Source: an uncultured Bacteroidales bacterium (GTDB taxonomy: Bacteria > Bacteroidota > Bacteroidia > Bacteroidales > UBA932). Taken from it: DNA of 64,000 bases. The DNA lies in assembly GCA_905235085.1 (NCBI GenBank), contig CAJOKD010000012.1, positions 8,308 through 72,307 on the forward strand, in the 5' to 3' direction. This document shows, piece after piece, positions 1 through 64,000 of the stretch. The translations under genes were made by a program, and so were the position numbers. Below the pieces are notes generated by a model that worked only from the letters and a program-made list of their open reading frames with translations, searched no databases and was not told where the DNA came from. Within the stretch, counting starts at the first letter, position 1. Every line of letters begins with the position of its first letter.

Positions 1-1416
1 TCCGTATTCTTTTACAGCTTGTCCTCCGTTGGAAGTATCGGTAGGATTGACAAGGGATGCAAGTGCGGATATGGCTTTCTGCAGCTGGCTTGGGAGTCCG
101 GCATGGTCTGTTCCAGGCCTGGACAGGACCTCCAGGAAAGCCCTTGCCATAATCAACTGGCTGAAGATCGCTCCCCTGTAAGTATTCACTCCTCCGGTAT
201 ATCCCAGCACGTCATTCTCAACAGCCTTGCCGAGAGAAACCAGGTCTTTTTCGCCGGAATGGTTTATGAATGAACGCCTTATGACATCTATACTCCCTTT
301 CATAAGGGAATAATCCATATCGGTATGTGCTCCGCTCCGGTCGGGGTCCACGAGACCAGGTTTCAACGGAGCGTCGAGTTCCATCAGCATAGAACGCCTG
401 ACCGCTTCGGCCACCAGGTAAGGCCAGGTCCCGGAAGGGACAAGCCGCCAGGGAAGACGACCTTGGTCAAGAGACTTACGCACCCTGGAGGCGCTGATTC
501 CGATAGCTGCGATGTCAGGGGGATCACCGTTGACGTGAGAATTGTGTATATGTGGAGTGCTGAGAGGGTCTTCATCGTCGCAGAGCCTTTCCGTTTCGCA
601 GAAAGTGATTCCATAGGAAGGCAGGATCTCCCTCATCAGCTCGTTGTAGCGGGCCGTGAGAGGATCTGCAGGCTCGCTGCCGGCAAAACGGACGGTAACT
701 CCGAGTGCAGGAGCGATATGCCTTCCGAATAAATCAAGGTCCAGTCTCATCTGAGTCTCGGAAGCATCTGAAAGATCCTTCAGGAAATATGTCGGGAAGG
801 TAGCTGATGAAACCTGGTAAGCGCTTCCTTCAAGCACCTCGGCCAAGCCTTCGCATCCTGAGGCAATCATCTGACGGCGCTCCAGGTATGGGAAACGGGA
901 AACATCTTCCTTGACCGGTATCACGTAAAGGTTGTCAACCTGTCGGGAGGAGTCCCGGACGAGGTACTGATGACCCTTGGTGAACGGATTGGCGTTCATC
1001 ACGATGGCACCGTTCCTGCCGCTCCGCCTGTGCTGTCCGAGATATCCAAGATATGATTCCAAGCCCCTTCCGTTCTCCATCAGTATGGCCTTAGGGGCGG
1101 TTGCTATGGTATGGAATCCCAAACTTTCGAAAACGGACTCGTTCCCGGGTTTCGTGAATACTTTCACGTTGGTGATTCCGCGCTCTGATGCGATGGAGAT
1201 AAGTCTTGAGAAGAGAGGCACGGAAAGACCCAGGCTCCGTGCGGCTGCAGAGACTGCGACGCACTTGATCACATCGCCTTTCAAGCCGCCACCGGCGAGT
1301 ATTTCACCTTCTTGATCCTGGATGGTCAGATATACATCCACATCTTCAAGCCGAAGGTCGCTCTTTCCGAGGAAGTCTTCCACCTTCCGCCGGAAATGAG
1401 CGACGCTCAAAGGCAT
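1..1416 (-). CDS. citC-citG: Fused [citrate (pro-3S)-lyase] ligase (CitC) / triphosphoribosyl-dephospho-CoA synthase (CitG); 3' end runs off the window
   Basis: Absent from the ORF track because no stop codon lies inside the window. Hand translation of the minus strand from ATG 1416..1414 gives 472 open codons down to nt 1. The N-terminal part is CitC-like: MPLSVAHFRRKVEDF...GAIVMNANPFTKGHQYLV...SATFPTYFLKD...ISASRVRKSL. It continues without a stop into CitG/MdcB-type motifs: LKPGLVDPDRSGAHTDMDY...GGVNTYRGAIFS. Confidence 0.8.
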   Translation of the reverse strand, partial: MPLSVAHFRRKVEDFLGKSDLRLEDVDVYLTIQDQEGEILAGGGLKGDVIKCVAVSAAARSLGLSVPLFSRLISIASERGITNVKVFTKPGNESVFESLGFHTIATAPKAILMENGRGLESYLGYLGQHRRSGRNGAIVMNANPFTKGHQYLVRDSSRQVDNLYVIPVKEDVSRFPYLERRQMIASGCEGLAEVLEGSAYQVSSATFPTYFLKDLSDASETQMRLDLDLFGRHIAPALGVTVRFAGSEPADPLTARYNELMREILPSYGITFCETERLCDDEDPLSTPHIHNSHVNGDPPDIAAIGISASRVRKSLDQGRLPWRLVPSGTWPYLVAEAVRRSMLMELDAPLKPGLVDPDRSGAHTDMDYSLMKGSIDVIRRSFINHSGEKDLVSLGKAVENDVLGYTGGVNTYRGAIFSQLIMARAFLEVLSRPGTDHAGLPSQLQKAISALASLVNPTDTSNGGQAVKEYG

Positions 1417-1503
1417 TTCCTGAATGTCGATAATATCAGTCAAACCTCAGCTTCTTTAGACTGCGCGAATGTACGTTTTTATTATGGATTTCCAAAGGTT
1501 TTG

Positions 1504-2019
1504 TTACAAATTAACAGCAAAATACAGAATCTCATCTATTTTTTTCAACAATTCCTCCCTCGAATGGTTACGAGCTCTCATACACTCCCTCGCAGGGAGG
1601 TCGCAGATGAGGCAACGGCGGGGCGGCAAGCCTGCCTCGCTCCGGCTCAAAGGTATAACTCCGTCGGGTCCGAGGCGCAGTACATCCAGGTCCATCAGGC
1701 GTCCCAGAGGGTGCGTGTCCTCGATATTGCAGCAAGCCTCCTTCACAGCATCCATTGCCCCCTCGATTAGGAAATACCCTTCGAAACCGGTCTCCAGGTC
1801 AAGGCATTCTTCCTTTACCGGAGACAGGGCAGCACGTACGGCGTCGACACCGGCATTTGCTACTTTCAAGGAGCGGGAATCCCTCTTGACCGGGCCCGGA
1901 AGGATGACCGTCAGGCATACCAAAGTCAAGGACGGGTGTGCCGTGATCCAGTCTTTCTGGCGTACGGCACGCTCGTCCCTGCTACGGAGGAGTTGTTCCA
2001 ATGTGACTTCCTGCCCCAT
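1504..2019 (-). CDS. citX: Apo-citrate lyase phosphoribosyl-dephospho-CoA transferase (holo-ACP synthase CitX)
   Basis: 171-aa ORF containing GRLMDLDV and a CitX-like length. It sits directly downstream of citF in the cit operon. Confidence 0.85.
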   Translation of the reverse strand: MGQEVTLEQLLRSRDERAVRQKDWITAHPSLTLVCLTVILPGPVKRDSRSLKVANAGVDAVRAALSPVKEECLDLETGFEGYFLIEGAMDAVKEACCNIEDTHPLGRLMDLDVLRLGPDGVIPLSRSEAGLPPRRCLICDLPARECMRARNHSREELLKKIDEILYFAVNL

Positions 2020-2040
2020 TGGGATAAAAAGATCCAGATG

Positions 2041-3462
2041 TTAGTCCTCGATGTTCCTGATCTCGTCCAAGACCTCTCCGTGGCGGTCGACCACGATACC
2101 GACAACCTTGTTCCCGAACGGAAGCGGATCAGGTTCGCCGATAATGCTCTTTGCCTTGGCTGCCAGATCGTTGATGTCAACTATCTTAAGCCCTGCTTCA
2201 GCAAGCCTCTCAGCGATTTCCGGACGGGCAGGATTGACTGCGATACCATATTCGGTGACCACGACATCCACGCTCTTGCCAGGAGTGATGAGGGTTGTGA
2301 CCTTCGGCACGACGCAAGGTATGCGCCCGCGGAGGAGAGGGCAAACGATGATCGAGAGCGAGCTGTCTTCGGCAGTGTCCGGATGGCCACCTACCGCTCC
2401 GCGGATGATACCGTCGGAACCGACGAGTACGTTCACGTTGAAGTTTACATCCACCTCGAGGGCGGAGAGGATGACGATATCGAGCGCGTGGACTGCAGAG
2501 CCAGTATGCTCCGCGCTGGCATATTCAACAGAAGAGACTTCCTGGTGGGTCTGGTCGGAGGCTATCGATTCGGCGGCCACCTTGTCGAAGGACTGGACAT
2601 CGATGAGCTTGCCGATGAGGCCCTCCTGATGGAGCTTCACCATATGCGCGGTGATACCGCCGAGCGCGAAGGATGCCTTGATGCCCTTCTCGACCATACT
2701 CTCACGGATATATTTCACTGCCGCGAGAGAAGCTCCGCCGGTACCTGTCTGGATGCTGAATCCATCCTTGAAGTAACCGGAGTTAATTATCACTTTTGCA
2801 GCCTGTTTTGCAAGCAGGATATCGCGAGGATTCTTGGAGTCCCTGATAGCTCCTGAAGAAATCTTGGAGCTGTCTCCTACGGAGTCTACTACCACCACCG
2901 ATTCGACGTCGCTGGCGGAGATGGACTTCGGGACATTCGGGTATGCTACCAGGTCGTCTGTGATAACGACCACGTGGTCGGCATAGCGGGCATCCGGAAG
3001 GGCGTATCCGAGGGAACCGCAGATGGATTTCGCATTCTCGGAGCGAGGGCATCCGGAAGCGTTGCCGAGTTCGTCGCAGGAAGAAGCGCCGAGGAACGCC
3101 ACGTCGATATGAAGTTCACCTGAAGCTATGGCGCTTCCGCGACCGCCGTGGGAACGGAATATGACCGACTCCTTCATCAGGCCGTGAGAAATCTCATTGG
3201 CGAGCTCCCCGCGGAGACCGGAAGTTGAAATCTTGGTGATGACTCCGTTCTTGATGTGCTCGATAAGCGGGGAATGGACATCCGAGAGGCTGGAAGCTGC
3301 AAGATGCAGGTTCTTGTAACCCATACGGGCAAGCTGGTCGACTACAAGGTTCACAACCTTGTCTCCACCACGGAAATGATGGTGGAAGGATATGGTCATT
3401 CCGTCTTTGAGACCGGACTTCCTGATTGCCTCCTCGAGGGAGACTACTTTGCTGTTTCTCAT
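2041..3462 (-). CDS. citF: Citrate lyase alpha subunit (citrate CoA-transferase)
   Basis: 473-aa ORF with the CitF-type motif SFHHHFRGGD. It overlaps the citE stop by 4 nt. Confidence 0.9.
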   Translation of the reverse strand: MRNSKVVSLEEAIRKSGLKDGMTISFHHHFRGGDKVVNLVVDQLARMGYKNLHLAASSLSDVHSPLIEHIKNGVITKISTSGLRGELANEISHGLMKESVIFRSHGGRGSAIASGELHIDVAFLGASSCDELGNASGCPRSENAKSICGSLGYALPDARYADHVVVITDDLVAYPNVPKSISASDVESVVVVDSVGDSSKISSGAIRDSKNPRDILLAKQAAKVIINSGYFKDGFSIQTGTGGASLAAVKYIRESMVEKGIKASFALGGITAHMVKLHQEGLIGKLIDVQSFDKVAAESIASDQTHQEVSSVEYASAEHTGSAVHALDIVILSALEVDVNFNVNVLVGSDGIIRGAVGGHPDTAEDSSLSIIVCPLLRGRIPCVVPKVTTLITPGKSVDVVVTEYGIAVNPARPEIAERLAEAGLKIVDINDLAAKAKSIIGEPDPLPFGNKVVGIVVDRHGEVLDEIRNIED

Positions 3463-4349
3463 AATGCTTCCTCCTTGTCTAAGATACCGGATGCTATTGC
3501 AAGTGCCACGGTGCGCTCGGCACGGATGACTACCGGACGGTCAACCATCTTGCCGTTGACGGCGATGACTCCAGAACCCTTCGCCTGTGCCTCCTTGATG
3601 GCGGCGATGATGCGCAGGGCCTTGTCGATGTCCTTCTGCGAAGGTGCGAACACCTCGTTCACCACCTCGATCTGGCGAGGATTGATGATGGACTTGCCAT
3701 CGAAGCCAAGGGTCTTGATGAGTTCGACTTCCTTGCGGAAAGTCTCCATATCGTCGAGGTTGGAATATACTGTGTCGAAGCAAGCTATGCCGGCGGCACG
3801 GGCAGCTACGACTATGGTCTCACGTGCGAGAAGAAGTTCTGCTCCGCCAGGGGTGCGCTGCGTCTTCAGGTTGGCCGAATAGTCTTCGGCGCCGAGGGCG
3901 ATACCCATCATCCTGTCGGATGCACTTGCGATTTCAAACGCATTCACGATACCGAGGGCGCTTTCGATCGCAGCCATTATCCTGGTCCTGCCTACGCAAC
4001 CGAGCTCGGTCTCGACCTTGATGATCTCAGCCTCGAGCTCGCGGACTTCGTCGGCAGTCTCTGTCTTCGGCATACGGATTACATCAACCCCGGCCTTAAC
4101 CACGGCTTCGACGTCCTTCTTGCCGTAAGGAGTACTGAGAGGATTGATCCTGACCACCATTTCGGTATCGCCGAAATCGATGGATTTGAGAGCGTTGTAG
4201 ACAAGGAGCCTGGCGGCATCCTTCTCTGCCATTGTCACGGAATCTTCAAGGTCCAGCATTATGGAATCCGGGCCGTAGATGTGGGCGTCAGCCATCATTC
4301 CGGGATTGTTGCCCGGGACGAACATCATCGTTCTTCTCAGTCTTTCCAT
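3459..4349 (-). CDS. citE: Citrate lyase beta subunit (citryl-CoA lyase)
   Basis: 296-aa ORF with the HpcH/CitE pattern MMFVPGNNPGM...DSIMLDLEDSV. It overlaps citD. Confidence 0.92.
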   Translation of the reverse strand: MERLRRTMMFVPGNNPGMMADAHIYGPDSIMLDLEDSVTMAEKDAARLLVYNALKSIDFGDTEMVVRINPLSTPYGKKDVEAVVKAGVDVIRMPKTETADEVRELEAEIIKVETELGCVGRTRIMAAIESALGIVNAFEIASASDRMMGIALGAEDYSANLKTQRTPGGAELLLARETIVVAARAAGIACFDTVYSNLDDMETFRKEVELIKTLGFDGKSIINPRQIEVVNEVFAPSQKDIDKALRIIAAIKEAQAKGSGVIAVNGKMVDRPVVIRAERTVALAIASGILDKEEAL

Positions 4350-4612
4350 ACGTCTTTCCCTGTTGCGCGGACAACTGCCGCAGTTACACGTGCACGGATG
4401 GTGCAGTCAAGCGCACCCTTGTCCGTAGCCTTGATACTGGCGTTTTCAACGCCCAGGCCCTTCAGGGTCTCGGTGATCACCGCCTTGATCTGACGGCCGA
4501 ACTGGGCCGAAACAGAACTCTGCAGGTCAACCTGCAAACCATCGCCCGGTTCAACCTGGATGAGGATATCACCAGATTCAAGGGTTCCGGCCATTGCATT
4601 CTTGATTTCCAT
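4337..4612 (-). CDS. citD: Citrate lyase acyl carrier protein (gamma subunit)
   Basis: 91-aa ORF with AGTLESGDILIQV, the prosthetic-group serine context of CitD. It is the first gene of the cit operon. Confidence 0.9.
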   Translation of the reverse strand: MEIKNAMAGTLESGDILIQVEPGDGLQVDLQSSVSAQFGRQIKAVITETLKGLGVENASIKATDKGALDCTIRARVTAAVVRATGKDVWKD

Positions 4613-4775
4613 ATTTGAGTGTTATTATGGTTTTTCTTTTTGGTCCTGCGAAATTAGTCATTTACCCGGCATTTTCAAATTATTTCTACGATTTCGTAGC
4701 CTTACGCACCAAATCACTTACAATTATTGACTAATTTGAAGAATTCCCTAATTATTATTTGTTATTCGAAAAATA

Positions 4776-6728
4776 ATGCCTACCTTTTCAAGTCCAAATC
4801 ATTTATGTCATTTTTATATTATGAGAACACTTACCGTCGATGACTTGGCGGCCATCAAGAAAAGAGCGGAGAAAGTTCTGGAACTCAGGGAGAAGAGCAA
4901 CGCGCTCGTCACTGAGGAAAGCTGCGGCCTTGAAAAAGGCACCGGACATCTGCAGATCCTTTGCTGCGGCGGAACCGGTTGCAAGGCTTCAGAAAGCGCT
5001 CTGATTGTCGAGAACCTCAAGGCATCCCTCGAAAACCACGGCATCAGCGACAAAGTCGATGTCATCACAACAGGTTGCTTCGGTTTCTGCGAAAAAGGCC
5101 CTATCGTCAAAATCATTCCTGACAACACCTTCTATACCCAGGTTAAACCATCGGACGCTGAAGAAATAGTATCCGAGCACATCCTTGGCGGACGCAAGGT
5201 CGAGAGGCTCCTTTACGTAGATCCTGAGACCCAGAAGCACATCAGCGATTCCAAGCATATGAATTTCTACGGAAAGCAGGTCAGGATCGCGCTGAGGAAC
5301 TGTGGTTTCATCGATCCGGAGAACATCGAAGAGTACATCGCCAGGGACGGTTACTCCGCCCTCGCCGACTCCCTCTTCCACAGGACTCCCGAGGAGGTTA
5401 TCGAAATGGTCAAGGCTTCAGGTCTCCGCGGACGCGGAGGTGCAGGCTTCCCTACCGGCAAGAAATGGGAGTTCAGCCGCGCTTACCAGGACGATGCGAA
5501 GTATGTGGTCTGCAACGCAGATGAAGGTGACCCGGGTGCTTTTATGGACCGTTCCATAATGGAAGGCGACCCGCACTCCATCCTGGAGGCTATGACCATC
5601 TGCGGCTACTGCATCGGTTCTCACAACGGACTTATATATATAAGAGCTGAATATCCGCTTGCAGTCCACAGGCTGCAGGTAGCCCTCGAGCAGGCAAAGG
5701 AATATGGGTTCCTGGGCAAGGACATCCTCGGTTCCGGATTCGACTTCGACATCGAGATCCGCTACGGCGCCGGCGCTTTCGTCTGCGGTGAGGAGACAGC
5801 CCTCATCCACTCTATGGAAGGAAAACGCGGCGAGCCTACTTTGAAGCCGCCGTTCCCTGCAGAATCCGGCTACCTCGGAAAACCTACCAACGTCAACAAC
5901 GTCGAGACGCTGGCCAATATTCCGATCATCCTCACCAAGGGACCGGAATGGTTCTCTTCCATAGGAACCGAGAAATCCAAGGGTACCAAGGTATTCGCCC
6001 TGGCCGGAAAGATCAACAACGTAGGACTCATCGAGGTACCGATGGGAACCACGCTCAGGGAAATCATCTACGACATCGGTGGCGGTGTCAAGAACGGCAA
6101 GAAATTCAAGGCTGTCCAGACGGGCGGACCTTCCGGCGGCTGCCTTACTGAGAAGCACCTGGATATTCCTATCGACTACGAGAGCCTTACGGCTGCAGGT
6201 TCGATGATGGGTTCCGGAGGGATGATCGTGATGGATGAAGACGACTGTATGGTAGCCATCGCAAAGTTCTACCTGGAGTTCATCGTCGGAGAATCCTGCG
6301 GAAAGTGCACCCCTTGCCGCATCGGCAACAAGAGGATGCTCGAGATCCTTACCAGGATAACGGAAGGAAAGGGCGAGATGAAGGACCTGACTATGCTCAA
6401 GAGCCTGGCCGAGGTGATCAAGGACACCGCTCTCTGCGGACTTGGACAAACCTCCCCGAACCCTGTCCTCTCGACGATGAACAATTTCTACGAGGAATAC
6501 GAAGAGCACGTCAAAAAGCACAAATGCCGCGCGAAGAAGTGCAAGGCCTTGCTTACATACACCATCAATCCAGAGAAGTGCCGCGGTTGCGGAATATGCG
6601 CCAAGGACTGCCCTGCGAATGCCATTATGGGAGACGTACGCAAGCCTCACGTCATCAATCCATACCTTTGCATCCGCTGCGGAATGTGTATGTCCCGCTG
6701 CCACTTCGGTGCCATTTCTGTAATCTAA
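4776..6728 (+). CDS. hydB: [FeFe] hydrogenase NuoF-like flavoprotein subunit (HydB of HydABC-type complex)
   Basis: The N-terminus has a thioredoxin-like 2Fe-2S Cys pattern (CCGGTGC...CFGFC). The NuoF core carries GLRGRGGAGFPTGKKWEF and ESCGKCTPCRIG. The C-terminus has two ferredoxin motifs (CRGCGICAKDCP, CIRCGMCMSRC). The start is uncertain: ATG at 4776, 4806 or 4821 (MRTLTV). Confidence 0.9.
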   Translation: MPTFSSPNHLCHFYIMRTLTVDDLAAIKKRAEKVLELREKSNALVTEESCGLEKGTGHLQILCCGGTGCKASESALIVENLKASLENHGISDKVDVITTGCFGFCEKGPIVKIIPDNTFYTQVKPSDAEEIVSEHILGGRKVERLLYVDPETQKHISDSKHMNFYGKQVRIALRNCGFIDPENIEEYIARDGYSALADSLFHRTPEEVIEMVKASGLRGRGGAGFPTGKKWEFSRAYQDDAKYVVCNADEGDPGAFMDRSIMEGDPHSILEAMTICGYCIGSHNGLIYIRAEYPLAVHRLQVALEQAKEYGFLGKDILGSGFDFDIEIRYGAGAFVCGEETALIHSMEGKRGEPTLKPPFPAESGYLGKPTNVNNVETLANIPIILTKGPEWFSSIGTEKSKGTKVFALAGKINNVGLIEVPMGTTLREIIYDIGGGVKNGKKFKAVQTGGPSGGCLTEKHLDIPIDYESLTAAGSMMGSGGMIVMDEDDCMVAIAKFYLEFIVGESCGKCTPCRIGNKRMLEILTRITEGKGEMKDLTMLKSLAEVIKDTALCGLGQTSPNPVLSTMNNFYEEYEEHVKKHKCRAKKCKALLTYTINPEKCRGCGICAKDCPANAIMGDVRKPHVINPYLCIRCGMCMSRCHFGAISVI

Positions 6729-6741
6729 AAGCTGCCTGACA

Positions 6742-8502
6742 ATGGAAAATATCAATCTAACCATAGACAACCGCCAGGTCTCTGTTCCTAAGGGGACTAT
6801 GATCCTGGAAGCGGCCGCATCCATCGGAATCAATATACCTACCCTTTGCCATATGGACCTTAAGGGGACGTGCGTCAAGAACCGTCCTGCTTCCTGCAGA
6901 CTCTGCGTGGTCGAGGTCCAGGGCCGCCGTAACCTCGCACCTGCCTGCGCTACCAAGTGTATGCCCGATATGGTCGTGAGGACCAATTCAATGAGGGTCA
7001 TCAAAGCCCGCAAGACCATTGCCGAGCTGATCCTTTCCGACCATCCGAACGATTGCCTCACCTGCCCGAAGTGCGGTGAATGCGAGCTCCAGGCCCTTGT
7101 GACCAGGCTCAATATCACGGAGATGCCATTCAGCGGAGGAGAGCTTTCACGGAGGAAGAAGGAGCTCACTCCTTCAATAATGAGGAATATGGACAAGTGC
7201 ATATTCTGCCGCAGGTGCGAAAGCGTATGCAACAACGTCCAGACAGTAGGTGCACTCGGAGCAGTACGTCGCGGATTCAACACGACCATCGCCCCTACCT
7301 TCGACAAGATGGTAAAGGATACGAACTGTACCTATTGCGGACAGTGCGTAGCGGTCTGCCCTACCGGTGCCCTTACCGAGCACGACGACACCGACCGTCT
7401 GATGGACGATCTCTGCAATCCTGACAAGGTCGTCATAGCCCAGCCGGCTCCTGCCGTAAGGGCAGCCCTCGGTGAAGAATTCGGAATGGCTCCCGGCACT
7501 CTCGTGACCGGCAAGCTCGCTTCCGCCCTGAGACAGCTCGGTTTCGATTACGTATTCGACACTGATTTCGCCGCCGACCTCACAATTATGGAGGAAGGTT
7601 CGGAAATACTCGAAAGACTCAAGAAGTTCCTGGCCGGAGACAAGTCCGTGAAGCTGCCTATAATGACTTCCTGCTGCCCTGCCTGGGTCAACTTCTACGA
7701 GCACGAATTCCCTGATCTCCTGGAATATCCATCATCAGCCCGTTCGCCTCAGCAGATGTTCGGTGCGATAGCCAAGAGCTACTGGGCCGAGAAGATGGGA
7801 ATACCTCGCGAGAAACTCGTGGTAGTCTCCATAATGCCTTGCCTCGCAAAGAAATACGAGGTTACGCGTGAGGAACTCAAGCACGAGAAATTCCAGGATG
7901 TGGACTACTCGATTTCCACCCGCGAGCTGGCAAGGATCATCAAGAGGGCGAACATCGGTTTCGAGAATCTCCCTGACAGCGACTTCGACTCCCCTATGGG
8001 TGAATCCACCGGAGCAGGCGTCATATTCGGAACCACCGGAGGTGTCCTCGAGGCCGCCCTGCGTACCGTCTATGAAGTATATACCGGAGAGACTCTTCCG
8101 AAGATTGACTTCACGGAGGTCCGCGGTCTGGAAGGCATCAGGGAAGCTACCATCGACATCAAGGGATTCCCTCTCAAGGTCTGCATCGCCCACACGCTGG
8201 GCAATGCTCGCAAGGTTATGGAGAAGCTGCGTGAAGGCAAGCTCGACTACCACGTCGTGGAAGTGATGGCTTGTCCAGGCGGTTGCATCGGAGGAGGCGG
8301 ACAGCCTTACCACCACGGAAGGATCGAGGTCCTTCAGGCCCGGCAGAAAGCCCTGTACACGGAAGATGCCTGCAAGCCTATCCGTAAGAGCCACGAGAAT
8401 CCTGACATTGCGGCACTGTACAAGGAGTTCCTGGGAGCACCTCTCAGCGAGAGGTCCGAAGAACTGCTCCACACTCACTATACTGACAAATCGATCAAAT
8501 AA
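6742..8502 (+). CDS. hydA: [FeFe] hydrogenase catalytic subunit
   Basis: The three H-cluster motifs are present: TSCCPAW, MPCLAKKYE and EVMACPGGCIGGGGQP. The N-terminus has 2Fe-2S and 4Fe-4S Cys clusters. Confidence 0.95.
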   Translation: MENINLTIDNRQVSVPKGTMILEAAASIGINIPTLCHMDLKGTCVKNRPASCRLCVVEVQGRRNLAPACATKCMPDMVVRTNSMRVIKARKTIAELILSDHPNDCLTCPKCGECELQALVTRLNITEMPFSGGELSRRKKELTPSIMRNMDKCIFCRRCESVCNNVQTVGALGAVRRGFNTTIAPTFDKMVKDTNCTYCGQCVAVCPTGALTEHDDTDRLMDDLCNPDKVVIAQPAPAVRAALGEEFGMAPGTLVTGKLASALRQLGFDYVFDTDFAADLTIMEEGSEILERLKKFLAGDKSVKLPIMTSCCPAWVNFYEHEFPDLLEYPSSARSPQQMFGAIAKSYWAEKMGIPREKLVVVSIMPCLAKKYEVTREELKHEKFQDVDYSISTRELARIIKRANIGFENLPDSDFDSPMGESTGAGVIFGTTGGVLEAALRTVYEVYTGETLPKIDFTEVRGLEGIREATIDIKGFPLKVCIAHTLGNARKVMEKLREGKLDYHVVEVMACPGGCIGGGGQPYHHGRIEVLQARQKALYTEDACKPIRKSHENPDIAALYKEFLGAPLSERSEELLHTHYTDKSIK

Positions 8503-8523
8503 ACCCGGTAAACATCTTTTGAT

Positions 8524-9003
8524 ATGGCAGAAATAAAACTAGCCTGCGAGGTAATAAAGCAAGTTGAAGACATTTGCGAGAAGCACGGAAACAAACCGGG
8601 CGAACTGATCAACATACTCCACGAGTGCCAGGGTCTGCACGGCTACCTTCCTGAGGCGATGCAGAGAGTAATCGCCAGGAAGCTCAGCATCCCAGCCGCC
8701 CAGGTCTACGGCGTGGTGACTTTCTATTCATTCTTCACGATGACCCCGAAGGGACGCCATCCTATCTCCGTCTGCCTCGGCACCGCTTGCTATGTGCGTG
8801 GTTCCGAGAAGCTTCTGGAGGAGATCAAGAGGGTCCTCGGCATCGATGTCGGCGAGACTACTCCTGACGGGAAGTTCTCCCTTGACTGCCTGCGCTGCGT
8901 AGGTGCTTGCGGCCTTGCTCCGGTGATGATGATCGGAGAGAAAGTCTATGGCCGTATGGAGCCTCAGGACATCCGCAAGGTGCTCGAAGAATTCGCTGAC
9001 TGA
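8524..9003 (+). CDS. hydC: [FeFe] hydrogenase NuoE-like 2Fe-2S subunit
   Basis: 159 aa with the NuoE pattern CLGTACYVRGS...CLRCVGACGLAP. It directly follows hydA. Confidence 0.9.
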   Translation: MAEIKLACEVIKQVEDICEKHGNKPGELINILHECQGLHGYLPEAMQRVIARKLSIPAAQVYGVVTFYSFFTMTPKGRHPISVCLGTACYVRGSEKLLEEIKRVLGIDVGETTPDGKFSLDCLRCVGACGLAPVMMIGEKVYGRMEPQDIRKVLEEFAD

Positions 9004-9029
9004 TCCGCTCTGGCGGAACGACAACCAAC

Positions 9030-9055
9030 GAAGGCCGGCTTACCTGCCGGCCTTC
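9030..9055 (+). terminator. Hairpin terminator candidate after hydC
   Basis: GAAGGCCGGC-ttacct-GCCGGCCTTC forms a perfect 10-bp GC-rich stem, followed by attatt. It lies in the convergent gap between hydC and hydF. Confidence 0.5.
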
Positions 9056-9206
9056 ATTATTCTCAGGAAGATTCCTTCTCACTCCTCCGCGAGGACGACA
9101 GGTCTGCGGGCTGACGTCGGTGAAGGGCGGTGCTTTCCGCTGTTCCTTCGCCTCCTATTCGCCCGTAGACCTATCGCCCTCGCAGTGGTATGGATATGCA
9201 AATAAT

Positions 9207-10439
9207 TTATTCCGAAGGTATTACGACCTTAGGGAGGATACCTGTAAGATAGGCCATCGCGACCCCGTAGTTGGTCATCGGGATACCTTGCCTTCTGGCA
9301 GCTTCTACCCTGGAAAGAAGATGCTTGCGGGAGAATACGCATCCGCCGCAATGGATTACCATCGAATAATCCGAAAGATCCCGAGGGAAGTCCGTTCCTG
9401 AAGCTATATCGATATCGAGGATATCCTCCGGCGAAGCATCGGAGGCAAGTCCGAACCTGGCTGACAGTGACTTACGAAGCATCGCAGGCAGCTTGACCCT
9501 GCCTATGTCTTCACCTGCGGGTATGTGAGAGCAGGATTCGGCTATGAGGACCTTGTCCCCCGGACGGAGACGGTCGATGGCCTTTACACTTTCCACGAAA
9601 TAGGATATGTCTCCCTTGAACGCAGCCATCAAGATCGAGAATGATGTAAGACGAGTTCCCTGAGGAACTTCCGGAGCGACGGACTTGAATACCGAAGAAT
9701 CAGCTATAACAAGGTCCGGATTCCGTGACAGGGAATCGAGGGTCGCCTTGAATGACTCAGGAGTACAGTTTATGGAGACATTGCCGTTGTCAAGCAATTC
9801 CCGGATCACCCGTGCCTGGGGCATAATCAGCCTTCCCTTCGGAGCCTCGCTGTCCTGAGGCATAACGAGCACTACAATATCATCCTTGGAGACCAGGCCG
9901 CCAAGGAGGGACTGCTGGCCGAAATCGGCAGGAACCTTTTCGAGGAGGGCGTCCAGCAATGCAGGAATTCCCTGCCCAGTTGCAGCGCTCACTACCAAGG
10001 GCTTGACGCCCAGGTCCATAGCCAGAAGTTCGGCAGCCTGGGATGGATCGCCCAGACTGTCAGCCTTGTTCAGTACCACGAGGAACGGAGTACCTGAGGC
10101 CTTGAGATTCGAAATGGCAGGCTCTTCGACCAACTCGGTCACCGAATCCGCCACGCAGACAAGGACGACTATGTCAGCTTTCTCTATCTGTGCGTGGGTT
10201 GCAGACTCCCTGAAAGACCCGAGGGCGCCTACATCCCCGAGGCCGGCAGTGTCTATAAGCACACAGGCCCCCAGCCCTGGCAGTTCGATGGCTTTCCTGA
10301 CCGGATCAGTGGTAGTTCCGGGAATATCGGAAACGATTGATACTGATTGGCCGGCAATTGCATTGACCAATGACGACTTGCCTGCATTGCGCCTTCCGAT
10401 GAAAGCGATGCTGAGCCTATCCGAGCCCGGTGTTCCCAT
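9207..10439 (-). CDS. hydF: [FeFe] hydrogenase H-cluster maturation GTPase
   Basis: It carries the GTPase motifs GRRNAGKSSLVNAI and DTAG and the C-terminal cluster ligands ESCSH...IHCGGC. I trimmed the ORF-track start (10598) to ATG 10439, which abuts the hydG stop at 10441. Confidence 0.9.
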   Translation of the reverse strand: MGTPGSDRLSIAFIGRRNAGKSSLVNAIAGQSVSIVSDIPGTTTDPVRKAIELPGLGACVLIDTAGLGDVGALGSFRESATHAQIEKADIVVLVCVADSVTELVEEPAISNLKASGTPFLVVLNKADSLGDPSQAAELLAMDLGVKPLVVSAATGQGIPALLDALLEKVPADFGQQSLLGGLVSKDDIVVLVMPQDSEAPKGRLIMPQARVIRELLDNGNVSINCTPESFKATLDSLSRNPDLVIADSSVFKSVAPEVPQGTRLTSFSILMAAFKGDISYFVESVKAIDRLRPGDKVLIAESCSHIPAGEDIGRVKLPAMLRKSLSARFGLASDASPEDILDIDIASGTDFPRDLSDYSMVIHCGGCVFSRKHLLSRVEAARRQGIPMTNYGVAMAYLTGILPKVVIPSE

Positions 10440-10440
10440 A

Positions 10441-11859
10441 TCAGAATCTGAAATCACGTTTACCCTCCGAAATCTCATCCAGGTACTTCCTCGCACGAGT
10501 ACGAACCGGCTCCGGCACTTTCTCCATCTCCCTGCGGATAAGAGCCTGACCTTTCTCCCTCGTACCCGGCTGAGCATAGTCGAGGAGATACTCTTCAAGT
10601 GTCATCAACGCATTCGGAGTACAGCAATGATGGATCTTGCCTGCCTTGACGAGTTTCATAAACCTGTCGCCCGTCCTTCCTTCCCGGTAGCAAGCCGTAC
10701 AGAATGAAGGGATGTAATCCATACCTATCAGCCAGTCTATGACCTCGTCGAGCGACCTCAGGTCGTGCACGTCGAACTGGGCGGTCTCGTCGTGGCGTTC
10801 CGGAGTCGTATAGCCTCCGACTGATGTACGGGAGCCTCCGGATATCTGGGATATTCCGAGATCGAGCACCTTTTCACGAACCTTGCGTGACTCCCTCGTG
10901 GAGATGATCATTCCGGTGTACGGGGCTGATATCCTGATAATCGCCACTATCTTGCAGAATATTTCGTCCGGGAGCACGTTCGGGAAGTCCTTCAGGTCGA
11001 TGTCTTCCGCAGGGCAGAGGCGAGGTACGCTTATGGTATGCGGACCGACTCCGAACCGAGCTTCCAGATGCTCGGCGTGCATAAGCTGGCCCACAAGCTC
11101 GTAGCGATAATTGTTCAGGCCATAGAGCACTCCGCATCCAACATCGTCGCAACCGCCCTCCTGGGCCCTGTCCATAGCCTCGGTATGGTAGCAATAGTCA
11201 CTCTTCGGGCCGGTCGGGTGCAAAGCCTCGTAATTCTTCTTGTCGTATGTCTCCTGGAAGAGGATGTAGGTACCGATCCCGGCTTCGTGGAGCCTCCTGT
11301 AATTCTCTACCGTGGTAGCCGCTATGTTGACATTCACGCGCCTGATGGAACCGTTACCGGACTTCGTGGCATAGATGGTCTTGATGGATTCGAGAATATA
11401 GTCAAGCGGGTTGTGCACCGGATCCTCCCCCGCCTCGACGGCAATCCTCTTATGGCCCATATCCTCAAGCGCACGGACTTCCGCCGCTATCTCTTCCTGC
11501 GAGAGCTTCTTGCGTGGGATCTCACGGTTCTTTCCGTGATACGGGCAATATACGCAGCCGTTGATGCAATAATTTGAAAGATACAGCGGAGCGAACAGCA
11601 CGATGCGGTTGCCGTAAAGATCCTGCTTGATCTCCTTGGCAAGTTGGAATATCTTCTCGTTCAGGTCATCCAGTTCGCAGTCCATCAGGACGGCAGCCTC
11701 ACGGTGGGTAAGCCCCTTGACGGCGGCGGCCTTGTTCAGAATATCCTCTATCAATCCCCTGTTGCCCTTGTTCCTTTCGGCATATTCGAGGGTTTCCCGG
11801 ATTTCTTCGTCACAGATAAATTCTTCGGCGTGGCTGGACTTAGGATTATAAGTTGACAT
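10441..11859 (-). CDS. hydG: [FeFe] hydrogenase radical-SAM maturase
   Basis: 472 aa with the radical-SAM motif CINGCVYCPY, a HydG-like N-terminus (FICDEEIRETL) and a C-terminal Cys region. Confidence 0.92.
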   Translation of the reverse strand: MSTYNPKSSHAEEFICDEEIRETLEYAERNKGNRGLIEDILNKAAAVKGLTHREAAVLMDCELDDLNEKIFQLAKEIKQDLYGNRIVLFAPLYLSNYCINGCVYCPYHGKNREIPRKKLSQEEIAAEVRALEDMGHKRIAVEAGEDPVHNPLDYILESIKTIYATKSGNGSIRRVNVNIAATTVENYRRLHEAGIGTYILFQETYDKKNYEALHPTGPKSDYCYHTEAMDRAQEGGCDDVGCGVLYGLNNYRYELVGQLMHAEHLEARFGVGPHTISVPRLCPAEDIDLKDFPNVLPDEIFCKIVAIIRISAPYTGMIISTRESRKVREKVLDLGISQISGGSRTSVGGYTTPERHDETAQFDVHDLRSLDEVIDWLIGMDYIPSFCTACYREGRTGDRFMKLVKAGKIHHCCTPNALMTLEEYLLDYAQPGTREKGQALIRREMEKVPEPVRTRARKYLDEISEGKRDFRF

Positions 11860-14800
11860 ATTTGTTTATATCCTTGACTTTCTTTACAAGTTCCCTATAA
11901 TCTCCGGTATCCTTTCCGGAAGAGAAATTGCGCAGGTATAGATTCTCGGAAACGATGCGTTCATCCTCAGCTTCGAGGGTCAGCCTCATCAGGCAGGCTC
12001 CGTCAGGGATGTCGGCAACGTCGATGGCATCGACCGTGGAGTCTTCCGCAAGGTCGATGACGGCCGTCTTGGAATATACTTCCTCATCCTTCAGGTTCGT
12101 AAGGACTATCCTGACGGTCAGCGAGTCGATGTCGCATATAGTGGAATTTACAGCCTGGACGGTCATCGCGTAAGGATTGAACTGGACGTGCACCGGCTCG
12201 CAGGCCTTCATAACTCCGTAGAACGCAGCAGTCTTGTCGAAATAATAGTCGTAGGTCTGCCAGGCCAGGCTGGGCCAGGCGCTGTGCGACATCCATATCA
12301 GCAATCCCTTGCGGGCTACATTGTTCGCCTCGTACATTGCCCGGTAGCCGTCATAGTTGATGAACTGGGCATATTCAGAGAAGGACTCCGCTGTTTCCAG
12401 AGCCTCCTCCCCGAACCTGCGGGATACCATTCCGAGGAAAGCGGTATCGCCCTGGGCTCCGGTCCTGGTGAAATCGTGCTGCCCCCATACATCATCGGCA
12501 GGCCAGAGATGGTCCTCGCCGAAGGTGGCGGTAAGGCTTCCGAGGTTCATAATGGCAGGCATTCCCCTTTCAGTGTGGAACTTCAGGGCAGGCATTGCGA
12601 AATAAGAATCCGGCTCGACAGCCCTGTATGGTCCGTGCCCGGAGACACCGTCGTCAGCTGACGAAGGGATGTAGAGCATCCCCGGATGGTACTGGTTCAC
12701 CGTCTTGATTATCCTGGAATTCAGCATTGCTGGAGGATATCCTTCATTACGGCCGCAATACAGTGCGATGCTCGGATGACGGCGGATATTCTTGACATAA
12801 TCCTCGGCATTGGCGATGAACATATCTTCATCATCCGGATCCGGTCCGTCAGTAGGGTTGGCAAGCCAGAAGTCCTGCCATACCATAATCCCGTACTTGT
12901 CGCAGGCATCATAGAACTCTTCGTCTCCAGTCTGTCCCACCCAGTTACGTATCATATTGAGATTCATCTCCTTATGGTATGAGACAGCCTTGTCGTATTC
13001 ATCCGCCCCATAACGGAGGAGGAATTCGCTGAAGCCCCAGTTCCCACCCTTCGGGAGGAAACGATGGCCGTTCACATAGAGGTCGAGGCTCGTGCGCTCC
13101 CCGCTCCAGGTGACTTCACGTATACCGGCTTTCCAGGACAGGTCAGGATTGGTTGTGTCCAGAGTATCACCCTCTGCCACAAAGGTGAAGGCAGCGTCGT
13201 GCAGGGTAGGTTTCCCATAGCCGTTAGGCCACCAGAGTTCCACCTGACGGTTCAGGAGGTCAGGACATTCGGCCGGAGTGACAGTCACGGTCCTGGTTTC
13301 ACCAGGCACCAGGAATACGGCCTTGGAGAAAGCGATGCTGTCCATCGAACCGAATACGGTCCCCTTCACCGGTACATCAGAAAGATTGGTGACATCCACG
13401 GAGAAAGTCATCGAAGCCAGGGTGTCCGGCTGCGATATACGGCTCTGTACCATAGGATTGTCGAGTACCACGTCCTTTGCGTTGGTGAGACGGACATCGT
13501 TCCATATTCCTATCTCACGGCCCCTGACGGTCGGGATCCAGTCCCAGCCGACGGTAGCGTGGAAGGTAGGGTTGTCAGCTCCGAGTATACCGCCGTTGAA
13601 GTCGGGACTCTCAGCATTCTTCTCCTTCACCGCACCATAGTTGGCGTTCTTGATGACGTGTATTGCAAGAGTAGCGGTGCCGGTGGTGTCGAGCAGTTCA
13701 GTGACATCGAAACACCCGCGGATGAAGGCTCCGGCAATGTCTCCCAGGCGGTGTCCGTTGAAGAACACCTCCGCCTTCCAGTTGATTCCGTCAAGGTTCA
13801 GGATAGTCCTCGGACGGATGCTGTCGGTCGGGACAGGCATCGTGCCCCTGTACCAGAAATCACTGTTGAAGAACGACTCGGATATCTGATTGATATTGTC
13901 TGCCACGCCCGGATCAGGTACGGCGCCTGCTTCAAGATAGCTCGTGAGCACCGTTCCCGGGACTACCGCAGGCAGCCAGGCCGAGGCGTCATATCCGGTG
14001 CTGGATATCTCCTCGCCGGTACCTTCCACGTTGCCCGCCCTCTGGAGCTGCCAGGTGCCTGGTCCTATTCCGACCGTCTCAGCTGCAACCTCGATTCCTT
14101 TTTTGAAGAGAGCCTTCTTGTCAGGGACCTGGACACCTATGACCTGGATCTCACTCACGGCGAAATGGCCTGTGGAATCGGCTCCGGTCATCGACAGTCT
14201 GATATAGCGGCCCTTGCCTTTCTTTATCGGAACTACAGACAGAAGGGAATCTATTGCGGGAACCGGCATCAGCTTCTTCCATTTCTCACCATCCTCGGAT
14301 GACTCCAAGACAGCCAGCTTCGCCTTGTGTATCCAATGGATGTTCACCAGGTTGAATTGGCTGAGGGCTCCCAAGTCCACGGTGATCCACTGCGGCTGGT
14401 CGTCGGCGCTCATCCATACGCTGTTGAAATCCTCGGATGGAAGAGTGCTGAACCCACGTGCCTCCGCCGAAGCATAAGGACCTGTGTCATTGCTCTTGCG
14501 GAACCATTTCTCCGTGGTGAAGTCCACCGAATTGATCCTCCAGAATATTGTGCTGTCCTGCTTGAACTCGATCTTGAAGCGGTCGAAATCTTCGGCATCC
14601 TTGAGAGGAATGACAAGCTCAATATCCCGTGCATTGACGGTGATTTCTTCACCCTGCTTGTTAGGATCGGTCATCTTGATAGCCTGGTGGGCAACTCCCG
14701 GAAGTGAATATCCCTGAAGCCCACCGACCCTTACAAGGCTGTCGCCGCCGGCATAGCAGTCGATGGAATATCCCTTCGCCTTATCCTTGCAGACAAGCAT

Positions 14801-15154
14801 TCCCTTGATGCGGACGCAGTTGGCCGAGAATTTCTGCCCGCTCCACTGATAGTCCAGGAAATTTTCAGGGCCGTCCAGACGCGCTGCCGAGTGAGGACCG
14901 TAGTCAAGGGTCCATTCCTTCTCCCTTTTCGGAAGTTCTCCCGCGGCTGTGGAGACTTTTACCCAGGATGGTTCCACATCCTCTATGATACCGTCCGTGA
15001 CAAGCTGGGCGGTAAGGTTGTAGTCATAGTTGGACGATGCGATGGCTGTCTTGTTGAGCGCAAGGTTGATAAGAGATTCCTTATTGAGCTTGTTGCAGGC
15101 ACAAAGCAAAGCAACAACGGCAAGGAATGCTATAACCGGTGTCTTGGATTTCAT
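11846..15154 (-). CDS. Glycoside hydrolase family 2-like lipoprotein with N-terminal discoidin/CBM32-like domain(s)
   Basis: Lipobox LLCAC. An F5/8-type-C-like segment is present (QPQWITVDLG...FAVSEIQVIG). The GH2 core has WWPNGYGKPTLHD, NMIRNWVGQ and CGRNEG. Confidence 0.8.
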   Translation of the reverse strand: MKSKTPVIAFLAVVALLCACNKLNKESLINLALNKTAIASSNYDYNLTAQLVTDGIIEDVEPSWVKVSTAAGELPKREKEWTLDYGPHSAARLDGPENFLDYQWSGQKFSANCVRIKGMLVCKDKAKGYSIDCYAGGDSLVRVGGLQGYSLPGVAHQAIKMTDPNKQGEEITVNARDIELVIPLKDAEDFDRFKIEFKQDSTIFWRINSVDFTTEKWFRKSNDTGPYASAEARGFSTLPSEDFNSVWMSADDQPQWITVDLGALSQFNLVNIHWIHKAKLAVLESSEDGEKWKKLMPVPAIDSLLSVVPIKKGKGRYIRLSMTGADSTGHFAVSEIQVIGVQVPDKKALFKKGIEVAAETVGIGPGTWQLQRAGNVEGTGEEISSTGYDASAWLPAVVPGTVLTSYLEAGAVPDPGVADNINQISESFFNSDFWYRGTMPVPTDSIRPRTILNLDGINWKAEVFFNGHRLGDIAGAFIRGCFDVTELLDTTGTATLAIHVIKNANYGAVKEKNAESPDFNGGILGADNPTFHATVGWDWIPTVRGREIGIWNDVRLTNAKDVVLDNPMVQSRISQPDTLASMTFSVDVTNLSDVPVKGTVFGSMDSIAFSKAVFLVPGETRTVTVTPAECPDLLNRQVELWWPNGYGKPTLHDAAFTFVAEGDTLDTTNPDLSWKAGIREVTWSGERTSLDLYVNGHRFLPKGGNWGFSEFLLRYGADEYDKAVSYHKEMNLNMIRNWVGQTGDEEFYDACDKYGIMVWQDFWLANPTDGPDPDDEDMFIANAEDYVKNIRRHPSIALYCGRNEGYPPAMLNSRIIKTVNQYHPGMLYIPSSADDGVSGHGPYRAVEPDSYFAMPALKFHTERGMPAIMNLGSLTATFGEDHLWPADDVWGQHDFTRTGAQGDTAFLGMVSRRFGEEALETAESFSEYAQFINYDGYRAMYEANNVARKGLLIWMSHSAWPSLAWQTYDYYFDKTAAFYGVMKACEPVHVQFNPYAMTVQAVNSTICDIDSLTVRIVLTNLKDEEVYSKTAVIDLAEDSTVDAIDVADIPDGACLMRLTLEAEDERIVSENLYLRNFSSGKDTGDYRELVKKVKDINKYVNL

Positions 15155-15190
15155 ATTGCTGGTGATTATGAGGCCGAGGTCTGGACAGAG

Positions 15191-15275
15191 CGGAGGATAC
15201 AGGATTCGAACCTGTGGGGCCTTTCAGCCGACTTGTTTTCGAGACAAGCACCATAAACCACTCGGACAATCCTCC
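15191..15275 (-). tRNA. tRNA-Ser (anticodon CGA)
   Basis: The 85-nt minus-strand sequence GGAGGATTGTCCGAG...CTTGT-CTCGAAA-ACAAG...ACAGGTTCGAATCCTGTATCCTCCG folds by hand. It has a 7-bp acceptor stem, a 5-bp anticodon stem with CGA, a long variable arm and a TTCGAAT T-loop. Confidence 0.9.
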
Positions 15276-15288
15276 GTTTTTTCATTTG

Positions 15289-15296
15289 CAAAAATA
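15289..15296 (-). promoter_or_regulatory. Bacteroidota -7 box (TATTTTTG) upstream of tRNA-Ser
   Basis: The reverse complement of caaaaata matches TAnnTTTG, 14 nt upstream of the tRNA 5' end. Confidence 0.45.
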
Positions 15297-15400
15297 GTAA
15301 TTTTACCCGGAATTCAGAATAATTTGCGAAATTTGAGAAAACAATATTCCGAAATGGATTCCCAAGCATTCTCAAATACAGATGGCTGGCCTGGCTGGTC

Positions 15401-17380
15401 TTGATCCCCGTTGCAGTCAACCTGGCGGGGCATCTTGCCGGCACTCCTGCACTTACCGTTACATCCAAACCGCTGCTGATGCCTCTCCTCGCCCTTACGT
15501 CCTGGATCATAATGAGTTCCGGTGGCGTACGTGGCCGCAGGAAGGCCACGATTGTGCTTGCACTGCTATTCGGGGCACTGGGAGACATCCTGCTGATGCT
15601 GCGTGGAACCTCCTGGTTCCTGGCCGGAATGCTTGCTTTCCTGATCGGACATATATTCTATTTCAGTACCCTTCCGACTCCTTGGAAAACCAAAGGTTTC
15701 TGGGAGACCGCCTTCTCGACGATCCTCCTTGCCGCTCTCCTGGTATTCGTGGTAACCTTCATGAAGAGATTCGGCCTCGACGGGGTTATGGGGTTTGCAG
15801 TCACGGTGTATGCCTGCGCTTTCGCTTTCCTGGTCCACGGTTGCGTGATGGCGGCGATTAGCCGCAGAAGGCCGCTGTACCTTCTGACTGCACTCGGCTT
15901 CGCGATATTCGCATTCTCCGACCTGCTCGTGGCCACCGGGGTATTCACGGATATCCACATCCCAAAGAAGGGCTTCCTGGTAATGTCCACATACATACTT
16001 GCGCAGGCGGTCGTTTCGCTGTCTCTCGCTTCCGAGCTCAGGGATGAACTCCTGAATACGGAATGCGGCAGGAGACTGCGCAGGCTAAATGCCCTTATGG
16101 ACGGTCTCAAGGCCAGGGAGGAGCAATTCTATCAGGCTTTCGACAAAGACTTCGGAAAGGGAGCGTTCGAGACATACACCACCGAGACCGGTTATCTCTA
16201 CAACAGCATCAAGCATACTGCGAACCATCTTGGAGACTGGATGCAGCCTTCTGCCGCCAAGACTCCTTTCGTCCTGTGGCCGGCAAAAAGCAGGATTCTC
16301 TCCGAACCCTACGGGAAAGTCCTGATAATAGGCCCTTTCAACTACCCGCTCAACCTGGTCATAGCCCCACTGGCGGCCGCTCTGGCCGCAGGGAACACCG
16401 CTGTCGTCAAACCTTCTCGCCAGACGCCCCACGTTTCCTCCCTTATCAAGTCGATGCTGGAAGAAGCTTTCCCTTCAGACGTGGTGGAAGTAGTGGACGG
16501 GAGTATATCGAACGAGGAACTGCTCGCCAGGGAATATGATTACATATTCTTCACCGGTAGTCCCAAGGTCGGGAAGATCGTGATGGAGGCGGCCTCCAAG
16601 CATCTTACCCCTGTGACGCTTGAACTCGGTGGAAAGAGTCCGGCCATAGTCTGCCCGAGCGCAGATGTCCGGCTTGCCTGCGAGCGTATAGCCAAGGGCA
16701 AGTTCCTGAACGCAGGACAGACTTGCGTGGCCCCCGATTATGTCCTTGTGCACGAGTCCCTCCACGATGCCTTCATTTCAACTATGAAGGAAGTCGTAAG
16801 GGAGTATTTCGGAGATATCTCGACTAGGCCTTCGGAGATGACCCTGATGGCGACACGAAGGCATTTCGACAGGGTTGCAGGGCTGATACCTTCTGGCACT
16901 GAAGGTCAAGGCCGTATAGCCATCGGAGGAAATACCGATCCTTCAATCAATTACATCGCGCCGACAGTTATCGACCATTGTTCCTGGGACGAGCCGGCGA
17001 TGCAGGAAGAGATTTTCGGACCGGTGCTCCCTGTACTCACATATTCGGATTTGAAGACCGAAGTTATCGACAAGCTCCACGATTCAAGGCCGCTGTCCCT
17101 GTATGTATTCTCGAGGAAGTGCAAGGAAAAGAAGGCCATCCTGGAAGGGATACGGTTCGGGGGCGGATGCGTGAATGAAACGATTATGCATCTCGGCAAC
17201 GAGAACCTTCCATTCGGCGGGATCGGTGAATCAGGGATGGGAGCATACCACGGCCGTACCGGCTTCGATACCTTCTCCCACAGGAAGTCGGTTCTGTACA
17301 AGTCTTCCTGGCTTACCTTCGACTTCCTCAAGCCACCGTATTCCAACAAATTGAAACTGATCAGGAAAATATACAAGTAA
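15401..17380 (+). CDS. Fusion protein: YhhN/lysoplasmalogenase-family membrane domain + class-3 aldehyde dehydrogenase
   Basis: Residues 1-212 are polytopic and YhhN-like (SKPLLMPLL, LFGALGDILL, FLIGHIFY, AFSDLLVA). From about residue 215 the protein is ALDH3-like: PFNYPLNL, FTGSPKVGKIV, ELGGKSP, the catalytic Cys in GQTCVAPDY, and EEIFGPVLP. The listed start is a TTG, so the true start is uncertain. Confidence 0.85.
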   Translation: MIPVAVNLAGHLAGTPALTVTSKPLLMPLLALTSWIIMSSGGVRGRRKATIVLALLFGALGDILLMLRGTSWFLAGMLAFLIGHIFYFSTLPTPWKTKGFWETAFSTILLAALLVFVVTFMKRFGLDGVMGFAVTVYACAFAFLVHGCVMAAISRRRPLYLLTALGFAIFAFSDLLVATGVFTDIHIPKKGFLVMSTYILAQAVVSLSLASELRDELLNTECGRRLRRLNALMDGLKAREEQFYQAFDKDFGKGAFETYTTETGYLYNSIKHTANHLGDWMQPSAAKTPFVLWPAKSRILSEPYGKVLIIGPFNYPLNLVIAPLAAALAAGNTAVVKPSRQTPHVSSLIKSMLEEAFPSDVVEVVDGSISNEELLAREYDYIFFTGSPKVGKIVMEAASKHLTPVTLELGGKSPAIVCPSADVRLACERIAKGKFLNAGQTCVAPDYVLVHESLHDAFISTMKEVVREYFGDISTRPSEMTLMATRRHFDRVAGLIPSGTEGQGRIAIGGNTDPSINYIAPTVIDHCSWDEPAMQEEIFGPVLPVLTYSDLKTEVIDKLHDSRPLSLYVFSRKCKEKKAILEGIRFGGGCVNETIMHLGNENLPFGGIGESGMGAYHGRTGFDTFSHRKSVLYKSSWLTFDFLKPPYSNKLKLIRKIYK

Positions 17381-17385
17381 AGCCT

Positions 17386-18441
17386 ATGCAAACAGAGGTC
17401 AGGAACGGCAGCAGGAGCTACGTATGGCTCCTCCACATTGCTATCTGGGCGGTATTGTTCGGGATGCCGTTCTTTTCCCCACGCCTTGGTCATCCCCTCC
17501 ACGGCGGAGTCAACTATTCAAGGTTCGTCCCTGTATTGGTCTCGTTCTTCATCGTATTCTATGTCAATTACTTCCTGTTGATCAAGAAGTATCTTTACAA
17601 CAGGAAGTTCGGACTGTTCATTCTGTGGAACATCCTGCTGATCGCCCTGGTCAGCTTCCTGGTGCACCTGGTGTTCAAGTACGCTTTTCCAGTCGCAGCC
17701 GACATCAGGCCGCACAGGCGTCAGGTCCCGCTCATCAGGCATCTCAGCCAGATAGTCCGCAACTCCGTCAGCTATCTCGGCATAGTCTGCGTCGCGGTCG
17801 CGATAAGGATGACCGGGAGATGGTACAGGGATGAAAACAAACGGAAGGAGACCGAGATGCTCAAGGCCGAGACCGAACTCGCCAACCTCAAGAGCCAGAT
17901 CAATCCGCATTTCCTCTTCAATACCCTCAACAACATTTATTCGTTGATCGGCATAGACCAGGCTCAGGCTCAGGAGGCCGTCCACGATCTAAGCGGGATG
18001 ATGCGGTACCTCCTGTACGAGAGCGAGCAGCCTACGGTTTCCCTGGCAAGCGAATCCGCATTCCTGAAAGATTATGTCAAGCTGATGAGTCTCAGGCTGC
18101 CGGAAGACCGGGTCAGGACGGAAGTTTCCCTACCGGAGGATTCCGGCACCAGGATTGCCCCGATGCTGTTCATCCCACTGGTCGAGAATGCCTTCAAGCA
18201 CGGCATCAGCGACACTGAAGGATCCTTCGTCAAGATCGACCTTCACGAAGACGGAGACTCTGTGGTCTGCCGCGTGGAGAACAGTTGTTTCCCGAAGGAC
18301 GACAAGGACAGGAGCGGTTCAGGAATAGGACTCAGGAACCTCAGCCGACGCCTGGATATGCTCTATCACGGCAAGTACTCTTTCGAGTACGGGCCAGTCA
18401 GTGACAAATATCAGAGTATCTTGAAAATCAAGACTATATGA
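17386..18441 (+). CDS. Sensor histidine kinase, LytS/YehU-type (His_kinase + HATPase)
   Basis: It has N-terminal TM helices, LKSQINPHFLFNTLNNI and an ATPase G-box (GSGIGLRNL). It overlaps the downstream LytTR regulator by 4 nt. Confidence 0.85.
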   Translation: MQTEVRNGSRSYVWLLHIAIWAVLFGMPFFSPRLGHPLHGGVNYSRFVPVLVSFFIVFYVNYFLLIKKYLYNRKFGLFILWNILLIALVSFLVHLVFKYAFPVAADIRPHRRQVPLIRHLSQIVRNSVSYLGIVCVAVAIRMTGRWYRDENKRKETEMLKAETELANLKSQINPHFLFNTLNNIYSLIGIDQAQAQEAVHDLSGMMRYLLYESEQPTVSLASESAFLKDYVKLMSLRLPEDRVRTEVSLPEDSGTRIAPMLFIPLVENAFKHGISDTEGSFVKIDLHEDGDSVVCRVENSCFPKDDKDRSGSGIGLRNLSRRLDMLYHGKYSFEYGPVSDKYQSILKIKTI

Positions 18442-19166
18442 ATACTGTAAGCTGCATTGTCGTAGATGACGAGCCGTTAGCCGTGAAGCTGATAGTATCC
18501 TACGTGGAAAAGACTCCTTTCCTCGAACTGAAAGGGAGCTTCACCAGCGGGAAGTCTGCTTTCGCCTTCCTTCAGGAGACTCCAGTCGACCTGCTGTTCT
18601 GCGATATCCAGATGCCCAACCTGAGCGGTATGGACTTGTCCAAGATGCTCCCCGAGCACACGAAGGTGATCTTCACCACTGCCTTCAGCCAGTACGCGGT
18701 GGAAGGTTTCAAGGTCCACGCCCTGGACTATCTGCTGAAACCGATCTCTTACGAGGACTTCCTCTCTGCAGCCAAGCATGCCGCCAAGGTCATCTCCGGT
18801 AAACCAGCCGCAACCGCAGCAAGGGACGATACACCCAAGAGCATATTCGTAAAGACCGAATATAAGCTGCAGCAGATCGAGCTCGACAAGATCACATTCA
18901 TCGAAGGGATGAAGGATTACGTGAAGATCCATCTGGACGACGGTTCGGATCCGGTGCTCTCCCTGATGAGGCTCAAGACTCTGGAAGAGAAACTACCTAA
19001 GGACAGATTCGTGCGTGTCCAGAAGTCATTCATTGTCAGGATACCCAAGATCGAGGCGATCGAAAGGAACCATATAGTTATCGGGAAAGACAGAATCCCG
19101 ATAGGAGAAACCTACCGGGATTATCTGTACGAGGTTCTTTCAGGGACTTCCCTACTTCTGGAATAG
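18438..19166 (+). CDS. LytR/AlgR-family response regulator (REC + LytTR)
   Basis: The receiver domain shows VDDEPLA...CDIQMPNLSG. The LytTR domain shows FVRVQKSFIV. Confidence 0.9.
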   Translation: MNTVSCIVVDDEPLAVKLIVSYVEKTPFLELKGSFTSGKSAFAFLQETPVDLLFCDIQMPNLSGMDLSKMLPEHTKVIFTTAFSQYAVEGFKVHALDYLLKPISYEDFLSAAKHAAKVISGKPAATAARDDTPKSIFVKTEYKLQQIELDKITFIEGMKDYVKIHLDDGSDPVLSLMRLKTLEEKLPKDRFVRVQKSFIVRIPKIEAIERNHIVIGKDRIPIGETYRDYLYEVLSGTSLLLE

Positions 19167-19739
19167 AGCCGTCACTATTCCTTCAATCACCTGAGGGAAG
19201 TGCTCCATTTCGAGAATATGCTCCTTCGCGGCTATGTCGTCAGGAGTGTCCTCTGGGTCGATAGGGGTGCTGAACTGGGCGATTATTTCTCCGCCGTCGA
19301 CATCACGGCTTACCCAGTGCACCGTCATCCCGGTTTCTTTCTCACCCGCAGCCTTGACGGCCTCGTGGACGTGATGGCCGTACATTCCCATTCCGCCGTA
19401 TTTCGGCAAAAGGGCCGGATGGAGATTGACCATCCTGTGGTCATATTCCTCGATCAGGAAATCCGGGACCACCAATAGGAAGCCGGCCAGCACGATGAAA
19501 TCTACCGAATATTCCTTCAGCAGGGGCAGCATCACTTCCTTGTCGTTGAACCTGGATTTCGGTACCACCACGGAAGGCACCCCGAGACGCTGGGCCCTGG
19601 CGATGGCACCGGCATTTGCCTTGTTGCTGACTACGAGTACTGTACGAACCTTCTCAGAACCTTCGAAATAGCGGATTATATTCTCACAGTTGGTACCTCC
19701 GCCCGATACGAAAATCGCCATGTTGACCATATCCATCAA
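19152..19739 (-). CDS. purN: Phosphoribosylglycinamide formyltransferase
   Basis: Motifs MAIFVSGGGTN, VLAGFL and NLHPALLPKYGG are present. The true start is probably an internal Met (19730 or 19721). Confidence 0.9.
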   Translation of the reverse strand: MMDMVNMAIFVSGGGTNCENIIRYFEGSEKVRTVLVVSNKANAGAIARAQRLGVPSVVVPKSRFNDKEVMLPLLKEYSVDFIVLAGFLLVVPDFLIEEYDHRMVNLHPALLPKYGGMGMYGHHVHEAVKAAGEKETGMTVHWVSRDVDGGEIIAQFSTPIDPEDTPDDIAAKEHILEMEHFPQVIEGIVTALFQK

Positions 19740-22429
19740 TCTTTCTTCCCATCCTCGGGCAGTTGCTTGACATAGACGTCCTGCTGAGGGAACGGTATCT
19801 CTATTCCGTTGTCATTGAGCGCCTTGTAAATGCGCTCATTAGCCGTTGCGATGTAGGCGTAGCGCTGCTCCACAAGGACGTACTGCTTGACGGTCAGGTT
19901 GACACTGTTGTCGCCGAAACCGGTGAGTGCAACCTGTATGCCGTAGCTCGGCTTCACCATCTCCCGCCCGAACTTGTCTTCCTTGCAAAGAGGCTGCAAG
20001 GCCTTGGTTATGACTTTCCTCGCCTTGTCCACATCGGTACCGTAAGCAACTCCTACAGGGATGGTTATGTACTCGTAGGAATCGCTCTTGGTCAGGTTCT
20101 TGAAAGTCTTAGCGAAAAGGGTCGTATTCGGGAACGCGATCAAGCTGCCGTCCACAGCCTTTATCGTAGTGGTCTGGTAGCTTATGTTGTCCACCGTTCC
20201 CCTTATCCCGTCACATTCTACAGTATCTCCGACACGCATCCTGCCGGACATCAGCTGGACTCCATAGAAGAAGTTGTTGAGTATGTCCTTCATCGCGAAT
20301 CCCAGACCTGCGGCAAGTCCTGCGGTAACCACCGACAGCGAAGAGGTCGGAATCTTCATCAGGATGATTGTCACGATCAGGTACAAGCCCCATCCGATGA
20401 GACCTATCACATTGTTGGCAAGGGTGAGGTTGACTTCGTTCTCCCTGACCAGGCCAGTGACGGACTTGCTGACCATCGAACGTACCTTGAAGATACGGTA
20501 AAGCGCTTTCGTGAGATATATAAGATAACGGAATATGAAGAAAAGGGCGATTGCAACTATCACCATATACATCGAAACCTTGATCCACTGCGTATCCAGG
20601 AAAGGAGCAAAAAAGGCGTTCATACATATCTCAGTCAGGTCGAACACCTTCGACGCCATATACAGGCAAAGCGGTATGGACAGCAGGAAAAGCAAAGGTA
20701 TCAGCACCAGATCCACCAGGTCATAGAACCAGGTTACAAGGACATATGCTCCCTTCTCCTTGCCCACATCAGTGAAGTGCTTCATCCTGTATGCCCGGAC
20801 CCGCTTGTCGATCCTCCTGTAACGGTACTTGGAGAGAAGGTCCTTGATGGCTATGATGATTTGAAGGACAGTAAGCTGGAATATCCACCAGATGTAGACC
20901 TGGAGTCCCATCAGCACATAACCGAAGACGGAAAGAGCAAAGGTCACTACTGTGACTGCAAGAGAAACGACAGCGAAATACTTGTCTATCTTCGGGACTT
21001 TCCGGGCATTGTTCAGGAATGCCAGGATCTGCCATATTCCGAACAACAGCAGTACAGGCGGGAACAGCAGGGTTATCAGGCTGTTCGGGATGAACATTAT
21101 CCTGAATGTAATGATCGCCAGACCCAGCAGCATAACCGGGGCATAGAGCCGCAGTCCTTTGTTGACCTGGGCTCCGGTAAAGCGGATCAGTATGGACGTC
21201 AGGATGGCGATGAGCAGTATCGAGAACTCCACCAGCAGGCTGGAGGCCATCTTGAAGAAATTGGTCCCGATCCTGCCGGTATGGCGCGCAACCACGGTAG
21301 CTGCGACGAACAGGACAACCGCTGCCAGCATAATGATAGCCAGCTCACGATTCTCGAAACTCTGGGACTTGAACAGTTTCACCCTGCGCTTGAGCAACTT
21401 GATGACAAAGAAGCTCAAGACTATGGCCAGCACGAGGTAGATGAGGATAATGAAGGAGAATCCGACTACTTTCGGGCCTCTCCAGTCGCTGTGCACCTTG
21501 TCGTTGAAATAGTCCCTGCCATATTTGTCATTGAAGTCTGTGGCGGCGCTGCGTGAGAACTGCCCCAGGTGGGTGAGAACTTGCCAGTAGTTCCGCTGGC
21601 CGTCCACGAATATCTTCTTCTGTACGATCTTGTATCGCTCCTGGGCATAATCGTATGCCTCCTTTAGACGCTTGTTGGTGGTCTCATAGTGGGTGCTGTC
21701 CTCAACCATATGGTCCCTAAGGTCCGTATACATCTTGAGGAGTTTCGATGCATAGAACAGGCAACTGTCACGGTCCTGCATCGAAAGGCTGTCCAGCTCG
21801 AAAGTAAGGTGATGGTGGTCTTCGCCTTCCTCCACGAGCCCGGCTTCGAAGCCTTCTGCATCCATACCGACTTCGTGGTGGTGATCCTTGTGGTCCGGAT
21901 CGTCCGCGTGCTGGCGAGCATAGGAAAGGTTAGGAAGGATGCGCCGGGAAAGATTCATCGCCAGCGAATCCAGCATCCCGGGACCGAGGCTGTCCGGGAA
22001 GTCCACCAATTCCGGCGGAAGACTCTTAAGGGTTTTCACCAGACGGTCATACCGCTCGATCTCGATATTGAAATACGAGATAATGTTGTCGAACGGCATT
22101 TTGTTCTGGGTGAATCCGTTATACTGGTCCGTGACCTGCCGCAGGGCATAAGTGAGGTCGAAGGTGAAATCCTGCTTCTGGGAATACAGCATCAGGGAAA
22201 GCTCGTTGCAGGTACGGATCAGTCCTACGAGACGTTCGTGCTGCTTTTCATCCTGTTTTTCGAAACGGAGTTGGTTGCGCTCCATCTCGTTGTAAGCCTT
22301 GCAAAGTTCATAACGAAGGACCTGGAGCGTCTGCGCCAGATCACGTTCATTGAACACGGCCCACGACGGTGTGGCCGCCGACAAGGCAAGCACCACCGCC
22401 AATATCCATTTCCCGAGTCTTTTCATCAT
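19736..22429 (-). CDS. Large mechanosensitive channel, MscS family (MscK-like)
   Basis: A signal peptide (MMKRLGKWILAVVLALSAATPSWA) is followed by a long periplasmic helical region and about 10 TM helices. The MscS core reads GRMRVGDTVECDGIRGTVDNISYQTTTIKAVDGSLIAFPN. I trimmed the start from 22507 to 22429 to clear the upstream GH3 gene. Confidence 0.8.
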   Translation of the reverse strand: MMKRLGKWILAVVLALSAATPSWAVFNERDLAQTLQVLRYELCKAYNEMERNQLRFEKQDEKQHERLVGLIRTCNELSLMLYSQKQDFTFDLTYALRQVTDQYNGFTQNKMPFDNIISYFNIEIERYDRLVKTLKSLPPELVDFPDSLGPGMLDSLAMNLSRRILPNLSYARQHADDPDHKDHHHEVGMDAEGFEAGLVEEGEDHHHLTFELDSLSMQDRDSCLFYASKLLKMYTDLRDHMVEDSTHYETTNKRLKEAYDYAQERYKIVQKKIFVDGQRNYWQVLTHLGQFSRSAATDFNDKYGRDYFNDKVHSDWRGPKVVGFSFIILIYLVLAIVLSFFVIKLLKRRVKLFKSQSFENRELAIIMLAAVVLFVAATVVARHTGRIGTNFFKMASSLLVEFSILLIAILTSILIRFTGAQVNKGLRLYAPVMLLGLAIITFRIMFIPNSLITLLFPPVLLLFGIWQILAFLNNARKVPKIDKYFAVVSLAVTVVTFALSVFGYVLMGLQVYIWWIFQLTVLQIIIAIKDLLSKYRYRRIDKRVRAYRMKHFTDVGKEKGAYVLVTWFYDLVDLVLIPLLFLLSIPLCLYMASKVFDLTEICMNAFFAPFLDTQWIKVSMYMVIVAIALFFIFRYLIYLTKALYRIFKVRSMVSKSVTGLVRENEVNLTLANNVIGLIGWGLYLIVTIILMKIPTSSLSVVTAGLAAGLGFAMKDILNNFFYGVQLMSGRMRVGDTVECDGIRGTVDNISYQTTTIKAVDGSLIAFPNTTLFAKTFKNLTKSDSYEYITIPVGVAYGTDVDKARKVITKALQPLCKEDKFGREMVKPSYGIQVALTGFGDNSVNLTVKQYVLVEQRYAYIATANERIYKALNDNGIEIPFPQQDVYVKQLPEDGKKD

Positions 22430-22437
22430 TCTCTGCT

Positions 22438-24789
22438 TCAATCTATGTTCGGGGCATTCCAGACCTTGGTCTCCTTGCAGAAGAGTTTCAATGACTGTCC
22501 GCCGCAACTTATCCTGAAGTCACCTTCCTCCAGGCGCCATTTCCCGTCGGTTCCCACGAAGGCAAGTTCATAGGCTGGGATCTGGAAAGACACCGTCTTG
22601 GTCTCCCCTGCTGCAAGCTCGACCTTATCGAATCCACGGAGCCTCTTCACGTCAGGGATCAGGCTTGCCACGAGGTCGCTGGAATACAGGAGCACCGCCT
22701 CTTTCCCGGAATGAGTCCCCTTGTTGGTTACTGTCACTTCAAAGTTCAGGATATCCGATGCCGTGAAATCAGTACTTCCAAGACATTTGAGGTCAGAATA
22801 CTCGAACTCGGTATAGCTGAGACCGCTTCCGAACGGCCACTGGACATCCATTACCGCATCGTAATTGTATTCGCCTGCCATCGTCTCCCTGTGTTCGGAC
22901 ACCTTGTAGTCATAGGTGTGGAGGGAGTTGACATATTTAGGATATGTGAAAGGCAGTTTGCCGCTGAAGTTCTCCTCACCGCTCATAAGGGCGGCCAGGG
23001 CATCTCCTCCCCTGTTGCCAGGCAGCATCACGTCGACCACGGCCTTGGCGAGAGGTTCGATTTCATTGATGATCCTCGGACGGCCTTCATTGAGCACCAG
23101 GATGATCGGCTTGCCGGTCCTGGCCAGGGCTTCGACCAGGTCTTTCTGGTTCTTGGACAGATTGAGGTCGTCGATGTTGCCTGGAGTCTCGCAGTAGCTG
23201 TTCTCGCCGATGCAGGCAACGATTACATCCGCCCTGTATGCCGCAGCGACAGCCTTCGCGATCTGCGGCTCATTCTCTCTCTGCCAGGCTCCAGGAGACC
23301 AGCGGTCACTCTCGTCATAAGTGACGCCAGGTTCATAGGTTACGTTGCTCTCCCCGAATTTTTCAGCGAGAGCCTCGCAGATGGTATTGTAGTCGCCGGC
23401 GAACCTGTCGGCGTCTCCCTGCCAGGTATATGACCAGCCACCGTTGAGAGTCCGCATCGAATTAGCGTTCGGGCCGGTGACGAGGATGCGAGTTCCGTAT
23501 TCAAGAGGAAGGATATTGTCTTCGTTCTTGAGAAGGACCTCGGACTCCACAGCCGCAGCATAGGCGGCATCCTGGAATTCCCCGCAGGCGAAACGATCAT
23601 AACCAGAAACATCCCAGACAGGCTTGTCGAATAGGCCGAGACGGAACTTGAGGCGCAGGACCCTTCGGACAGCGTCATCCACTCTCGACATCGGGATCAA
23701 GCCTTCCTTGACTGCTGCTGCAAGCTGTTCACAGTTGGAAGGATCGTTCGGATCCATCACCATATCTATTCCGGCATTGATACCGAGGGTAAGGGCTTCC
23801 TTGACATCCTTGGCGACGTGGTCCCTCATATACAGGTTGTCGATGTCGGCCCAGTCGGTCACTATCAAGCCGTCCCAGCCAAGCTGCTCTTTCACCCATC
23901 CGTTCAGGAGCTCTCCGTTGGCGTGGGTAGGGATGCCGTTGATGGAAGCAGAATTGACCATAAGGGTAAGGGCGCCCTCCTGGAGGCACTGCTTGAAAGG
24001 ACGGAAATACTTCTCCCTCAGTTCATTGTAAGGAACGATCGCAGGAGTCCTGTCCTTCCCTGAGACTGGCACTCCGTAAGCCATATAGTGCTTTATGCTG
24101 ACAGCTACGTGTTCGAGGTCGATATGGTTGGGATCATCACCCTGCAATGCTTTCGTTTCGACGGAAGCCATCTCTGCGTTCAGGAATGGATCCTCGCCGA
24201 AACTCTCCCACTGCCTTGGCCAGACCGCATTCCTGCCGAGGTCCATAACAGGGGAAAAGACCCACGGAACCATTGCAGCCCTGGTCTCATACGCCATAGC
24301 CTCACCCATCGCCCGGGCATATTCCCTGTTGAAGGTGGCGGCAAGGTTGATTTCCTGAGGGAAGAATGTTCCGTCAGTCAGATATGATGCTCCGTGGATC
24401 ATATCAAGTCCGAAGATGCAAGGTATGCCTATCTCTTCCAGGGATTTCTGCTGTATCTGGGATACCATCATCGCAGTGAAGGAAGCCGGAGCGGCCACAT
24501 CGCCGAAAGTATTCAGGATAGATCCTACCTTGTATTTCCCTATGACAGTCTGAAGCTTCTCAGGATCCAACGTGATGCCGGATTCCGTCCAGGCGGTGAT
24601 AGTGGAAGTTGTCATCTGCATCATCTGCCCGACCTTCTGTTCCAGCGTCATATTCTTGAGGACACTGTCGACTTTCCTCTCGATGGAAGCGTCTCTGGGG
24701 ATAGCCGGTCCACCGGAAGGATTCTTGCGTGAGCAGCCTGATAAAGCGAGAAGGCAGGAAACTGCCAGGAGGATGTGTCTGGATCTCAT
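22438..24789 (-). CDS. Glycoside hydrolase family 3 (beta-glucosidase-like) lipoprotein
   Basis: Lipobox ALSGC. GH3 motifs KHYMAYG and GLIVTDW (nucleophile Asp context) are present, with a C-terminal FnIII-like domain. Confidence 0.9.
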   Translation of the reverse strand: MRSRHILLAVSCLLALSGCSRKNPSGGPAIPRDASIERKVDSVLKNMTLEQKVGQMMQMTTSTITAWTESGITLDPEKLQTVIGKYKVGSILNTFGDVAAPASFTAMMVSQIQQKSLEEIGIPCIFGLDMIHGASYLTDGTFFPQEINLAATFNREYARAMGEAMAYETRAAMVPWVFSPVMDLGRNAVWPRQWESFGEDPFLNAEMASVETKALQGDDPNHIDLEHVAVSIKHYMAYGVPVSGKDRTPAIVPYNELREKYFRPFKQCLQEGALTLMVNSASINGIPTHANGELLNGWVKEQLGWDGLIVTDWADIDNLYMRDHVAKDVKEALTLGINAGIDMVMDPNDPSNCEQLAAAVKEGLIPMSRVDDAVRRVLRLKFRLGLFDKPVWDVSGYDRFACGEFQDAAYAAAVESEVLLKNEDNILPLEYGTRILVTGPNANSMRTLNGGWSYTWQGDADRFAGDYNTICEALAEKFGESNVTYEPGVTYDESDRWSPGAWQRENEPQIAKAVAAAYRADVIVACIGENSYCETPGNIDDLNLSKNQKDLVEALARTGKPIILVLNEGRPRIINEIEPLAKAVVDVMLPGNRGGDALAALMSGEENFSGKLPFTYPKYVNSLHTYDYKVSEHRETMAGEYNYDAVMDVQWPFGSGLSYTEFEYSDLKCLGSTDFTASDILNFEVTVTNKGTHSGKEAVLLYSSDLVASLIPDVKRLRGFDKVELAAGETKTVSFQIPAYELAFVGTDGKWRLEEGDFRISCGGQSLKLFCKETKVWNAPNID

Positions 24790-24816
24790 ATCTAGTCGAA
24801 TTTGTATCAGATTCTA

Positions 24817-24824
24817 CAAATTTA
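24817..24824 (-). promoter_or_regulatory. Bacteroidota -7 box (TAAATTTG) upstream of GH3
   Basis: The reverse complement of caaattta is TAAATTTG, about 28 nt upstream of ATG 24789. Confidence 0.45.
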
Positions 24825-24945
24825 ATAAGAATATCTTTAAAATCCACCCGCATCATCCTCCTGCAACGAGATACAGCTTATCGTGCGCATTTACCCGTAC
24901 AGGGCTGCCCAGCAGCAAGCGCGAACCAGATGAAAACATCCCAAC

Positions 24946-25448
24946 TCATCGTATATCCCTCCTTTCTTCCTTTATAGGTTTAGGTGCCAGGAACAGCATA
25001 AGGCATAACGCCCCGGCAAGCATCATGAATATACCGGTATAGATACCTGCTATCCAACGGTCCCATACGAGGAGGTACTCGCTGAAAGCGCTTTCAGCGC
25101 CCATCTTGGTATCGTATCCGTACTGGTAGATCTTCCATCCGTTCACCTTCATCGGCTTGTTGACATCCACTGTCCCACTGACTTCCTTGCCGTCTTTGGT
25201 ATAGACGGTTATATCCGAGGCGAACCGCTTAGGGGTCCCGTCCGGATACTTGTCCATAATGAACTTATGCAATTCGATGGCGATGTCCAGCTCCTCGGAC
25301 GCTCCCTGTTTACCGGCCAGGCAAAGAAGCTCCAGTCTACCGGCCCGGCCACTACCTGGAGCAGTATGCCGATTACGAGGAGTCCTCCGCCTATAAGGAA
25401 ACCCTCTTTCATTTTCCAGGGTTTGGTCCACATAAAAACAGATATCAA
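24946..25448 (-). pseudogene. ResB-like (cytochrome c biogenesis family) remnant: N-terminal and C-terminal pieces in different frames, central part missing
   Basis: Frame A reads MWTKPWKMKEGFLIGGGLLVIGILLQVVAGPVDWSFFAWPVN and then degenerates. Frame B resumes with ELDIAIELHKFIMDKYPDGTPKRFASDITVY...VNKPMKVNGWKIYQYGYD...LLVWDRWIAGIYTGIFMMLAG. The two pieces resemble the two ends of ResB-like proteins, which as I recall are about 400 aa. Confidence 0.5.
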
Positions 25449-25502
25449 GTTTGCGCTTACAATAAACCAATTAATAGTATAGTTTGCAAATGACCGAATG
25501 AA

Positions 25503-25537
25503 GAAGCGGGGAATGTGACCGGCACATCCCCCGCTTC
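25503..25537 (-). terminator. Hairpin terminator candidate downstream of the oxidoreductase operon
   Basis: GAAGCGGGGAATGTG-accgg-CACATCCCCCGCTTC gives a 15-bp stem with one mismatch. It lies just 3' of the gamma-subunit stop on the minus strand. Confidence 0.5.
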
Positions 25538-25554
25538 AGATTATCCAAGCGAAA

Positions 25555-26097
25555 TTATTGTCTCACAATGATTTCCATGCCTTTGCGGATGGCCTCCTCG
25601 TTCTTCGGAATGAGGTGGTGATGACGCTCAGGGAGAGTCTTGCGCAGCGCTGCGAGAACGCTTTCGATCTTGACCACAGGGTGGATCTTCAGAAGACCGC
25701 CGAGTACGATCATATTGAAAGTCTTGATAAGGTTCATCTCGGCGGCTGCATCCATAGCGTCGATACGATAGATCTCGATGTCCTTCCTTGTAGGAGGCTC
25801 GTTGATACCGTATCCGTCATAGATGATGGTTCCGCCAGGCTTTACTTTAGGCTCGAACTTTTCCAGCGAAGGCTGGTTCAGCACAATGGCAGTATCGTAG
25901 CTGGAAAGTATAGGTGAAGATACCGGTGCGTCGCTGACGATAACGGTCACGTTGGCCGTGCCGCCACGCTGCTCAGGACCATATGCCGGCATCCAGGTAA
26001 CTTCCTTACCCTCCATAAGACCGGCATAAGCCAGAATCTTTCCCATCGAGAGGACACCCTGTCCTCCGAATCCTGCAATGATAATTTCTTCTGTCAT
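25555..26097 (-). CDS. 2-oxoacid:ferredoxin oxidoreductase gamma subunit
   Basis: 180 aa with IIIAGFGGQGV, typical of KorC/VorC-type gamma subunits. Confidence 0.85.
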   Translation of the reverse strand: MTEEIIIAGFGGQGVLSMGKILAYAGLMEGKEVTWMPAYGPEQRGGTANVTVIVSDAPVSSPILSSYDTAIVLNQPSLEKFEPKVKPGGTIIYDGYGINEPPTRKDIEIYRIDAMDAAAEMNLIKTFNMIVLGGLLKIHPVVKIESVLAALRKTLPERHHHLIPKNEEAIRKGMEIIVRQ

Positions 26098-26109
26098 AGC
26101 CTTGTCTTT

Positions 26110-26883
26110 TTATTTTTCAGCACCTTTGTCCTTGAGGTCGCCAAGGTGGTAGAAATCGAACATGTTCTCTTCCATCCACTTGTTGGCCTTTTCAGGAGAC
26201 ATCTTCCAACCGGAATTGCAAGTGGAAACGATCTCGACGAGATTGGATCCCTTGCCCTGCATTGAATATTCGAAAGCCTTGCGGATAGCCCTCTTGGCCC
26301 TGTTGATGGCAGCCACGGTGTGGACCGACTGGCGGGTCACATAGCAGGTTCCGTCGAGGCTGGCGGCAAGCTCCGTAATCTTGAGAGGATAGCCGTGGAG
26401 GCTCACTTCCCTACCGTAAGGGCAGGTAGCGGTCTTCATGCCAAGCAGGGTGGTAGGAGCCATCTGGCCACCGGTCATTCCATAAATAGCATTGTTAATG
26501 AATATGATGGTGATGTTCTCGGCCCTGTTCAGAGCGTGGATCGTCTCGGCAGTACCGATGCAGGCAAGGTCGCCGTCACCCTGGTAGGTGAAGACCAGTC
26601 TGTCCGGCCAGAGACGCTTGGTGGCACTGGCAAGTGCAGGGGCCCTTCCGTGGGCAGCTTCCTGCCAGTCAACATCGATGTACTTGTAGGCGAACACTGC
26701 GCATCCCACAGGAGAGATGGCAATCGTCTTGTCCGTCATCCCCATCTCCTCGATCACCTCGGAGACAAGCTTGTGCACTACACCGTGGCTGCAGCCAGGG
26801 CAGTAATGCATCGGAGTGTCGTTCAGCAAGGTAGGCTTCTTATATACAACCTGGCCTTTCTCAATTATTTCTTCTCTTGTCAT
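26110..26883 (-). CDS. 2-oxoacid:ferredoxin oxidoreductase beta (TPP-binding) subunit
   Basis: It has a Cys motif (YCPGCSHG) and the TPP motif YQGDGD...NNAIYGMTGGQ. Confidence 0.9.
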   Translation of the reverse strand: MTREEIIEKGQVVYKKPTLLNDTPMHYCPGCSHGVVHKLVSEVIEEMGMTDKTIAISPVGCAVFAYKYIDVDWQEAAHGRAPALASATKRLWPDRLVFTYQGDGDLACIGTAETIHALNRAENITIIFINNAIYGMTGGQMAPTTLLGMKTATCPYGREVSLHGYPLKITELAASLDGTCYVTRQSVHTVAAINRAKRAIRKAFEYSMQGKGSNLVEIVSTCNSGWKMSPEKANKWMEENMFDFYHLGDLKDKGAEK

Positions 26884-26894
26884 GGCTTTTCGGA

Positions 26895-27974
26895 TTAGAA
26901 CAGACGTTTGAGTGCATCTACGACTTCGTCAGGATCAGGGATGATTCCACCGAGACGTCCGAAGTGCTGGACCGGGATCCTGCCCTCGACGGCGAGGCGG
27001 ATGTCCTCTACCATCTGGCCGGCATTGATTTCGAGAGAGAGGATGCCCTTGACCTGGCCTGCGAGCTTGCAGACTTCCTTGGTAGGGAACGGCCAGAGGG
27101 TGATCGGACGCAGGAGGCCGACCTTGATGCCATGGGCACGTGCGACCTCTATGCTCTTCTTGGCGATACGGGCTGCGGAACCGAAGGCTACGATTGCATA
27201 TTCAGCATCGTCGAGCATGAACTCCTCGTAACGGACCTCGGTCTCTTCGATCTTGCGGTACTTGGCCTGGATCCTGTTGTTGATGATCTCCATCTCCTCG
27301 GAACGAAGCTCGAGGGAGGTGATGATGTTAGGCTGCCTCATTCCGACGCGGCCGGTGGTAGCCCAAGGGCACTCCTTGATGATCTCTTCCTCTGTACGGC
27401 GAGGCTTGAACGGAGGAAGGACGACCTTCTCCATCATCTGGCCGATAGCACCGTCGGCAAGGATCATGGCCGGGTTCCTGTAACGGAATGCGAGAGTGAA
27501 CGCAAGGTCCACGAAATCAGCCATTTCCTGAACGGAAGCAGGAGCGAGGACGATGAGGTGATAGTCACCGTGGCCGCCACCCTTGCAAGCCTGGAAATAG
27601 TCGGACTGGCTAGGCTGGATGGTACCGAGGCCAGGGCCGCCGCGCATTACGTTCACGATGAGAGCAGGAAGCTCGGCACCTGCCATGTAAGAGATTCCTT
27701 CCTGCATGAGGCTGACGCCAGGGCTGGAAGAAGAAGTCATGACCTTCTTGCCGGTGCATGCTCCACCATAAACCATGTTGATGGAAGAGACCTCGCTCTC
27801 GGCCTGGAGGACCACCATGCCGGTGGTTTCCCAAGGTTTCTCGGCAGCCAGGGTCTCGAGGACCTCAGACTGAGGAGTGATAGGGTATCCGAAATAGCCG
27901 TCGCATCCACAGCGGATCGCGGCATGGGCAATGGCTTCATTGCCTTTCATCAAAGTGATTTCCTGATCTGCCAT
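26895..27974 (-). CDS. 2-oxoacid:ferredoxin oxidoreductase alpha subunit (VorB/KorA-like)
   Basis: 359 aa with GNEAIAHAAIRCGCDGYFGYPITPQSE. Confidence 0.9.
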   Translation of the reverse strand: MADQEITLMKGNEAIAHAAIRCGCDGYFGYPITPQSEVLETLAAEKPWETTGMVVLQAESEVSSINMVYGGACTGKKVMTSSSSPGVSLMQEGISYMAGAELPALIVNVMRGGPGLGTIQPSQSDYFQACKGGGHGDYHLIVLAPASVQEMADFVDLAFTLAFRYRNPAMILADGAIGQMMEKVVLPPFKPRRTEEEIIKECPWATTGRVGMRQPNIITSLELRSEEMEIINNRIQAKYRKIEETEVRYEEFMLDDAEYAIVAFGSAARIAKKSIEVARAHGIKVGLLRPITLWPFPTKEVCKLAGQVKGILSLEINAGQMVEDIRLAVEGRIPVQHFGRLGGIIPDPDEVVDALKRLF

Positions 27975-27978
27975 AGCT

Positions 27979-28209
27979 CTACTCGGTTTTTAGACGGTAA
28001 ACGGTAATGCACCCGTCAGGGCATACGGTGGCACAGGATGCGCAGCCCGTACAGGTGTCAGCAAGAACCTCGTGGGCGAAATTGTAGCCCTTGCGGTTCA
28101 CTTCCTTCGTGGTCAGAGCCAGAACGTCCAGAGGACACGCAACGACGCAAAGGTTGCAGCCCTTGCACCTTTCGGTATCCACGACGGTAGCTCCTTTCAT
28201 TTTAGCCAT
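27979..28209 (-). CDS. 4Fe-4S dicluster ferredoxin (delta subunit of the oxidoreductase)
   Basis: 76 aa starting at ATG 28209, with two CxxCxxCxxxCP motifs (CKGCNLCVVACP, CTGCASCATVCP). The ORF-track extension to 28497 was rejected. Confidence 0.8.
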   Translation of the reverse strand: MAKMKGATVVDTERCKGCNLCVVACPLDVLALTTKEVNRKGYNFAHEVLADTCTGCASCATVCPDGCITVYRLKTE

Positions 28210-28231
28210 AATACCTTGATTTGTGTTATTG

Positions 28232-28510
28232 TTACTGGTTGTACATATCCTTGTTGTAGAAGTCCAGGATCTCGTTGGCCATCCGGTAGGCGTTCCGCGC
28301 CGGACTGTCCGGGTTGAGCTCCATCGCTTCCAGGTAGTTGTTGATGGCACCTTGCCAGTCTCCTTTCTTGCGGTAAGCGTTGCCAAGAAGGTAGAAAGCC
28401 TTGTCGGAAGGAGGGTTGCAGGACGCGATATACTCCTTGAGTGACAGTATCGCTTCGTCGGTCCTGCCTTCCTGCAGCAGCCTTTCCATATCTTCAAGGC
28501 CGGTCATCAT
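28232..28510 (-). CDS. Small tetratricopeptide-repeat protein (about 92 aa)
   Basis: MMTGLEDMERLLQEGRTDEAILSLKEYI...AFYLLGNAYRKKGDWQGAINNYLEAMELNPDSPA has a TPR consensus. Its start overlaps the ilvE stop (ATGATGA). Confidence 0.7.
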   Translation of the reverse strand: MMTGLEDMERLLQEGRTDEAILSLKEYIASCNPPSDKAFYLLGNAYRKKGDWQGAINNYLEAMELNPDSPARNAYRMANEILDFYNKDMYNQ

Positions 28511-29547
28511 CAGTCTATGAAGAGGCACCATCCGCGGGTATCCTCCTCGAGTCCCCTCTGGATGCCGATGATCTTTTCGTACAGCATACGGCTCTTCTTG
28601 CCGCATTCCTTGCCGTAGGAATAGTGGCGTGAAGGCTCCTCGCTCTCGAGAGTAGGCTTGTCGTCGATCGAACTGATAGGAGAGATGACCACTGCCGTAC
28701 CGCAGGAATTGACCTCGTCGAACTCAGCCAGTTCCTCAACCTTGATCGGACGGACTTCCACATCCATCCCCAGGTCGGCGGCTACCTTGCGGAGGCTGTT
28801 GTTGGTGATGGAAGGAAGGACGCTGGTCGAACGCGGAGTCACGTATGTATTGCCCTTGATGGCGAAGAAGTTGGATGAACCGAATTCCTCGATCGTGGTC
28901 TTCGTTGCCGAATCCAGGAAAAGCAGTTCACGGTACCCGGTGTTGTGGGCGATGTTGTATGCGTGGAGGGACTGAGCGTAATTGGCTCCGAGCTTGAATC
29001 CTCCGGAACCGCAAGTGGCTGCCCTGTCGTAATTCCTGGAGATGACGGCATTCCCTGGTGCGAGACTCTTCGCTCCCGAATATGTACCTACAGGCGAGCA
29101 CATCACGGCGAACATCACATCCCTTGCGGAATGGATTCCCAACTGAGGGTTGATTCCGATCAGGATCGGCCTGAGGTAGAGGGAGGCACCGGTAAACTCG
29201 TAAGGAGGCAGGAAATCCAGGTTCTCCTTGACGCAGGTGACGCACATCTCGATGAACATCTCTTCTGAAGGATATTTCATATCAAGGTAGATGGCGCTGT
29301 CCTTCATACGCCTGGCGTTGCGCTCAGGACGGAAAAGACGTATCTTGTTATCTACACCCCTGAAAGCCTTGAGTCCCTCGAAGCAGGAAGGTGCATAATG
29401 GAAAATACCGGCAAAACTGCTGAGAGGAATGTTGAAATCTTCAGTGACCACAGGTTTCTCCCAGGCTCCGTCGATGCAACGGCTGTAGACCAGGGCTCTG
29501 GTCTGCGTGTAGCTGAAAGATAATTTGGTCCAGTCTATGTTAACCAT
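28510..29547 (-). CDS. ilvE: Branched-chain amino acid aminotransferase
   Basis: 345 aa with class IV aminotransferase motifs FEGLKAF, LYLRP and GGFKLGANYA. Confidence 0.9.
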   Translation of the reverse strand: MVNIDWTKLSFSYTQTRALVYSRCIDGAWEKPVVTEDFNIPLSSFAGIFHYAPSCFEGLKAFRGVDNKIRLFRPERNARRMKDSAIYLDMKYPSEEMFIEMCVTCVKENLDFLPPYEFTGASLYLRPILIGINPQLGIHSARDVMFAVMCSPVGTYSGAKSLAPGNAVISRNYDRAATCGSGGFKLGANYAQSLHAYNIAHNTGYRELLFLDSATKTTIEEFGSSNFFAIKGNTYVTPRSTSVLPSITNNSLRKVAADLGMDVEVRPIKVEELAEFDEVNSCGTAVVISPISSIDDKPTLESEEPSRHYSYGKECGKKSRMLYEKIIGIQRGLEEDTRGWCLFID

Positions 29548-29569
29548 ATATTCGTTGTTTAGAAAAAAA

Positions 29570-30736
29570 TCAGTCTTCGATAAGTCTGTCCTTGTTGTAT
29601 GTATGGATCTTGGTCTTCCCGGAAAGGATCATATACCCGTTCTCCGCGAGGCTGTTGATCTCATCCTCGCCAGGGAAGACCTCGACCGGAGCGATGAACC
29701 CGATCTTATTGGTTATCGCATCCATAAGGTCCTTGCTCCTGGCTATTCCTCCGGTCAGCAGGATCGCATCCACCTTACCGTCGGCAGTAGCGGCCATCGC
29801 AGCGATGTACTTGCATATATTCAGGACATAAGCCTTTAGGAAAGTCTGAGCAAGCTCGTTTCCGGCTTTGGCAAGATTCTCTACGTCAAGCATACTGTTG
29901 GTACCGAAATAAGCCACTGCTCCTCCCCTTCCGACAAGTTTCTTCTTGACCTCTTCCTTGGTAAACTTCCCGCTGAAGCACATATCTATCAAGTCGAACG
30001 GAGGGCAGCATCCGGCTCTTTCCGGGGTGATCGGACCGTCTCCTCCCAAACCGTGGTTGGTGTCCAGGACGCGTCCGTTGCGGTGCAGGGATATCGTGGC
30101 TCCTCCTCCCATATGGGCGACTATCACCGTCACGTCATTGGTAGTATGGCCGTGCTCCCTCAGGTAGCGGCGCACGATGGCCCTGGAATTGAGGGCGTGG
30201 AACAGGGTCTTCCTCCTGAATTCAGGCAGACCACCCATCTTGCATTCAGGGAGCATTTCGTCCGCCATCGGAGGATCGGCAACATATGCTGTGGTGACCC
30301 CGAAGCGCGGAGTCAAACCTTTCTTTTCACGGATTTCATTGATTTCCTTGGCTATATCATCGGCCAGTATCGCACTGAGGTTGCACGCGTGGTTTCCGTC
30401 CCTGCAGGTGGCGAGCACTTCCCTCATATCAGGGTTGACGTTGTAGACACCGGTGATGACAGGGACGAAAAGTCCGCCCCTTGCCATAACTATGTCCACA
30501 TCCTCGAGAGGAATGCCTCTGGAAGACATAAAGTCCTTGATGGCCTGCCGGCGCATATCAGACTGGTCCATTACGGAAGGGTACTTTGCAACCTCTTCGG
30601 CAGTATGCTCGAGTTTCGTGTCAAAGACCCTCTCTCCATCTGAGAAATAGCCTAGCTTGGTGGTTGTGGATCCTGTGTTGATGATCAGGATATTTCCCTT
30701 CTGAGGGGCTCCAGCGTTAGTAGAATTTGTATCCAT
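29570..30736 (-). CDS. buk: Butyrate (short/branched-chain acyl) kinase
   Basis: 388 aa of the ASKHA fold, with ILIINTGSTTTKLG, VAHMGGG and a Buk-like length. Confidence 0.9.
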   Translation of the reverse strand: MDTNSTNAGAPQKGNILIINTGSTTTKLGYFSDGERVFDTKLEHTAEEVAKYPSVMDQSDMRRQAIKDFMSSRGIPLEDVDIVMARGGLFVPVITGVYNVNPDMREVLATCRDGNHACNLSAILADDIAKEINEIREKKGLTPRFGVTTAYVADPPMADEMLPECKMGGLPEFRRKTLFHALNSRAIVRRYLREHGHTTNDVTVIVAHMGGGATISLHRNGRVLDTNHGLGGDGPITPERAGCCPPFDLIDMCFSGKFTKEEVKKKLVGRGGAVAYFGTNSMLDVENLAKAGNELAQTFLKAYVLNICKYIAAMAATADGKVDAILLTGGIARSKDLMDAITNKIGFIAPVEVFPGEDEINSLAENGYMILSGKTKIHTYNKDRLIED

Positions 30737-30822
30737 TCGTTTCCTTAGACTTTTCAGACCATAAAGATAGTTACATTTTTCAATATTTCAATCGTTTTAA
30801 CGAAAAAATCATTACCTATTTT

Positions 30823-31503
30823 CTAACGAATCCTTTCGATTGAAACGACTTGCACAATCCCGTCTTCCACTCTGAAACGGACATCAAACCCCTCGAAACA
30901 CATCCCGTACACCTTCCTGGCGTCAGAATGATACCGAGGACGCGGGTCCTGGGAAAGTACTTCCCGAAGGGTTTCTTTGTCCAGTCCGTCAGGGAAAGTA
31001 CTGTCCGGGAAAGACACCCGGAGAAGTTCCAATCCGTATTCGTCCACGAAACCGGACCTTGCGTCAGGATGGGAATCGGCGTATTTCAGGTATGGCTTGA
31101 TGTCATAGATGGGGGTCCCGTCCATAAGGTCAGCTCCGAGGACGTTCACGACAGGTCCTTCTCCGATGGATTCCAGTTTCACTGCAGAGAGGCCGAGAGA
31201 ATTCGGCCTGAACGGGGACCGACTCGCGAACACCCCTATCCTCTCATTGCCTCCGAGCCTTGGCGGCCTTACTGTGGGCTGGAAGCGCGTCTTGTCGGCA
31301 GGAGCTGTCACAGGATTGGCGGAGAATCCCCAGATAAGCCAGATATAATCGAAACCTTCCAGGCCCCTGACCGCATCCTGACTGCGGAATCCTGGTTCAA
31401 AGACTATCTGCCCTCTTACAGATGGGGAAAGGCCGGCCTGCCTTGGTATCCCGAACTTGTCAGGGAAAGGAGACCTGAAATATGCGATCGGCTCTATTTC
31501 CAT
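30823..31503 (-). CDS. trmO: tRNA (t6A37) methyltransferase TrmO/TsaA family
   Basis: Motifs IAYFRSPFPDKFGIPRQAG and RPNSLGLS are present. Confidence 0.85.
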   Translation of the reverse strand: MEIEPIAYFRSPFPDKFGIPRQAGLSPSVRGQIVFEPGFRSQDAVRGLEGFDYIWLIWGFSANPVTAPADKTRFQPTVRPPRLGGNERIGVFASRSPFRPNSLGLSAVKLESIGEGPVVNVLGADLMDGTPIYDIKPYLKYADSHPDARSGFVDEYGLELLRVSFPDSTFPDGLDKETLREVLSQDPRPRYHSDARKVYGMCFEGFDVRFRVEDGIVQVVSIERIR

Positions 31504-31576
31504 AAGGAAGACATTGGCTTTGCTTTTTACAAATATACAAATATACTAAAAAGCAGTGAAAGGCCGACTGTCCAGG

Positions 31577-32578
31577 CTAGCGGATTTCGAAATCGATTAT
31601 GAAAGGCCGGTGGTCGGACGGATGCCAGAAATTGGACAGGTTCCGGGGATCCCTGACCGGAGTCGTATATTCATCCGAGACGACCCTCGCATCCGTGACC
31701 GAATCGAACATAGGCTTGGTGCAATAGATGTAATCGATGCGGGACTGACCGCCGGTGGTCGTGAAGAATTCTCCGGGATACATCGTGCCTAACAAGTCTA
31801 TGTAAGGTGTATTCCCATAGACGTAATCCTGGACGAGGAACCTGGAGTCCTGGTCAGGATAACCATAGACATAATTGTCCCTTCTCGAACGGGAATTGAA
31901 GTCCCCCATCATCATCCAATACTGGGACGATGCTCCTTCCTCCTTGCCGATGGTATGTTCGCAGATATACTGGATCTCCATCCTCCGGTACTTGTCTCCT
32001 TCCCTGGCCTCTGCGCTGGCATCCTTGTCCTCGCAACGGTACGCCCACCGCTGCGGCCAGGTGTGAAGGGTCACTATGTTGACCGTCCTGCCCCCGAGTT
32101 CCAGCGAGAACCAACCGCTGCCGTGTGTCACGACGCTGTCAGGCTCCTCGCCCACCAGCTGCGCGACTGTCCTTATCGGGTACTTGGAAGTCACGACCTG
32201 GGCGAACCTGTCGCGTCTCCCGCTGAATGCGACGTATTTATGTCCGTACCTGGCGCTCATCTCCTCCCAGAAGCCATAGAGATACCGGTCCGGATCGTCC
32301 GGAAGGTTCTGTGTAGAATTGGTCACATAGTTGGCCTGCCCTTCGCACCAGACGCAGATGTCAGGATCCTGCTCCTTGATCCACTGTACGAACCGTGCGT
32401 GCCCATCCTGCTGGCCGGACCACATCCCGTTCTGTATATTCCAGTAAAGGAGACGGAAGGAACCTTCCTGCAATCCTTTCGGAGTCTTGGAGGCAGACCC
32501 GCAGGAAGCAATGGCTAACAGTACTGTTGCAACCCCGATAATCTTATATAATAGCTTCATTTTGAATGTGTTTAACAA
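31577..32578 (-). CDS. Endonuclease/exonuclease/phosphatase-family lipoprotein
   Basis: Lipobox AIASC. EEP-like motifs are present: LLYWNIQNG, NIVTLH, GDFNS and a C-terminal SDHRPF. Confidence 0.7.
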   Translation of the reverse strand: MLNTFKMKLLYKIIGVATVLLAIASCGSASKTPKGLQEGSFRLLYWNIQNGMWSGQQDGHARFVQWIKEQDPDICVWCEGQANYVTNSTQNLPDDPDRYLYGFWEEMSARYGHKYVAFSGRRDRFAQVVTSKYPIRTVAQLVGEEPDSVVTHGSGWFSLELGGRTVNIVTLHTWPQRWAYRCEDKDASAEAREGDKYRRMEIQYICEHTIGKEEGASSQYWMMMGDFNSRSRRDNYVYGYPDQDSRFLVQDYVYGNTPYIDLLGTMYPGEFFTTTGGQSRIDYIYCTKPMFDSVTDARVVSDEYTTPVRDPRNLSNFWHPSDHRPFIIDFEIR

Positions 32579-32675
32579 TAATGTTAATTATAATAACTTT
32601 TATGTTATAGGACTTCTGGCCGCCCAGGGGCCTAACAAATATAATCAAGCTTGATGAATATTCGGAACTAATTGC

Positions 32676-32683
32676 TAATTTTG
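32676..32683 (+). promoter_or_regulatory. Bacteroidota -7 box (TAATTTTG) upstream of nfnA
   Basis: Matches TAnnTTTG, 32 nt before ATG 32715. Confidence 0.45.
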
Positions 32684-32714
32684 TTGATTAAATCATAAGT
32701 GATATCTAACCACA

Positions 32715-33557
32715 ATGTTCAAGATCATTACAAGAGAAATGCTTACGCCGAACATCTGCAAGATGGTGGTGGAAGCACCGAGGATAGCCAAGGCCGCCCT
32801 GCCTGGGCAGTTCCTCATCGTACGTTCAGATGAAAAGGGAGAGAGGATCCCTCTTACGATCAGCGATTATGACCGCGAAGCCGGTACCGTGACCATAGTC
32901 ACCCAGCTTATAGGTGCGTCATCCGCCGCCATCATCGCCAAGGAGGAAGGTGAATTCTTCAGCGATGTTGTAGGCCCGCTCGGGAACCCGTCGGCTTTCG
33001 TACACGAGAGTGAAGAGGAACTCAAGTGCCGCAGATATATATTCATAGCCGGCGGTGTCGGAACCGCACCTGTATACCCTCAGGCAAAGTGGCTCCACGA
33101 CAGAGGAGTAGCCGTAGATGTCATCATCGGCGCACGCAACAAGGATCTCTTCATCTACACTGACGAGATCGGCTCAGCCTGCGACAACCTCTATCTCTGC
33201 ACGGACGACGGAAGCGCAGGTTTCCACGGAGTCGGCACAGCCTGCCTCGAGAAACTTGTGGCTGAAGGCAAGCAGTATACCCACGCAGTGGCCATAGGAC
33301 CTATGATAATGATGAAATTCGCCACCCTGACGTGCAAGAAGCTCGGTATTCCCGAAGATGTCAGCCTCAATATGCTGATGGTCGACGGAACGGGAATGTG
33401 CGGAGCCTGCCGCGTCACGGTAGCCGGCAAGACCAGGTTCGCCTGCGTGGACGGCCCGGAATTCAACGGCTATGACGTGGATTTCGACGAGGCTATGCGC
33501 CGCCTCGGACAATACAAGAGCGAAGAAGAAGAGGCTATGAACAAAATCGGACGATAA
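32715..33557 (+). CDS. nfnA: Ferredoxin-NADP reductase-like FAD/NAD-binding subunit (NfnA / sulfide-dihydroorotate dehydrogenase-like)
   Basis: 280 aa with GQFLIVR...GERIPLTI, GGVGTAP and a C-terminal 2Fe-2S Cys cluster (CGACRV...CVDGP). Confidence 0.85.
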   Translation: MFKIITREMLTPNICKMVVEAPRIAKAALPGQFLIVRSDEKGERIPLTISDYDREAGTVTIVTQLIGASSAAIIAKEEGEFFSDVVGPLGNPSAFVHESEEELKCRRYIFIAGGVGTAPVYPQAKWLHDRGVAVDVIIGARNKDLFIYTDEIGSACDNLYLCTDDGSAGFHGVGTACLEKLVAEGKQYTHAVAIGPMIMMKFATLTCKKLGIPEDVSLNMLMVDGTGMCGACRVTVAGKTRFACVDGPEFNGYDVDFDEAMRRLGQYKSEEEEAMNKIGR

Positions 33558-33558
33558 A

Positions 33559-34947
33559 ATGGCAGAAAGAATACCGAGAGTACCGGTAAGGGAACAGGAC
33601 CCTAAGGTACGTGCACATAATTTCGAAGAGGTTTGCTACGGTTACAACCTTGAGGAAGCCACAACTGAAGCGACGCGTTGCCTGCATTGCAAGAACCCGC
33701 GCTGCGTAGCCTCCTGCCCGGTGGGAATCAAGATTCCGGAATTCATCGCAAAGGTCAAGGAAGGAGACATCGCAGGGGCTGCCGCCATCATAGCGGAAGA
33801 TTCCTCACTGCCTGCTGTCTGCGGCCGCGTATGTCCTCAGGAGAGCCAGTGCGAGGGTAGCTGCATCCTCGGAGTGAAGGGCGAGCCGATAGCCATCGGC
33901 AAGCTCGAGCGCTTCGTGGCCGACCATACAGCCGCATCCGAGCCTGCCAAGGCAGCCGGGAAAGCCACCTGTGGCGGAAAGAAGGTAGCCGTCATCGGCT
34001 CAGGCCCCGCCGGACTTGCCTGCGCATCGGACCTTGCCAAAGCAGGTTACGACGTCACCATATTCGAGGCCCTGCACAAGGCTGGCGGCGTCCTCGAATA
34101 CGGAATACCTGAATTCAGGCTCCCCAAGGATACTGTCCTCAAGCGCGAGATCCAGGCGGTGAAGGACCTCGGTGTCAAAATCGAGACCGACGTAATCATC
34201 GGCAGGACCGTAACCATCGACAGCCTCATAGACGAAGAAGGATACGAGGCAGTATTCGTCGGTACCGGCGCCGGTCTGCCTAAGTTTATGGGCATACCAG
34301 GCGAAAACCTCAACGGAGTATTCTCTGCTAACGAGTTCCTGACCAGGAACAACCTTATGAAGGCTTTCCGCGAGGATTACCTCACTCCTATCCACGCCGG
34401 CAAGAAATGCTGCGTGGTCGGCGGTGGAAATGTAGCCATGGATGCAGCCCGCACCGCCCTGAGGCTCGGAGCAGACACCACTATCATCTACAGGAGGACT
34501 GAAGTGGAGCTTCCTGCCAGGAAGGAGGAAGTCCACCACGCCAAGGAAGAAGGCATCGAATTCAATATGCTCACCAACCCTGTCGAGATCCTCGGTGACG
34601 AGAAAGGCTGGGTAAGGGCTGTCAGATGCATAAGGATGGAACTCGGAGAGCCTGACGAGAGCGGACGCCGCTCCCCTGTCCCGGTGCCTTGTTCCGAATT
34701 CGAAATCCCAACGGAGACTGTGATAATGGCCCTTGGAACGGCTCCAAATCCGCTGATCGTAAATACGACTTCAGGACTGGAAGCCACCCGCAGAGGCGGT
34801 ATCTCTGCTGACGGCGAAGGCCGCACCACCCGCGAAGGTATATTCGCCGGAGGTGATGCCGTGACCGGAGCAGCTACCGTAATCCTTGCGATGGGAGCCG
34901 GAAGGAAGGCTGCCAAAGCCATTGACGAATACCTGAAGACAAAATAA
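33559..34947 (+). CDS. nfnB: NADPH-dependent glutamate synthase small-chain-like subunit (NfnB)
   Basis: It has CLHCKNPRCV...CP, two Rossmann motifs (VIGSGPAGLA, VVGGGNVAMD) and starts 1 nt after nfnA. Confidence 0.88.
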   Translation: MAERIPRVPVREQDPKVRAHNFEEVCYGYNLEEATTEATRCLHCKNPRCVASCPVGIKIPEFIAKVKEGDIAGAAAIIAEDSSLPAVCGRVCPQESQCEGSCILGVKGEPIAIGKLERFVADHTAASEPAKAAGKATCGGKKVAVIGSGPAGLACASDLAKAGYDVTIFEALHKAGGVLEYGIPEFRLPKDTVLKREIQAVKDLGVKIETDVIIGRTVTIDSLIDEEGYEAVFVGTGAGLPKFMGIPGENLNGVFSANEFLTRNNLMKAFREDYLTPIHAGKKCCVVGGGNVAMDAARTALRLGADTTIIYRRTEVELPARKEEVHHAKEEGIEFNMLTNPVEILGDEKGWVRAVRCIRMELGEPDESGRRSPVPVPCSEFEIPTETVIMALGTAPNPLIVNTTSGLEATRRGGISADGEGRTTREGIFAGGDAVTGAATVILAMGAGRKAAKAIDEYLKTK

Positions 34948-34953
34948 CAGCAA

Positions 34954-35724
34954 ATGTTCACGATACTGATCGCAGCGATCGGGCCCGCCCTGCTGCTCCT
35001 CTGGTACGTCTACCGGAAGGACACGCAACCCGAGCCTACCAGAATGATAATCAAGGGCTTCTTCTTCGGCGGCCTGTCAGCCTTGGTCTCGACTTTCATC
35101 TCGGGACCGCTCCTGAATATGGGCTTATACACAACCGACCCCCAGAGTTGGCAGGAGGCCCTGAAGATAGCGTTCTTCGGAGCCGCAATCCCCGAGGAAT
35201 GCGCCAAACTGCTGATGCTATGGCTGCTTCTGCGCAACAGCGAGGAGTTTGACGAGAGCTACGACGGCATCGTGTACGCGACCTGCATAGGACTGGGTTT
35301 CGCGGCCTTCGAGAACGTGATGTACGTGGTCAGCGCCGGCGCAGACTGGGCCGGCGTCGCCACTTCAAGGGCGCTCTTCGCCATCCCGGGACATTTCGCA
35401 TTCGCGGTCTGTATGGGTTACTACTACTCCCAATACCATTTCGGAAGAGGTAACCACCAGAGTGCCAAGATCAAGATGATTCTCTATCCTGTGCTACTCC
35501 ACGGAGCATATGATGCCCTCTGCTTCTTCAGCGAATTGAACGAGGCTCTCTCGCTCATCATCACGATCTGCCTCATCGCCTTCTGCATCTGGCTTTTCAA
35601 GTTCACGACAGACAGGATCAAGCAGGAAGCTGCGGACAACGAATATATCGGTTCCGGCAAAGACATCAGACGGAACGGATATGATATCAATCAGGATTGG
35701 ACAGACCGGCCGGAAGACCAGTAG
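34954..35724 (+). CDS. PrsW-family intramembrane metalloprotease
   Basis: Polytopic, with the PrsW signatures IPEECAKLL and HGAYDAL. Confidence 0.75.
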   Translation: MFTILIAAIGPALLLLWYVYRKDTQPEPTRMIIKGFFFGGLSALVSTFISGPLLNMGLYTTDPQSWQEALKIAFFGAAIPEECAKLLMLWLLLRNSEEFDESYDGIVYATCIGLGFAAFENVMYVVSAGADWAGVATSRALFAIPGHFAFAVCMGYYYSQYHFGRGNHQSAKIKMILYPVLLHGAYDALCFFSELNEALSLIITICLIAFCIWLFKFTTDRIKQEAADNEYIGSGKDIRRNGYDINQDWTDRPEDQ

Positions 35725-35727
35725 GAA

Positions 35728-36401
35728 CTAGAAACGTATTCCGGCGGAAATAATCAAGTTACGGTTAACCGCCTTTGAATCAGGCTCCAGCACTAGCTCG
35801 GAGCCTACTTCTTCCATAGCCAAGTTTGTAAGGCCGATCTGGTAGCCGGCACTGAACAAGAACCGGCCGACATACACGCCAAGTCCTATCTGGGCACCGG
35901 CATCGAATCTGTTGATCTGTGAATCCTTGAAGAAATCCTGTTTTTCATTCAACACTTCCTCACCATCGTACGATGCCTTGAAAACAGCATCTCCTCCGAT
36001 ACCGTATGCTGCATATGGTCCGGCTTCGAGAGCCAGCGACAGTCCGGTATTTATCGGCAACCTATAGGAAAGCAAAAGCGGCACTTCCAGGTAAAGCGGT
36101 TTGGCAGCTAAGCTGACAGAGACATTAACTTCTTGATTTACACTAGGATAAACATATCCGCCATTATAAAATTCATTAAGTGAGTATTCGAAACCTTTCC
36201 GGCTGGCAAACAATCCCGGCTGAAGATAAAGGTTGGAAACCAGCGGAATGTCGGCTCCTTAGGGGATATAGACAATCCCGATTCGCTCAACTTGATGTTG
36301 GAAAGGTTGAATCCACCCTTGATGCCGAAAGAAACCTAAGCGGAGGCACTGACACAGAACAGGGCAAGTGCAATGATGGTAGTGAAGAAATGCTTTTTCA
36401 T
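35728..36401 (-). pseudogene. Outer-membrane beta-barrel protein (OMP_b-brl-type) disrupted by an in-frame TAG and at least one frameshift
   Basis: ATG 36401 encodes MKKHFFTTIIALALFCVSASA, then TAG at 36338..36336, then VSFGIKGGFNLSNIKL in the same frame. The rest of the barrel (LYLQPGLFASRKGFEY...ISAGIRF) is in another frame, open only below 36258. Confidence 0.6.
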
Positions 36402-36436
36402 AATAAGTATTAGAATGCAAATATAACAAAAACGGC

Positions 36437-36444
36437 TATATTTG
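36437..36444 (+). promoter_or_regulatory. Bacteroidota -7 box (TATATTTG) immediately upstream of hydE
   Basis: Matches TAnnTTTG. The G at 36444 is only 6 nt before ATG 36451. Confidence 0.4.
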
Positions 36445-36450
36445 CCATAT

Positions 36451-37458
36451 ATGAATATCTTTCCCGACGACAAGGAGCTCAAGAGGCTGATCACCCTCGA
36501 TGACCCGTCTCCCCTGCGCGCGGCTGCTGACAAGCTGCGGAGAGAGAGGTATGGCACGGACGTCTACGTCCGAGGGCTCATCGAATTCACCAACCATTGC
36601 CGCAACAACTGCAGGTACTGCGGCATACGTGCAGGAAACAATCCGGTCCGAAGATACAGGTTGTCCGAGGAAGAAATCATCGCTATAGCCGACAAGGGGT
36701 ACGGACAAGGATTAAGGACTATCGTTCTACAAGGCGGAGAAGACCCGGCTTTCGACGACGGGAGCATATGCCGTATCATAAAAGGAATCAAGGACGTCCA
36801 TCCCGACTGCGCAGTCACACTTTCCATAGGAGAAAAGCCTGAAGTATCATACAGGAAGTATTTCGAAGCCGGAGCTTCCCGTTACCTTCTAAGACACGAG
36901 ACCGCAGACGAAGCCCACTACCGCAAGCTTCACCCGGACTCGATGAGCCTGTCGAACAGGAAGCAATGCCTGCATAACCTCAAGGAAATCGGTTTCCAGA
37001 CCGGTGCAGGCTTTATGGTGGGTTCCCCATTCCAGACCCTTGACAACCTGGTCGAGGACCTCCGCTTCCTGCAAGGTCTCCAGCCTGCGATGATCGGGAT
37101 CGGACCTTTCATCCCGACAAAGGGGACTCCGTTCGAGAATGAGCCCCATGGGTCCCCGGAAATGACCCTCAACCTGATCTCGATCCTGCGCATAATGTTC
37201 CCTTACGCCTTGATACCGGCGACAACCGCTCTGGGATCCATCCTTCCCGACGGCATCATCCTCGGACTGAAGGCCGGTGCGAACGTCCTGATGCCTAACC
37301 TCACACCTCCGGATGTCCGGAAACTATACTCCATCTACGACAACAAGTCCAGCATAAAGGAAGAGGCCTCCGTCACGGACGGAAGCCTCGCAAAACTCGT
37401 ACGCTCTGCCGGTTACGGTATAGTCGTAGACCGAGGAGACGTCAAAGCCCTTTCCTAA
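36451..37458 (+). CDS. hydE: [FeFe] hydrogenase radical-SAM maturase
   Basis: It has the radical-SAM motif CRNNCRYCGIR and is HydE-like throughout (GLIEFTNHC, LQGGEDP, GFMVGSP). The ORF-track start at 36442 is a TTG, so I use ATG 36451. Confidence 0.88.
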   Translation: MNIFPDDKELKRLITLDDPSPLRAAADKLRRERYGTDVYVRGLIEFTNHCRNNCRYCGIRAGNNPVRRYRLSEEEIIAIADKGYGQGLRTIVLQGGEDPAFDDGSICRIIKGIKDVHPDCAVTLSIGEKPEVSYRKYFEAGASRYLLRHETADEAHYRKLHPDSMSLSNRKQCLHNLKEIGFQTGAGFMVGSPFQTLDNLVEDLRFLQGLQPAMIGIGPFIPTKGTPFENEPHGSPEMTLNLISILRIMFPYALIPATTALGSILPDGIILGLKAGANVLMPNLTPPDVRKLYSIYDNKSSIKEEASVTDGSLAKLVRSAGYGIVVDRGDVKALS

Positions 37459-39794
37459 GGTTCAAGCTCGTCTATAGGCTGCTCCGGCAGGCACGACCTG
37501 GTGGTTTTCCAGGAATATGCCTTCCTGAGGTTCAGTTCCAATCCGGTTTTCGGATCGGTGCAGTCAGCTCCTACGGACAGTTTGTAGGTTCCCTTGGCGG
37601 TCTCCCAGGCCGAAGTCTTCTCGTTGAACGATGCAAGTGAATATGCGGTGAAATCCAGGTTCACCACCTCGCTCTCACCCGGCTGAAGGAGGCGTGTCTT
37701 AGCAAACGCCTTAAGTTCAACCGATGGTTTAGCTATTCCACTATAAGGAGCTGATACATAAAGTCCTACAACTTCTTTTCCGGCCACCTCTCCGGTATTC
37801 GTAATGGCTACGCTTACTCGGTATGCATTGCCCTCCTTCCCTGCTCCACGAAGCTGGGAGACCTTGGCATCAGAATAGCCGAACGTAGTGTAGCTCAGTC
37901 CGTAGCCGAACGGAAAGCAAACATCGCGTGAAGCAGTCGCGAAATACCGGTAGCCGACATATATGCCCTCCGAATAGACGGTGTAATCCTCGTTCTTGAT
38001 CTGTTCTCTGGTAAAATCCGGTTTCAGGCTGCCGTTGTTGGAAAGTTTCCCGTGATAGTCATAAGGGAAATCCTTTGCCGAAGGAAGGTCGAAATAATCA
38101 TTCGGGAAGGTCATCGGGAGACGTCCGGAAGGATTGACCTTGCCAGTGAGGACATCTGCTATGGAGCGGCCTGCCTCCATACCCGGGAGCCACGCACAGA
38201 GTATGGCATCCACCTTGTCTTTCCAGGAGGCTACCTCGACCGGATTGCAGATGTTCAGTACCACGACCACTTTCTTCCCGTTTCCGTGGAAGGCATCCGA
38301 TACATTGGAAATGAGCTCTTTCTCCTCAGCGGTCAGGTTGAAGTCGTAGTCCAGGAAGCGGTCCTTGCATTCTCCGGAATTACGGCTGACAGTGATCACC
38401 GCCAGGTCGGAAGACTTTACTGTCGAGGTGATGAACTTGACCGACAGCGGAGTTTCCGGTATCAAGGCTTTCCCGACGTGTACGCGTATCCACTCGTTGT
38501 AGTCCATGTTCTTGCGTCCGAACCTGACATAGTCGGAATAAAGGTCTTCCAGGCGGCTTTCTATCCCGAAACCTGCCTCCCGCAAGCCTTCGCTGATAGT
38601 GACCGTATGCTCAGAGAACACGTTGCCGGCTCCCCAGCCTGCACCCTGGGTATCATAGGAACCGACACCGAAGAGGGCGATCTCCTGCTTTGCAAGCGGC
38701 AGGACTCCGTCATTCTTCAGCAGCACGCAACCATCGGCACCGACCTCACGGACCATCGGAGCAGCCTCCGGAGAAACCTTCTCCGAATATTCATACCCCT
38801 TGAACGTCGAAGTCTTCACCACAAGCTCAAGCACCCTCTTGACTGCCTTATCCAACGCCTTAATATCCAATGCTCCTGACTTTGCAGCCTCAAGTAATGC
38901 TTCATATTCACCACTGGTCCCTGGCTGGAAGATGTCGTTGCCGCTTTCAAGCTGTACGACCGGATGCCGGAGCCCGGTCCAGTCCGTGACCACGGCATTC
39001 TTGAATCCCCATTCGTCGCGGAGAATGGATGTCAGCAAACCTTTGTCCTCCTGTGTCCAGGGACCGTTAAGGCGGTTATAGGATGACATCACCGTCCAAG
39101 GCTGGGATTCCTTGACGCAGATCTCGAAGCCTTTCAGGTAAATCTCCCTCAGAGCCCTGGCGCTCACCCTTGTATCATTGATGATGCGCTGGGTCTCCTG
39201 GTTATTGGCGGCATAGTGCTTTATCGATGTGCCGACTCCCTGGCTCTGAACCCCGCGTACATAAGCCGAAGCTATCTTGCCGGTTATGACCGGATCCTCT
39301 GAGTAATACTCGAAATTCCTGCCGTTCAAAGGGTTGCGCTGAAGGTTCATACCCGGTCCGAGCAGCACGTCCACTCCGTGTTCCTTTACCTCACGACCGA
39401 GCACCTGCCCCATCGAGTAGATAAGCTCCGTATCCCAGGTCGAGGCGACTGCCGTACCGATCGGGAAAGCCGTGCAGTAGTATGCGTTCGGATCTCCTTC
39501 CCTCTTCGGCTCTATCCGCAGCCCCATAGGGCCGTCGGCCATAACCGTGGCGGGGATTCCAAGCCTTTCGATCGGAGCCGTCCTGCCGGCGATTCCCGGG
39601 ACGGTAGTCGTGGAGCCGTAGTTGTGGTTGACGCCCACGACCATACGTACCTTCTCCTCCAATGTCATAGCTTTGATGACCTTGTCGATATTCCCTGCAT
39701 TGAGCTTTGGCTGGGCCTGGAGGGAATAACCTGCCAAAGAAAGACCGGCCAGCAGGAACGCCAGCCTGATTCTGGTTGATTTATTCATAATCAT
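37455..39794 (-). CDS. Glycoside hydrolase family 3 (beta-glucosidase-like)
   Basis: A signal peptide is present (MIMNKSTRIRLAFLLAGLSLAGYSLQA). GH3 motifs include KHYAANN and AVVTDW. I trimmed the start from 39869 to clear the ABC gene stop at 39805. Confidence 0.9.
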   Translation of the reverse strand: MIMNKSTRIRLAFLLAGLSLAGYSLQAQPKLNAGNIDKVIKAMTLEEKVRMVVGVNHNYGSTTTVPGIAGRTAPIERLGIPATVMADGPMGLRIEPKREGDPNAYYCTAFPIGTAVASTWDTELIYSMGQVLGREVKEHGVDVLLGPGMNLQRNPLNGRNFEYYSEDPVITGKIASAYVRGVQSQGVGTSIKHYAANNQETQRIINDTRVSARALREIYLKGFEICVKESQPWTVMSSYNRLNGPWTQEDKGLLTSILRDEWGFKNAVVTDWTGLRHPVVQLESGNDIFQPGTSGEYEALLEAAKSGALDIKALDKAVKRVLELVVKTSTFKGYEYSEKVSPEAAPMVREVGADGCVLLKNDGVLPLAKQEIALFGVGSYDTQGAGWGAGNVFSEHTVTISEGLREAGFGIESRLEDLYSDYVRFGRKNMDYNEWIRVHVGKALIPETPLSVKFITSTVKSSDLAVITVSRNSGECKDRFLDYDFNLTAEEKELISNVSDAFHGNGKKVVVVLNICNPVEVASWKDKVDAILCAWLPGMEAGRSIADVLTGKVNPSGRLPMTFPNDYFDLPSAKDFPYDYHGKLSNNGSLKPDFTREQIKNEDYTVYSEGIYVGYRYFATASRDVCFPFGYGLSYTTFGYSDAKVSQLRGAGKEGNAYRVSVAITNTGEVAGKEVVGLYVSAPYSGIAKPSVELKAFAKTRLLQPGESEVVNLDFTAYSLASFNEKTSAWETAKGTYKLSVGADCTDPKTGLELNLRKAYSWKTTRSCLPEQPIDELEP

Positions 39795-39804
39795 TACTGT
39801 TGTA

Positions 39805-41781
39805 TTATTGAGTAATCTGGTTTCCCGTATAGAGTTCATAGTATTTCCCCTTCTGGGCAAGGAGTTCATCGTGGCGGCCGCGTTCTATTATTCGTCCGTT
39901 GTCCATCACCATTATGTAATTGGCGTTCTGGACAGTAGAGAGACGGTGGGCTATCACGAAAGTCGTCCTGCCCTTCATCAGGGAGTCCATACCCCGCTGG
40001 ATCAGTTTCTCCGTCCTGGTATCAATGGAGGAAGTAGCCTCGTCGAGGATCAGCACCGGAGGATTGGCAACAGCCGCGCGGGCGATTGCAAGCAACTGGC
40101 GTTCACCCTGAGAAAGGTTGCCTCCGTCCGCAGACAGGATGGTATTGTAACCTTTCGGCAGACGCCTGATGAACGAATCGGCATAGACCAGCTTCGCAGC
40201 CTTGCGGCATTCCTCGTCAGTTGCGTCCAGACGCCCGTACCTTATATTGTCCAGCACGGAAGCGGAGAAGAGCTTTGTCTCCTGGAGGACGAACCCGAGA
40301 CTTCGACGCAGCGAATCCTTCTCGATGTCACGGATATCGAAACCGTCATAAGTTATCGTGCCCTCCTGTATTTCATAGAACCTGTTGATGAGGTTCGTGA
40401 TGGTGGTCTTGCCGGCACCCGTACCTCCGACGAAAGCGATCTTCTGACCCGGATAAGCGGTCAGGGTAATGTCGAAAAGCACCTGTTTTTCCGGCACATA
40501 ACTGAAATCGACATCAGTCAGGGAGACAAGTCCCTGGAGTGGAGTAAGCTCCTTACCTCCTTCCTTCATCCAAGCCCAAGAGCTTGTTCTCTTCTCGCTA
40601 ACTTCAAGATTACCAACGTTTGAAACAATAGTGTTTACTAGTGTAACATTTCCGTTATCAATTTCTTTCGGCTCATCTAGCAGTCCGTAGACACGGTCCG
40701 TACCGGCTGAAGCCATCGCAATCGAGTTGATCTCGTTGGAGATGCTGGAAATCGGCCTGGTGAAGTTCTTCTGGAGCGTCAGGAAAGCCACGAGGGTACC
40801 GAGAGTAAGGACCGAACCGTTCAATCCGCAAAGGTACCAGGCAGACAATCCACCCAACGCTATCAGAGCTCCGACTATGGAGGTAAGCACATATCCCAGG
40901 TTGCCGATATTCCCGTTGATAGGCATAATGACGGACGCAATCTTGTTGGCGTTGAATACGCTGCTCCTGAGGTTCTCGTTGATGACGGCGAATTCCTCCA
41001 CGGCTTTCTTCTCGTGGCAGTAAACCTTCACCACCCTCTGTCCGGACACCATCTCTTCGATGAATCCGTTCACTATACCCAGATTCCTCTGTCTCTGGAC
41101 GAAGAATTCCTTTGACATCTTTCCCAGCCTGGTAGTCACACGCACGGTCAGCGCGGCCATCAGGATGGACACCAGGGTCAGCGGAAGGGACAGGACGATC
41201 ATTGAAATGAACGTCGACAGAAGCGTAATGAGCGACTGGAAGAGGTTCGGAACCGTATTGCCGATAACTTGCCTCAACGTGTCCACGTCATTGGTATACA
41301 CGGACATAACGTCGCCGTGGGAATGGGAATCGAAATAGCCGAGCGGAAGATCCTCCATATGGGCGAACAGATCCTCGCGGAGCTTGAGCATAGTTCCCTG
41401 CCCTATGTAGATCATAATCAGGTTGTATGAATATGATGCCACCACACCCACGAGCAGCACCGCACCAAGTTTCACCAATCCCAGCGCCAGAGGAGAGAAA
41501 TCGGGCAAGGACTGTCCCAGCATCGGGGTAATGTAGTCGTCGATGAGGGTCCTCGTGAAGAGCGAGGATGCCAGGGTCGCCAGTGCTGAAACCACGATGC
41601 AGGCCAGCACTATGAGGAACCTGTACTTATAATTCTTGAATATGAACCCGAACAGCCTCCAGACCGTGGAGCCTTTGCCGAGACTCTTCTTCAGTTCGGC
41701 CCTTGAAAGGTGGGAAGGTTCCCTCATCCCCCTGGCCTTGTTCGTACCGCCACCCGGGGCGAAAGCTTTCTGTGCGTTCAT
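39805..41781 (-). CDS. ABC exporter, fused permease/ATPase (second half of a heterodimeric pair)
   Basis: A six-TM domain is followed by Walker A (GGTGAGKTT), the signature LSQGERQ and Walker B (LILDEATS). The start overlaps the upstream partner's stop (ATGA). Confidence 0.9.
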   Translation of the reverse strand: MNAQKAFAPGGGTNKARGMREPSHLSRAELKKSLGKGSTVWRLFGFIFKNYKYRFLIVLACIVVSALATLASSLFTRTLIDDYITPMLGQSLPDFSPLALGLVKLGAVLLVGVVASYSYNLIMIYIGQGTMLKLREDLFAHMEDLPLGYFDSHSHGDVMSVYTNDVDTLRQVIGNTVPNLFQSLITLLSTFISMIVLSLPLTLVSILMAALTVRVTTRLGKMSKEFFVQRQRNLGIVNGFIEEMVSGQRVVKVYCHEKKAVEEFAVINENLRSSVFNANKIASVIMPINGNIGNLGYVLTSIVGALIALGGLSAWYLCGLNGSVLTLGTLVAFLTLQKNFTRPISSISNEINSIAMASAGTDRVYGLLDEPKEIDNGNVTLVNTIVSNVGNLEVSEKRTSSWAWMKEGGKELTPLQGLVSLTDVDFSYVPEKQVLFDITLTAYPGQKIAFVGGTGAGKTTITNLINRFYEIQEGTITYDGFDIRDIEKDSLRRSLGFVLQETKLFSASVLDNIRYGRLDATDEECRKAAKLVYADSFIRRLPKGYNTILSADGGNLSQGERQLLAIARAAVANPPVLILDEATSSIDTRTEKLIQRGMDSLMKGRTTFVIAHRLSTVQNANYIMVMDNGRIIERGRHDELLAQKGKYYELYTGNQITQ

Positions 41782-43529
41782 CGTCTGCCCTCCTTTTCGT
41801 CAAAGTCAGCCTCGGCACCCGAGGTCTGCATCTCGTAGATATCCTTGTAAATCTCACAGGTTCTGAGCAGGTTCTCGTGAGTGTCGAAAGCTGCTACCTT
41901 TCCGTTCTCCATCACGATGATCCTGTCGGCATCCTGGATGCTCAGGATACGCTGCGATATGATGATCTTCGTAAGCCCTTCTATCCTTCCCGACAAAGCC
42001 CTGCGAATGCTTGCGTCCGTGGCCGTATCCACTGCGGAAGTAGAATCGTCGAGGATCAGGACCTTCGGCTTCTTGAGCAACGCCCTGGCTATGCATATCC
42101 TCTGCCTCTGGCCACCGGAAACGTTTGTGCCGCCCTGGTCGATGAGCGTATCATACTTGTCAGGCATCCGCTCGATGAATTCGTCTGCGCAGGCCTGCCG
42201 GCAGGCTTCAATGCATTCCTCGACGGTGGCATCCTCCTTTCCCCACCGGAGATTGTCCAGGATGGTTCCGGAGAACAGGGTGCTCTTCTGGAGCACGACG
42301 GCAACCTGGTTGCGGAGGGCTTCCATCGAATATTCACGTACATCCACCCCTCCGACCTTGACGCTGCCCTCGGATACATCATATAGCCTGGATATCAGAT
42401 ATACAAGCGATGATTTTCCGCTTCCAGTTCCTCCTATGACTCCGATAGTTTCACCGGCATTTATATGAAGATCAATGTCTATGAGGGCATTATCTCCACC
42501 TTTGGTATAGGCGAAATAGACATCATTGAAATCTATGCTGCCGTCCTTGACCTCCATTACAGGAGATGCCGGATCCGCCATATCAGGTTCCTCTTCGATA
42601 ACGTCAGCTATCCTCCTGCCGCTCGCAGCGCTCTGGGTAAGCTGGAAGAATATCATAGACAACATCATCAAGGAAGACATAACCGTCATTATATACGTAA
42701 AGAGCGACGTCAATTGACCGGTCGTAAGTGTGCCTCCCACAATGAAATGAGCTCCGAACCAAGAAATGGAGATGATGCAGCCGTACACCACCAGGTTCAT
42801 AACCGGATGGTTCAGCGCCATCAGGCTCTCAGCCTTGACGTTGAGGTTATACAGCGAGAGGGCTGCCTTGTCGAACTTGCTCATTTCGTGGTCTTCCCTC
42901 ACATATGCTTTCACCACCCTTATGGCATCGATGTTCTCCTGGATCACGCCGTTGAGCCTGTCGTACTTCTCGAATATCTGGACGAAGAGCTTGGACGCCC
43001 TCCTTATGAGCAGGAAGAGGAATGTGCTCAGGACCACCATCGCGACCAGGAATATGATACTCAGCCTGCCGTTGATGAAAAAGCACATAAACAGGCTGAA
43101 AAACATATTCAGAGGGGCCCTGAAGCTGGTCCGCAGGAGCATCTGGAAGGCATTCTGGATATTGCTCACGTCGGTTGTCATCCTGGTCACCAGACCTGCC
43201 GTGGAATACTTGTCAATGTCCGAGAAAGAGAAAGTCTGGATATTCTCGTACATAGCCATCCGAAGGTTGGCCGCCAGTCCAGAAGATGAATATGCTGCAA
43301 AACGGGCTGCCAGGATGCCGAAGAGAGTGCTGAAGAAGGCCATCAGAAGCATCAGCCCTCCGTATCTGTAAACTTCGGGCATGCTGCCGGCGCTTATCCC
43401 CTTGTCTATCAGCGACGCCGTCACATAAGGGATGAGCACTCCCATTATCACCTCCGCGGTGGTCCATACGGGTGTAAGCAAAGCAGCAGCCTTGTACTGC
43501 TTCACCTGGGAAAGCAACGTCCTAAGCAT
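41778..43529 (-). CDS. ABC exporter, fused permease/ATPase (first half of a heterodimeric pair)
   Basis: It has Walker A (GGTGSGKSS), the signature VSGGQRQ and Walker B (LILDDSTS). Confidence 0.9.
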   Translation of the reverse strand: MLRTLLSQVKQYKAAALLTPVWTTAEVIMGVLIPYVTASLIDKGISAGSMPEVYRYGGLMLLMAFFSTLFGILAARFAAYSSSGLAANLRMAMYENIQTFSFSDIDKYSTAGLVTRMTTDVSNIQNAFQMLLRTSFRAPLNMFFSLFMCFFINGRLSIIFLVAMVVLSTFLFLLIRRASKLFVQIFEKYDRLNGVIQENIDAIRVVKAYVREDHEMSKFDKAALSLYNLNVKAESLMALNHPVMNLVVYGCIISISWFGAHFIVGGTLTTGQLTSLFTYIMTVMSSLMMLSMIFFQLTQSAASGRRIADVIEEEPDMADPASPVMEVKDGSIDFNDVYFAYTKGGDNALIDIDLHINAGETIGVIGGTGSGKSSLVYLISRLYDVSEGSVKVGGVDVREYSMEALRNQVAVVLQKSTLFSGTILDNLRWGKEDATVEECIEACRQACADEFIERMPDKYDTLIDQGGTNVSGGQRQRICIARALLKKPKVLILDDSTSAVDTATDASIRRALSGRIEGLTKIIISQRILSIQDADRIIVMENGKVAAFDTHENLLRTCEIYKDIYEMQTSGAEADFDEKEGRR

Positions 43530-43899
43530 TTGCTGCGATGCATTCTATCTCCACGAGTGCGCCTTTCGGAAGAGTCTTGACCGCAAAAGCGCATCGGGCC
43601 GGGAAGGGTGCCTGGAAGAATTCCGAATATACCCCGTTCATCGCAGCGAAATCTCCCATATCGGCAAGGAAAACCGTAGTCTTGACAACCTTTCCCAAGC
43701 CGGACCCGGCCTGCTCGAGGATAGACTTCAGATTTGTAAGGGACTGCCTTGTCTGAGCCTCTATCCCTCCCTGCGGGAACTCTCCCGTAGCCGGATCTAT
43801 CGGAAGCTGCCCGGAAACGAATATGAAACCTCCTTGTTCGATTGCCTGGCTGTACGGACCTATGGCCGCCGGAGCCTTTTCTGTACTTATCTGTATCAT
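43522..43899 (-). CDS. ridA: RidA/YjgF-family reactive enamine/imine deaminase
   Basis: MIQISTEKAPAAIGPYSQAIEQGGFIFVSGQLP is a classic RidA N-terminus. I moved the start to the internal ATG at 43899. Confidence 0.9.
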   Translation of the reverse strand: MIQISTEKAPAAIGPYSQAIEQGGFIFVSGQLPIDPATGEFPQGGIEAQTRQSLTNLKSILEQAGSGLGKVVKTTVFLADMGDFAAMNGVYSEFFQAPFPARCAFAVKTLPKGALVEIECIAANA

Positions 43900-43947
43900 C
43901 GTGTAAAGATATTTGCCTTCAGTCAATCTACAAATATAAAAAAATGC

Positions 43948-43955
43948 TAAATTTG
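43948..43955 (+). promoter_or_regulatory. Bacteroidota -7 box (TAAATTTG) upstream of the GH106-like gene
   Basis: It sits in a gcTAAATTTG context, 29 nt before ATG 43984. Confidence 0.45.
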
Positions 43956-43983
43956 AGACAACAGATCACCATAACCTCAGATT

Positions 43984-46900
43984 ATGCACCCTAAGACCAT
44001 CTTCAGCCTGGCAGCCGCCCTGGCAGCGTTTATCTCCGTTCCGTCCGCCGCACAGTCCGTCAAGGACTTGCAACAAGGTTTCCAGAGCCCTCCCAAGGAA
44101 TCAAGGCCGAGAGTCTGGTGGCATTGGATGAACGGGAACATCACCAAGGACGGTATCAGGAAAGACTTGCAGTGGATGAAGGATGCAGGAATCGCTGGGT
44201 TCCACAATTTCGACGCCGGACTCGAGACGCCGCTGATAGTCAGCCACAAGGTCGAATATATGACTCCTGAATGGAAGGATTGCTTCAGCTATGCGATCGA
44301 TCTTGCGGACAGCCTGGACCTCGAAGTCACTATAGCCGCATCACCTGGCTGGAGCGAGACCGGAGGGCCTTGGGTCAAGCCTGAGAATTCTATGAAAAAG
44401 CTGGTATGGAGGCAGATCGATGTAGTCGGAGAAGCCCCGAAGGCAGTCAGGGGCCGGAAGGCAAAGCCTGCCGAGCCTTCAGTCATCATACTTCCAGAAG
44501 GGTTCGACAATACCGGGAAGTTCCAGGACTGGCCTCTGGCCCTGACAGATAAGGATTTGGAATCCCTCGAGAACAAATTCCATTCGCTGAAGTTCTACAG
44601 GGATATAGCAGTCCTCGCAGTAAAGCTCTGCGACAGCGACATAGATTTCTCCAGGCTCGAACCTTCCGTCAGGACTTCCGGAACATATCCGGAAGACGGA
44701 AAGCAGATAGAAGGCAAGGCCCTGTACTGCCGCCTGAACGGAGACAGGGTGGGCAATCCCCTGACTGTGAATCCTGACAAGGACGGCTGGAGTTGGATAG
44801 AATACGGATTCGAGGAGCCTCAGACCGTCAGGTCGGTCATCGTCACCGAGAAGAAAGCCAGGGGCGGAGAAAACGATCTGACAAGGGAGCTGCAAGTCAG
44901 CGACGACGGCATCTCCTGGAAGACGGCGGTCCGGCTCGGCTATCAGGCTACGAGGCAGAAGACATATTCATTCCCCGGTATTACGGCCAAGTTCTTCAGG
45001 GTCCGTTTCAAGGACACAGAAAAAGGCGGAAACTGCCCGTTCTGCGTTTCCCAGTTCATCCTTTCATCGGTCAACAGGATCCAGCTTGCAGGAGACAAGG
45101 CAGGCAACCTGTTCTACAGGCTCCTCTCTCTCGAAACCACTCCGCAGACAACCGAGGCTGCCCGCCTGGAAGACGTAGTGGACCTCACCGGGAAAGTAAA
45201 GGACGGCGTCCTTACCTGGGTGGTCCCTGAAGGCCGATGGAGGATATTCCGTTTCGGCTACAGCCTGACCGGTAAGACGAACCATCCTTCGTCACCTGAA
45301 GCGACCGGGCTCGAGGTCGACAAACTGGACCCCGACGCAGTCACCGGTTATCTGGAGGCATATCTGGATACCTACCGCGATGCCAGCGGAGGAAGGCTCG
45401 GCGGCAGAGGAATCCAGTATCTCCTGACGGACAGTTACGAGGCAGGACCTCAGACCTGGACCGAAAACATAGCCGCGGAGTTCCGGCAGAGGAAGGGATA
45501 CGACCTGCTCCCCTGGCTCCCCGCGTTGACCGGTATGATCCTGGGCAGCACTGACGAAACCGAACGTTTCCTATTCGACTGGCGCCGCACCCTGGGAGAT
45601 ATGATGTCCGAATACCACTATGACATCCAGAACAAGGTCCTGGCCAAGTACGGAATGGGACGCTATACCGAAAGCCACGAGAATTACAGGGCCAACCTGA
45701 CTGATGGAATGGATTGCAAGCGCTACGCAGAAATACCGATGTCAGCCTTCTGGATGCAATACAAGCAAGGCAAGATATTCACCAGCAGGTTCGAAGCAGA
45801 CATCAGGGAATCTGCTTCGGTCGCACATATCTACGGACAAAATATCGCGGCCGCAGAGTCTTTCACGGCAGATGGTTTCCGCGACGGGGCCTGGGTCTAC
45901 TCCCCTGCTGTCCTCAAGCCGACCGCAGACGCTGCTATGGCCTCCGGCCTCAACCGCTTCGTAATACACTGCTCGGCGCATCAGCCTGTGGATGACAAGG
46001 TTCCGGGATTGGGACTGGGCAAATACGGGCAATGGTTCAACCGCCATCAGACCTGGGCAGGCCAGGCGCGGTCCTGGACAGACTATCTCAGCAGGAGCTG
46101 CTTCCTGCTCCAGCAGGGCCGCTTCGTCGCCGACATAGCCCTTTATTATGGAGAAGACAACAACGTCACCGGCCTGTACCTCAGTAAAGGACCAGATATG
46201 CCGGAAGGCTATGCCTACGATTATTTCAGCCCGGATGTGCTGCTACATAAAGCCGAGGCAAAGGACGGCCTGATAACCGTTCCGACCGGAATGAAGTACC
46301 GGATACTTTACCTTGACCCCAATGTCCGCTATATGTCGATGGAGATCCTCAGGAAAATCAAGTGTCTCGCGGATGCCGGCATAACCATCTGCGGATCGAA
46401 GCCGGAGAAGATGGCCGGGAACCAGGGGGATCCGGAGGAATTCGACGCAATCGTGAAGGATATCTGGGAATCCGGGAGGAAGAATGTTTCCTCAGGCATA
46501 CCGGCCGGCAAGGTCCTGGAATCCATCGGAGTCGAACCCGACTTCGTATTCTCGTCAAAGGACGATCCGGATGTACGGTTCGTCCACAGGAATACCGGTC
46601 CCGGGGATATATACTGGGTGACAAACCTGTCCGACAATCCATTGAAGATGGAAGCTTCCTTCAGGGTAACGGGCAAGAAACCGGTTCTCTGGCACGCTGA
46701 GGACGGTTCATCCAAGCCTGTCAGCTACAGCATAGGCAGCGGCAGGACAAGTGTAGCCCTGAACCTTGCCAGGCATCAGAGCGTATTCGTGATGTTCCTC
46801 GAAGACGCCGGGAAGGACGAACTGCAGTCGATGCTGCCCAAGGAAGTCCTGACCCAGGTCACGGAAATCCCGACACCCTGGACTGTCAGCTTCCAGGAGA

Positions 46901-47349
46901 ACCGCGGAGCACCTGCAACTGCTGTCTTCGACCGGCTCGCTTCCTACACCGAAAACGAGGATGAAGGGATACGGTACTTCTCCGGCACGGCGGTTTACTG
47001 CAACACTTTCGACCTGAAGATGAAGGACCTTAAGAGAGCGAAGAAGATACTCCTCAGCCTGGGAGAAGTGAAGGATATCGCGGAGGTGAAGGTAAACGGA
47101 GTCGACTTGGGAACCTTCTGGGATGATCCGTTCCTGGTCGATGCCACCAAGGCCGTGCGGAAGGGCCGCAATTCACTTGAGATAACAGTTGCCAACGTAT
47201 GGCATAACAGGCTTGTAGGAGACATCCAGCCTGGAGTGAAGAAGAGGATCACCTTCACTCAGATGGAGTTCTTCAAACCCGGAGAGCCTCTGCTTCCGGC
47301 CGGCTTGATCGGGCCTGTAAGGGTACTTGCCGGAGCTGCTTCGGAATAG
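43984..47349 (+). CDS. Large secreted glycoside hydrolase, GH106-like (alpha-L-rhamnosidase-type family)
   Basis: A signal peptide is followed by the family-typical N-terminus FQSPPKESRPRVWWHWMNGNITKDGIRKDLQWMKDAGIAG. The protein is 1121 aa. The family assignment is from memory and was not searched. Confidence 0.6.
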   Translation: MHPKTIFSLAAALAAFISVPSAAQSVKDLQQGFQSPPKESRPRVWWHWMNGNITKDGIRKDLQWMKDAGIAGFHNFDAGLETPLIVSHKVEYMTPEWKDCFSYAIDLADSLDLEVTIAASPGWSETGGPWVKPENSMKKLVWRQIDVVGEAPKAVRGRKAKPAEPSVIILPEGFDNTGKFQDWPLALTDKDLESLENKFHSLKFYRDIAVLAVKLCDSDIDFSRLEPSVRTSGTYPEDGKQIEGKALYCRLNGDRVGNPLTVNPDKDGWSWIEYGFEEPQTVRSVIVTEKKARGGENDLTRELQVSDDGISWKTAVRLGYQATRQKTYSFPGITAKFFRVRFKDTEKGGNCPFCVSQFILSSVNRIQLAGDKAGNLFYRLLSLETTPQTTEAARLEDVVDLTGKVKDGVLTWVVPEGRWRIFRFGYSLTGKTNHPSSPEATGLEVDKLDPDAVTGYLEAYLDTYRDASGGRLGGRGIQYLLTDSYEAGPQTWTENIAAEFRQRKGYDLLPWLPALTGMILGSTDETERFLFDWRRTLGDMMSEYHYDIQNKVLAKYGMGRYTESHENYRANLTDGMDCKRYAEIPMSAFWMQYKQGKIFTSRFEADIRESASVAHIYGQNIAAAESFTADGFRDGAWVYSPAVLKPTADAAMASGLNRFVIHCSAHQPVDDKVPGLGLGKYGQWFNRHQTWAGQARSWTDYLSRSCFLLQQGRFVADIALYYGEDNNVTGLYLSKGPDMPEGYAYDYFSPDVLLHKAEAKDGLITVPTGMKYRILYLDPNVRYMSMEILRKIKCLADAGITICGSKPEKMAGNQGDPEEFDAIVKDIWESGRKNVSSGIPAGKVLESIGVEPDFVFSSKDDPDVRFVHRNTGPGDIYWVTNLSDNPLKMEASFRVTGKKPVLWHAEDGSSKPVSYSIGSGRTSVALNLARHQSVFVMFLEDAGKDELQSMLPKEVLTQVTEIPTPWTVSFQENRGAPATAVFDRLASYTENEDEGIRYFSGTAVYCNTFDLKMKDLKRAKKILLSLGEVKDIAEVKVNGVDLGTFWDDPFLVDATKAVRKGRNSLEITVANVWHNRLVGDIQPGVKKRITFTQMEFFKPGEPLLPAGLIGPVRVLAGAASE

Positions 47350-47385
47350 GGAGACAACGATTTATCCTAACTTTGGATTTGACAT

Positions 47386-49050
47386 ATGAACAAGATTTAC
47401 TGCAAGAACACGGGCACCTTCAAGGAATTCAAGGAAGGGACCTCTTTGTTGGATATAGCCGGAGCTTTCGAGTTCGACAAACCTTACCCCATACTCGCCG
47501 CCAAGGTCAACAACGTCACTGAGGGGCTGCGATTCAGGGTATATCACAACCTGGACGTTGAGTTCCTCGACTACCGCACCTATTCCGGGCGCAATTACTA
47601 TTGCAGGTCCCTCTGTTTCCTGCTTTACAGCGCCGTCCGCGACCTGTTCCCGAAGAGCTGCCTTAGGATCCGGAGACCTATCTCCAAAGGGTATTACTGC
47701 TCGGTCGACAAAGGCGACGGTACTCCCCTTACCGAGTCCGATGCCGAGGCCATACGCACCAGGATGCGCAAGACTGTAGAGGCTGATGTCCCTTTCAGGC
47801 GCCACGAGGCCCAGGTCGGTGATGCGATCGAGAAATTCCGACGCAGCGGCAACCTGGACAAGGTGAAACTGCTCGAGACCTGCGGAGAGGTCTATATCAC
47901 GTATTACACCCTGGGGGATACATCCGACTATTATTACGACGAACTCGTACCCAGTGCCGGCTACCTCAAGACTTGGAGCGTGGACCTGTACAAGGGAGGA
48001 CTTCTGATGAGGGTTCCTGACCGTCATCATCCGGAAGACCTGGCTCCGTTCTTCGAGCAACCCAAGACTTTCGAGGTATTCAAGGAGCTGGACAAATGGA
48101 ACTCGATAATGAACCTGCGCAACGTGGGGGATGTGAACGAGTCCATCCTCAAGGGAAGCGCCACGGACCTCATCCAGATAGCAGAAGCCCTGCAGGAGAA
48201 GAAAATCGTCCAGATTGCCGAGGACATCGACAGGCGTCACGACGATCCCGAGTCTCCGGTCAGGCTGGTCCTCATCACGGGTCCTACCAGCAGCGGCAAG
48301 AGCACGTTCTGCAAGAGGCTCAGCGTCCAGCTCAAAGCTTGCGGCTTGCATCCGATATCCTTCTCGACCGACGACTATTTCGTCAACCGGCTGGATACAC
48401 CGAGACTGCCTGACGGGTCCTTCGATTTCGACAATTTCGACACGGTGGACCACGATTACCTGCAGAAAGACCTCGTCAAGCTACTACGGGGAGAAGAGGT
48501 GGAAGTACCTGAATTCAACTTCGTTACGGGACTCAGGGAATTCAACGGGAAGAAGCTGAGATTGGGAGAGCGGTCAGTATTGCTCATCGAAGGCATACAC
48601 GCCTTGAATCCGAAACTTACCGAACTGGTTCCTGAAAGGGAGAAGTACCGGATATTCATAAACACCATCACCTCGATATCTCTGGACGACCACAACTGCA
48701 TCCCTACCAGCGACAACCGGCTGCTCAGGAGGATCATCAGGGATTTCCTGAAAGGTGCTTTCACCGCCCAGGAGACAATATCCAACTGGCCGAATATCCG
48801 TCGGGCGGAGGTGAGGTGGATATATCCGTTCCAGGAAGATGCAGACGTGCTGTTCAACTCATCCTACCTGATCGAGTTCGCCGTCCTGCGGACACACGCC
48901 GAAAGGATACTTGCAACCGTCCCTAAGAATTGCAAGGAATACAGCGAAGCTCACAGGCTGCTCAAGTTCCTGCACTACTTCGTCCCGGTATCAGACAAGG
49001 AAATACCTTCCACTTCCCTTCTCCGCGGTTTCATCGGATACGGGAACTAG
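47386..49050 (+). CDS. Nucleoside (uridine-type) kinase with N-terminal TGS-like domain
   Basis: It has a P-loop (LITGPTSSGKSTF) and a uridine-kinase-like C-terminal half (LLIEGIHALNP). At 554 aa it matches the Bacteroidales 'nucleoside kinase' type. Confidence 0.7.
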   Translation: MNKIYCKNTGTFKEFKEGTSLLDIAGAFEFDKPYPILAAKVNNVTEGLRFRVYHNLDVEFLDYRTYSGRNYYCRSLCFLLYSAVRDLFPKSCLRIRRPISKGYYCSVDKGDGTPLTESDAEAIRTRMRKTVEADVPFRRHEAQVGDAIEKFRRSGNLDKVKLLETCGEVYITYYTLGDTSDYYYDELVPSAGYLKTWSVDLYKGGLLMRVPDRHHPEDLAPFFEQPKTFEVFKELDKWNSIMNLRNVGDVNESILKGSATDLIQIAEALQEKKIVQIAEDIDRRHDDPESPVRLVLITGPTSSGKSTFCKRLSVQLKACGLHPISFSTDDYFVNRLDTPRLPDGSFDFDNFDTVDHDYLQKDLVKLLRGEEVEVPEFNFVTGLREFNGKKLRLGERSVLLIEGIHALNPKLTELVPEREKYRIFINTITSISLDDHNCIPTSDNRLLRRIIRDFLKGAFTAQETISNWPNIRRAEVRWIYPFQEDADVLFNSSYLIEFAVLRTHAERILATVPKNCKEYSEAHRLLKFLHYFVPVSDKEIPSTSLLRGFIGYGN

Positions 49051-49053
49051 GCA

Positions 49054-50730
49054 TCAATCCATCAGTTTCTTGTACTTGAACCGTTTGGGCTCTACATTGC
49101 CCAGACGGGCCTTCTTGTTCTCTTCGTACTCGGAATAGTTGCCATCGAAGAATACGACCTTCCCGTCGCCTTCGAATGCCAGCATATGGGTGGCGATCCT
49201 GTCCAGGAACCATCGGTCGTGACTTACGACCACGGCACATCCCGCGAAGTTCTCCAGACCGTCCTCTAAAGCACGTATCGTATTGACATCCACGTCGTTG
49301 GTAGGCTCGTCAAGAAGCAGGACGTTACCTTCATCCTTTAGGGTAAGAGCAAGGTGCAGGCGGTTCCTCTCGCCTCCTGACAGGACCCCGCACAGCTTTT
49401 CCTGGTCGGCTCCGGTGAAATTGAACCTGGACACCCAGGCCCTGGCGTTGATGTCCCGGTTGCCCAGGCGCACCCATTCGGAATTACCGGCTATGGTTTC
49501 GTATACCGTCTTGTCAGGGTCGATGCTCCTGTGCTGCTGGTCTACGTATGATATCTTGGCCGTCTCCCCGATCGTAATGGTGCCGGAGTCCGGCTTCTCA
49601 ACACCCATTATCAGTCGGAACAGGGTTGTCTTTCCAGCTCCGTTAGGGCCTATCACTCCCACTATGCCGGCAGGAGGAAGCTTGAAGGAGAGATGCTCGA
49701 ACAAGAGCTTGTCGCCATAGGCCTTGGAAACGTCATCGAACTCGATGACCTTGTTGCCGAGACGAGGGCCGTTTGGAATGTATATTTCCAAATTCTGCTC
49801 TTTCTCCTTGATGTCAGCTGCAGCCAGCTTCTCGTATGCTCCAAGACGTGCCTTCTGCTTGGCCTGGCGGGCTTTCGGGGCCATCCTGACCCATTCCAGC
49901 TCGTGTTCGAGAGTCTTGCGCCTCCGGCTTTCCTGCTTCTCCTCGAGAGCGAGCCGCTTCGTCTTCTGGTCAAGCCAGGAGCTGTAGTTGCCCTTCCAGG
50001 GGATTCCTTCTCCACGGTCCAGCTCCAGTATCCATCCGGCCACATTATCCAGGAAATACCGGTCGTGGGTCACGGCGATGACAGTGCCTTTATACTGACG
50101 GAGATGAGCCTCGAGCCACTGTATGCTTTCTGCGTCCAGATGGTTGGTTGGCTCGTCGAGCAAGAGGACGTCAGGCTGACGGAGCAGCAGGCGGCACAGG
50201 GCCACACGCCTCCTCTCTCCTCCCGACAGGGTGGAGACCAAAGCCTCGGACGGAGGACAGTTCAAAGCATCCATAGCCCTTTCCAACTTAGAATCCAGTT
50301 CCCACCCGCCCAGATGGTCGATCATCTCGGAAAGTTCGCCCTGGCGCTCGATGAGCGCGTTCATCTGCTCGTCGCTCATCGGCTCCATAAACTTCATCGA
50401 TATCTCATTGTATTCATTGAGGACATCCACGGTCTCCTGGACTCCTTCCTGAACCACTTCGAGGACAGTCTTGGAAGGATCCATCTGGGGCTCCTGCTCA
50501 AGGTACCCTACGGAATATCCGGGAGCCCAGACCACTTCACCCTTGTACGATTTCTCGACTCCGGCTATGATCTTCAGCAGGGTGGACTTGCCCGACCCGT
50601 TCAGACCGATTATTCCGATCTTGGCCCCGTAGAAGAAAGACAGGTAGATGTCCTTGAGGATCACCTTGTTGTTGTTCGGCAGGGTCTTCCCTACACCGCA
50701 CATTGAAAAGATAATGGTCTCGTCTGCCAT
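49054..50730 (-). CDS. ettA: Energy-dependent translational throttle ABC-F protein
   Basis: It has two ABC cassettes (GLNGSGKST/LSGGERRR and GPNGAGKTT/LSGGERNR), no TM domain and is 558 aa. Confidence 0.92.
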   Translation of the reverse strand: MADETIIFSMCGVGKTLPNNNKVILKDIYLSFFYGAKIGIIGLNGSGKSTLLKIIAGVEKSYKGEVVWAPGYSVGYLEQEPQMDPSKTVLEVVQEGVQETVDVLNEYNEISMKFMEPMSDEQMNALIERQGELSEMIDHLGGWELDSKLERAMDALNCPPSEALVSTLSGGERRRVALCRLLLRQPDVLLLDEPTNHLDAESIQWLEAHLRQYKGTVIAVTHDRYFLDNVAGWILELDRGEGIPWKGNYSSWLDQKTKRLALEEKQESRRRKTLEHELEWVRMAPKARQAKQKARLGAYEKLAAADIKEKEQNLEIYIPNGPRLGNKVIEFDDVSKAYGDKLLFEHLSFKLPPAGIVGVIGPNGAGKTTLFRLIMGVEKPDSGTITIGETAKISYVDQQHRSIDPDKTVYETIAGNSEWVRLGNRDINARAWVSRFNFTGADQEKLCGVLSGGERNRLHLALTLKDEGNVLLLDEPTNDVDVNTIRALEDGLENFAGCAVVVSHDRWFLDRIATHMLAFEGDGKVVFFDGNYSEYEENKKARLGNVEPKRFKYKKLMD

Positions 50731-50763
50731 AAGGAGATGGATTAGGTTGTCAGGGATCAGGGA

Positions 50764-51513
50764 TCACTGCATCTGGCGGATCCGCACTTCGATGGAAGAA
50801 TCGGCCAGGGAGTCCGCTACCTGGCGTACAGGTGTATCGCTGTAATGGTAAGGATAGAGGATTCGCGGACGGATAAGTCTGGCAGCATCGAGACACTGTC
50901 CCACAGTCATCGTATATGGCTGGTTTACAGGCAGGAAGGCCACGTCCAGGTGCTCATCGGCGAGGGCGGCCATCTCAGGGATAAGCTCCGTGTCACCGGC
51001 CACATAGACCTTCAGACCACCTATCGTCAGGACATATCCTACTCCCAAACCCCTAGGATGGAATCTCAAATGGTCTTCGGTGGTATTGTAAGCCGGTACG
51101 ACATCGACACGCACGAAATCTTCCACCTCGAAGGAATCACCTTCGGCAACGACCTCTCCGAATCCGAGCTTATCGAAGGAGCCCTGTGGCAGAAGCACGC
51201 GGGTCCCTCCCTTCTGCAAGGTCTTGACGGCATCGGCATCCAGGTGGTCAAAATGCTCGTGTGTGACCAGGATCAGGTCCGCCTTAGGGAACTTGGAATA
51301 ATCTATGGTCATCCCATCCTGCTTGGAGACAGGATCGATCTGGATATGGAAATCATTGTAATCCAGCGCAAGGGAACCGTGCTTGATGAACACTATCCCG
51401 ACTTCTCCGCCGGATGGAGCGGCAATCTTGTCGGTTTCGTATGGCAGGGCGGCTTTCTTGCCGCAGGAGAAAAACGGAAACATCACAATCAATAATAACA
51501 GTATTCTTTTCAT
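50764..51513 (-). CDS. MBL-fold metallo-hydrolase lipoprotein
   Basis: Lipobox FFSC, with the metallo-beta-lactamase motif THEHFDH. Confidence 0.75.
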   Translation of the reverse strand: MKRILLLLIVMFPFFSCGKKAALPYETDKIAAPSGGEVGIVFIKHGSLALDYNDFHIQIDPVSKQDGMTIDYSKFPKADLILVTHEHFDHLDADAVKTLQKGGTRVLLPQGSFDKLGFGEVVAEGDSFEVEDFVRVDVVPAYNTTEDHLRFHPRGLGVGYVLTIGGLKVYVAGDTELIPEMAALADEHLDVAFLPVNQPYTMTVGQCLDAARLIRPRILYPYHYSDTPVRQVADSLADSSIEVRIRQMQ

Positions 51514-51547
51514 AAAGACTAATTTGCTCTAAAATACGAAAAAATAT

Positions 51548-51555
51548 TATATTTG
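51548..51555 (+). promoter_or_regulatory. Bacteroidota -7 box (TATATTTG) upstream of the DUF4491 gene
   Basis: Matches TAnnTTTG, 21 nt before ATG 51576. This argues against the GTG start at 51555 in the ORF track. Confidence 0.45.
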
Positions 51556-51575
51556 TGTACTTAACAAATCCCAGA

Positions 51576-51893
51576 ATGAATTTTGAAGGAATCATCGTGG
51601 GTGCCGCAGTCTTCCTGATAATCGGGCTGTGCCATCCGGTGACGATAAAACTTGAATATCACTTCGGAAAGAAAGGCGCCTGGTTTTTCGCCGTCGCAGG
51701 TCTGGTCTGCGCTGCCGCCTCACTGTTCATAATGCACCATACGGTTTCCACTATCCTTGCCGCTTTTTCTTTTTCTTGTTTCTGGGGCATCCGAGAGGTA
51801 TTCCAGCAGGAGAAACGCGTTCTGAGAGGCTGGTTTCCGGAGAATCCCACCCGTCACGAATATTACGAAAACCTGAGAAAGAAATATCTGTAA
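51576..51893 (+). CDS. Small membrane protein, DUF4491-like
   Basis: MNFEGIIVGAAVFLIIGLCHPVTIKLEYHFG...FWGIREVFQQEKRVLRGWFPENP resembles the DUF4491 family as I recall it. Confidence 0.65.
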   Translation: MNFEGIIVGAAVFLIIGLCHPVTIKLEYHFGKKGAWFFAVAGLVCAAASLFIMHHTVSTILAAFSFSCFWGIREVFQQEKRVLRGWFPENPTRHEYYENLRKKYL

Positions 51894-51904
51894 CATAATA
51901 TCCA

Positions 51905-53866
51905 ATGATTATCGTCTTGAAACTACTGGGCTCGATAGCCCTTCTCATATACGGAATGAAGGTTATGAGCGAAGCTCTCCAGAAAATGGCGGGCCCTCAG
52001 CTGCGACACCTTCTGGGAGCAATGACTACGAACCGTCTGTCCGGTGTGGCTACCGGTGCTCTCGTAACTGTAGCCGTGCAGTCTTCCGCTGCGACCACCG
52101 TAATGACCGTGTCGTTCGTGAACGCTGCCTTGCTCACGCTCGCACAGGCCATATCCGTCATTATGGGAGCCAATATCGGTACCACAATCAGCGCGTGGAT
52201 CATGTCGGCCGGTTTCTCGTTCAACATAGCCACCCTGGTCTGGCCTGCTTTCCTTGTGGGAATCATACTCATTCAGATCGGAAAACACCGCTATGTGGGT
52301 GATCTCCTGTTCGGTCTGGCCTTCCTGCTCTTCGCCCTGGCGATGCTCAAGGACGCCGGTAACGAAATGGATCTGGCCAGCAAACCGGCTGTAGTCGCCT
52401 TCTTCGCAAGTTTCAAGACCAATTACGGAACTATACTGCTCTTCCTCCTCATCGGCTCCGTCCTCACCGCGATGGTACAGAGTTCGGCCGCACTTATGGC
52501 CATCACTATGGTACTCTGCACGACCGGAGCGATAACGATATTCCAGGGTATCGCTCTGGTTATGGGAGAGAACATCGGTACCACGCTGACAGCCAACCTC
52601 GCGGCGATGGGGGCAAATACCCAGGCCCGTAGGGCAGCTCTTGCCCACTTGGTATTCAACGTATTCGGTGTACTCTGGGTGCTCATACTGTTCTTCCCGT
52701 TCGTGAAGATGGTTTGCGGAATAGTAGGAATTGATCCTACCGATCCTTCACAGGATCCGACAAGGCTGTCCTTCGCCCTGGCTACCTTCCATACCGCTTT
52801 CAACGTAATCAACACCGCGATCCTCATAGGCTTCATCCCGCAGATCGAGAAATTCGTCTGCAAGCTCATCCCTACGAAAAAGACCGATTTGGAAGACGAA
52901 TTCCGTCTCCAGTACATCCGTGCCGGTATTATGAAGACTCCGGAAATCTCCGTCCTTCAGGCCCAGAAGGAAATAGTGGTCTTCGGAGAGAAGATGGAGA
53001 AGATGTTCTCCCTACTGAAGGAGCTTTATTCCACCACGGATGAGAAGTCTTTCCTGAAGCTTTTCGAGAGGATTGAGAAATACGAGGATATGAGCGACAA
53101 GATGGAAGGCGAGATCGCCCGCTATCTCAGCGAGGTTGGATATTCCCATCTGTCCGATGACACCAAATCGAAGATCCGGTCGATGCTCCGCCAGATTGGA
53201 GAATTGGAGAGTATCGGCGACAGTTTCTTCTGCATTGCCCGAATCCTCAGGCGCGGACGTGAGAACAAGGTGGAATACACAGAAGAGCAGACAGAGGGTG
53301 GACGCGAGATGTACAAACTCGTGGAAGATGCCTTGCACCAGATGAATTTCGCACTGGCCAACCGCAAGGAAGATGTCCAGCTTTCCGCTTCCGTAGAAAT
53401 CGAAAAGCGGATTAATGAATGCCGCAACCTCTGGAGAGCACGCAACGTCGAGAATGTTGACAACCATATTTACGGATATAGCAGCGGAAGTGTATTCACA
53501 GACCTGATCAACGAGTGTGAAAAGACGGGAGACTTTATCATGAACGTAGTCGAGGCACGCCTCGGTGTCGTCCGAAACGGTATCCGTATAAAAGGCATCC
53601 AGATAGACACTGACAGCAAGTTGGTTTCTGTGGACAATACGACGGTTTCTTTCACAAGGACGGACTACGAGCTCCTCAAGCTCCTGGCTTCGAACCCGGG
53701 CAAGGTGTTCACCAGGGAAGAAATCCTAAAGGAAGCCTGGCCTGACGACGAGATTGTCTCAGGAAAGACCGTCGATGCCACCATCGCCCGTATCCGCCGC
53801 AAGATCGGGCAGTATGCGTCCTGCATCGCCGGAGACAGCGTTTCAGGCTATTCATTCCAGGAATAA
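51905..53866 (+). CDS. Na/Pi-cotransporter family protein with PhoU-like region and a C-terminal OmpR/PhoB-type winged-helix DNA-binding domain
   Basis: Two Na_Pi_cotrans repeats are present (MGANIGTT, MGENIGTT). A PhoU-like helical region follows (IGELESIGDSF, ECEKTGDFIMNVVEA). The last 95 aa read IRIKGIQIDTDSKLVSVDNTTVSFTRTDYELLKLLASNPGKVFTREEILKEAWPDDEIVSGKTVDATIARIRRKIG...SGYSF. Confidence 0.85.
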   Translation: MIIVLKLLGSIALLIYGMKVMSEALQKMAGPQLRHLLGAMTTNRLSGVATGALVTVAVQSSAATTVMTVSFVNAALLTLAQAISVIMGANIGTTISAWIMSAGFSFNIATLVWPAFLVGIILIQIGKHRYVGDLLFGLAFLLFALAMLKDAGNEMDLASKPAVVAFFASFKTNYGTILLFLLIGSVLTAMVQSSAALMAITMVLCTTGAITIFQGIALVMGENIGTTLTANLAAMGANTQARRAALAHLVFNVFGVLWVLILFFPFVKMVCGIVGIDPTDPSQDPTRLSFALATFHTAFNVINTAILIGFIPQIEKFVCKLIPTKKTDLEDEFRLQYIRAGIMKTPEISVLQAQKEIVVFGEKMEKMFSLLKELYSTTDEKSFLKLFERIEKYEDMSDKMEGEIARYLSEVGYSHLSDDTKSKIRSMLRQIGELESIGDSFFCIARILRRGRENKVEYTEEQTEGGREMYKLVEDALHQMNFALANRKEDVQLSASVEIEKRINECRNLWRARNVENVDNHIYGYSSGSVFTDLINECEKTGDFIMNVVEARLGVVRNGIRIKGIQIDTDSKLVSVDNTTVSFTRTDYELLKLLASNPGKVFTREEILKEAWPDDEIVSGKTVDATIARIRRKIGQYASCIAGDSVSGYSFQE

Positions 53867-53881
53867 ACAACTCTTCTGAAT

Positions 53882-55075
53882 ATGACAAGATTAGCTTTAT
53901 TTGTCGCAGTTCTTCTCTCAGGAACTGCCTGCTTCGCTCAACAAGCCCTGTGGGGTGGAGCCCAGATAGAATCCCCGGTCATCAACGACAACGGAACGGT
54001 AACTTTCAGGTGCGTTGCTCCCAAGGCCGTGAAAGTCCAGGTTACAGGAGACTTCCTTCCTACCAGGAAGGTCCAGACCGAATGGGGAGAATTCGATGCC
54101 CCCGGCGTGGGTGAATTCACCGAAGGAAAGAACGGACTCTGGGAATATACTACCCCTGAAGCGGTCGCCCCGGAGCTCTATCTCTACAACCTGATCATAG
54201 ACGGGAACCAGACCCTCGACTTCAACAATATGTGGATTAACCGGGATGTGAGCACCATCAACAATATGTTCCTGGTCCCAGGCGGGAGATCCGACTACTA
54301 TGCTGTCAGGAACGTCCCGCACGGAACAGTCTCAAAGGTCTGGTATCCTTGCACCTTGACCAAGAACAACAGGAGGATGACGGTCTACACTCCGGCAGGC
54401 TACAATCCTACCGGCAAGACCCGTTATCCGGTGGTTTATATCCTTCACGGTGCCGGAGGTGACGAAGATGCCTGGGTTACCGAAGGCCGCGCCTCACAGA
54501 TACTAGACAATATGATCGCCGAAGGCAGGTGCAAGCCTATGATAGCCGTATTTACCAACGGAAACATATCCCAGGAAGCCGCTCCTCTCGAGAATTCCAC
54601 CGGCTATGTAAGGCCAGTGTTCCGCCAGGAGAAGCAGATGGAAGGCTCGTTCGAAGAGACTTTCCCTGAGATTGTCAAGTACATAGACAGCCATTACAAG
54701 ACTTTGGCCAACAAGAAGAACCGCGCAATCTGCGGTCTTTCGATGGGTGGATTCCATACAATGTACATCTCGCTGAACTATCCGGACTTGTTCAACTATT
54801 CGGGTATGTTCTCCGCCGCGGTGGGGGTAAGCGATCCCAAGATTTCTCCTCTCTACCAGGATGTGGACGCGAAGCTCGCCACATATTTCAGCAAGAAACC
54901 GGCCCTGCTGTGGATCGGGATCGGCAAGACCGACTTCCTCTACAATCAGAACGAGGAGCTTCGGGCAAAGCTGGATGCTGCAGGATATCCTTACACCTAC
55001 CTTGAGACTGACGGCGGGCATATCTGGAAAAACTGGAGGATATACCTGACTGAATTCCTTCCGAAGCTGTTCTAA
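53882..55075 (+). CDS. Secreted esterase (CE1/'putative esterase' family) with N-terminal Ig-like/CBM48-like domain
   Basis: It has a signal peptide, an E-set-like segment (VTFRCVAPKAVKVQVTGDF), the nucleophile elbow GLSMGG and a C-terminal GGH. Confidence 0.75.
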   Translation: MTRLALFVAVLLSGTACFAQQALWGGAQIESPVINDNGTVTFRCVAPKAVKVQVTGDFLPTRKVQTEWGEFDAPGVGEFTEGKNGLWEYTTPEAVAPELYLYNLIIDGNQTLDFNNMWINRDVSTINNMFLVPGGRSDYYAVRNVPHGTVSKVWYPCTLTKNNRRMTVYTPAGYNPTGKTRYPVVYILHGAGGDEDAWVTEGRASQILDNMIAEGRCKPMIAVFTNGNISQEAAPLENSTGYVRPVFRQEKQMEGSFEETFPEIVKYIDSHYKTLANKKNRAICGLSMGGFHTMYISLNYPDLFNYSGMFSAAVGVSDPKISPLYQDVDAKLATYFSKKPALLWIGIGKTDFLYNQNEELRAKLDAAGYPYTYLETDGGHIWKNWRIYLTEFLPKLF

Positions 55076-55090
55076 ACAATATTTCAAGAT

Positions 55091-55531
55091 ATGCGCCTTT
55101 TCAAATATATCCTTGCTGCGCTGATCGCTGCAGCTACGTTGGCAGCCTGTTCCGATGAAGGCAAGAACGTTCCCTTTACCGAAGCGAGGAACTATTTCGT
55201 CAGGAACGACGTCGTCCTGCCGCTCGTATCTCCGGTCATCGAATCCCAGGCTCAGCTCGACAGCCTTTTCGGGATGGCCGCGGTAATGGGCAGGAACGGG
55301 AGGCCAACTGACATAGATTTCAGCAGGGAGTTCTGCGTCGCCTACGTGGTCCCTCCGACCGATACCCTGACCGAAATCGTGCCGGTGGCAGTGACATCCA
55401 AGGGACAGGAGCTGACCTGCACTTTCGAAATCAGGAAGGGAGACCCGATCACCTGGACCATCCAACCTTTCAGCCTCATAGTCATAGACAGAAGCTACCA
55501 CAAGAAGCAAGTCAAAGTAAAGGTCGACTGA
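55091..55531 (+). CDS. Hypothetical lipoprotein (146 aa)
   Basis: Lipobox TLAACS. Its composition looks coding and it is tightly packed between the two esterase genes. I recognise no family. Confidence 0.55.
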   Translation: MRLFKYILAALIAAATLAACSDEGKNVPFTEARNYFVRNDVVLPLVSPVIESQAQLDSLFGMAAVMGRNGRPTDIDFSREFCVAYVVPPTDTLTEIVPVAVTSKGQELTCTFEIRKGDPITWTIQPFSLIVIDRSYHKKQVKVKVD

Positions 55532-55538
55532 TTCCGTT

Positions 55539-56558
55539 ATGAAAAGAGCAGCGAGCCTTATTCTGGCAGGATTGATATGCCTGGCCGCCACCGGACAGAC
55601 CAAGCCCTCCCCTTCCGAAGTGACTGTTGCCAAGGACGGGAGCGGAGACTTCACAACCATTCAGGAAGCCGTCAATGCCCTTAGGTCTTTCAGGCCGGAG
55701 GGCAGGGCCGTGATTCGTGTAAGGAACGGTGTATATGAGGAAAAAGTGGTGATTCCGGCGCACAAGACCGATATCTCTCTCATCGGGGAAAGCCGTGATT
55801 CGACCATCCTCATATGGCACGACCACGCCAATATGCCCGATGGGAAAGGAAGCACCATAGGGACATTCGAATCCTATACGCTGAAGGTGGAAGGACCTGG
55901 GTTCATCTGCGAGGATATGACTATCGTCAACGATGCGATGACCTACAACAATCCCCGGTGGCAGATAACCCGCAAGGATGTTTACAACTTAGGACAAGCA
56001 GTGGCGGTACATATAGATGCAGACCGGGTAGTATTCCGGAACTGCGCTCTCAAGGGCTTCCAGGACACATTGTTCACCGGGAACCCGGAAGGAAGGGAAC
56101 TGTTCGACAACTGCTGGATCGAAGGTACGGTCGATTTCATATTCGGCCCCGCCACGGTCTGGTTCAGGCAATGCCACCTCCACGCCCTTTCTGACGGGTA
56201 TTACACCGCCGCATCCACTCCGGAAGGCAGGTTCGGGTACATTTTCGACGCCTGCACATTCACTGCGGCCGAGGGCATCAGCAAACTGTGGCTCGGACGT
56301 CCCTGGCGTCCCTTTGCACAGGTAGTGCTCAAGGATTGCCTGATAGATGCACCGGTAGACCCGCTGGGATGGAACGACTGGGGAGATCCGGCCACCCACA
56401 AGACCGCCAGGTTCTGGGAATACTCCTGCTCCGGCAAGGGAGCCGGCCGCTCCGGCAGAGCTGCGTGGTCAAAGAGGATTTCCAACGGACGCGCCCGCAA
56501 GATTACGCAGGAGAAAGTGTTCACCCGCCCTGCGGATAAATGGGAAACTTACCGTTGA
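55539..56558 (+). CDS. Pectinesterase (carbohydrate esterase family 8)
   Basis: The CE8 signatures are present: GQAVAVHIDADRVVFRNCALKGFQDTLF, DFIFG and LGRPW. Confidence 0.9.
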   Translation: MKRAASLILAGLICLAATGQTKPSPSEVTVAKDGSGDFTTIQEAVNALRSFRPEGRAVIRVRNGVYEEKVVIPAHKTDISLIGESRDSTILIWHDHANMPDGKGSTIGTFESYTLKVEGPGFICEDMTIVNDAMTYNNPRWQITRKDVYNLGQAVAVHIDADRVVFRNCALKGFQDTLFTGNPEGRELFDNCWIEGTVDFIFGPATVWFRQCHLHALSDGYYTAASTPEGRFGYIFDACTFTAAEGISKLWLGRPWRPFAQVVLKDCLIDAPVDPLGWNDWGDPATHKTARFWEYSCSGKGAGRSGRAAWSKRISNGRARKITQEKVFTRPADKWETYR

Positions 56559-56584
56559 CCTGTCCATGTTTCACCAATAATTGC

Positions 56585-56592
56585 TAAATTTG
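56585..56592 (+). promoter_or_regulatory. Bacteroidota -7 box (TAAATTTG) upstream of upp
   Basis: It sits in a gcTAAATTTG context, 29 nt before ATG 56621. Confidence 0.45.
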
Positions 56593-56620
56593 TTAACGTA
56601 TTCCACATAATATTTAATCT

Positions 56621-57250
56621 ATGAGCAAATTGCACGTAATCAACCACCCTATGATCCAGCACAAGCTGACGATTATGAGGGACAAGAACACAGGATCCAA
56701 GGATTTCAGGGAACTTTTGAAGGAGATTTCGCTCCTGATGGGTTATGAAGTGACTAGGGAAATTCCCCTCGAGGCCGTGGAGATCGAGACTCCGATATGC
56801 AAGATGACAGCCAAGGAAGTTTCCGGACGCAAGCTTGCCATCGTGCCTATACTTCGAGCGGGAATGGGAATGGTGGAGGGCCTCCAGACTCTGGTGCCGG
56901 TAGCCAAGGTAGGTCATATAGGTCTTTATCGCGACGAGGAAACCAGGAATCCGGTGGTCTATTACTGCAAGCTCCCTGAGGATATCCAGGATAGGATGGT
57001 GATCGTAACCGATCCGATGCTCGCCACCGGAGGAAGCGCTTGCGATGCATTGTCAATGCTCAAGGAGAGAGGGTGCACGAATATCCGCCTGATGTGCCTG
57101 GTAGGTGTGCCGGAGGGCATCGAGAGGGTGCAGAGAGAACACCCTGACGTCGACATCTATCTTGCTGCCGTGGATGACCACCTGAATGAGAATGCATACA
57201 TCGTTCCTGGCCTCGGAGATGCAGGCGACAGGATTTTCGGCACCAAGTAA
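56621..57250 (+). CDS. upp: Uracil phosphoribosyltransferase
   Basis: 209 aa with [13 protein letters not shown], the PRPP motif [11 protein letters not shown] and a C-terminal [17 protein letters not shown]. Confidence 0.95.
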
Positions 57251-57285
57251 CGACAACGAATTAAAGAACTGATAACCAATAATAT

Positions 57286-58251
57286 ATGGATTTCAAAAGA
57301 ATCGCGCTGATGGCTGTTTCCGCCATTGCGATAATGTCGATGGCCTCAGGATGCCTGGTAGGCAAATATATGTGCAACTACGCCCTGCTTCCTGAGGAGC
57401 ACGGCAACGACATCGAAGGAGACCGCGCGAAGGCGGAGTCAAGGTACCCTGGGATCATCAAGTGGTATGATGGCCTTCACGACTCAGGAGTATTCAAGGA
57501 CACGACTATGATCGGAGAAGGTGGATTCAAGCTCCACGCTGTGTATTCCCCTGCCTCCAAGCCGTCAAAGGCACAGGGTACGGCGATAGTCATCCACGGA
57601 TACACAGACAACCATCTCTGCTTCCTGAACCTTGTGAGGATGTATCGAGATTCCTTGAATTACAACGTGCTGGTACCGGACCTGCATTACCACGGCTATT
57701 CCGAAGGCAAGGCGGTACAGATGGGCTGGCTGGACAGGCTTGACATAGAAAGATGGATCCCTCTTGCCCACGGCATCTGGCCGGATGATTTTATGGTCAT
57801 CCACGGGGTTTCGATGGGCGCTGCCACCACTATGATGGTCAGCGGAGACGAATTGCCCGGATACGTAAGGGCATTCGTCGAGGACTGCGGTTATTCCTCA
57901 GTCTGGGACCAGTACAAGCATAACCTGAAGGACCAGTTCCATCTTCCTCCTTTCCCTGTACTGACAAGCGCCAACATAGTCTGCAGGAACCGCTACGGAT
58001 GGGATTTCAAGGAGGCATCCTCCGTCAACCAGCTTGCAAAATGTGACCGGCCGATGCTCTTCATCCACGGAGAGAACGATGATTTCGTGCCTACAGACCA
58101 CGTTTACAAGAACTACGAGGCGAAGACAAAGGGGTACAAGGAACTCTGGATTGCTCCGGGCTCAGAACACGCTATGTCATACAAGGACCACCCTGCCGAA
58201 TATACCGCCCGCGTAAGGGCTTTCCTGGCAAAGGTCAAGGAGATTAAATAA
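57286..58251 (+). CDS. Alpha/beta-hydrolase lipoprotein
   Basis: Lipobox MASGC. It has the nucleophile elbow HGVSMGA and late Asp and His residues (GENDDFV, GSEHAM). Confidence 0.75.
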   Translation: MDFKRIALMAVSAIAIMSMASGCLVGKYMCNYALLPEEHGNDIEGDRAKAESRYPGIIKWYDGLHDSGVFKDTTMIGEGGFKLHAVYSPASKPSKAQGTAIVIHGYTDNHLCFLNLVRMYRDSLNYNVLVPDLHYHGYSEGKAVQMGWLDRLDIERWIPLAHGIWPDDFMVIHGVSMGAATTMMVSGDELPGYVRAFVEDCGYSSVWDQYKHNLKDQFHLPPFPVLTSANIVCRNRYGWDFKEASSVNQLAKCDRPMLFIHGENDDFVPTDHVYKNYEAKTKGYKELWIAPGSEHAMSYKDHPAEYTARVRAFLAKVKEIK

Positions 58252-58286
58252 TCGACGGATTAGTTTTGATTTTCGAATAATTAGCG

Positions 58287-58294
58287 TAAATTTG
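58287..58294 (+). promoter_or_regulatory. Bacteroidota -7 box (TAAATTTG) upstream of tRNA-Val
   Basis: Matches TAnnTTTG, 15 nt before the tRNA 5' end. Confidence 0.45.
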
Positions 58295-58308
58295 CGGTCC
58301 GATAGGAC

Positions 58309-58383
58309 AGGGGCGTAGCCCAGCTGGTTTAGAGCGCTGCAGTCACATTGCAGAGGTCGTCGGTTCGAGCCCGACCGTCCCTA
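58309..58383 (+). tRNA. tRNA-Val (anticodon CAC)
   Basis: It folds by hand. The acceptor stem is AGGGGCG/CGTCCCT with one G-U pair. The anticodon stem is CTGCA/TGCAG with loop GTCACAT. The T arm is GTCGG-TTCGAGC-CCGAC. The D stem has one C-A mismatch, and CCA is not encoded. Confidence 0.9.
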
Positions 58384-58394
58384 CAGTTTTATCA

Positions 58395-58421
58395 AAGCCG
58401 TTGACGATCAACGGCTTTTTT
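58395..58421 (+). terminator. Rho-independent terminator after tRNA-Val
   Basis: AAGCCGTTGA-cga-TCAACGGCTT forms a perfect 10-bp stem running into a T tract (TTTTTT). Confidence 0.7.
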
Positions 58422-58443
58422 GATTATACACATAGACTAAGAT

Positions 58444-59382
58444 ATGAGAAGAATCGCCCTGCTGGCAGTCGTACTGCTCGTTTCCGTCAACTGCCCCGCC
58501 CAGTTCAAGGTAGCCACATACAAGGACGGCAAGAAAGCCGCCTTGTCCTTCACTTTCGATGACGGAGCTTCAGACCAGCTCACCCTGGCGATACCTCAGC
58601 TTGAGAAAAGAGGCTGGAGGGGAACCTTCTACATCATAGGCAGTTTCATCCCTGAAGGTGACGGCACCGGATTCACCTGGGATGTGATACGCGACCTGGG
58701 AGGACGCGGCCACGAAATCGGCTCCCATACTATGACTCACAGGAACCTGCTGGAAATCCCTTATACGGATGCAGTAAGGGAAGTATATGACTGTGACAGC
58801 CTCATTATGGCCAGGACCGGAGTCAGGCCGCTTTCCTTCGCATATCCGTTCAATGCCGCGGATGCCAGGATCAAGGATATGGCTGAATCAGGGAAAGTCG
58901 GTTCCAGGACTACCCAGGCTGTCCTGGGTGGAAGGACTACCGTGGATGGATTCACGAAGAGGCTCGATGAAACGATAAACCGCGACGGATGGCTGATCAC
59001 GATGACACACGGAATAGAGAAAGGTTATGACCATTTCACCGACCTCGAAACCTTCATTGGATATCTCGACCTGATCAAAGGCCGCGAGGACGACCTGTGG
59101 ATAGCCCCTTTCGCTGAAGTGACCTCATACATCAAGGAGCGCGACGACGTCCGTCTGGACATCAGGGTCAAAGGCAAGAAGGTCCGGATAGCTCCGGAAT
59201 GCTCACTCGACAGAGAGATATTCCACTCCACCCTGTCACTGGAGACTCCTCTTCAGGTAAGGAAAGCCAAGCAGGGCCGTAAGGACTTGAAACTGAAGCG
59301 TTTCGGAGAAAAGACGTTTGTAGAGTTCGATCCATTCGGAAGCAGCATCGTACTGAAGCTGTCCAAACGCGCGGATCAATAG
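58444..59382 (+). CDS. Polysaccharide deacetylase (CE4/NodB-like) family protein
   Basis: It has a signal peptide, the NodB motif FTFDDGASDQ and a His motif (GSHTMTH). Confidence 0.8.
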   Translation: MRRIALLAVVLLVSVNCPAQFKVATYKDGKKAALSFTFDDGASDQLTLAIPQLEKRGWRGTFYIIGSFIPEGDGTGFTWDVIRDLGGRGHEIGSHTMTHRNLLEIPYTDAVREVYDCDSLIMARTGVRPLSFAYPFNAADARIKDMAESGKVGSRTTQAVLGGRTTVDGFTKRLDETINRDGWLITMTHGIEKGYDHFTDLETFIGYLDLIKGREDDLWIAPFAEVTSYIKERDDVRLDIRVKGKKVRIAPECSLDREIFHSTLSLETPLQVRKAKQGRKDLKLKRFGEKTFVEFDPFGSSIVLKLSKRADQ

Positions 59383-61769
59383 CCTTTAACGCTGACTGTC
59401 CCGGACAGGCGGATGTCAGCCGAACTGGAACCAAGCATTATCTCGAATTCGCCAGGCTCGAATACCCTCACCATATCCTTGCCTACTATAGAAAGGTCGT
59501 CAAGGGTCAGTGTAAAGGAAACCCTCCTTGACTCTCCCTGGGCCAGGGATACCCTTTCGAAGCCACGGAGGACCGAATCGTAGGTAACCACCGAACTCAC
59601 TTTGTCGCGGACATACAACTGCACTACCTCGGTTCCAGGCCGTTCCCCCGTATTCGTAACCACCGCATCGACCTTCAGTCCTTTCCCATCTGATACAGCT
59701 ATCGAAAGGTCCGAATATGCGAAACTGGTATAACTCAGACCGTGGCCGAATGGATACAGAGGCCCGATGACCCTGGAAACGCCGTTGCCGTTTGGATCGC
59801 CTGATCGCTTCTGCCCACCGTGGGAACCCTTCTTGTATGGGAAATTGTATTCAATCTGTCCTATAGACTTCGGGAATGTGACTGTAAGCTTGCCGCTGGG
59901 ATTGTTGTCTCCGAAAAGGGTCTCGGCCAGGATGCTGCCTCCTTCGCAGTGAGGGAACCACATTTCCAGGATGGAAGGAAGGTTCTCATCCTCCCAGTTG
60001 ACTGTAAGCGGCCGGCCGTTGACCAAGACCAGGACGACAGGTTTGCCCGTTTCCTTCAAAGCCATAAGCAGCATTCTCTGCCTTCCTGGAAGGTCGAGCG
60101 AGGTCCTGGAGTGGCTTTCCCCGACACAATCCGTATCCTCACCCATAACGGCGATGACGACGTCTGCGTCCTCCGCCTTCCTCACTGCTTGGCGGATCAT
60201 ATCCATCTCGCCGTCGCTCGGCGGGTATGGGATAATCTCGCTCACCGGCCAGCGGGCATCCTTCACCTCGCAGCCCTTGGCGAAGTCCACTTCAACGGAA
60301 GTACCTGACAGATAGTCTCGTATACCTTCCAGCATACTTGTACAATGAAGCCCGTTCGGCCCGTATCGGCTAATCATATAACCGGTTTCTTCGGCCATCG
60401 GACCGGTGACCAGTATTCTGTTCAGGGATGACTTGTCCAGCGGAAGCAGATTCCCCTCGTTCTTGAGCAACACCACGGACTGCCTGCCCATTTCCCTGAC
60501 GAACGGACCGTTCACCGCAGGCCCGACCTCTGCATCAGCCTGCTTGCCGTCTCCGGTAAAAGGATTGTCGAAAAGGCCGAGACGGAACTTGACCCTCAAC
60601 ACTTCGCGCACCCTTTCGTCCACCACTTCTTCCGAAAGCCTGCCCTCCCTGACGAGACGGCGGACAGCATCGATGAATACGGCCGGCATAGTGAAATTGG
60701 TCCGCACGTTCAATCCTGCCTCAAGCACCTGACGGACAGCATCATCGTAATCAGCAGCCACCTGATGCTTAGTCTGGACGAACTCTACGGCCTCGCTGTC
60801 GCTGACCACATATCCCTCGAATCCGAACTCCTTCCTCAGCAGCTCGGTAAGGAAATATCCCGAAGCGATTACCGGTTCTCCGTCCCAGTCGTTATAACTG
60901 GCCATAACCTCCATAGGATGAGCTTCTTCGACCACCCTTCGGAAAGGATAGAGGAATATCTCGTGCAACTCGTGGGGAGTAATGTGCGGGTCAGTCCGGC
61001 AGTCGGCATCCCTGCCGCCCTTGGGGACTCCGTATGCAACGTAATGCTTCAAGCAAGAGGCTACACCCTGGCTCTGGATTCCTTCCACCATCCTACGACC
61101 GAGTTCCGACACCAGGTACGGGTCTTCGCCATAACATTCCAGCACCCTGCCCCATCTCTGGTCCCGGGCGACATCCAGGATAGGAGCGTACACGCTGTGA
61201 TAGCCGAGCAGACGGGCTTCAAGTCCTGCGATACGGCCGGCTTCCAGGACCAGGTCCCTGTTCCAGGAACTCCCTATGGCGATAGGTGCAGGAAGAGGAG
61301 TCGCATTGGTATGGTTCAATCCGTGGATACCTTCATTCGAAAACTCCACCGGGATACCGAGCCTGGTCTGCTCCACGAACCACTTCTGGGTCTCGTGAAG
61401 CGCTTTCACGTGATTAGGGAACGGATAGATCAGGTCATGGTGTGCCTTGTATGCCTTCCCCACCCCGTTCAACTGCTCATCTATGTTGGCTATTCCGCTC
61501 GACCAGACCTCCTGCTTCCACCCATCTGCAGGCAGCGGATCAGGAAGCACACGGCCGCACCCATACAGGGTTGCAAGCTGGCAGGACTTTTCCTCCAGAG
61601 TCATCTGGCCAAGAAGGTCTTCTACCCTGTCCTCAAGCGGAGCGGAAGGATCCTCGTAGACATCCTTCGAACCGTTCTTGTTGAAATCGATCCAACCCTT
61701 GTGGTATATACCTTTCCCTCCCCAGAGGCTCAGGCATACGAAAAACAGCTGAACGAGAAGTCTCATCAT
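59376..61769 (-). CDS. Glycoside hydrolase family 3 (beta-glucosidase/beta-xylosidase-like)
   Basis: It has a signal peptide and the GH3 motifs KHYVAYG and GYVVSDS. The 3' end overlaps the convergent CE4 gene by 7 nt. Confidence 0.88.
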   Translation of the reverse strand: MMRLLVQLFFVCLSLWGGKGIYHKGWIDFNKNGSKDVYEDPSAPLEDRVEDLLGQMTLEEKSCQLATLYGCGRVLPDPLPADGWKQEVWSSGIANIDEQLNGVGKAYKAHHDLIYPFPNHVKALHETQKWFVEQTRLGIPVEFSNEGIHGLNHTNATPLPAPIAIGSSWNRDLVLEAGRIAGLEARLLGYHSVYAPILDVARDQRWGRVLECYGEDPYLVSELGRRMVEGIQSQGVASCLKHYVAYGVPKGGRDADCRTDPHITPHELHEIFLYPFRRVVEEAHPMEVMASYNDWDGEPVIASGYFLTELLRKEFGFEGYVVSDSEAVEFVQTKHQVAADYDDAVRQVLEAGLNVRTNFTMPAVFIDAVRRLVREGRLSEEVVDERVREVLRVKFRLGLFDNPFTGDGKQADAEVGPAVNGPFVREMGRQSVVLLKNEGNLLPLDKSSLNRILVTGPMAEETGYMISRYGPNGLHCTSMLEGIRDYLSGTSVEVDFAKGCEVKDARWPVSEIIPYPPSDGEMDMIRQAVRKAEDADVVIAVMGEDTDCVGESHSRTSLDLPGRQRMLLMALKETGKPVVLVLVNGRPLTVNWEDENLPSILEMWFPHCEGGSILAETLFGDNNPSGKLTVTFPKSIGQIEYNFPYKKGSHGGQKRSGDPNGNGVSRVIGPLYPFGHGLSYTSFAYSDLSIAVSDGKGLKVDAVVTNTGERPGTEVVQLYVRDKVSSVVTYDSVLRGFERVSLAQGESRRVSFTLTLDDLSIVGKDMVRVFEPGEFEIMLGSSSADIRLSGTVSVKGY

Positions 61770-63382
61770 TTGATATTCTCCCTACGCATTATGACAAGCA
61801 CGTCCCCACTCTCGAGGATAGTATGCCCCTTAGGTATAATGACCTCTTCTCCGCGCCTGATCATAAGCACGATGGAGTCCTCATCCTTCGGATATTCACG
61901 CAGGATATGGCCCTCCCACTTGCTGTTAGGCGGCAGAGGATGTTCATAAAGGATCATATCACTCTTCTCCTGGTATGACCTGGCGCAGAACACCACTTCG
62001 TCACCTGAGCGGAGAACGGTGTGGCCATCTGGTATTATCTGCTCCCCATCTCTGATCAACATCGCGAGCAGGAAGCCTGGAGGAAGAGCCATCTCCTTGA
62101 TCGACAGATCTTTCCACGCACTCTTGTCATTGATTATGAAATGTCCGAAATGAAGCTCCTCGTTCTCGTTGTAGTCGCTGAAGGTCTTCATGACATCAGT
62201 GTCCTTGTCGATCATATCAAGTTTACGGGCGGCATAAGGGATCAGCGAACCCTGAAGTGCGATCGAAATCAAGACGATGCAGAATACTATGCTGAAGATA
62301 TCATTCCCCGGCTGTACGGACCCCGTAAGTATCAGGAGCGAGAATACGATGGATGCCGCACCCCTGAGTCCGACGAAAGACACCAAGGCGGTCTGCTTCA
62401 ATGAATATTTGCGGAAACCTCCGGCAGGGCCGAGGATGCTTCCCACGGCAAGAGGCCTCGCCACGAAGGTAAGGAACAAGAATATCATGATAGCCGGCAA
62501 TATCGCCTTCGTCAGGTCTGCAGGATTGGCCAGAAGACCCAGCATGAAGAAGATGAATATCTGCATAAGACCGGTGAGGCCGTCGAAGAAATTGATCATC
62601 GGCTTACGGTCAGGGAAATCATTGTTTCCCAAAATGATACCCACGATGTATGCACTCAGGTAGCCGTTGCCTCCGATCAGAGATGGGAAAGCATAGGATA
62701 TTACGGCTACGGCTAGGATGAAAAGGGTCAGGTTGCCCGAACTGGAGAACCTCAGACGCCTGAGGGACAACAAGGCTGCTTGACCGATGATCAGACCGCA
62801 GGCGGCGCCGAAGATCATCTGAGCAAAAATAGTCCAGACTATGTTTCCGGCGCTTGCAGTCCCTGAGAGGACTGAAATCATCACGGCCGTAAGCATATAG
62901 GACATAGGGTCGTTGGATCCGCTTTCCACCTCGATGAGAGGTGCGGTGTTGTTCCTGAGACCCAGCCTCTTGCTCCTTAGGATCGAGAATACGGAAGCCG
63001 CGTCCGTGGAGCTTATGACGGAACCCATCAAGAAGCTCTCAACCCATCCCCACTTCAACGCAAAGTGACAGAAAAGGCCAGTAAGGGAGGCTGTAAGCAG
63101 GACTCCCAACGTTGCCAGGAGCGCCGAATCCCTGACCACCGGCTTAGCGGACAACCACCTTGTACCGAAGCCGCCATAGAACATAATGAATATGAGAGCC
63201 ACGGTACAGATATCCCTGATAACCCAGTAGATGTTGTCTCCCATACTGGTTTCCGACACTTTGATAACCATTCCAAGCAGGAGGAATAGGAGCAGGGCGG
63301 GAACACCTATCTTGCCTGATATCTTATTCAGGAACAAGCAAGTAAGGATGATTAAGGAAAAAGCAACAAGGAATACTATCAT
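61766..63382 (-). CDS. K+/H+ (cation:proton) antiporter, CPA1/NhaP2-like, with two C-terminal TrkA-C domains
   Basis: About 11 TM helices are followed by two RCK_C-like segments (LRSGDEVVFCA, LESGDVLVIM). Confidence 0.85.
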   Translation of the reverse strand: MIVFLVAFSLIILTCLFLNKISGKIGVPALLLFLLLGMVIKVSETSMGDNIYWVIRDICTVALIFIMFYGGFGTRWLSAKPVVRDSALLATLGVLLTASLTGLFCHFALKWGWVESFLMGSVISSTDAASVFSILRSKRLGLRNNTAPLIEVESGSNDPMSYMLTAVMISVLSGTASAGNIVWTIFAQMIFGAACGLIIGQAALLSLRRLRFSSSGNLTLFILAVAVISYAFPSLIGGNGYLSAYIVGIILGNNDFPDRKPMINFFDGLTGLMQIFIFFMLGLLANPADLTKAILPAIMIFLFLTFVARPLAVGSILGPAGGFRKYSLKQTALVSFVGLRGAASIVFSLLILTGSVQPGNDIFSIVFCIVLISIALQGSLIPYAARKLDMIDKDTDVMKTFSDYNENEELHFGHFIINDKSAWKDLSIKEMALPPGFLLAMLIRDGEQIIPDGHTVLRSGDEVVFCARSYQEKSDMILYEHPLPPNSKWEGHILREYPKDEDSIVLMIRRGEEVIIPKGHTILESGDVLVIMRRENIK

Positions 63383-64000
63383 TTATTCTTCAGATTAATC
63401 CGTTCATATTCGTTCAAGGCTCCGATAGCCTTCGGAGACAGGAGGATTATGGCAACGACATTTACCCACGCCATTATTCCGACTCCTATATCTCCCAGAG
63501 TCCAGACAAGGTTGGCCTCCTTCACGGCTCCGAAAACTATGGCTGTCAGCTGCACGACCTGGAGTATCCTGACCAGGATCATTTCTGTGCGCGGAGAACA
63601 TTTGCCGTTCAGGTTGCAAAGGTAGATGATGCTGGATTCGGAATAGAAGTAATATGCCATTATGGTCGTAAAGACGAAGAACGCCAGGGCGATGCTTATG
63701 AATATGCTTCCGAATCCGCCCAGCACCGTATCGATGGCCGCCTGGGTGAAACCGACGTAATTCGCCCCGAGTTCAGGAGAATTGGCTACCAGCATCGAAG
63801 AGTCGGGGCCCAGGATGTTGTACGTCCCCGCGGAGAGGATCATCAAGGCTGTCGCGGTGCAGACCAGAAGGGTGTCCACATACACGGAGAAAGCCTGGAC
63901 CAGTCCCTGCTCCGCCGGATGCTTCACATCCGCCGATGCGGAAGGGATGGCTCCCGTTCCCTGACCTGCCTCATTGGAGAACAAACCACGCTTCACGCCC
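63379..64000 (-). CDS. Alanine/glycine:cation symporter (AGCS family), C-terminal part; 5' end lies beyond the window
   Basis: RGLFSNEAGQGTGAIP is the AGCS consensus, followed by TM helices. The frame stays open to the window edge. Confidence 0.8.
   Translation of the reverse strand, partial: GVKRGLFSNEAGQGTGAIPSASADVKHPAEQGLVQAFSVYVDTLLVCTATALMILSAGTYNILGPDSSMLVANSPELGANYVGFTQAAIDTVLGGFGSIFISIALAFFVFTTIMAYYFYSESSIIYLCNLNGKCSPRTEMILVRILQVVQLTAIVFGAVKEANLVWTLGDIGVGIMAWVNVVAIILLSPKAIGALNEYERINLKNK

What the first reader, a model, noticed from the sequence alone, without database searches (positions are those of the whole stretch)
15401..17380. Rosetta-stone fusion of a YhhN (lysoplasmalogenase-family) membrane domain to a class-3 fatty-aldehyde-type dehydrogenase
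Seen in the sequence:
- Residues 1 to about 212 are a polytopic YhhN-type domain (SKPLLMPLL, GALGDILL, FLIGHIFY, AFSDLL).
- With no linker the ORF continues into a complete ALDH3-like enzyme with NAD-binding FTGSPKVGK, the general base in ELGGKSP and the catalytic Cys in GQTCVAPDY.

Established knowledge:
- The YhhN/TMEM86 family includes lysoplasmalogenases, which hydrolyse the vinyl-ether bond of lysoplasmalogen and release a fatty aldehyde.
- ALDH3-type fatty aldehyde dehydrogenases oxidise such aldehydes in animals.
- Many strict anaerobes make plasmalogens.

Inference: the fusion would channel the toxic aldehyde product of vinyl-ether lipid cleavage straight into oxidation. That amounts to a two-step plasmalogen turnover or salvage module in one membrane-anchored polypeptide. 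An adjacent LytS/LytTR pair (17386-19166) starts 5 nt downstream and could be co-transcribed.
Basis: partly seen in the sequence, partly recalled or inferred. Interest (0 to 1): 0.65.

Follow-up and report, generated by a model that had tools for sequence, protein, structure and literature searches.

The report
Fused vinyl-ether lipid hydrolase and aldehyde dehydrogenase
A group of uncultured rumen bacteria has joined a membrane enzyme that cuts vinyl-ether (plasmalogen-type) lipids to the enzyme that detoxifies the fatty aldehyde it releases; the fusion is real and conserved but untested, and this window's copy lacks four bases at its start.

Summary
ORF 15401-17380 encodes a YhhN domain (Pfam 88.5 bits) running without a linker into a complete class-3 aldehyde dehydrogenase (298.6 bits).

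It is not an assembly artefact. All 120 best database hits and 16 species-representative genomes carry the same fusion. All are Bacteroidales MAGs, nearly all labelled rumen or ruminant gut, in or near Ca. Cryptobacteroides (GTDB genus RC9).

All eight residues mutated in human TMEM86A/B, seven of which proved important for activity, and the ALDH Cys/Glu/Asn/Glu set are invariant. Both halves evolve under purifying selection. Predicted topology puts the dehydrogenase in the cytoplasm, and the junction length never varies.

Best reading: a bifunctional lysoplasmalogenase / fatty-aldehyde dehydrogenase, matching the separate mammalian TMEM86 and ALDH3A2 steps. Activity, substrate and channelling are untested.

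Two corrections:
- The true start is the ATG at 15354 (676 aa). The window lacks 4 nt (CAAG) after 15373 that five public runs and an otherwise identical scaffold all have. The TTG "start" at 15401 would cut half of TM1.
- The LytS/LytTR pair is co-directional only in this subclade. Elsewhere it is divergent, distant or not found.

No paper describing the fusion was found. NCBI names it only "aldehyde dehydrogenase family protein". Moderate interest.

The parts
15354..15356 (+). True ATG start codon of the fusion gene. It is out of frame in the window as given: its frame ends at TGA 15402-15404.
   Evidence: P0001 is 100% identical to the window ORF but 676 aa long, starting MDSQAFSKKYRWLAWLV. 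The L001 alignment shows the ATG in frame once CAAG is restored.
15373..15374 (+). Site of the 4-nt (CAAG) deletion that is specific to this window.
   Evidence: CAAG is present here in L001 and in contigs of runs X1-X5. It is the only difference from L001 in 22,031 nt.
15401..17380 (+). Main ORF as readable in the window: 659 aa from TTG, YhhN-ALDH3 fusion, stop TAA at 17378-17380.
15458..16024 (+). YhhN (PF07947) membrane domain, window residues 20-208. The intact protein has eight helices. Catalytic-set codons: K23 at 15467-15469, G61/D62 at 15581-15586, H84 at 15650-15652, G166 at 15896-15898, S173/D174 at 15917-15922, Y198 at 15992-15994.
   Evidence: Pfam 88.5 bits. The residues are invariant in 40 fusions, and 7 of 8 are invariant or nearly so in a diverse YhhN alignment. 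Eight helices by hydropathy and in the AlphaFold model.
15968..16114 (+). Junction: the TM8 helix (P0001 residues 207-236) runs with a one-residue break into the first helix of the ALDH half (238-255). There is no flexible linker and the length is fixed.
   Evidence: Secondary structure of the model. The Y215-to-N331 distance is 116 in all 102 fusions where both motifs were found, and no indels occur between residues 140 and 514.
16034..17293 (+). Class-3 aldehyde dehydrogenase domain (PF00171), window residues 212-631. Key codons: Asn 16340-16342, general-base Glu 16622-16624, catalytic Cys 16724-16726.
   Evidence: Pfam 298.6 bits. PDB 6K0Z scores 427 bits at E = 1e-126, followed by ALDH3A1 and ALDH3A2. 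The residues are invariant.
17294..17377 (+). C-terminal tail (PPYSNKLKLIRKIYK), which aligns to the end of S. aureus AldH. In that enzyme the region forms a mobile helix over the substrate tunnel.
   Evidence: The alignment to 6K0Z runs through query residue 659 and chain residue 465. The alpha13 helix is described in PMC12410373. The model shows helix 665-675 at low confidence.
17386..18441 (+). Membrane histidine kinase (PF06580, LytS-type), 5 nt downstream of the fusion gene.
   Evidence: It lies near the fusion in 11 of 19 loci, in three different arrangements.
18438..19166 (+). Response regulator with a LytTR DNA-binding domain. Its gene overlaps the kinase gene by 4 nt.
15190..15275 (-). 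tRNA-Ser(CGA). It bounds the 78-nt region upstream of the true start codon.

Best explanation
The gene encodes one polypeptide with two catalytic halves. In its intact form it is 676 aa, starting at the ATG at 15354.

The N-terminal half is an eight-helix YhhN/TMEM86-type membrane hydrolase. It would cleave the sn-1 vinyl-ether bond of a lysoplasmalogen-type lipid and release a long-chain fatty aldehyde plus a glycerophospho-headgroup.

Its last transmembrane helix continues directly into a cytoplasmic class-3 aldehyde dehydrogenase. That half would take the aldehyde from the membrane and oxidise it with NAD(P)+ to a fatty acid. The YhhN half therefore also anchors the dehydrogenase at the membrane, a role that a C-terminal tail plays in mammalian ALDH3A2.

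The net effect is to convert a membrane-damaging lysolipid into a usable fatty acid without releasing a reactive aldehyde.

Shown here: the architecture, intact catalytic residues, topology, selection, a single origin, and restriction to rumen-type Bacteroidales.

Inferred, not shown: the substrate, the activity, any channelling, and whether the lipid comes from the cell itself or from the plasmalogen-rich rumen community.

In this window the copy carries a 4-nt deletion at codons 7-8. This is most likely an assembly or consensus error. If it is real, it would remove half of TM1.
For: Domains and fusion:
- Both Pfam domains score far above their cut-offs.
- The fusion recurs in all 120 best hits and in 16 GTDB species representatives.

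YhhN half:
- The eight proposed catalytic residues, seven of which mutagenesis showed to be important in TMEM86A/B (PMC11994398), correspond to K40, G78, D79, H101, G183, S190, D191 and Y215.
- Their spacing is almost the same as in TMEM86A. They are invariant in 40 fusions and conserved across standalone YhhN proteins down to 25% identity.

ALDH half:
- The best solved relatives are all class 3. They are led by S. aureus AldH 6K0Z, which acts on a long lipophilic aldehyde, and include human fatty aldehyde dehydrogenase 4QGK.
- N331, E425, C459 and E554 are invariant.
- The Cys aligns to the Ser at the same position of the GQT-x-VAPDY motif in 6K0Z.

Selection and structure:
- dN/dS is about 0.14 for the YhhN half and 0.05-0.07 for the ALDH half.
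- There are eight helices, and the K+R count is 17 on the inside against 6 on the outside. This gives N-in/C-in and a cytoplasmic ALDH.
- The junction length is invariant.

Biological context:
- Characterised YhhN proteins from human, Legionella and M. tuberculosis are all lysoplasmalogenases (PMC9052158).
- In mammals the resulting aldehydes are oxidised by fatty aldehyde dehydrogenase (PMC9471318).
- Rumen bacterial lipids are rich in plasmalogens (PMC3587585).
Against: - There is no biochemical evidence for any member of this clade.
- Only four YhhN proteins have been characterised, so other substrates in this branch cannot be excluded.
- The window has no plasmalogen-synthesis gene, and I could not search the rest of the genome.
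- No case was found of a standalone YhhN gene next to a standalone ALDH3 gene. That would have been independent support for a functional link.
- The structure model is too weak in the ALDH half (pTM 0.55) to show whether the ALDH substrate tunnel faces the membrane domain.
- No RNA data were found.
- Two standalone YhhN genes nest inside the fused clade, so the ALDH half may be dispensable in some lineages.
Confidence: 0.6

Rival explanations
1. Same architecture but a different lipid. The YhhN half releases an aldehyde from some other substrate, such as another enol-ether, acetal or modified lipid of Bacteroidales or plant origin. The ALDH3 half oxidises that product, and plasmalogens are not the physiological substrate.
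For: - Only four YhhN proteins have been characterised. E. coli carries a YhhN gene, after which the family is named (established knowledge), yet it has no plasmalogens (PMC3137066).
- The closest solved ALDH acts on a C30 apocarotenoid aldehyde, not on a fatty aldehyde.
- NCBIfam's best model is a benzaldehyde dehydrogenase, scoring below its cut-off.
- The window has no plasmalogen-synthesis gene.
Against: - All eight lysoplasmalogenase residues are strictly kept.
- Every YhhN protein assayed so far is specific for lysoplasmalogen.
- The rumen is rich in plasmalogens.
Confidence: 0.25
2. The YhhN half has lost catalysis and serves only as a membrane anchor for an ALDH3 that detoxifies membrane aldehydes from any source.
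For: - Mammalian ALDH3A2 needs a membrane anchor (established knowledge).
- The ALDH half is better conserved than the YhhN half: 75% against 61% median identity.
Against: - The eight catalytic-set residues are invariant across the clade.
- dN/dS of 0.14 is far below neutral.
- An anchor would not need eight helices with buried Asp, His and Lys residues conserved.
Confidence: 0.05
3. In this particular genome the gene is a 5'-frameshifted pseudogene or weakened allele. On this reading the CAAG deletion is real. Translation could start only at TTG 15401, giving a protein without an intact TM1.
For: - The window as given lacks CAAG, and the ATG frame stops at 15402-15404.
- An M. tuberculosis YhhN form lacking TM1 is inactive (PMC9052158).
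Against: - Five independent runs carry CAAG. One of them shares 99% of the sampled words of 15100-17500 and shows no substitutions over 15100-15700. An otherwise identical 22-kb scaffold carries it too.
- No assembly shows the deletion.
- The rest of the ORF has no lesions.
Confidence: 0.12
4. The fusion is an artefact: two separate genes joined by a sequencing or assembly error.
For: None found. One related locus (L013) does show an apparently artefactual read-through at the other end of the gene.
Against: - The same continuous ORF appears in 120 protein clusters from many samples and in 16 species representatives.
- The junction sequence is conserved and its length is invariant.
Confidence: 0.01

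Closest known systems
YhhN/TMEM86 lysoplasmalogenases: human/rat TMEM86B and TMEM86A, Legionella pneumophila Lpg1991, M. tuberculosis Rv1401
   Same: - Pfam PF07947 across the full profile.
- Eight transmembrane helices.
- All eight proposed active-site residues, with almost the same spacing as in TMEM86A.
- The expected chemistry is vinyl-ether hydrolysis that releases a fatty aldehyde.
   Different: - Known members are standalone proteins of about 200-260 aa. Here the last helix continues into a 440-aa dehydrogenase.
- Identity to distant family members is only about 25-30%.
- No activity data exist.
- NCBIfam has no model for this half.
Class-3 aldehyde dehydrogenases: S. aureus AldH (PDB 6K0Z), human ALDH3A2/FALDH (4QGK), ALDH3A1 (3SZA)
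   Same: - Complete ALDH3 fold by sequence (E = 1e-126 to 6K0Z).
- Catalytic Cys, Glu and Asn and the Rossmann motif are present.
- The C-terminal tail aligns to the mobile helix that covers the substrate tunnel in S. aureus AldH.
- Relatives act on long lipophilic aldehydes.
   Different: - ALDH3A2 is anchored to the membrane by a C-terminal tail. This protein has no hydrophobic C-terminus and is anchored at its N-terminus by a catalytic membrane domain.
- The first roughly 30 residues of a standalone ALDH3 are replaced by the extension of TM8.
- It scores below NCBIfam's cut-off for MdlD benzaldehyde dehydrogenase (399 against 550).
Mammalian two-enzyme route: lysoplasmalogenase (TMEM86A/B), then fatty aldehyde dehydrogenase (ALDH3A2)
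   Same: The same two enzyme families act in the same order on the same expected intermediate (PMC9471318).
   Different: In mammals these are two separate ER membrane proteins. Here they form one polypeptide in the bacterial inner membrane.

Membership tests
YhhN / TMEM86 lysoplasmalogenase family (PF07947) | Match to the family profile above the curated cut-off | tested here: met
   88.5 bits against a cut-off of 25.6, covering profile positions 3-181 of 182.
YhhN / TMEM86 lysoplasmalogenase family (PF07947) | Eight transmembrane helices, including an intact TM1 | tested here: met
   The 676-aa form has eight hydrophobic segments and eight model helices at pLDDT 75-89. Caveat: in the window as given, starting at TTG, TM1 is cut to about 14 residues.
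YhhN / TMEM86 lysoplasmalogenase family (PF07947) | Eight conserved putative active-site residues (TMEM86A K43, G81, D82, H104, G182, S189, D190, Y213) | tested here: met
   K40, G78, D79, H101, G183, S190, D191 and Y215 are invariant in 40 fusions. Seven of the eight are invariant or nearly so in a 20-sequence diverse alignment. The match to TMEM86A rests on motif and spacing, not on a direct alignment to the human proteins.
YhhN / TMEM86 lysoplasmalogenase family (PF07947) | [quoted passage not shown] | not testable with these tools
   This needs an enzyme assay.
Aldehyde dehydrogenase class 3 (ALDH3) | Aldedh profile match, with the closest relatives being class-3 enzymes | tested here: met
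   PF00171 scores 298.6 bits. The top 12 PDB sequences are all ALDH3-type, at 266-427 bits. Class 1/2 enzymes score about 160 bits or less.
Aldehyde dehydrogenase class 3 (ALDH3) | Catalytic Cys, general-base Glu, oxyanion Asn and Rossmann GxxxxG motif | tested here: met
   C459, E425, N331, E554, G403 and G408 are invariant. The Cys aligns to the Ser at the same position of the GQT-x-VAPDY motif in 6K0Z.
Aldehyde dehydrogenase class 3 (ALDH3) | Long-chain fatty aldehyde as substrate (ALDH3A2-like) | not testable with these tools
   Only indirect support: fusion to YhhN, and similarity to enzymes that act on lipophilic aldehydes.
Aldehyde dehydrogenase class 3 (ALDH3) | ALDH3A2-type C-terminal transmembrane anchor | tested here: not met
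   The C-terminus has no hydrophobic stretch. The highest 19-residue hydropathy in the ALDH half is internal, starting at residue 335.
NAD(P)-dependent benzaldehyde dehydrogenase MdlD (NF045701) | Score above the equivalog cut-off | tested here: not met
   399.2 bits against a cut-off of 550.
Operon with the LytS/LytTR two-component system | Conserved co-directional adjacency across fusion-bearing genomes | tested here: not met
   Of 19 loci: co-directional in L001, L005 and L006 only; divergent in 6; about 4.7 kb away in 2; not found in the other 8, of which 4 have PurN directly upstream of the fusion.

The most novel reading that the evidence does not exclude
This is the first natural bifunctional lysoplasmalogenase / fatty-aldehyde dehydrogenase. 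The rigidly joined halves would pass the aldehyde within the membrane interface. The uncultured rumen RC9/Cryptobacteroides lineage would use it to harvest or detoxify vinyl-ether lysolipids shed by the plasmalogen-rich rumen community. This would be a plasmalogen-catabolic trait acquired once, by appending an ALDH3 to the resident YhhN gene.
Probability: 0.4. Interest if true: 0.55.

Novelty: new variant of a known kind. Interest (0 to 1): 0.45.

Why it matters
- **Evidence for bacterial YhhN function.** Plasmalogen breakdown is much less studied than its synthesis (PMC11994398). In bacteria only two YhhN enzymes have been assayed, both from pathogens that do not make plasmalogens. A conserved natural fusion to a fatty-aldehyde-type dehydrogenase is independent genomic evidence that bacterial YhhN proteins produce an aldehyde in vivo.
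- **A new ecological setting.** It points to vinyl-ether lipid catabolism in an abundant, uncultured rumen lineage.
- **A practical use.** A single protein that converts lysoplasmalogen into NAD(P)H signal would be a self-contained coupled assay or sensor. Current lysoplasmalogenase assays need an added coupling enzyme.
- **An annotation gap.** NCBI names these proteins only "aldehyde dehydrogenase family protein", because no NCBIfam model covers the YhhN half.

Tried and rejected
- **Frameshift or stop at the domain junction:** rejected. The ORF is continuous here and in all homologs.
- **Solved structure for the YhhN half:** none found by sequence, even at E <= 10.
- **First genome scan with a 20-sequence YhhN alignment:** failed because it had no conserved stretch to search with. 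Repeated with 8 closer sequences.
- **Unfused YhhN next to ALDH3 in related genomes:** none within +-6 kb of 28 standalone loci.
- **ALDH remnant downstream of the closest standalone YhhN (L051):** none.
- **RNA evidence for expression or co-transcription:** no runs listed.
- **Inter-domain geometry from AlphaFold:** not usable. pTM is 0.55 and the ALDH half is poorly modelled from a shallow alignment.
- **plsA/plsR-type genes in the window:** none among the Pfam-scanned ORFs.
- **Literature on the fusion:** searches for YhhN with aldehyde dehydrogenase, for PF07947, and for lysoplasmalogenase with fatty aldehyde dehydrogenase and fusion found no description. The Legionella YhhN paper (PMC4282143) is not held.
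- **Slippage as the cause of the CAAG deletion:** rejected from reading the sequence. The context has no tandem repeat or homopolymer that would produce a 4-nt loss.
Full report
**1. Observation**

The ORF 15401..17380 (+), 659 aa from a TTG, exists as described, and all quoted motifs are in its translation.
- Pfam places YhhN (PF07947) on residues 20-208 at 88.5 bits (cut-off 25.6).
- Pfam places Aldedh (PF00171) on residues 212-631 at 298.6 bits.
- NCBIfam sees only aldehyde dehydrogenase models. The best is MdlD at 399 bits, below its cut-off of 550. It has no model at all for the YhhN half.
- The histidine kinase gene starts 5 nt after the stop and overlaps the LytTR regulator gene by 4 nt.

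**2. The start codon**

The 100%-identical database protein P0001 is 676 aa and begins MDSQAFSKKYRWLAWLV. Its scaffold L001 has CAAG after the position equivalent to window 15373, and the window lacks these bases.
- This is the only difference in 22,031 aligned bases.
- Logan contigs of five runs all carry CAAG or an equivalent 4-nt insertion, and none shows the deletion.
- One of those runs, X1, shares 99% of the sampled words of 15100-17500 and shows no substitutions over the 601-nt stretch laid.
- With CAAG, the ATG at 15354 is in frame. Without it, that frame stops at 15402-15404, and only the TTG at 15401 can open the main ORF. That would leave about 14 residues of TM1.
- An M. tuberculosis YhhN form lacking TM1 is inactive (PMC9052158).

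I conclude that the biological protein is 676 aa. The window's lesion is most likely an assembly or consensus error. A real null or weakened allele is the less likely alternative. Residue numbers below follow P0001 (window ORF number + 17).

**3. The fusion is real and has a single, narrow origin**

- All 120 best hits carry both Pfam domains. The named ones are [quoted passage not shown].
- I searched 1.84 billion 50%-identity representatives with the YhhN half alone. Only one of the best 150 (P0086, 678 aa) is a fusion. Almost all the others are standalone-sized proteins of about 200-300 aa, apart from a few shorter fragments. The whole fused family therefore collapses into one cluster.
- A scan of GTDB species representatives gave 46 YhhN loci, of which 16 are fusions. 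All are Bacteroidales MAGs. Nearly all are labelled as rumen or ruminant-gut (yak, roe deer, water buffalo, goat, cattle), and one is named Ca. Cryptobacteroides sp.
- Ca. Cryptobacteroides is the name for GTDB genus RC9, family UBA932 (PMC8035907).
- Every YhhN at 50% identity or more to the query is fused. Relatives at 39-48% are standalone and have no ALDH3 within 6 kb. These include Alistipes sp. CAG:435 and CAG:514, Muribaculaceae MAGs, human-gut MAGs and Ca. Cryptobacteroides faecihippi.

Synteny shows that the standalone genes sit in the same neighbourhood as the fusion. They lie beside the GH2-like gene or beside PurN-MscS. The ALDH3 was therefore appended to the resident YhhN gene.

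In an NJ tree of YhhN halves, the fused sequences form one clade. Its outgroup is the standalone gene of Ca. C. faecihippi. Two standalone genes (L051, L027) nest inside the clade without any ALDH remnant. That may be a secondary loss, but the tree has no bootstrap support.

**4. Both halves look catalytically competent**

YhhN half:
- Eight residues were proposed as catalytic in TMEM86A/B. Alanine mutagenesis showed all but one (G81 in TMEM86A / G87 in TMEM86B) to be important (PMC11994398).
- Their counterparts here are K40, G78, D79, H101, G183, S190, D191 and Y215. The spacing is nearly identical to TMEM86A.
- All eight are invariant in 40 fusions. Seven are invariant or nearly so in a diverse YhhN alignment reaching 25% identity.

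ALDH half:
- The closest solved structures are all class 3. They are S. aureus 4,4'-diaponeurosporen-aldehyde dehydrogenase 6K0Z (427 bits), P. putida benzaldehyde dehydrogenase, ALDH3A1 and human fatty aldehyde dehydrogenase 4QGK.
- N331, E425, C459, E554 and the glycines of the Rossmann motif are invariant.
- C459 aligns to the Ser at the same position of the GQT-x-VAPDY motif in 6K0Z.
- The conserved general-base Glu argues for a hydrolytic, acid-forming ALDH, not a CoA-acylating one (inference from established ALDH mechanism).

Selection: dN/dS against the two unsaturated relatives is 0.14 for the YhhN half and 0.05-0.07 for the ALDH half.

**5. How the halves are joined**

- Hydropathy gives eight segments. 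K+R counts are 17 in the loops predicted to be cytoplasmic and 6 in the others. This means N-in/C-in and a cytoplasmic ALDH with access to NAD(P)+.
- The AlphaFold model is confident for the YhhN half (pLDDT 75-89) and shows eight helices. The last, 207-236, continues after a one-residue break into helix 238-255 of the ALDH half.
- The ALDH half is poorly modelled and pTM is 0.55, so I claim no inter-domain geometry.
- The junction length is invariant: Y215 to N331 is 116 residues in all 102 sequences where both motifs were found. All length variation lies at the N-terminus and in one ALDH surface loop.
- The ALDH half has no C-terminal hydrophobic anchor of the ALDH3A2 kind. The YhhN half therefore also serves as the anchor.

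**6. Mechanism proposed**

The YhhN half hydrolyses the vinyl ether of a lysoplasmalogen-type lipid in the inner membrane. The neutral fatty aldehyde is then captured by the membrane-apposed ALDH3 half and oxidised to a fatty acid.

This mirrors the mammalian sequence of TMEM86A/B followed by fatty aldehyde dehydrogenase (PMC9471318).

The source of the lipid is open:
- Rumen bacteria are rich in plasmalogens (PMC3587585).
- The M. tuberculosis enzyme is thought to protect against exogenous lysolipids.
- The window has no plsA/plsR-type gene.
- Only about 15% of sequenced Bacteroidota have such genes (PMC10191378).

Salvage or detoxification of community lipids is therefore at least as plausible as turnover of the cell's own plasmalogens.

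**7. The LytS/LytTR pair**

Among 19 fusion loci:
- It is co-directional and immediately downstream only in the window's subclade (L001, L005, L006).
- It is divergent, about 250 nt upstream, in six loci.
- It lies about 4.7 kb away in two loci.
- It was not found in the other eight. In four of these PurN lies directly upstream of the fusion. The other four have a different or short context.

The fused gene has been inverted relative to a conserved HK-LytTR-PurN-MscS block. The pair is a syntenic neighbour and a possible regulator, not a conserved operon partner.

**8. Novelty and score**

Both enzyme families and the two-step pathway are known. The domain architecture is present in public databases but is named only as an aldehyde dehydrogenase. 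No paper describing it was found.

I rate it a new variant of a known kind, of moderate interest (0.45). It is a tidy, testable Rosetta-stone link and a potentially useful single-protein assay enzyme. It is not a mechanistic surprise.

Noticed in passing
window 15373-15374: A 4-nt CAAG deletion at codons 7-8 of the fusion gene. It is the only difference from public scaffold L001 in 22,031 nt, and it is absent from the contigs of all five public runs that cover the site.
   Followed up: yes
window 51905-53866 (+): One 653-aa ORF combines a Na+/Pi cotransporter (two Na_Pi_cotrans repeats), a PhoU domain and a C-terminal OmpR-type winged-helix DNA-binding domain (Trans_reg_C). A transporter fused to a DNA-binding domain is unusual.
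   Followed up: no
window 4776-11859: HydABC-type [FeFe]-hydrogenase genes (NuoF-like, Fe_hyd_lg_C, 2Fe-2S thioredoxin-like), followed on the minus strand by HydF and a radical-SAM (BATS) maturase. This marks a strict anaerobe.
   Followed up: partly
window 15190-15275 (-): tRNA-Ser(CGA) lies between the GH2-like gene and the fusion gene. It leaves only 78 nt of upstream region before the true ATG.
   Followed up: partly
L013 759-3794: In this rumen MAG the fusion ORF lacks its stop. It reads on into a downstream secreted glycosidase-like gene, signal peptide included, giving 1011 aa. This is probably an assembly or point error and not a triple fusion.
   Followed up: partly
L051 5001-5888; L027 6001-6819: Standalone YhhN genes sit in the same MscS-PurN locus, with long low-complexity loop insertions. 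They group inside the fused clade in an NJ tree and have no ALDH remnant downstream. This may be a secondary loss of the ALDH half.
   Followed up: partly
P0001 residues 514-519 (window about 16892-16909) and homologs such as P0068 and P0082: Up to about 50 of the 120 fusion homologs carry an insertion of up to 61 aa in one ALDH surface loop. It is low-complexity (Ser/Gly/Ala/Pro-rich) in the examples read (P0068, P0082). The window's protein has the short form.
   Followed up: no
window 11846-22507 compared with L002, L003 and L022-L038: The YhhN-containing gene has been inverted relative to a conserved GH2-like / HK-LytTR / PurN / MscS neighbourhood in different subclades. The neighbours keep their order.
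   Followed up: partly
window 47386-49050 (+): A 554-aa ORF in which only the C-terminal 200 aa match a family (PRK/uridine kinase). The N-terminal roughly 290 aa have no Pfam match.
   Followed up: no

Follow-up and report, generated by a model that had tools for sequence, protein, structure and literature searches.

A PhoB-type DNA-binding domain without a receiver, fused to an NptA-PhoU phosphate transporter in rumen and gut Bacteroidales

Results

A transporter, a PhoU domain and a winged helix in one polypeptide

A 64 kb stretch of rumen Bacteroidales DNA, here called the window, contains a gene that encodes an NptA core, a PhoU domain and a PhoB-type winged helix in a single chain. We favour, with moderate confidence, a reading in which this protein serves as a Pho regulator that sits in the membrane, needs no phosphorelay and is gated by its transporter/PhoU module; both the DNA binding and the gating are inferred. 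The ORF list shows an uninterrupted frame of 653 aa starting with an ATG, and the DNA spanning the junction (53525-53614) is in frame throughout, with no stop. The features of the gene are collected in Table 1.

Table 1. Features of the fusion gene and its upstream neighbour in the window
Feature	Position (nt)	Strand	Basis
DUF4491 small membrane protein gene	51555..51893	+	PF14898, E 1.7e-35
Whole fusion gene (653 aa plus stop)	51905..53866	+	ORF list; Pfam and NCBIfam domain matches; full-length homologs
Polytopic Na/Pi cotransporter core (SLC34/NptA family), aa 1-325	51905..52879	+	TIGR00704; PF02690 x2
First QSS motif, VQSSAATT, aa 58-65 (predicted Pi-binding hairpin tip)	52076..52099	+	aligns to SLC34A2 QSSS
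First GxNIGTT motif, GANIGTT, aa 88-94	52166..52186	+	read from sequence
Second QSS motif, VQSSAALM, aa 191-198	52475..52498	+	SLC34A2 alignment; read from sequence
Second GxNIGTT motif, GENIGTT, aa 221-227	52565..52585	+	read from sequence
Flexible linker that joins the transporter to the PhoU bundle, aa 326-345	52880..52939	+	pLDDT <50, full-length AlphaFold2 model
PhoU-like six-helix bundle, aa 346-553	52940..53563	+	PF01895; AlphaFold2; Foldseek
Two E-x-E-x-x-G-D motifs in the PhoU bundle	53201-53221, 53513-53533	+	invariant in alignment A1
Junction VVRN between last PhoU helix and DNA-binding domain, aa 555-558	53567..53578	+	alignments with unfused NptA ends and PhoB alpha5-linker
PhoB-type effector domain (winged helix-turn-helix), aa 559-653	53579..53863	+	PF00486; NF053854; AlphaFold2; Foldseek
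Recognition helix KTVDATIARIRRKI, aa 621-634	53765..53806	+	alignments; helix census in both clades
Wing hairpin GDSVSGYSF, aa 643-651	53831..53857	+	alignments

Pfam searches of the window protein matched Na_Pi_cotrans (PF02690) in two stretches (E 1.5e-53, 181 bits vs. a cut-off of 29.1), with the first repeat covering aa 13-149, PhoU (PF01895) at aa 361-446 (E 3.2e-07, 31.1 vs. 23.5 bits) and Trans_reg_C (PF00486) at aa 579-650 (E 1.3e-16, 60.8 vs. 26.2 bits). Among the NCBIfam models, TIGR00704 matched aa 1-325 (211.9 bits vs. a cut-off of 210.1) and NF037997 scored 185.8 bits (cut-off 50). The original prediction, made without database searches, had proposed a Na/Pi core with duplicated GxNIGTT motifs, a PhoU-like helical region and a C-terminal OmpR/PhoB winged helix lacking a receiver, and had expected PF02690 twice, PF01895 and PF00486. 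All four matches were found and all three claims held: the core is supported by PF02690 x2, TIGR00704 and the motifs at aa 88-94 and 221-227, the PhoU region by PF01895, AlphaFold2 and Foldseek, and the winged helix by PF00486 in the absence of any Response_reg match.

The transporter core is homologous to the zebrafish SLC34A2 structures 9z60-9z66 (E 5e-16), in which the QSSS motif has a role in Pi binding (bioRxiv 10.64898/2026.05.25.727688). The corresponding QSS triplets proper occupy aa 59-61 and aa 192-194 of the window protein, and both QSS and both GxNIGTT motifs are invariant in 30 homologs (alignment A1). Because these motifs are invariant and dN/dS in the core is only 0.03-0.08, we judge the transporter part of the fusion to be intact and predict that it works; Na-coupled Pi transport itself is inferred. 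The PhoU region is modelled by AlphaFold2 as six long helices (pLDDT 80-98) and matches PhoU structure 2i0m in Foldseek with a target TM-score of 0.83 over 212 columns. Its two motifs, ELESIGD and ECEKTGD, are also invariant in alignment A1. The region thus qualifies as a PhoU accessory regulator (PF01895), for which a bundle of two three-helix repeats with motifs of the E/D-x-x-x-D type is expected.

The best NCBIfam match of the C-terminus is the Bacteroidetes PhoB model NF053854 (E 4e-26). Since the match is confined to positions 131-225 of 225, only the effector half of PhoB is present, and the score of 91.7 bits falls short of the PhoB equivalog cut-off of 270. No Response_reg domain was found in the window protein by Pfam; the PhoU bundle precedes the winged helix instead, and the N-terminal receiver with its phospho-acceptor Asp, expected of OmpR/PhoB response regulators, is lacking. 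The window protein thus carries the effector domain of a response regulator and is not itself a response regulator. The winged helix topology is present in the AlphaFold2 model of this domain, whose top Foldseek matches are the PhoB effector structures 1gxq and 1gxp (target TM-score 0.83-0.84). The four residues of the junction, VVRN, are probably what is left of the last part of receiver helix alpha5.

Hydrophobic segments are seen in the window protein as far as about aa 308 and not beyond about aa 320. As no transmembrane segment follows aa 320 and the winged helix comes directly after the PhoU domain, this domain is likely to be cytoplasmic, an inference from the sequence alone. The geometry between the PhoU bundle and the winged helix could not be taken from AlphaFold2: with a pTM of 0.44 for the full-length model their orientation is unresolved, and the value of 0.69 for the soluble half may come from the PhoU bundle alone.

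Distribution of the fusion

The fusion architecture recurs in at least 240 clusters of proteins (90% identity) drawn from numerous independent assemblies (ENA, NCBI, JGI and Logan). They comprise 120 clusters matched best by the window protein (clade A) and 120 for a second clade (clade B), and are 73-100% identical to the query of the clade concerned. The 120 best clusters for the window protein are 72-100% identical to it and 625-693 aa long, and all but one contain all three domains, or at least PF02690 and PF00486. In the sole exception, P0011, PF00486 is missing and the match spans 77% of the query. The identical window protein was found on 4 contigs, and eight species-representative genomes carry the fusion. 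The original prediction had worried about a missed stop or frameshift and had left the spread of the architecture undecided. The worry was not borne out by the open reading frame and the recurrence of the same architecture.

In the wider NptA family, none of the 150 best representatives at 50% identity has the fusion. Its distribution is narrow in taxonomic terms, limited to rumen and gut Bacteroidales, and it is abundant and diversified within those lineages. We found no description of the architecture in the searchable literature. NptA relatives with N-terminal extensions were considered as possible PhoB-NptA fusions and rejected, as none has a DNA-binding domain; the extensions resemble PCuAC, FN3 or the purple acid phosphatase N-terminal domain, or have no Pfam match.

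The DNA-binding domain is under purifying selection, with dN/dS values of 0.18-0.24 in clade A and 0.07-0.12 in clade B (synonymous sites are near saturation). With the same caveat, the dN/dS values contradict recent pseudogene-like chimeras.

Origin from an nptA-phoB-phoR operon

At four loci of the nearest unfused relatives (L009, L024, L030 and L033), the nptA-PhoU gene ends in VVEARYNIK or VVQARFGK followed by its stop codon. A full PhoB, with receiver and winged helix, is encoded 18-142 bp further on and scores 309-317 bits against NF053854, above the cut-off of 270. The third gene of these sister operons encodes a short kinase with two transmembrane helices and no PAS domain, consisting of HisKA and HATPase_c only, whose best match is Bacteroidetes PhoR. 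The fused DNA-binding domains are 32-58% identical to the effector domains of the adjacent PhoBs, vs. 25-38% to E. coli PhoB, and no receiver or kinase was found at the fusion loci. This comparison shows that the ancestor was an nptA-PhoU/phoB/short-phoR operon and that the fusion corresponds to this operon minus the receiver and the kinase. Together with the PhoB receiver, the deletion would have taken the stop codon of nptA, the kinase also being lost. The original prediction held that NptA proteins normally stop at about VVEARLG, and unfused relatives indeed end in NVVEARLG. Its proposal that the phosphorelay is bypassed now has direct comparative support from the adjacent nptA-PhoU, phoB and kinase genes of the unfused relatives, from the likeness of the domains and from the loss of receiver and kinase; control of the DNA-binding domain by conformation remains an inference.

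A neighbour-joining tree of aa 1-555 (300 bootstrap replicates) groups clade A with L009 and L013 (94% support) and clade B with L024, L039 and L033 (69%), and clades A and B were grouped together in 0 of 300 bootstraps. The breakpoints also differ, clade A keeping the 'RN' of the alpha5 end and clade B the terminal 'GK' of NptA, while a 1-aa deletion in the W-loop is confined to clade B. Because the junctions differ and the clades never group, the fusion is likely to have arisen twice, in two Bacteroidales clades. Microhomology between the nptA end (VVEAR.G) and receiver alpha5 (VVARVGAV) can be imagined as the mechanism of deletion; this is speculation, the likeness being suggestive in protein, especially in clade A, and weak in DNA.

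Two close relatives of the fusions, L003 and L004, lack the DNA-binding domain, and no remnant of it was detected downstream at E values up to 100. The domain is therefore dispensable in some lineages. Its absence may reflect secondary loss or a paralogous copy, which we cannot distinguish.

A Pho-box-like repeat and its absence from the window

In 27 loci, nptA is preceded at a distance of 53-159 bp by a Pho-box-like repeat, TGTAAC-N5-YGTAAY. In a PWM scan of loci L001-L086 (about 1 Mb), 32 of 34 matches of at least 16 bits were located at this distance upstream of an nptA start, and one of the remaining two was found in L073, where it precedes a phoB-phoR pair by about 63 bp. Operon-type loci also have a direct repeat with 11-bp periodicity upstream. 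Among the fusion genes, the box is present at 9/11 of those with a canonical recognition helix vs. 0/7 of those with a diverged helix, the window gene included (Fisher p = 0.002, phylogeny not corrected for). The canonical members keep the helix V-D-V-N/H-I-T-R-L-R-K-K in a helix census of the two clades. As their box lies upstream of their own start codon, by 82-92 bp (36 bp in L091), these members are probably autoregulated; this is inferred, without DNA-binding data. In orientation and distance, the clade B box agrees with that of the nptA-phoB-phoR operons. The clade A box is inverted compared to both clade B and the operon-type loci, with TTTAAY as its second half-site, and its activation geometry may differ.

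The recognition helix of the window protein (KTVDATIARIRRKI) has diverged from the canonical Bacteroidetes PhoB form (RTVDVNITRLRKKL) at three positions (V to A, N to T and T to A), and its wing, GDSVSGYSF, lacks the Arg of canonical relatives (R-x-G-F-G-Y). A canonical Pho box in the window was sought and rejected, pattern and PWM scans performing no better than shuffles: allowing up to 2 mismatches, the exact pattern gave 4 matches in the 64 kb vs. 6 expected, and the best PWM score, 11 bits, was below 17 of 20 shuffle maxima. With no box, three changes in the helix and the wing Arg missing, the assignment of a PhoB-like target fails for the window protein, whose subclade is a less typical branch of the fusion family. 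It likely binds a different, unidentified sequence elsewhere in the genome, an inference for which there are no binding data. The upstream regions of the diverged-helix group are short, with a plain TAnnTTTG promoter element; a replacement motif in the form of exact 6-mer direct repeats at 10-12 bp spacing was not found there.

Neighbourhood of the fusion gene

The DUF4491 gene ends 11 nt before the fusion ATG and the two genes are probably co-transcribed. The same gene order is found in L001, L082 and L083 and is absent at other fusion loci; we therefore rejected DUF4491 as a conserved partner, its linkage being restricted to the window's subclade. A tblastn search detected neither the DNA-binding nor the PhoU part a second time in the whole 64 kb, and no phoB, phoR or pst genes were present among the ten flanking ORFs scanned around the window gene. 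The fusion gene is surrounded by pectin- and glycan-degradation genes.

Discussion

A proposed mechanism

In response regulators of the OmpR/PhoB family, the receiver restrains the effector domain until it is phosphorylated. In the reading we favour, this restraining role would pass to the transporter/PhoU module, with the PhoU bundle connected by 2-4 residues to the part of PhoB that binds DNA and activates transcription. The bundle would take up a conformation or oligomeric state that depends on phosphate occupancy or on the transport cycle, and this state would decide whether the tethered winged helices sit head-to-tail on the 11-bp-spaced repeat and contact RNA polymerase from the membrane, like ToxR and CadC. 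Precedents are the effect of the NptA PhoU domain on PhoPR output in S. aureus (PMC13170248) and the binding of PhoB to the pst promoter in B. fragilis (PMC3547664). How two winged helices would pair is unexplained, because SLC34A2 was solved as a monomer (bioRxiv 10.64898/2026.05.25.727688).

A bolder reading is that a complete phosphate transporter became the sensor of a transcription factor, independently in two lineages, that flux or occupancy is what is read, that Pho-box promoters are acted on from the membrane and that part of one lineage, including the window, was re-targeted. Taken jointly, these inferences could as well prove wrong as right.

Comparison with known systems

Over its first 555 residues the fusion is an ordinary NptA-type transporter (S. 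aureus NptA; TIGR00704/PF02690+PF01895; eukaryotic SLC34): it has two inverted repeats, the QSS and NIGTT motifs and a PhoU bundle of six helices. In S. aureus, NptA feeds PhoPR signalling through its PhoU domain (PMC13170248), and we propose the same logic for the fusion; known family members, however, end after the PhoU bundle and need a separate kinase and response regulator. The C-terminal 95 aa share the effector fold of PhoB (NF053854; B. fragilis BF1576; E. coli 1GXP/1GXQ) and derive from the phoB that adjoins nptA in sister lineages. Unlike PhoB, the fusion has no receiver, phospho-acceptor Asp or cognate kinase at the locus, and its DNA-binding domain is tethered to a polytopic membrane protein, with both helix and wing diverged in the window copy.

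ToxR, CadC, TcpP and PsaE also place a receiver-less winged helix of the OmpR family at the cytoplasmic face of the membrane, as predicted for the fusion, and a winged helix of this type can act on DNA while held at the membrane (PMC5430869, PMC7496328). These regulators have an N-terminal winged helix, a single transmembrane helix and a periplasmic sensor domain, a layout that the fusion does not have, and some need a separate co-sensing transporter, e.g. LysP for CadC. In the fusion, by contrast, the winged helix lies at the C-terminus, and a complete transporter with its PhoU bundle, in the same chain, would act as the sensor. By analogy, it may work like the ToxR/CadC regulators without being one of them. 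ChiS of Vibrio cholerae, a membrane-embedded sensor kinase whose C-terminal domain binds DNA directly (bioRxiv 10.1101/2020.01.10.902320), short-circuits the usual two-protein relay, as proposed here, but it is not a transporter, keeps its kinase and receiver and uses another type of DNA-binding domain. That transporter activity or conformation can be a real transcriptional stimulus is illustrated by PstSCAB-PhoU-PhoR and by the 'trigger transporter' systems BceAB-BceS, LysP-CadC and DcuB-DcuS, and the PAS-less kinase of the sister operons, with its two transmembrane helices, resembles intramembrane-sensing kinases that rely on a transporter. Unlike the fusion, these systems keep transporter and regulator separate and signal via a kinase or an independent regulator.

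Alternative explanations

An assembly chimera, or a sequencing error erasing a stop or frameshift between a transporter and a small regulator, served as our null hypothesis and is all but excluded. Nothing was found to support it, and it is contradicted by the identical protein on 4 contigs, by the same contiguous architecture in at least 240 distinct clusters, by the eight species-representative genomes and by purifying selection across the junction and domain. It is also unlikely that the fusion acts negatively, as a membrane-anchored competitor or repressor that occupies or titrates Pho boxes in opposition to a separate soluble PhoB instead of taking over its role as activator. The inverted clade A box, whose geometry is perhaps unfit for PhoB-style activation, would favour this idea. 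Receiver-less effectors lack the dimerisation drive of phosphorylated receivers, and a bona fide PhoBR, which exists in Bacteroides species (PMC3547664), could be present alongside the fusion. Against it, the clade B box is placed as in nptA-phoB-phoR operons, where activation is expected, nearly all aligned fusions (28/30 clade A rows) retain the transactivation-loop Trp, and the loss of kinase and receiver at the locus fits replacement better, with the proviso that a separate phoBR elsewhere in these genomes is not excluded.

The winged helix could alternatively have been co-opted away from DNA to become a protein-protein or autoregulatory appendage, for example one that gates transport, especially in the window's subclade. 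The changed recognition helix, lost wing Arg and missing box of that subclade point this way, as do the weaker constraint on the domain in clade A than in clade B, its complete loss from L003 and L004 and, in S. aureus, an apparent further role of the NptA PhoU domain in regulating importer activity (PMC13170248). We nevertheless consider co-option improbable: the recognition helix keeps its basic residues (R-I-R-R-K) and the fold is retained as a whole, the helix is conserved inside the window's subclade, and the PhoB-like helix and cognate box of canonical members would be left unexplained without DNA binding. Least credible of the functional alternatives is a pro-protein from which regulated proteolysis near the junction would free a soluble, constitutively active effector under phosphate scarcity. 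Regulated proteolysis is known in other membrane-bound regulators (reviewed in PMC7593790), and receiver-less E. coli PhoB is reported to be active (Ellison and McCleary 2000). The junction, however, offers a protease no more than 2-4 residues, flanked by a long helix and the first beta-strand, and is a poor substrate; there is no conserved cleavage motif or internal start (Met546 is not conserved), and ToxR, CadC and ChiS function without release. The phosphorelay-free, membrane-embedded regulator remains our preferred reading.

Implications

What PhoU-type modules read from a transporter, and how it is relayed, is unresolved. If our reading is true, the fusion removes kinase, phosphatase and receiver from the phosphate-sensing problem; in their absence, any phosphate-dependent change in transcription must come from the conformation of the transporter/PhoU module. 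Coupling between transporter and output would then become testable in a single polypeptide, which would also offer a compact, single-gene scaffold for a phosphate biosensor. The repeat TGTAAC-N5-YGTAAY is a putative candidate for a Bacteroidales Pho box, without binding data. The sister operons and the apparent two fusions provide evolutionary evidence for NptA-PhoU inputs to PhoB in Bacteroidales, extending the genetic result on NptA-PhoU signalling in S. aureus (PMC13170248) to another phylum, and hundreds of rumen and gut proteins named only 'Na/Pi symporter' are flagged as probable regulators.

Domain composition, fold and topology of the fusion protein

The fusion gene is a single unbroken ORF encoding 653 aa. 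The original prediction had read it as a Na/Pi transporter core, a PhoU-like region and a C-terminal winged helix with no receiver domain, and all of this held. In Pfam scans, Na_Pi_cotrans (PF02690) was found in two stretches (E 1.5e-53), PhoU (PF01895) at aa 361-446 (E 3.2e-07) and Trans_reg_C (PF00486) at aa 579-650 (E 1.3e-16), while no receiver domain was detected by either Pfam or NCBIfam. With NCBIfam, aa 1-325 matched TIGR00704 marginally above its cut-off, and the top model for the C-terminus was the Bacteroidetes PhoB equivalog NF053854, at positions 131-225 of 225 only, i.e. the effector half of PhoB. The transporter core, which retains both QSS motifs and both NIGTT motifs, has a homologue of recently determined structure in SLC34A2 (9z60-9z66; E 5e-16), whose QSSS motifs bind phosphate and which was solved as a monomer.

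AlphaFold2 predicts a six-helix PhoU bundle at aa 346-553 followed, four residues later, by a domain with the strand and helix order of OmpR-type winged helices. A Foldseek search of the PDB with this model ranked the PhoB effector domain first (1gxq, 1gxp; target TM-score 0.83-0.84) and also matched PhoU (2i0m; 0.83 over 212 columns). No hydrophobic segment was found beyond about aa 320 of the protein, so that both the winged helix and the PhoU bundle face the cytoplasm. A single cytoplasm-facing chain thus carries what looks like a complete Na/Pi transporter, together with a PhoU bundle and the effector domain of PhoB. The source annotation of the fusion proteins is only 'Na/Pi symporter' or 'phosphate:Na+ symporter'.

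The fusion is abundant in a narrow part of the Bacteroidales

The best 120 clusters (90% identity) for the window protein were 72-100% identical to it and 625-693 aa long, and all but one carried PF00486 together with PF02690. A second search, seeded with a Prevotella-type fusion (L006), returned another 120 clusters of at least 73% identity, all with PF00486. With one genome scanned per species, 80 nptA loci were obtained, almost all of them from Bacteroidales; the fusion was contiguous in eight of these genomes (L001, L002, L005, L006, L007, L010, L019 and a window-like Candidatus Cryptobacteroides) and the remaining nptA genes ended at aa 550-575. MAGs with the fusion include JBGVAE01, JAFXMB01, CACWNQ01 and CAMHAM01, and DGWI01 and JAILBT01 are among the unfused sisters. 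Of 20,486 relatives that a full HMMER scan found among 1.84 billion representatives at 50% identity, no member of the top 150 extended past about aa 565 of the query, and the extra length of the longer members consisted of unrelated N-terminal domains. Many fusion clusters, and none among the best 150 wider relatives, indicate an architecture that is abundant and diversified in a narrow part of the Bacteroidales and missing elsewhere in the family; its spread was a question that the original prediction had left unanswered.

That prediction had also worried about a missed stop or frameshift at the junction. The DNA there reads through in frame and the same architecture recurs in many other clusters. 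An artefactual origin of the ORF is ruled out by its occurrence on four contigs encoding a protein identical to the window's, in many clusters and in the eight species-representative genomes.

Other variations on nptA were also seen. Five NptA-PhoU relatives (P0152, P0209, P0147, P0157, P0268) have N-terminal extensions of 130-230 aa: one is a PCuAC copper-chaperone domain, three have no Pfam match and another weakly matches FN3-like and purple-acid-phosphatase-N families. Some Prevotellaceae genomes (L012, L017, L043) have two nptA-PhoU paralogs side by side, in tandem or inverted. Close relatives of Bacteroidales-type nptA occur in records assigned to other phyla (L014, titled Oribacterium sp.; L054 and L061, both Fibrobacter; L064, Chlorobiota), possibly through bin contamination or horizontal transfer; the L014 C-terminus is nearly identical to that of a Bacteroidaceae locus (L016).

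Origin from an nptA-phoB-phoR operon

The DNA-binding domain also turned up by tblastn in four loci without a fusion (L009, L024, L030, L033), where it lies a few hundred bases downstream of nptA. Here nptA-PhoU ends in '...NVVEARYNIK*' or '...NVVQARFGK*' (ORF reading); 18-142 bp further on comes an entire response regulator (receiver plus winged helix), with a histidine kinase after it. All four regulators exceed the curated cut-off of NF053854 (309-317 vs. 270 bits). The top match of the kinase is Bacteroidetes PhoR, over the C-terminal 230 residues only; it has two TM helices, HisKA and HATPase_c, without a PAS or HAMP domain. By analogy, it resembles an intramembrane-sensing kinase, and NptA-PhoU may be the sensor on which it depends. 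To the effector domains of these adjacent PhoBs the fused domains show 32-58% identity, vs. 25-38% to that of E. coli PhoB, and neither a receiver nor a kinase was found at the fusion loci. The simplest reading, and a likely one given that the unfused sisters have an adjacent phoB, that the fused domain most resembles it and that receiver and kinase are gone, is that the fusion is this operon with the nptA stop codon and the receiver deleted, and the kinase lost.

One fusion event or two

In a neighbour-joining tree of aa 1-555 (300 bootstraps), the fusions fall into two clades. Clade A comprises the window, L001, L002 and, nested among them, the unfused L003 and L004 (100% support); it joins operon-type L009, and also L013, with 94% support. 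Clade B (L005, L006, L007, L010, L019; 100%) joins L024, L039 and L033 with 69% support; L024 and L033 are operon-type, and no regulator or kinase match was found downstream of nptA in L039. The two clades were monophyletic together in 0/300 bootstraps. Their junctions differ: that of clade A reads ARLG-VVRN-GIR.KG, the retained 'RN' matching the end of receiver helix alpha5 (...AVLKRN), while that of clade B reads ARLG-K[RH]-FL.F.G, retaining NptA's own terminal 'GK' and entering the linker at a later point. A one-residue deletion in the Trp loop is peculiar to clade B, being seen neither in clade A nor in any PhoB, and the clade B domain is nearest to the L024 PhoB (56-58%). On these grounds we lean towards two independent fusions. 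The methods were simple, the domain used for neighbour joining being short, and a single event followed by recombination is not excluded. The unfused L003 and L004 genes end directly past the PhoU bundle with no trace of a DNA-binding domain downstream, pointing to either secondary loss of the domain or a paralogous copy.

An upstream box tracks the recognition helix

Operon-type genes and those of clade B have in common an upstream direct repeat with 11-bp periodicity, TGTAAC-N5-YGTAAY. The exact pattern was present in 15/80 loci, just upstream of nptA in all 15. A matrix made from 12 sites, used to scan about 1 Mb of loci L001-L086 at a threshold of 16 bits, gave 34 matches, of which 32 precede an nptA start codon by 53-159 bp. 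The box precedes nptA in 27 of these 86 Bacteroidales loci, including nptA genes without a linked regulator. One of the two other matches precedes a phoB-phoR pair (L073) by about 63 bp, a position that, judged from sequence alone, would be expected of an autoregulated Pho box. In E. coli and B. subtilis, known Pho boxes have a similar form. We found no description of the repeat in the literature searched; it may be a Bacteroidales Pho box, a candidacy for which there are no binding data.

Comparing recognition helix and box in 18 fusion genes showed a box in 9/11 genes with the canonical helix, TV[DN]VNI.R[IL]RKK, vs. 0/7 with a diverged one (Fisher's p 0.002, uncorrected for shared ancestry). 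In canonical-helix genes the box lies 81-92 bp upstream (36 bp in L091); no matrix match of at least 8 bits was found within 400 bp upstream of the seven diverged-helix genes.

Recognition helix and upstream box in fusion genes
Helix	Genes	Box
Canonical, clade B	L005, L006, L007, L010	Present, in the gene's orientation
Canonical, clade A	L002, L084, L085, L086, L091	Present, inverted, second half-site TTTAAY
Canonical	L089	Degenerate copy
Canonical	L019	None
Diverged	Window (KTVDATIA); L001, L082 (HTVDASIA); L081 (RTLDASIS)	None
Diverged	L087 (HTVETNVS); L088 (RVVDSYIN); L090 (RTVDATVS)	None

This correlation suggests, again without binding data, that the fused domain itself reads the box, since binding by a separate PhoB gives no reason for the box to track the fused helix. 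In clade B all listed clusters are PhoB-like (V[DN]V[HN]IT); in clade A the exact VDVNIT occurs in only 66/117 of the listed clusters, most others differing at base-contacting positions. Just upstream of the inverted box of L002, a T-run comes after a GC-rich hairpin; together they are probably the preceding gene's terminator, and as such would mark the L002 fusion gene as its own transcription unit.

The DNA-binding domain is under selection in both clades

Pairwise Nei-Gojobori dN/dS, with synonymous sites near saturation, was 0.03-0.08 for the transporter, 0.06-0.21 for the PhoU bundle and 0.18-0.24 (clade A) or 0.07-0.12 (clade B) for the DNA-binding domain, which selection thus maintains in both clades, with weaker constraint in clade A. 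For this domain the clade A pair L001-L082 gave 0.295, an unreliable ratio since dS is only 0.015.

The window protein and its neighbourhood

The window protein belongs to a diverged subclade, with three recognition-helix differences from canonical PhoB and a wing without Arg. No Pho-box-like site better than chance was found in the 64 kb of the window. Its domain is under purifying selection (dN/dS 0.18 vs. L001) and the helix is conserved inside the subclade; for these reasons we tentatively prefer re-targeting over decay, which, without binding data, is the weakest part of our account.

Upstream of the gene, a DUF4491 membrane-protein gene is 11 nt away; downstream, an esterase gene follows after 15 nt. 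The surroundings are pectin and glycan-degradation genes, and the gene order is common to relatives at 84% identity. As the downstream gaps are 7-15 nt and there is no terminator-like site before the esterase gene, co-transcription with the pectin-degradation genes is possible. The DUF4491 pairing is seen only in the window's subclade (L001, L082, L083), and DUF4491 could be a partner of the fusion protein or merely a neighbour. Relatives of the window's PRK/uridine-kinase-domain protein (42-54% identity) adjoin nptA in many Bacteroidales, usually divergently (L008, L011, L014, L016-L018, L020-L022, L025, L029, L034, L038, L044, L045, L048, L052, L053, L055-L058, L063, L068); in the window, ABC-F, MBL-fold and DUF4491 genes lie between it and the fusion gene.

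Coordinates of the features discussed
Sequence	Position	Strand	Feature
Window	47386-49050	+	PRK/uridine-kinase-domain protein, 554 aa
Window	51555-51893	+	DUF4491 small membrane protein
Window	51905-53866	+	Fusion gene
Window	53882-56558	+	Esterase (PF00756), 146-aa protein without Pfam match, pectinesterase
L002	1600-1700		Hairpin and T-run, GACGCAAAG...CTTTGCGTC TTTTT
L003	4859-6547		Unfused nptA, nested in clade A, 74-78% identity to window's
L004	6001-7671		Unfused nptA, nested in clade A, 74-78% identity to window's
L009	2762-6171		nptA-PhoU / phoB / short-kinase operon
L024	5980-9345		nptA-PhoU / phoB / short-kinase operon
L030	3912-7400		nptA-PhoU / phoB / short-kinase operon
L033	5977-7668		nptA of operon
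L033	7719-8402		phoB of operon
L033	to about 9320		Kinase of operon
L009	2677-2693		Box
L010	2570-2586		Box
L024	5867-5913		Box
L030	3825-3841		Box
L033	5879-5895		Box
L039	5824-5870		Box
About 20 other loci			Box

A transporter as the proposed sensor of a transcription factor

The first 555 residues of the window protein are those of an ordinary NptA-PhoU transporter and the last 95 are the effector domain of PhoB. The protein nevertheless fails the defining test of response regulators, having no receiver, and the architectural test of the ToxR/CadC family, its winged helix being C-terminal and its membrane part polytopic. By analogy it may work like ToxR, CadC and trigger-transporter systems; the membrane-anchored OmpR-type domains of ToxR and CadC act on DNA while still membrane-bound. 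In S. aureus, the PhoU domain of NptA modulates the output of PhoPR and probably also the activity of the importer (PMC13170248), and in B. fragilis, PhoB binds to the pst promoter and is required for growth in low phosphate (PMC3547664). We found no description of the NptA-PhoU-PhoB effector architecture in the literature searched.

At the fusion loci the receiver and kinase have been lost, and retention of a Pho-box-like element goes with a canonical helix. We infer that in the sister operons NptA-PhoU would be the real sensor for a kinase without a sensing domain of its own, and that in the fusions the PhoU bundle would take the receiver's place, allowing or blocking the productive binding of two winged helices in a head-to-tail arrangement. 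Only 2-4 residues link the last PhoU helix to the first strand, which would favour tight mechanical coupling over release by proteolysis. The fusion is likely to be a membrane-embedded one-component regulator with a whole transporter as its sensor; this mechanism is unproven, both DNA binding and gating being inferred. The evolutionary series is unusually clear, from a full PhoR, through a PAS-less kinase adjoining nptA, to neither kinase nor receiver, and the fusion makes what PhoU modules sense directly testable.
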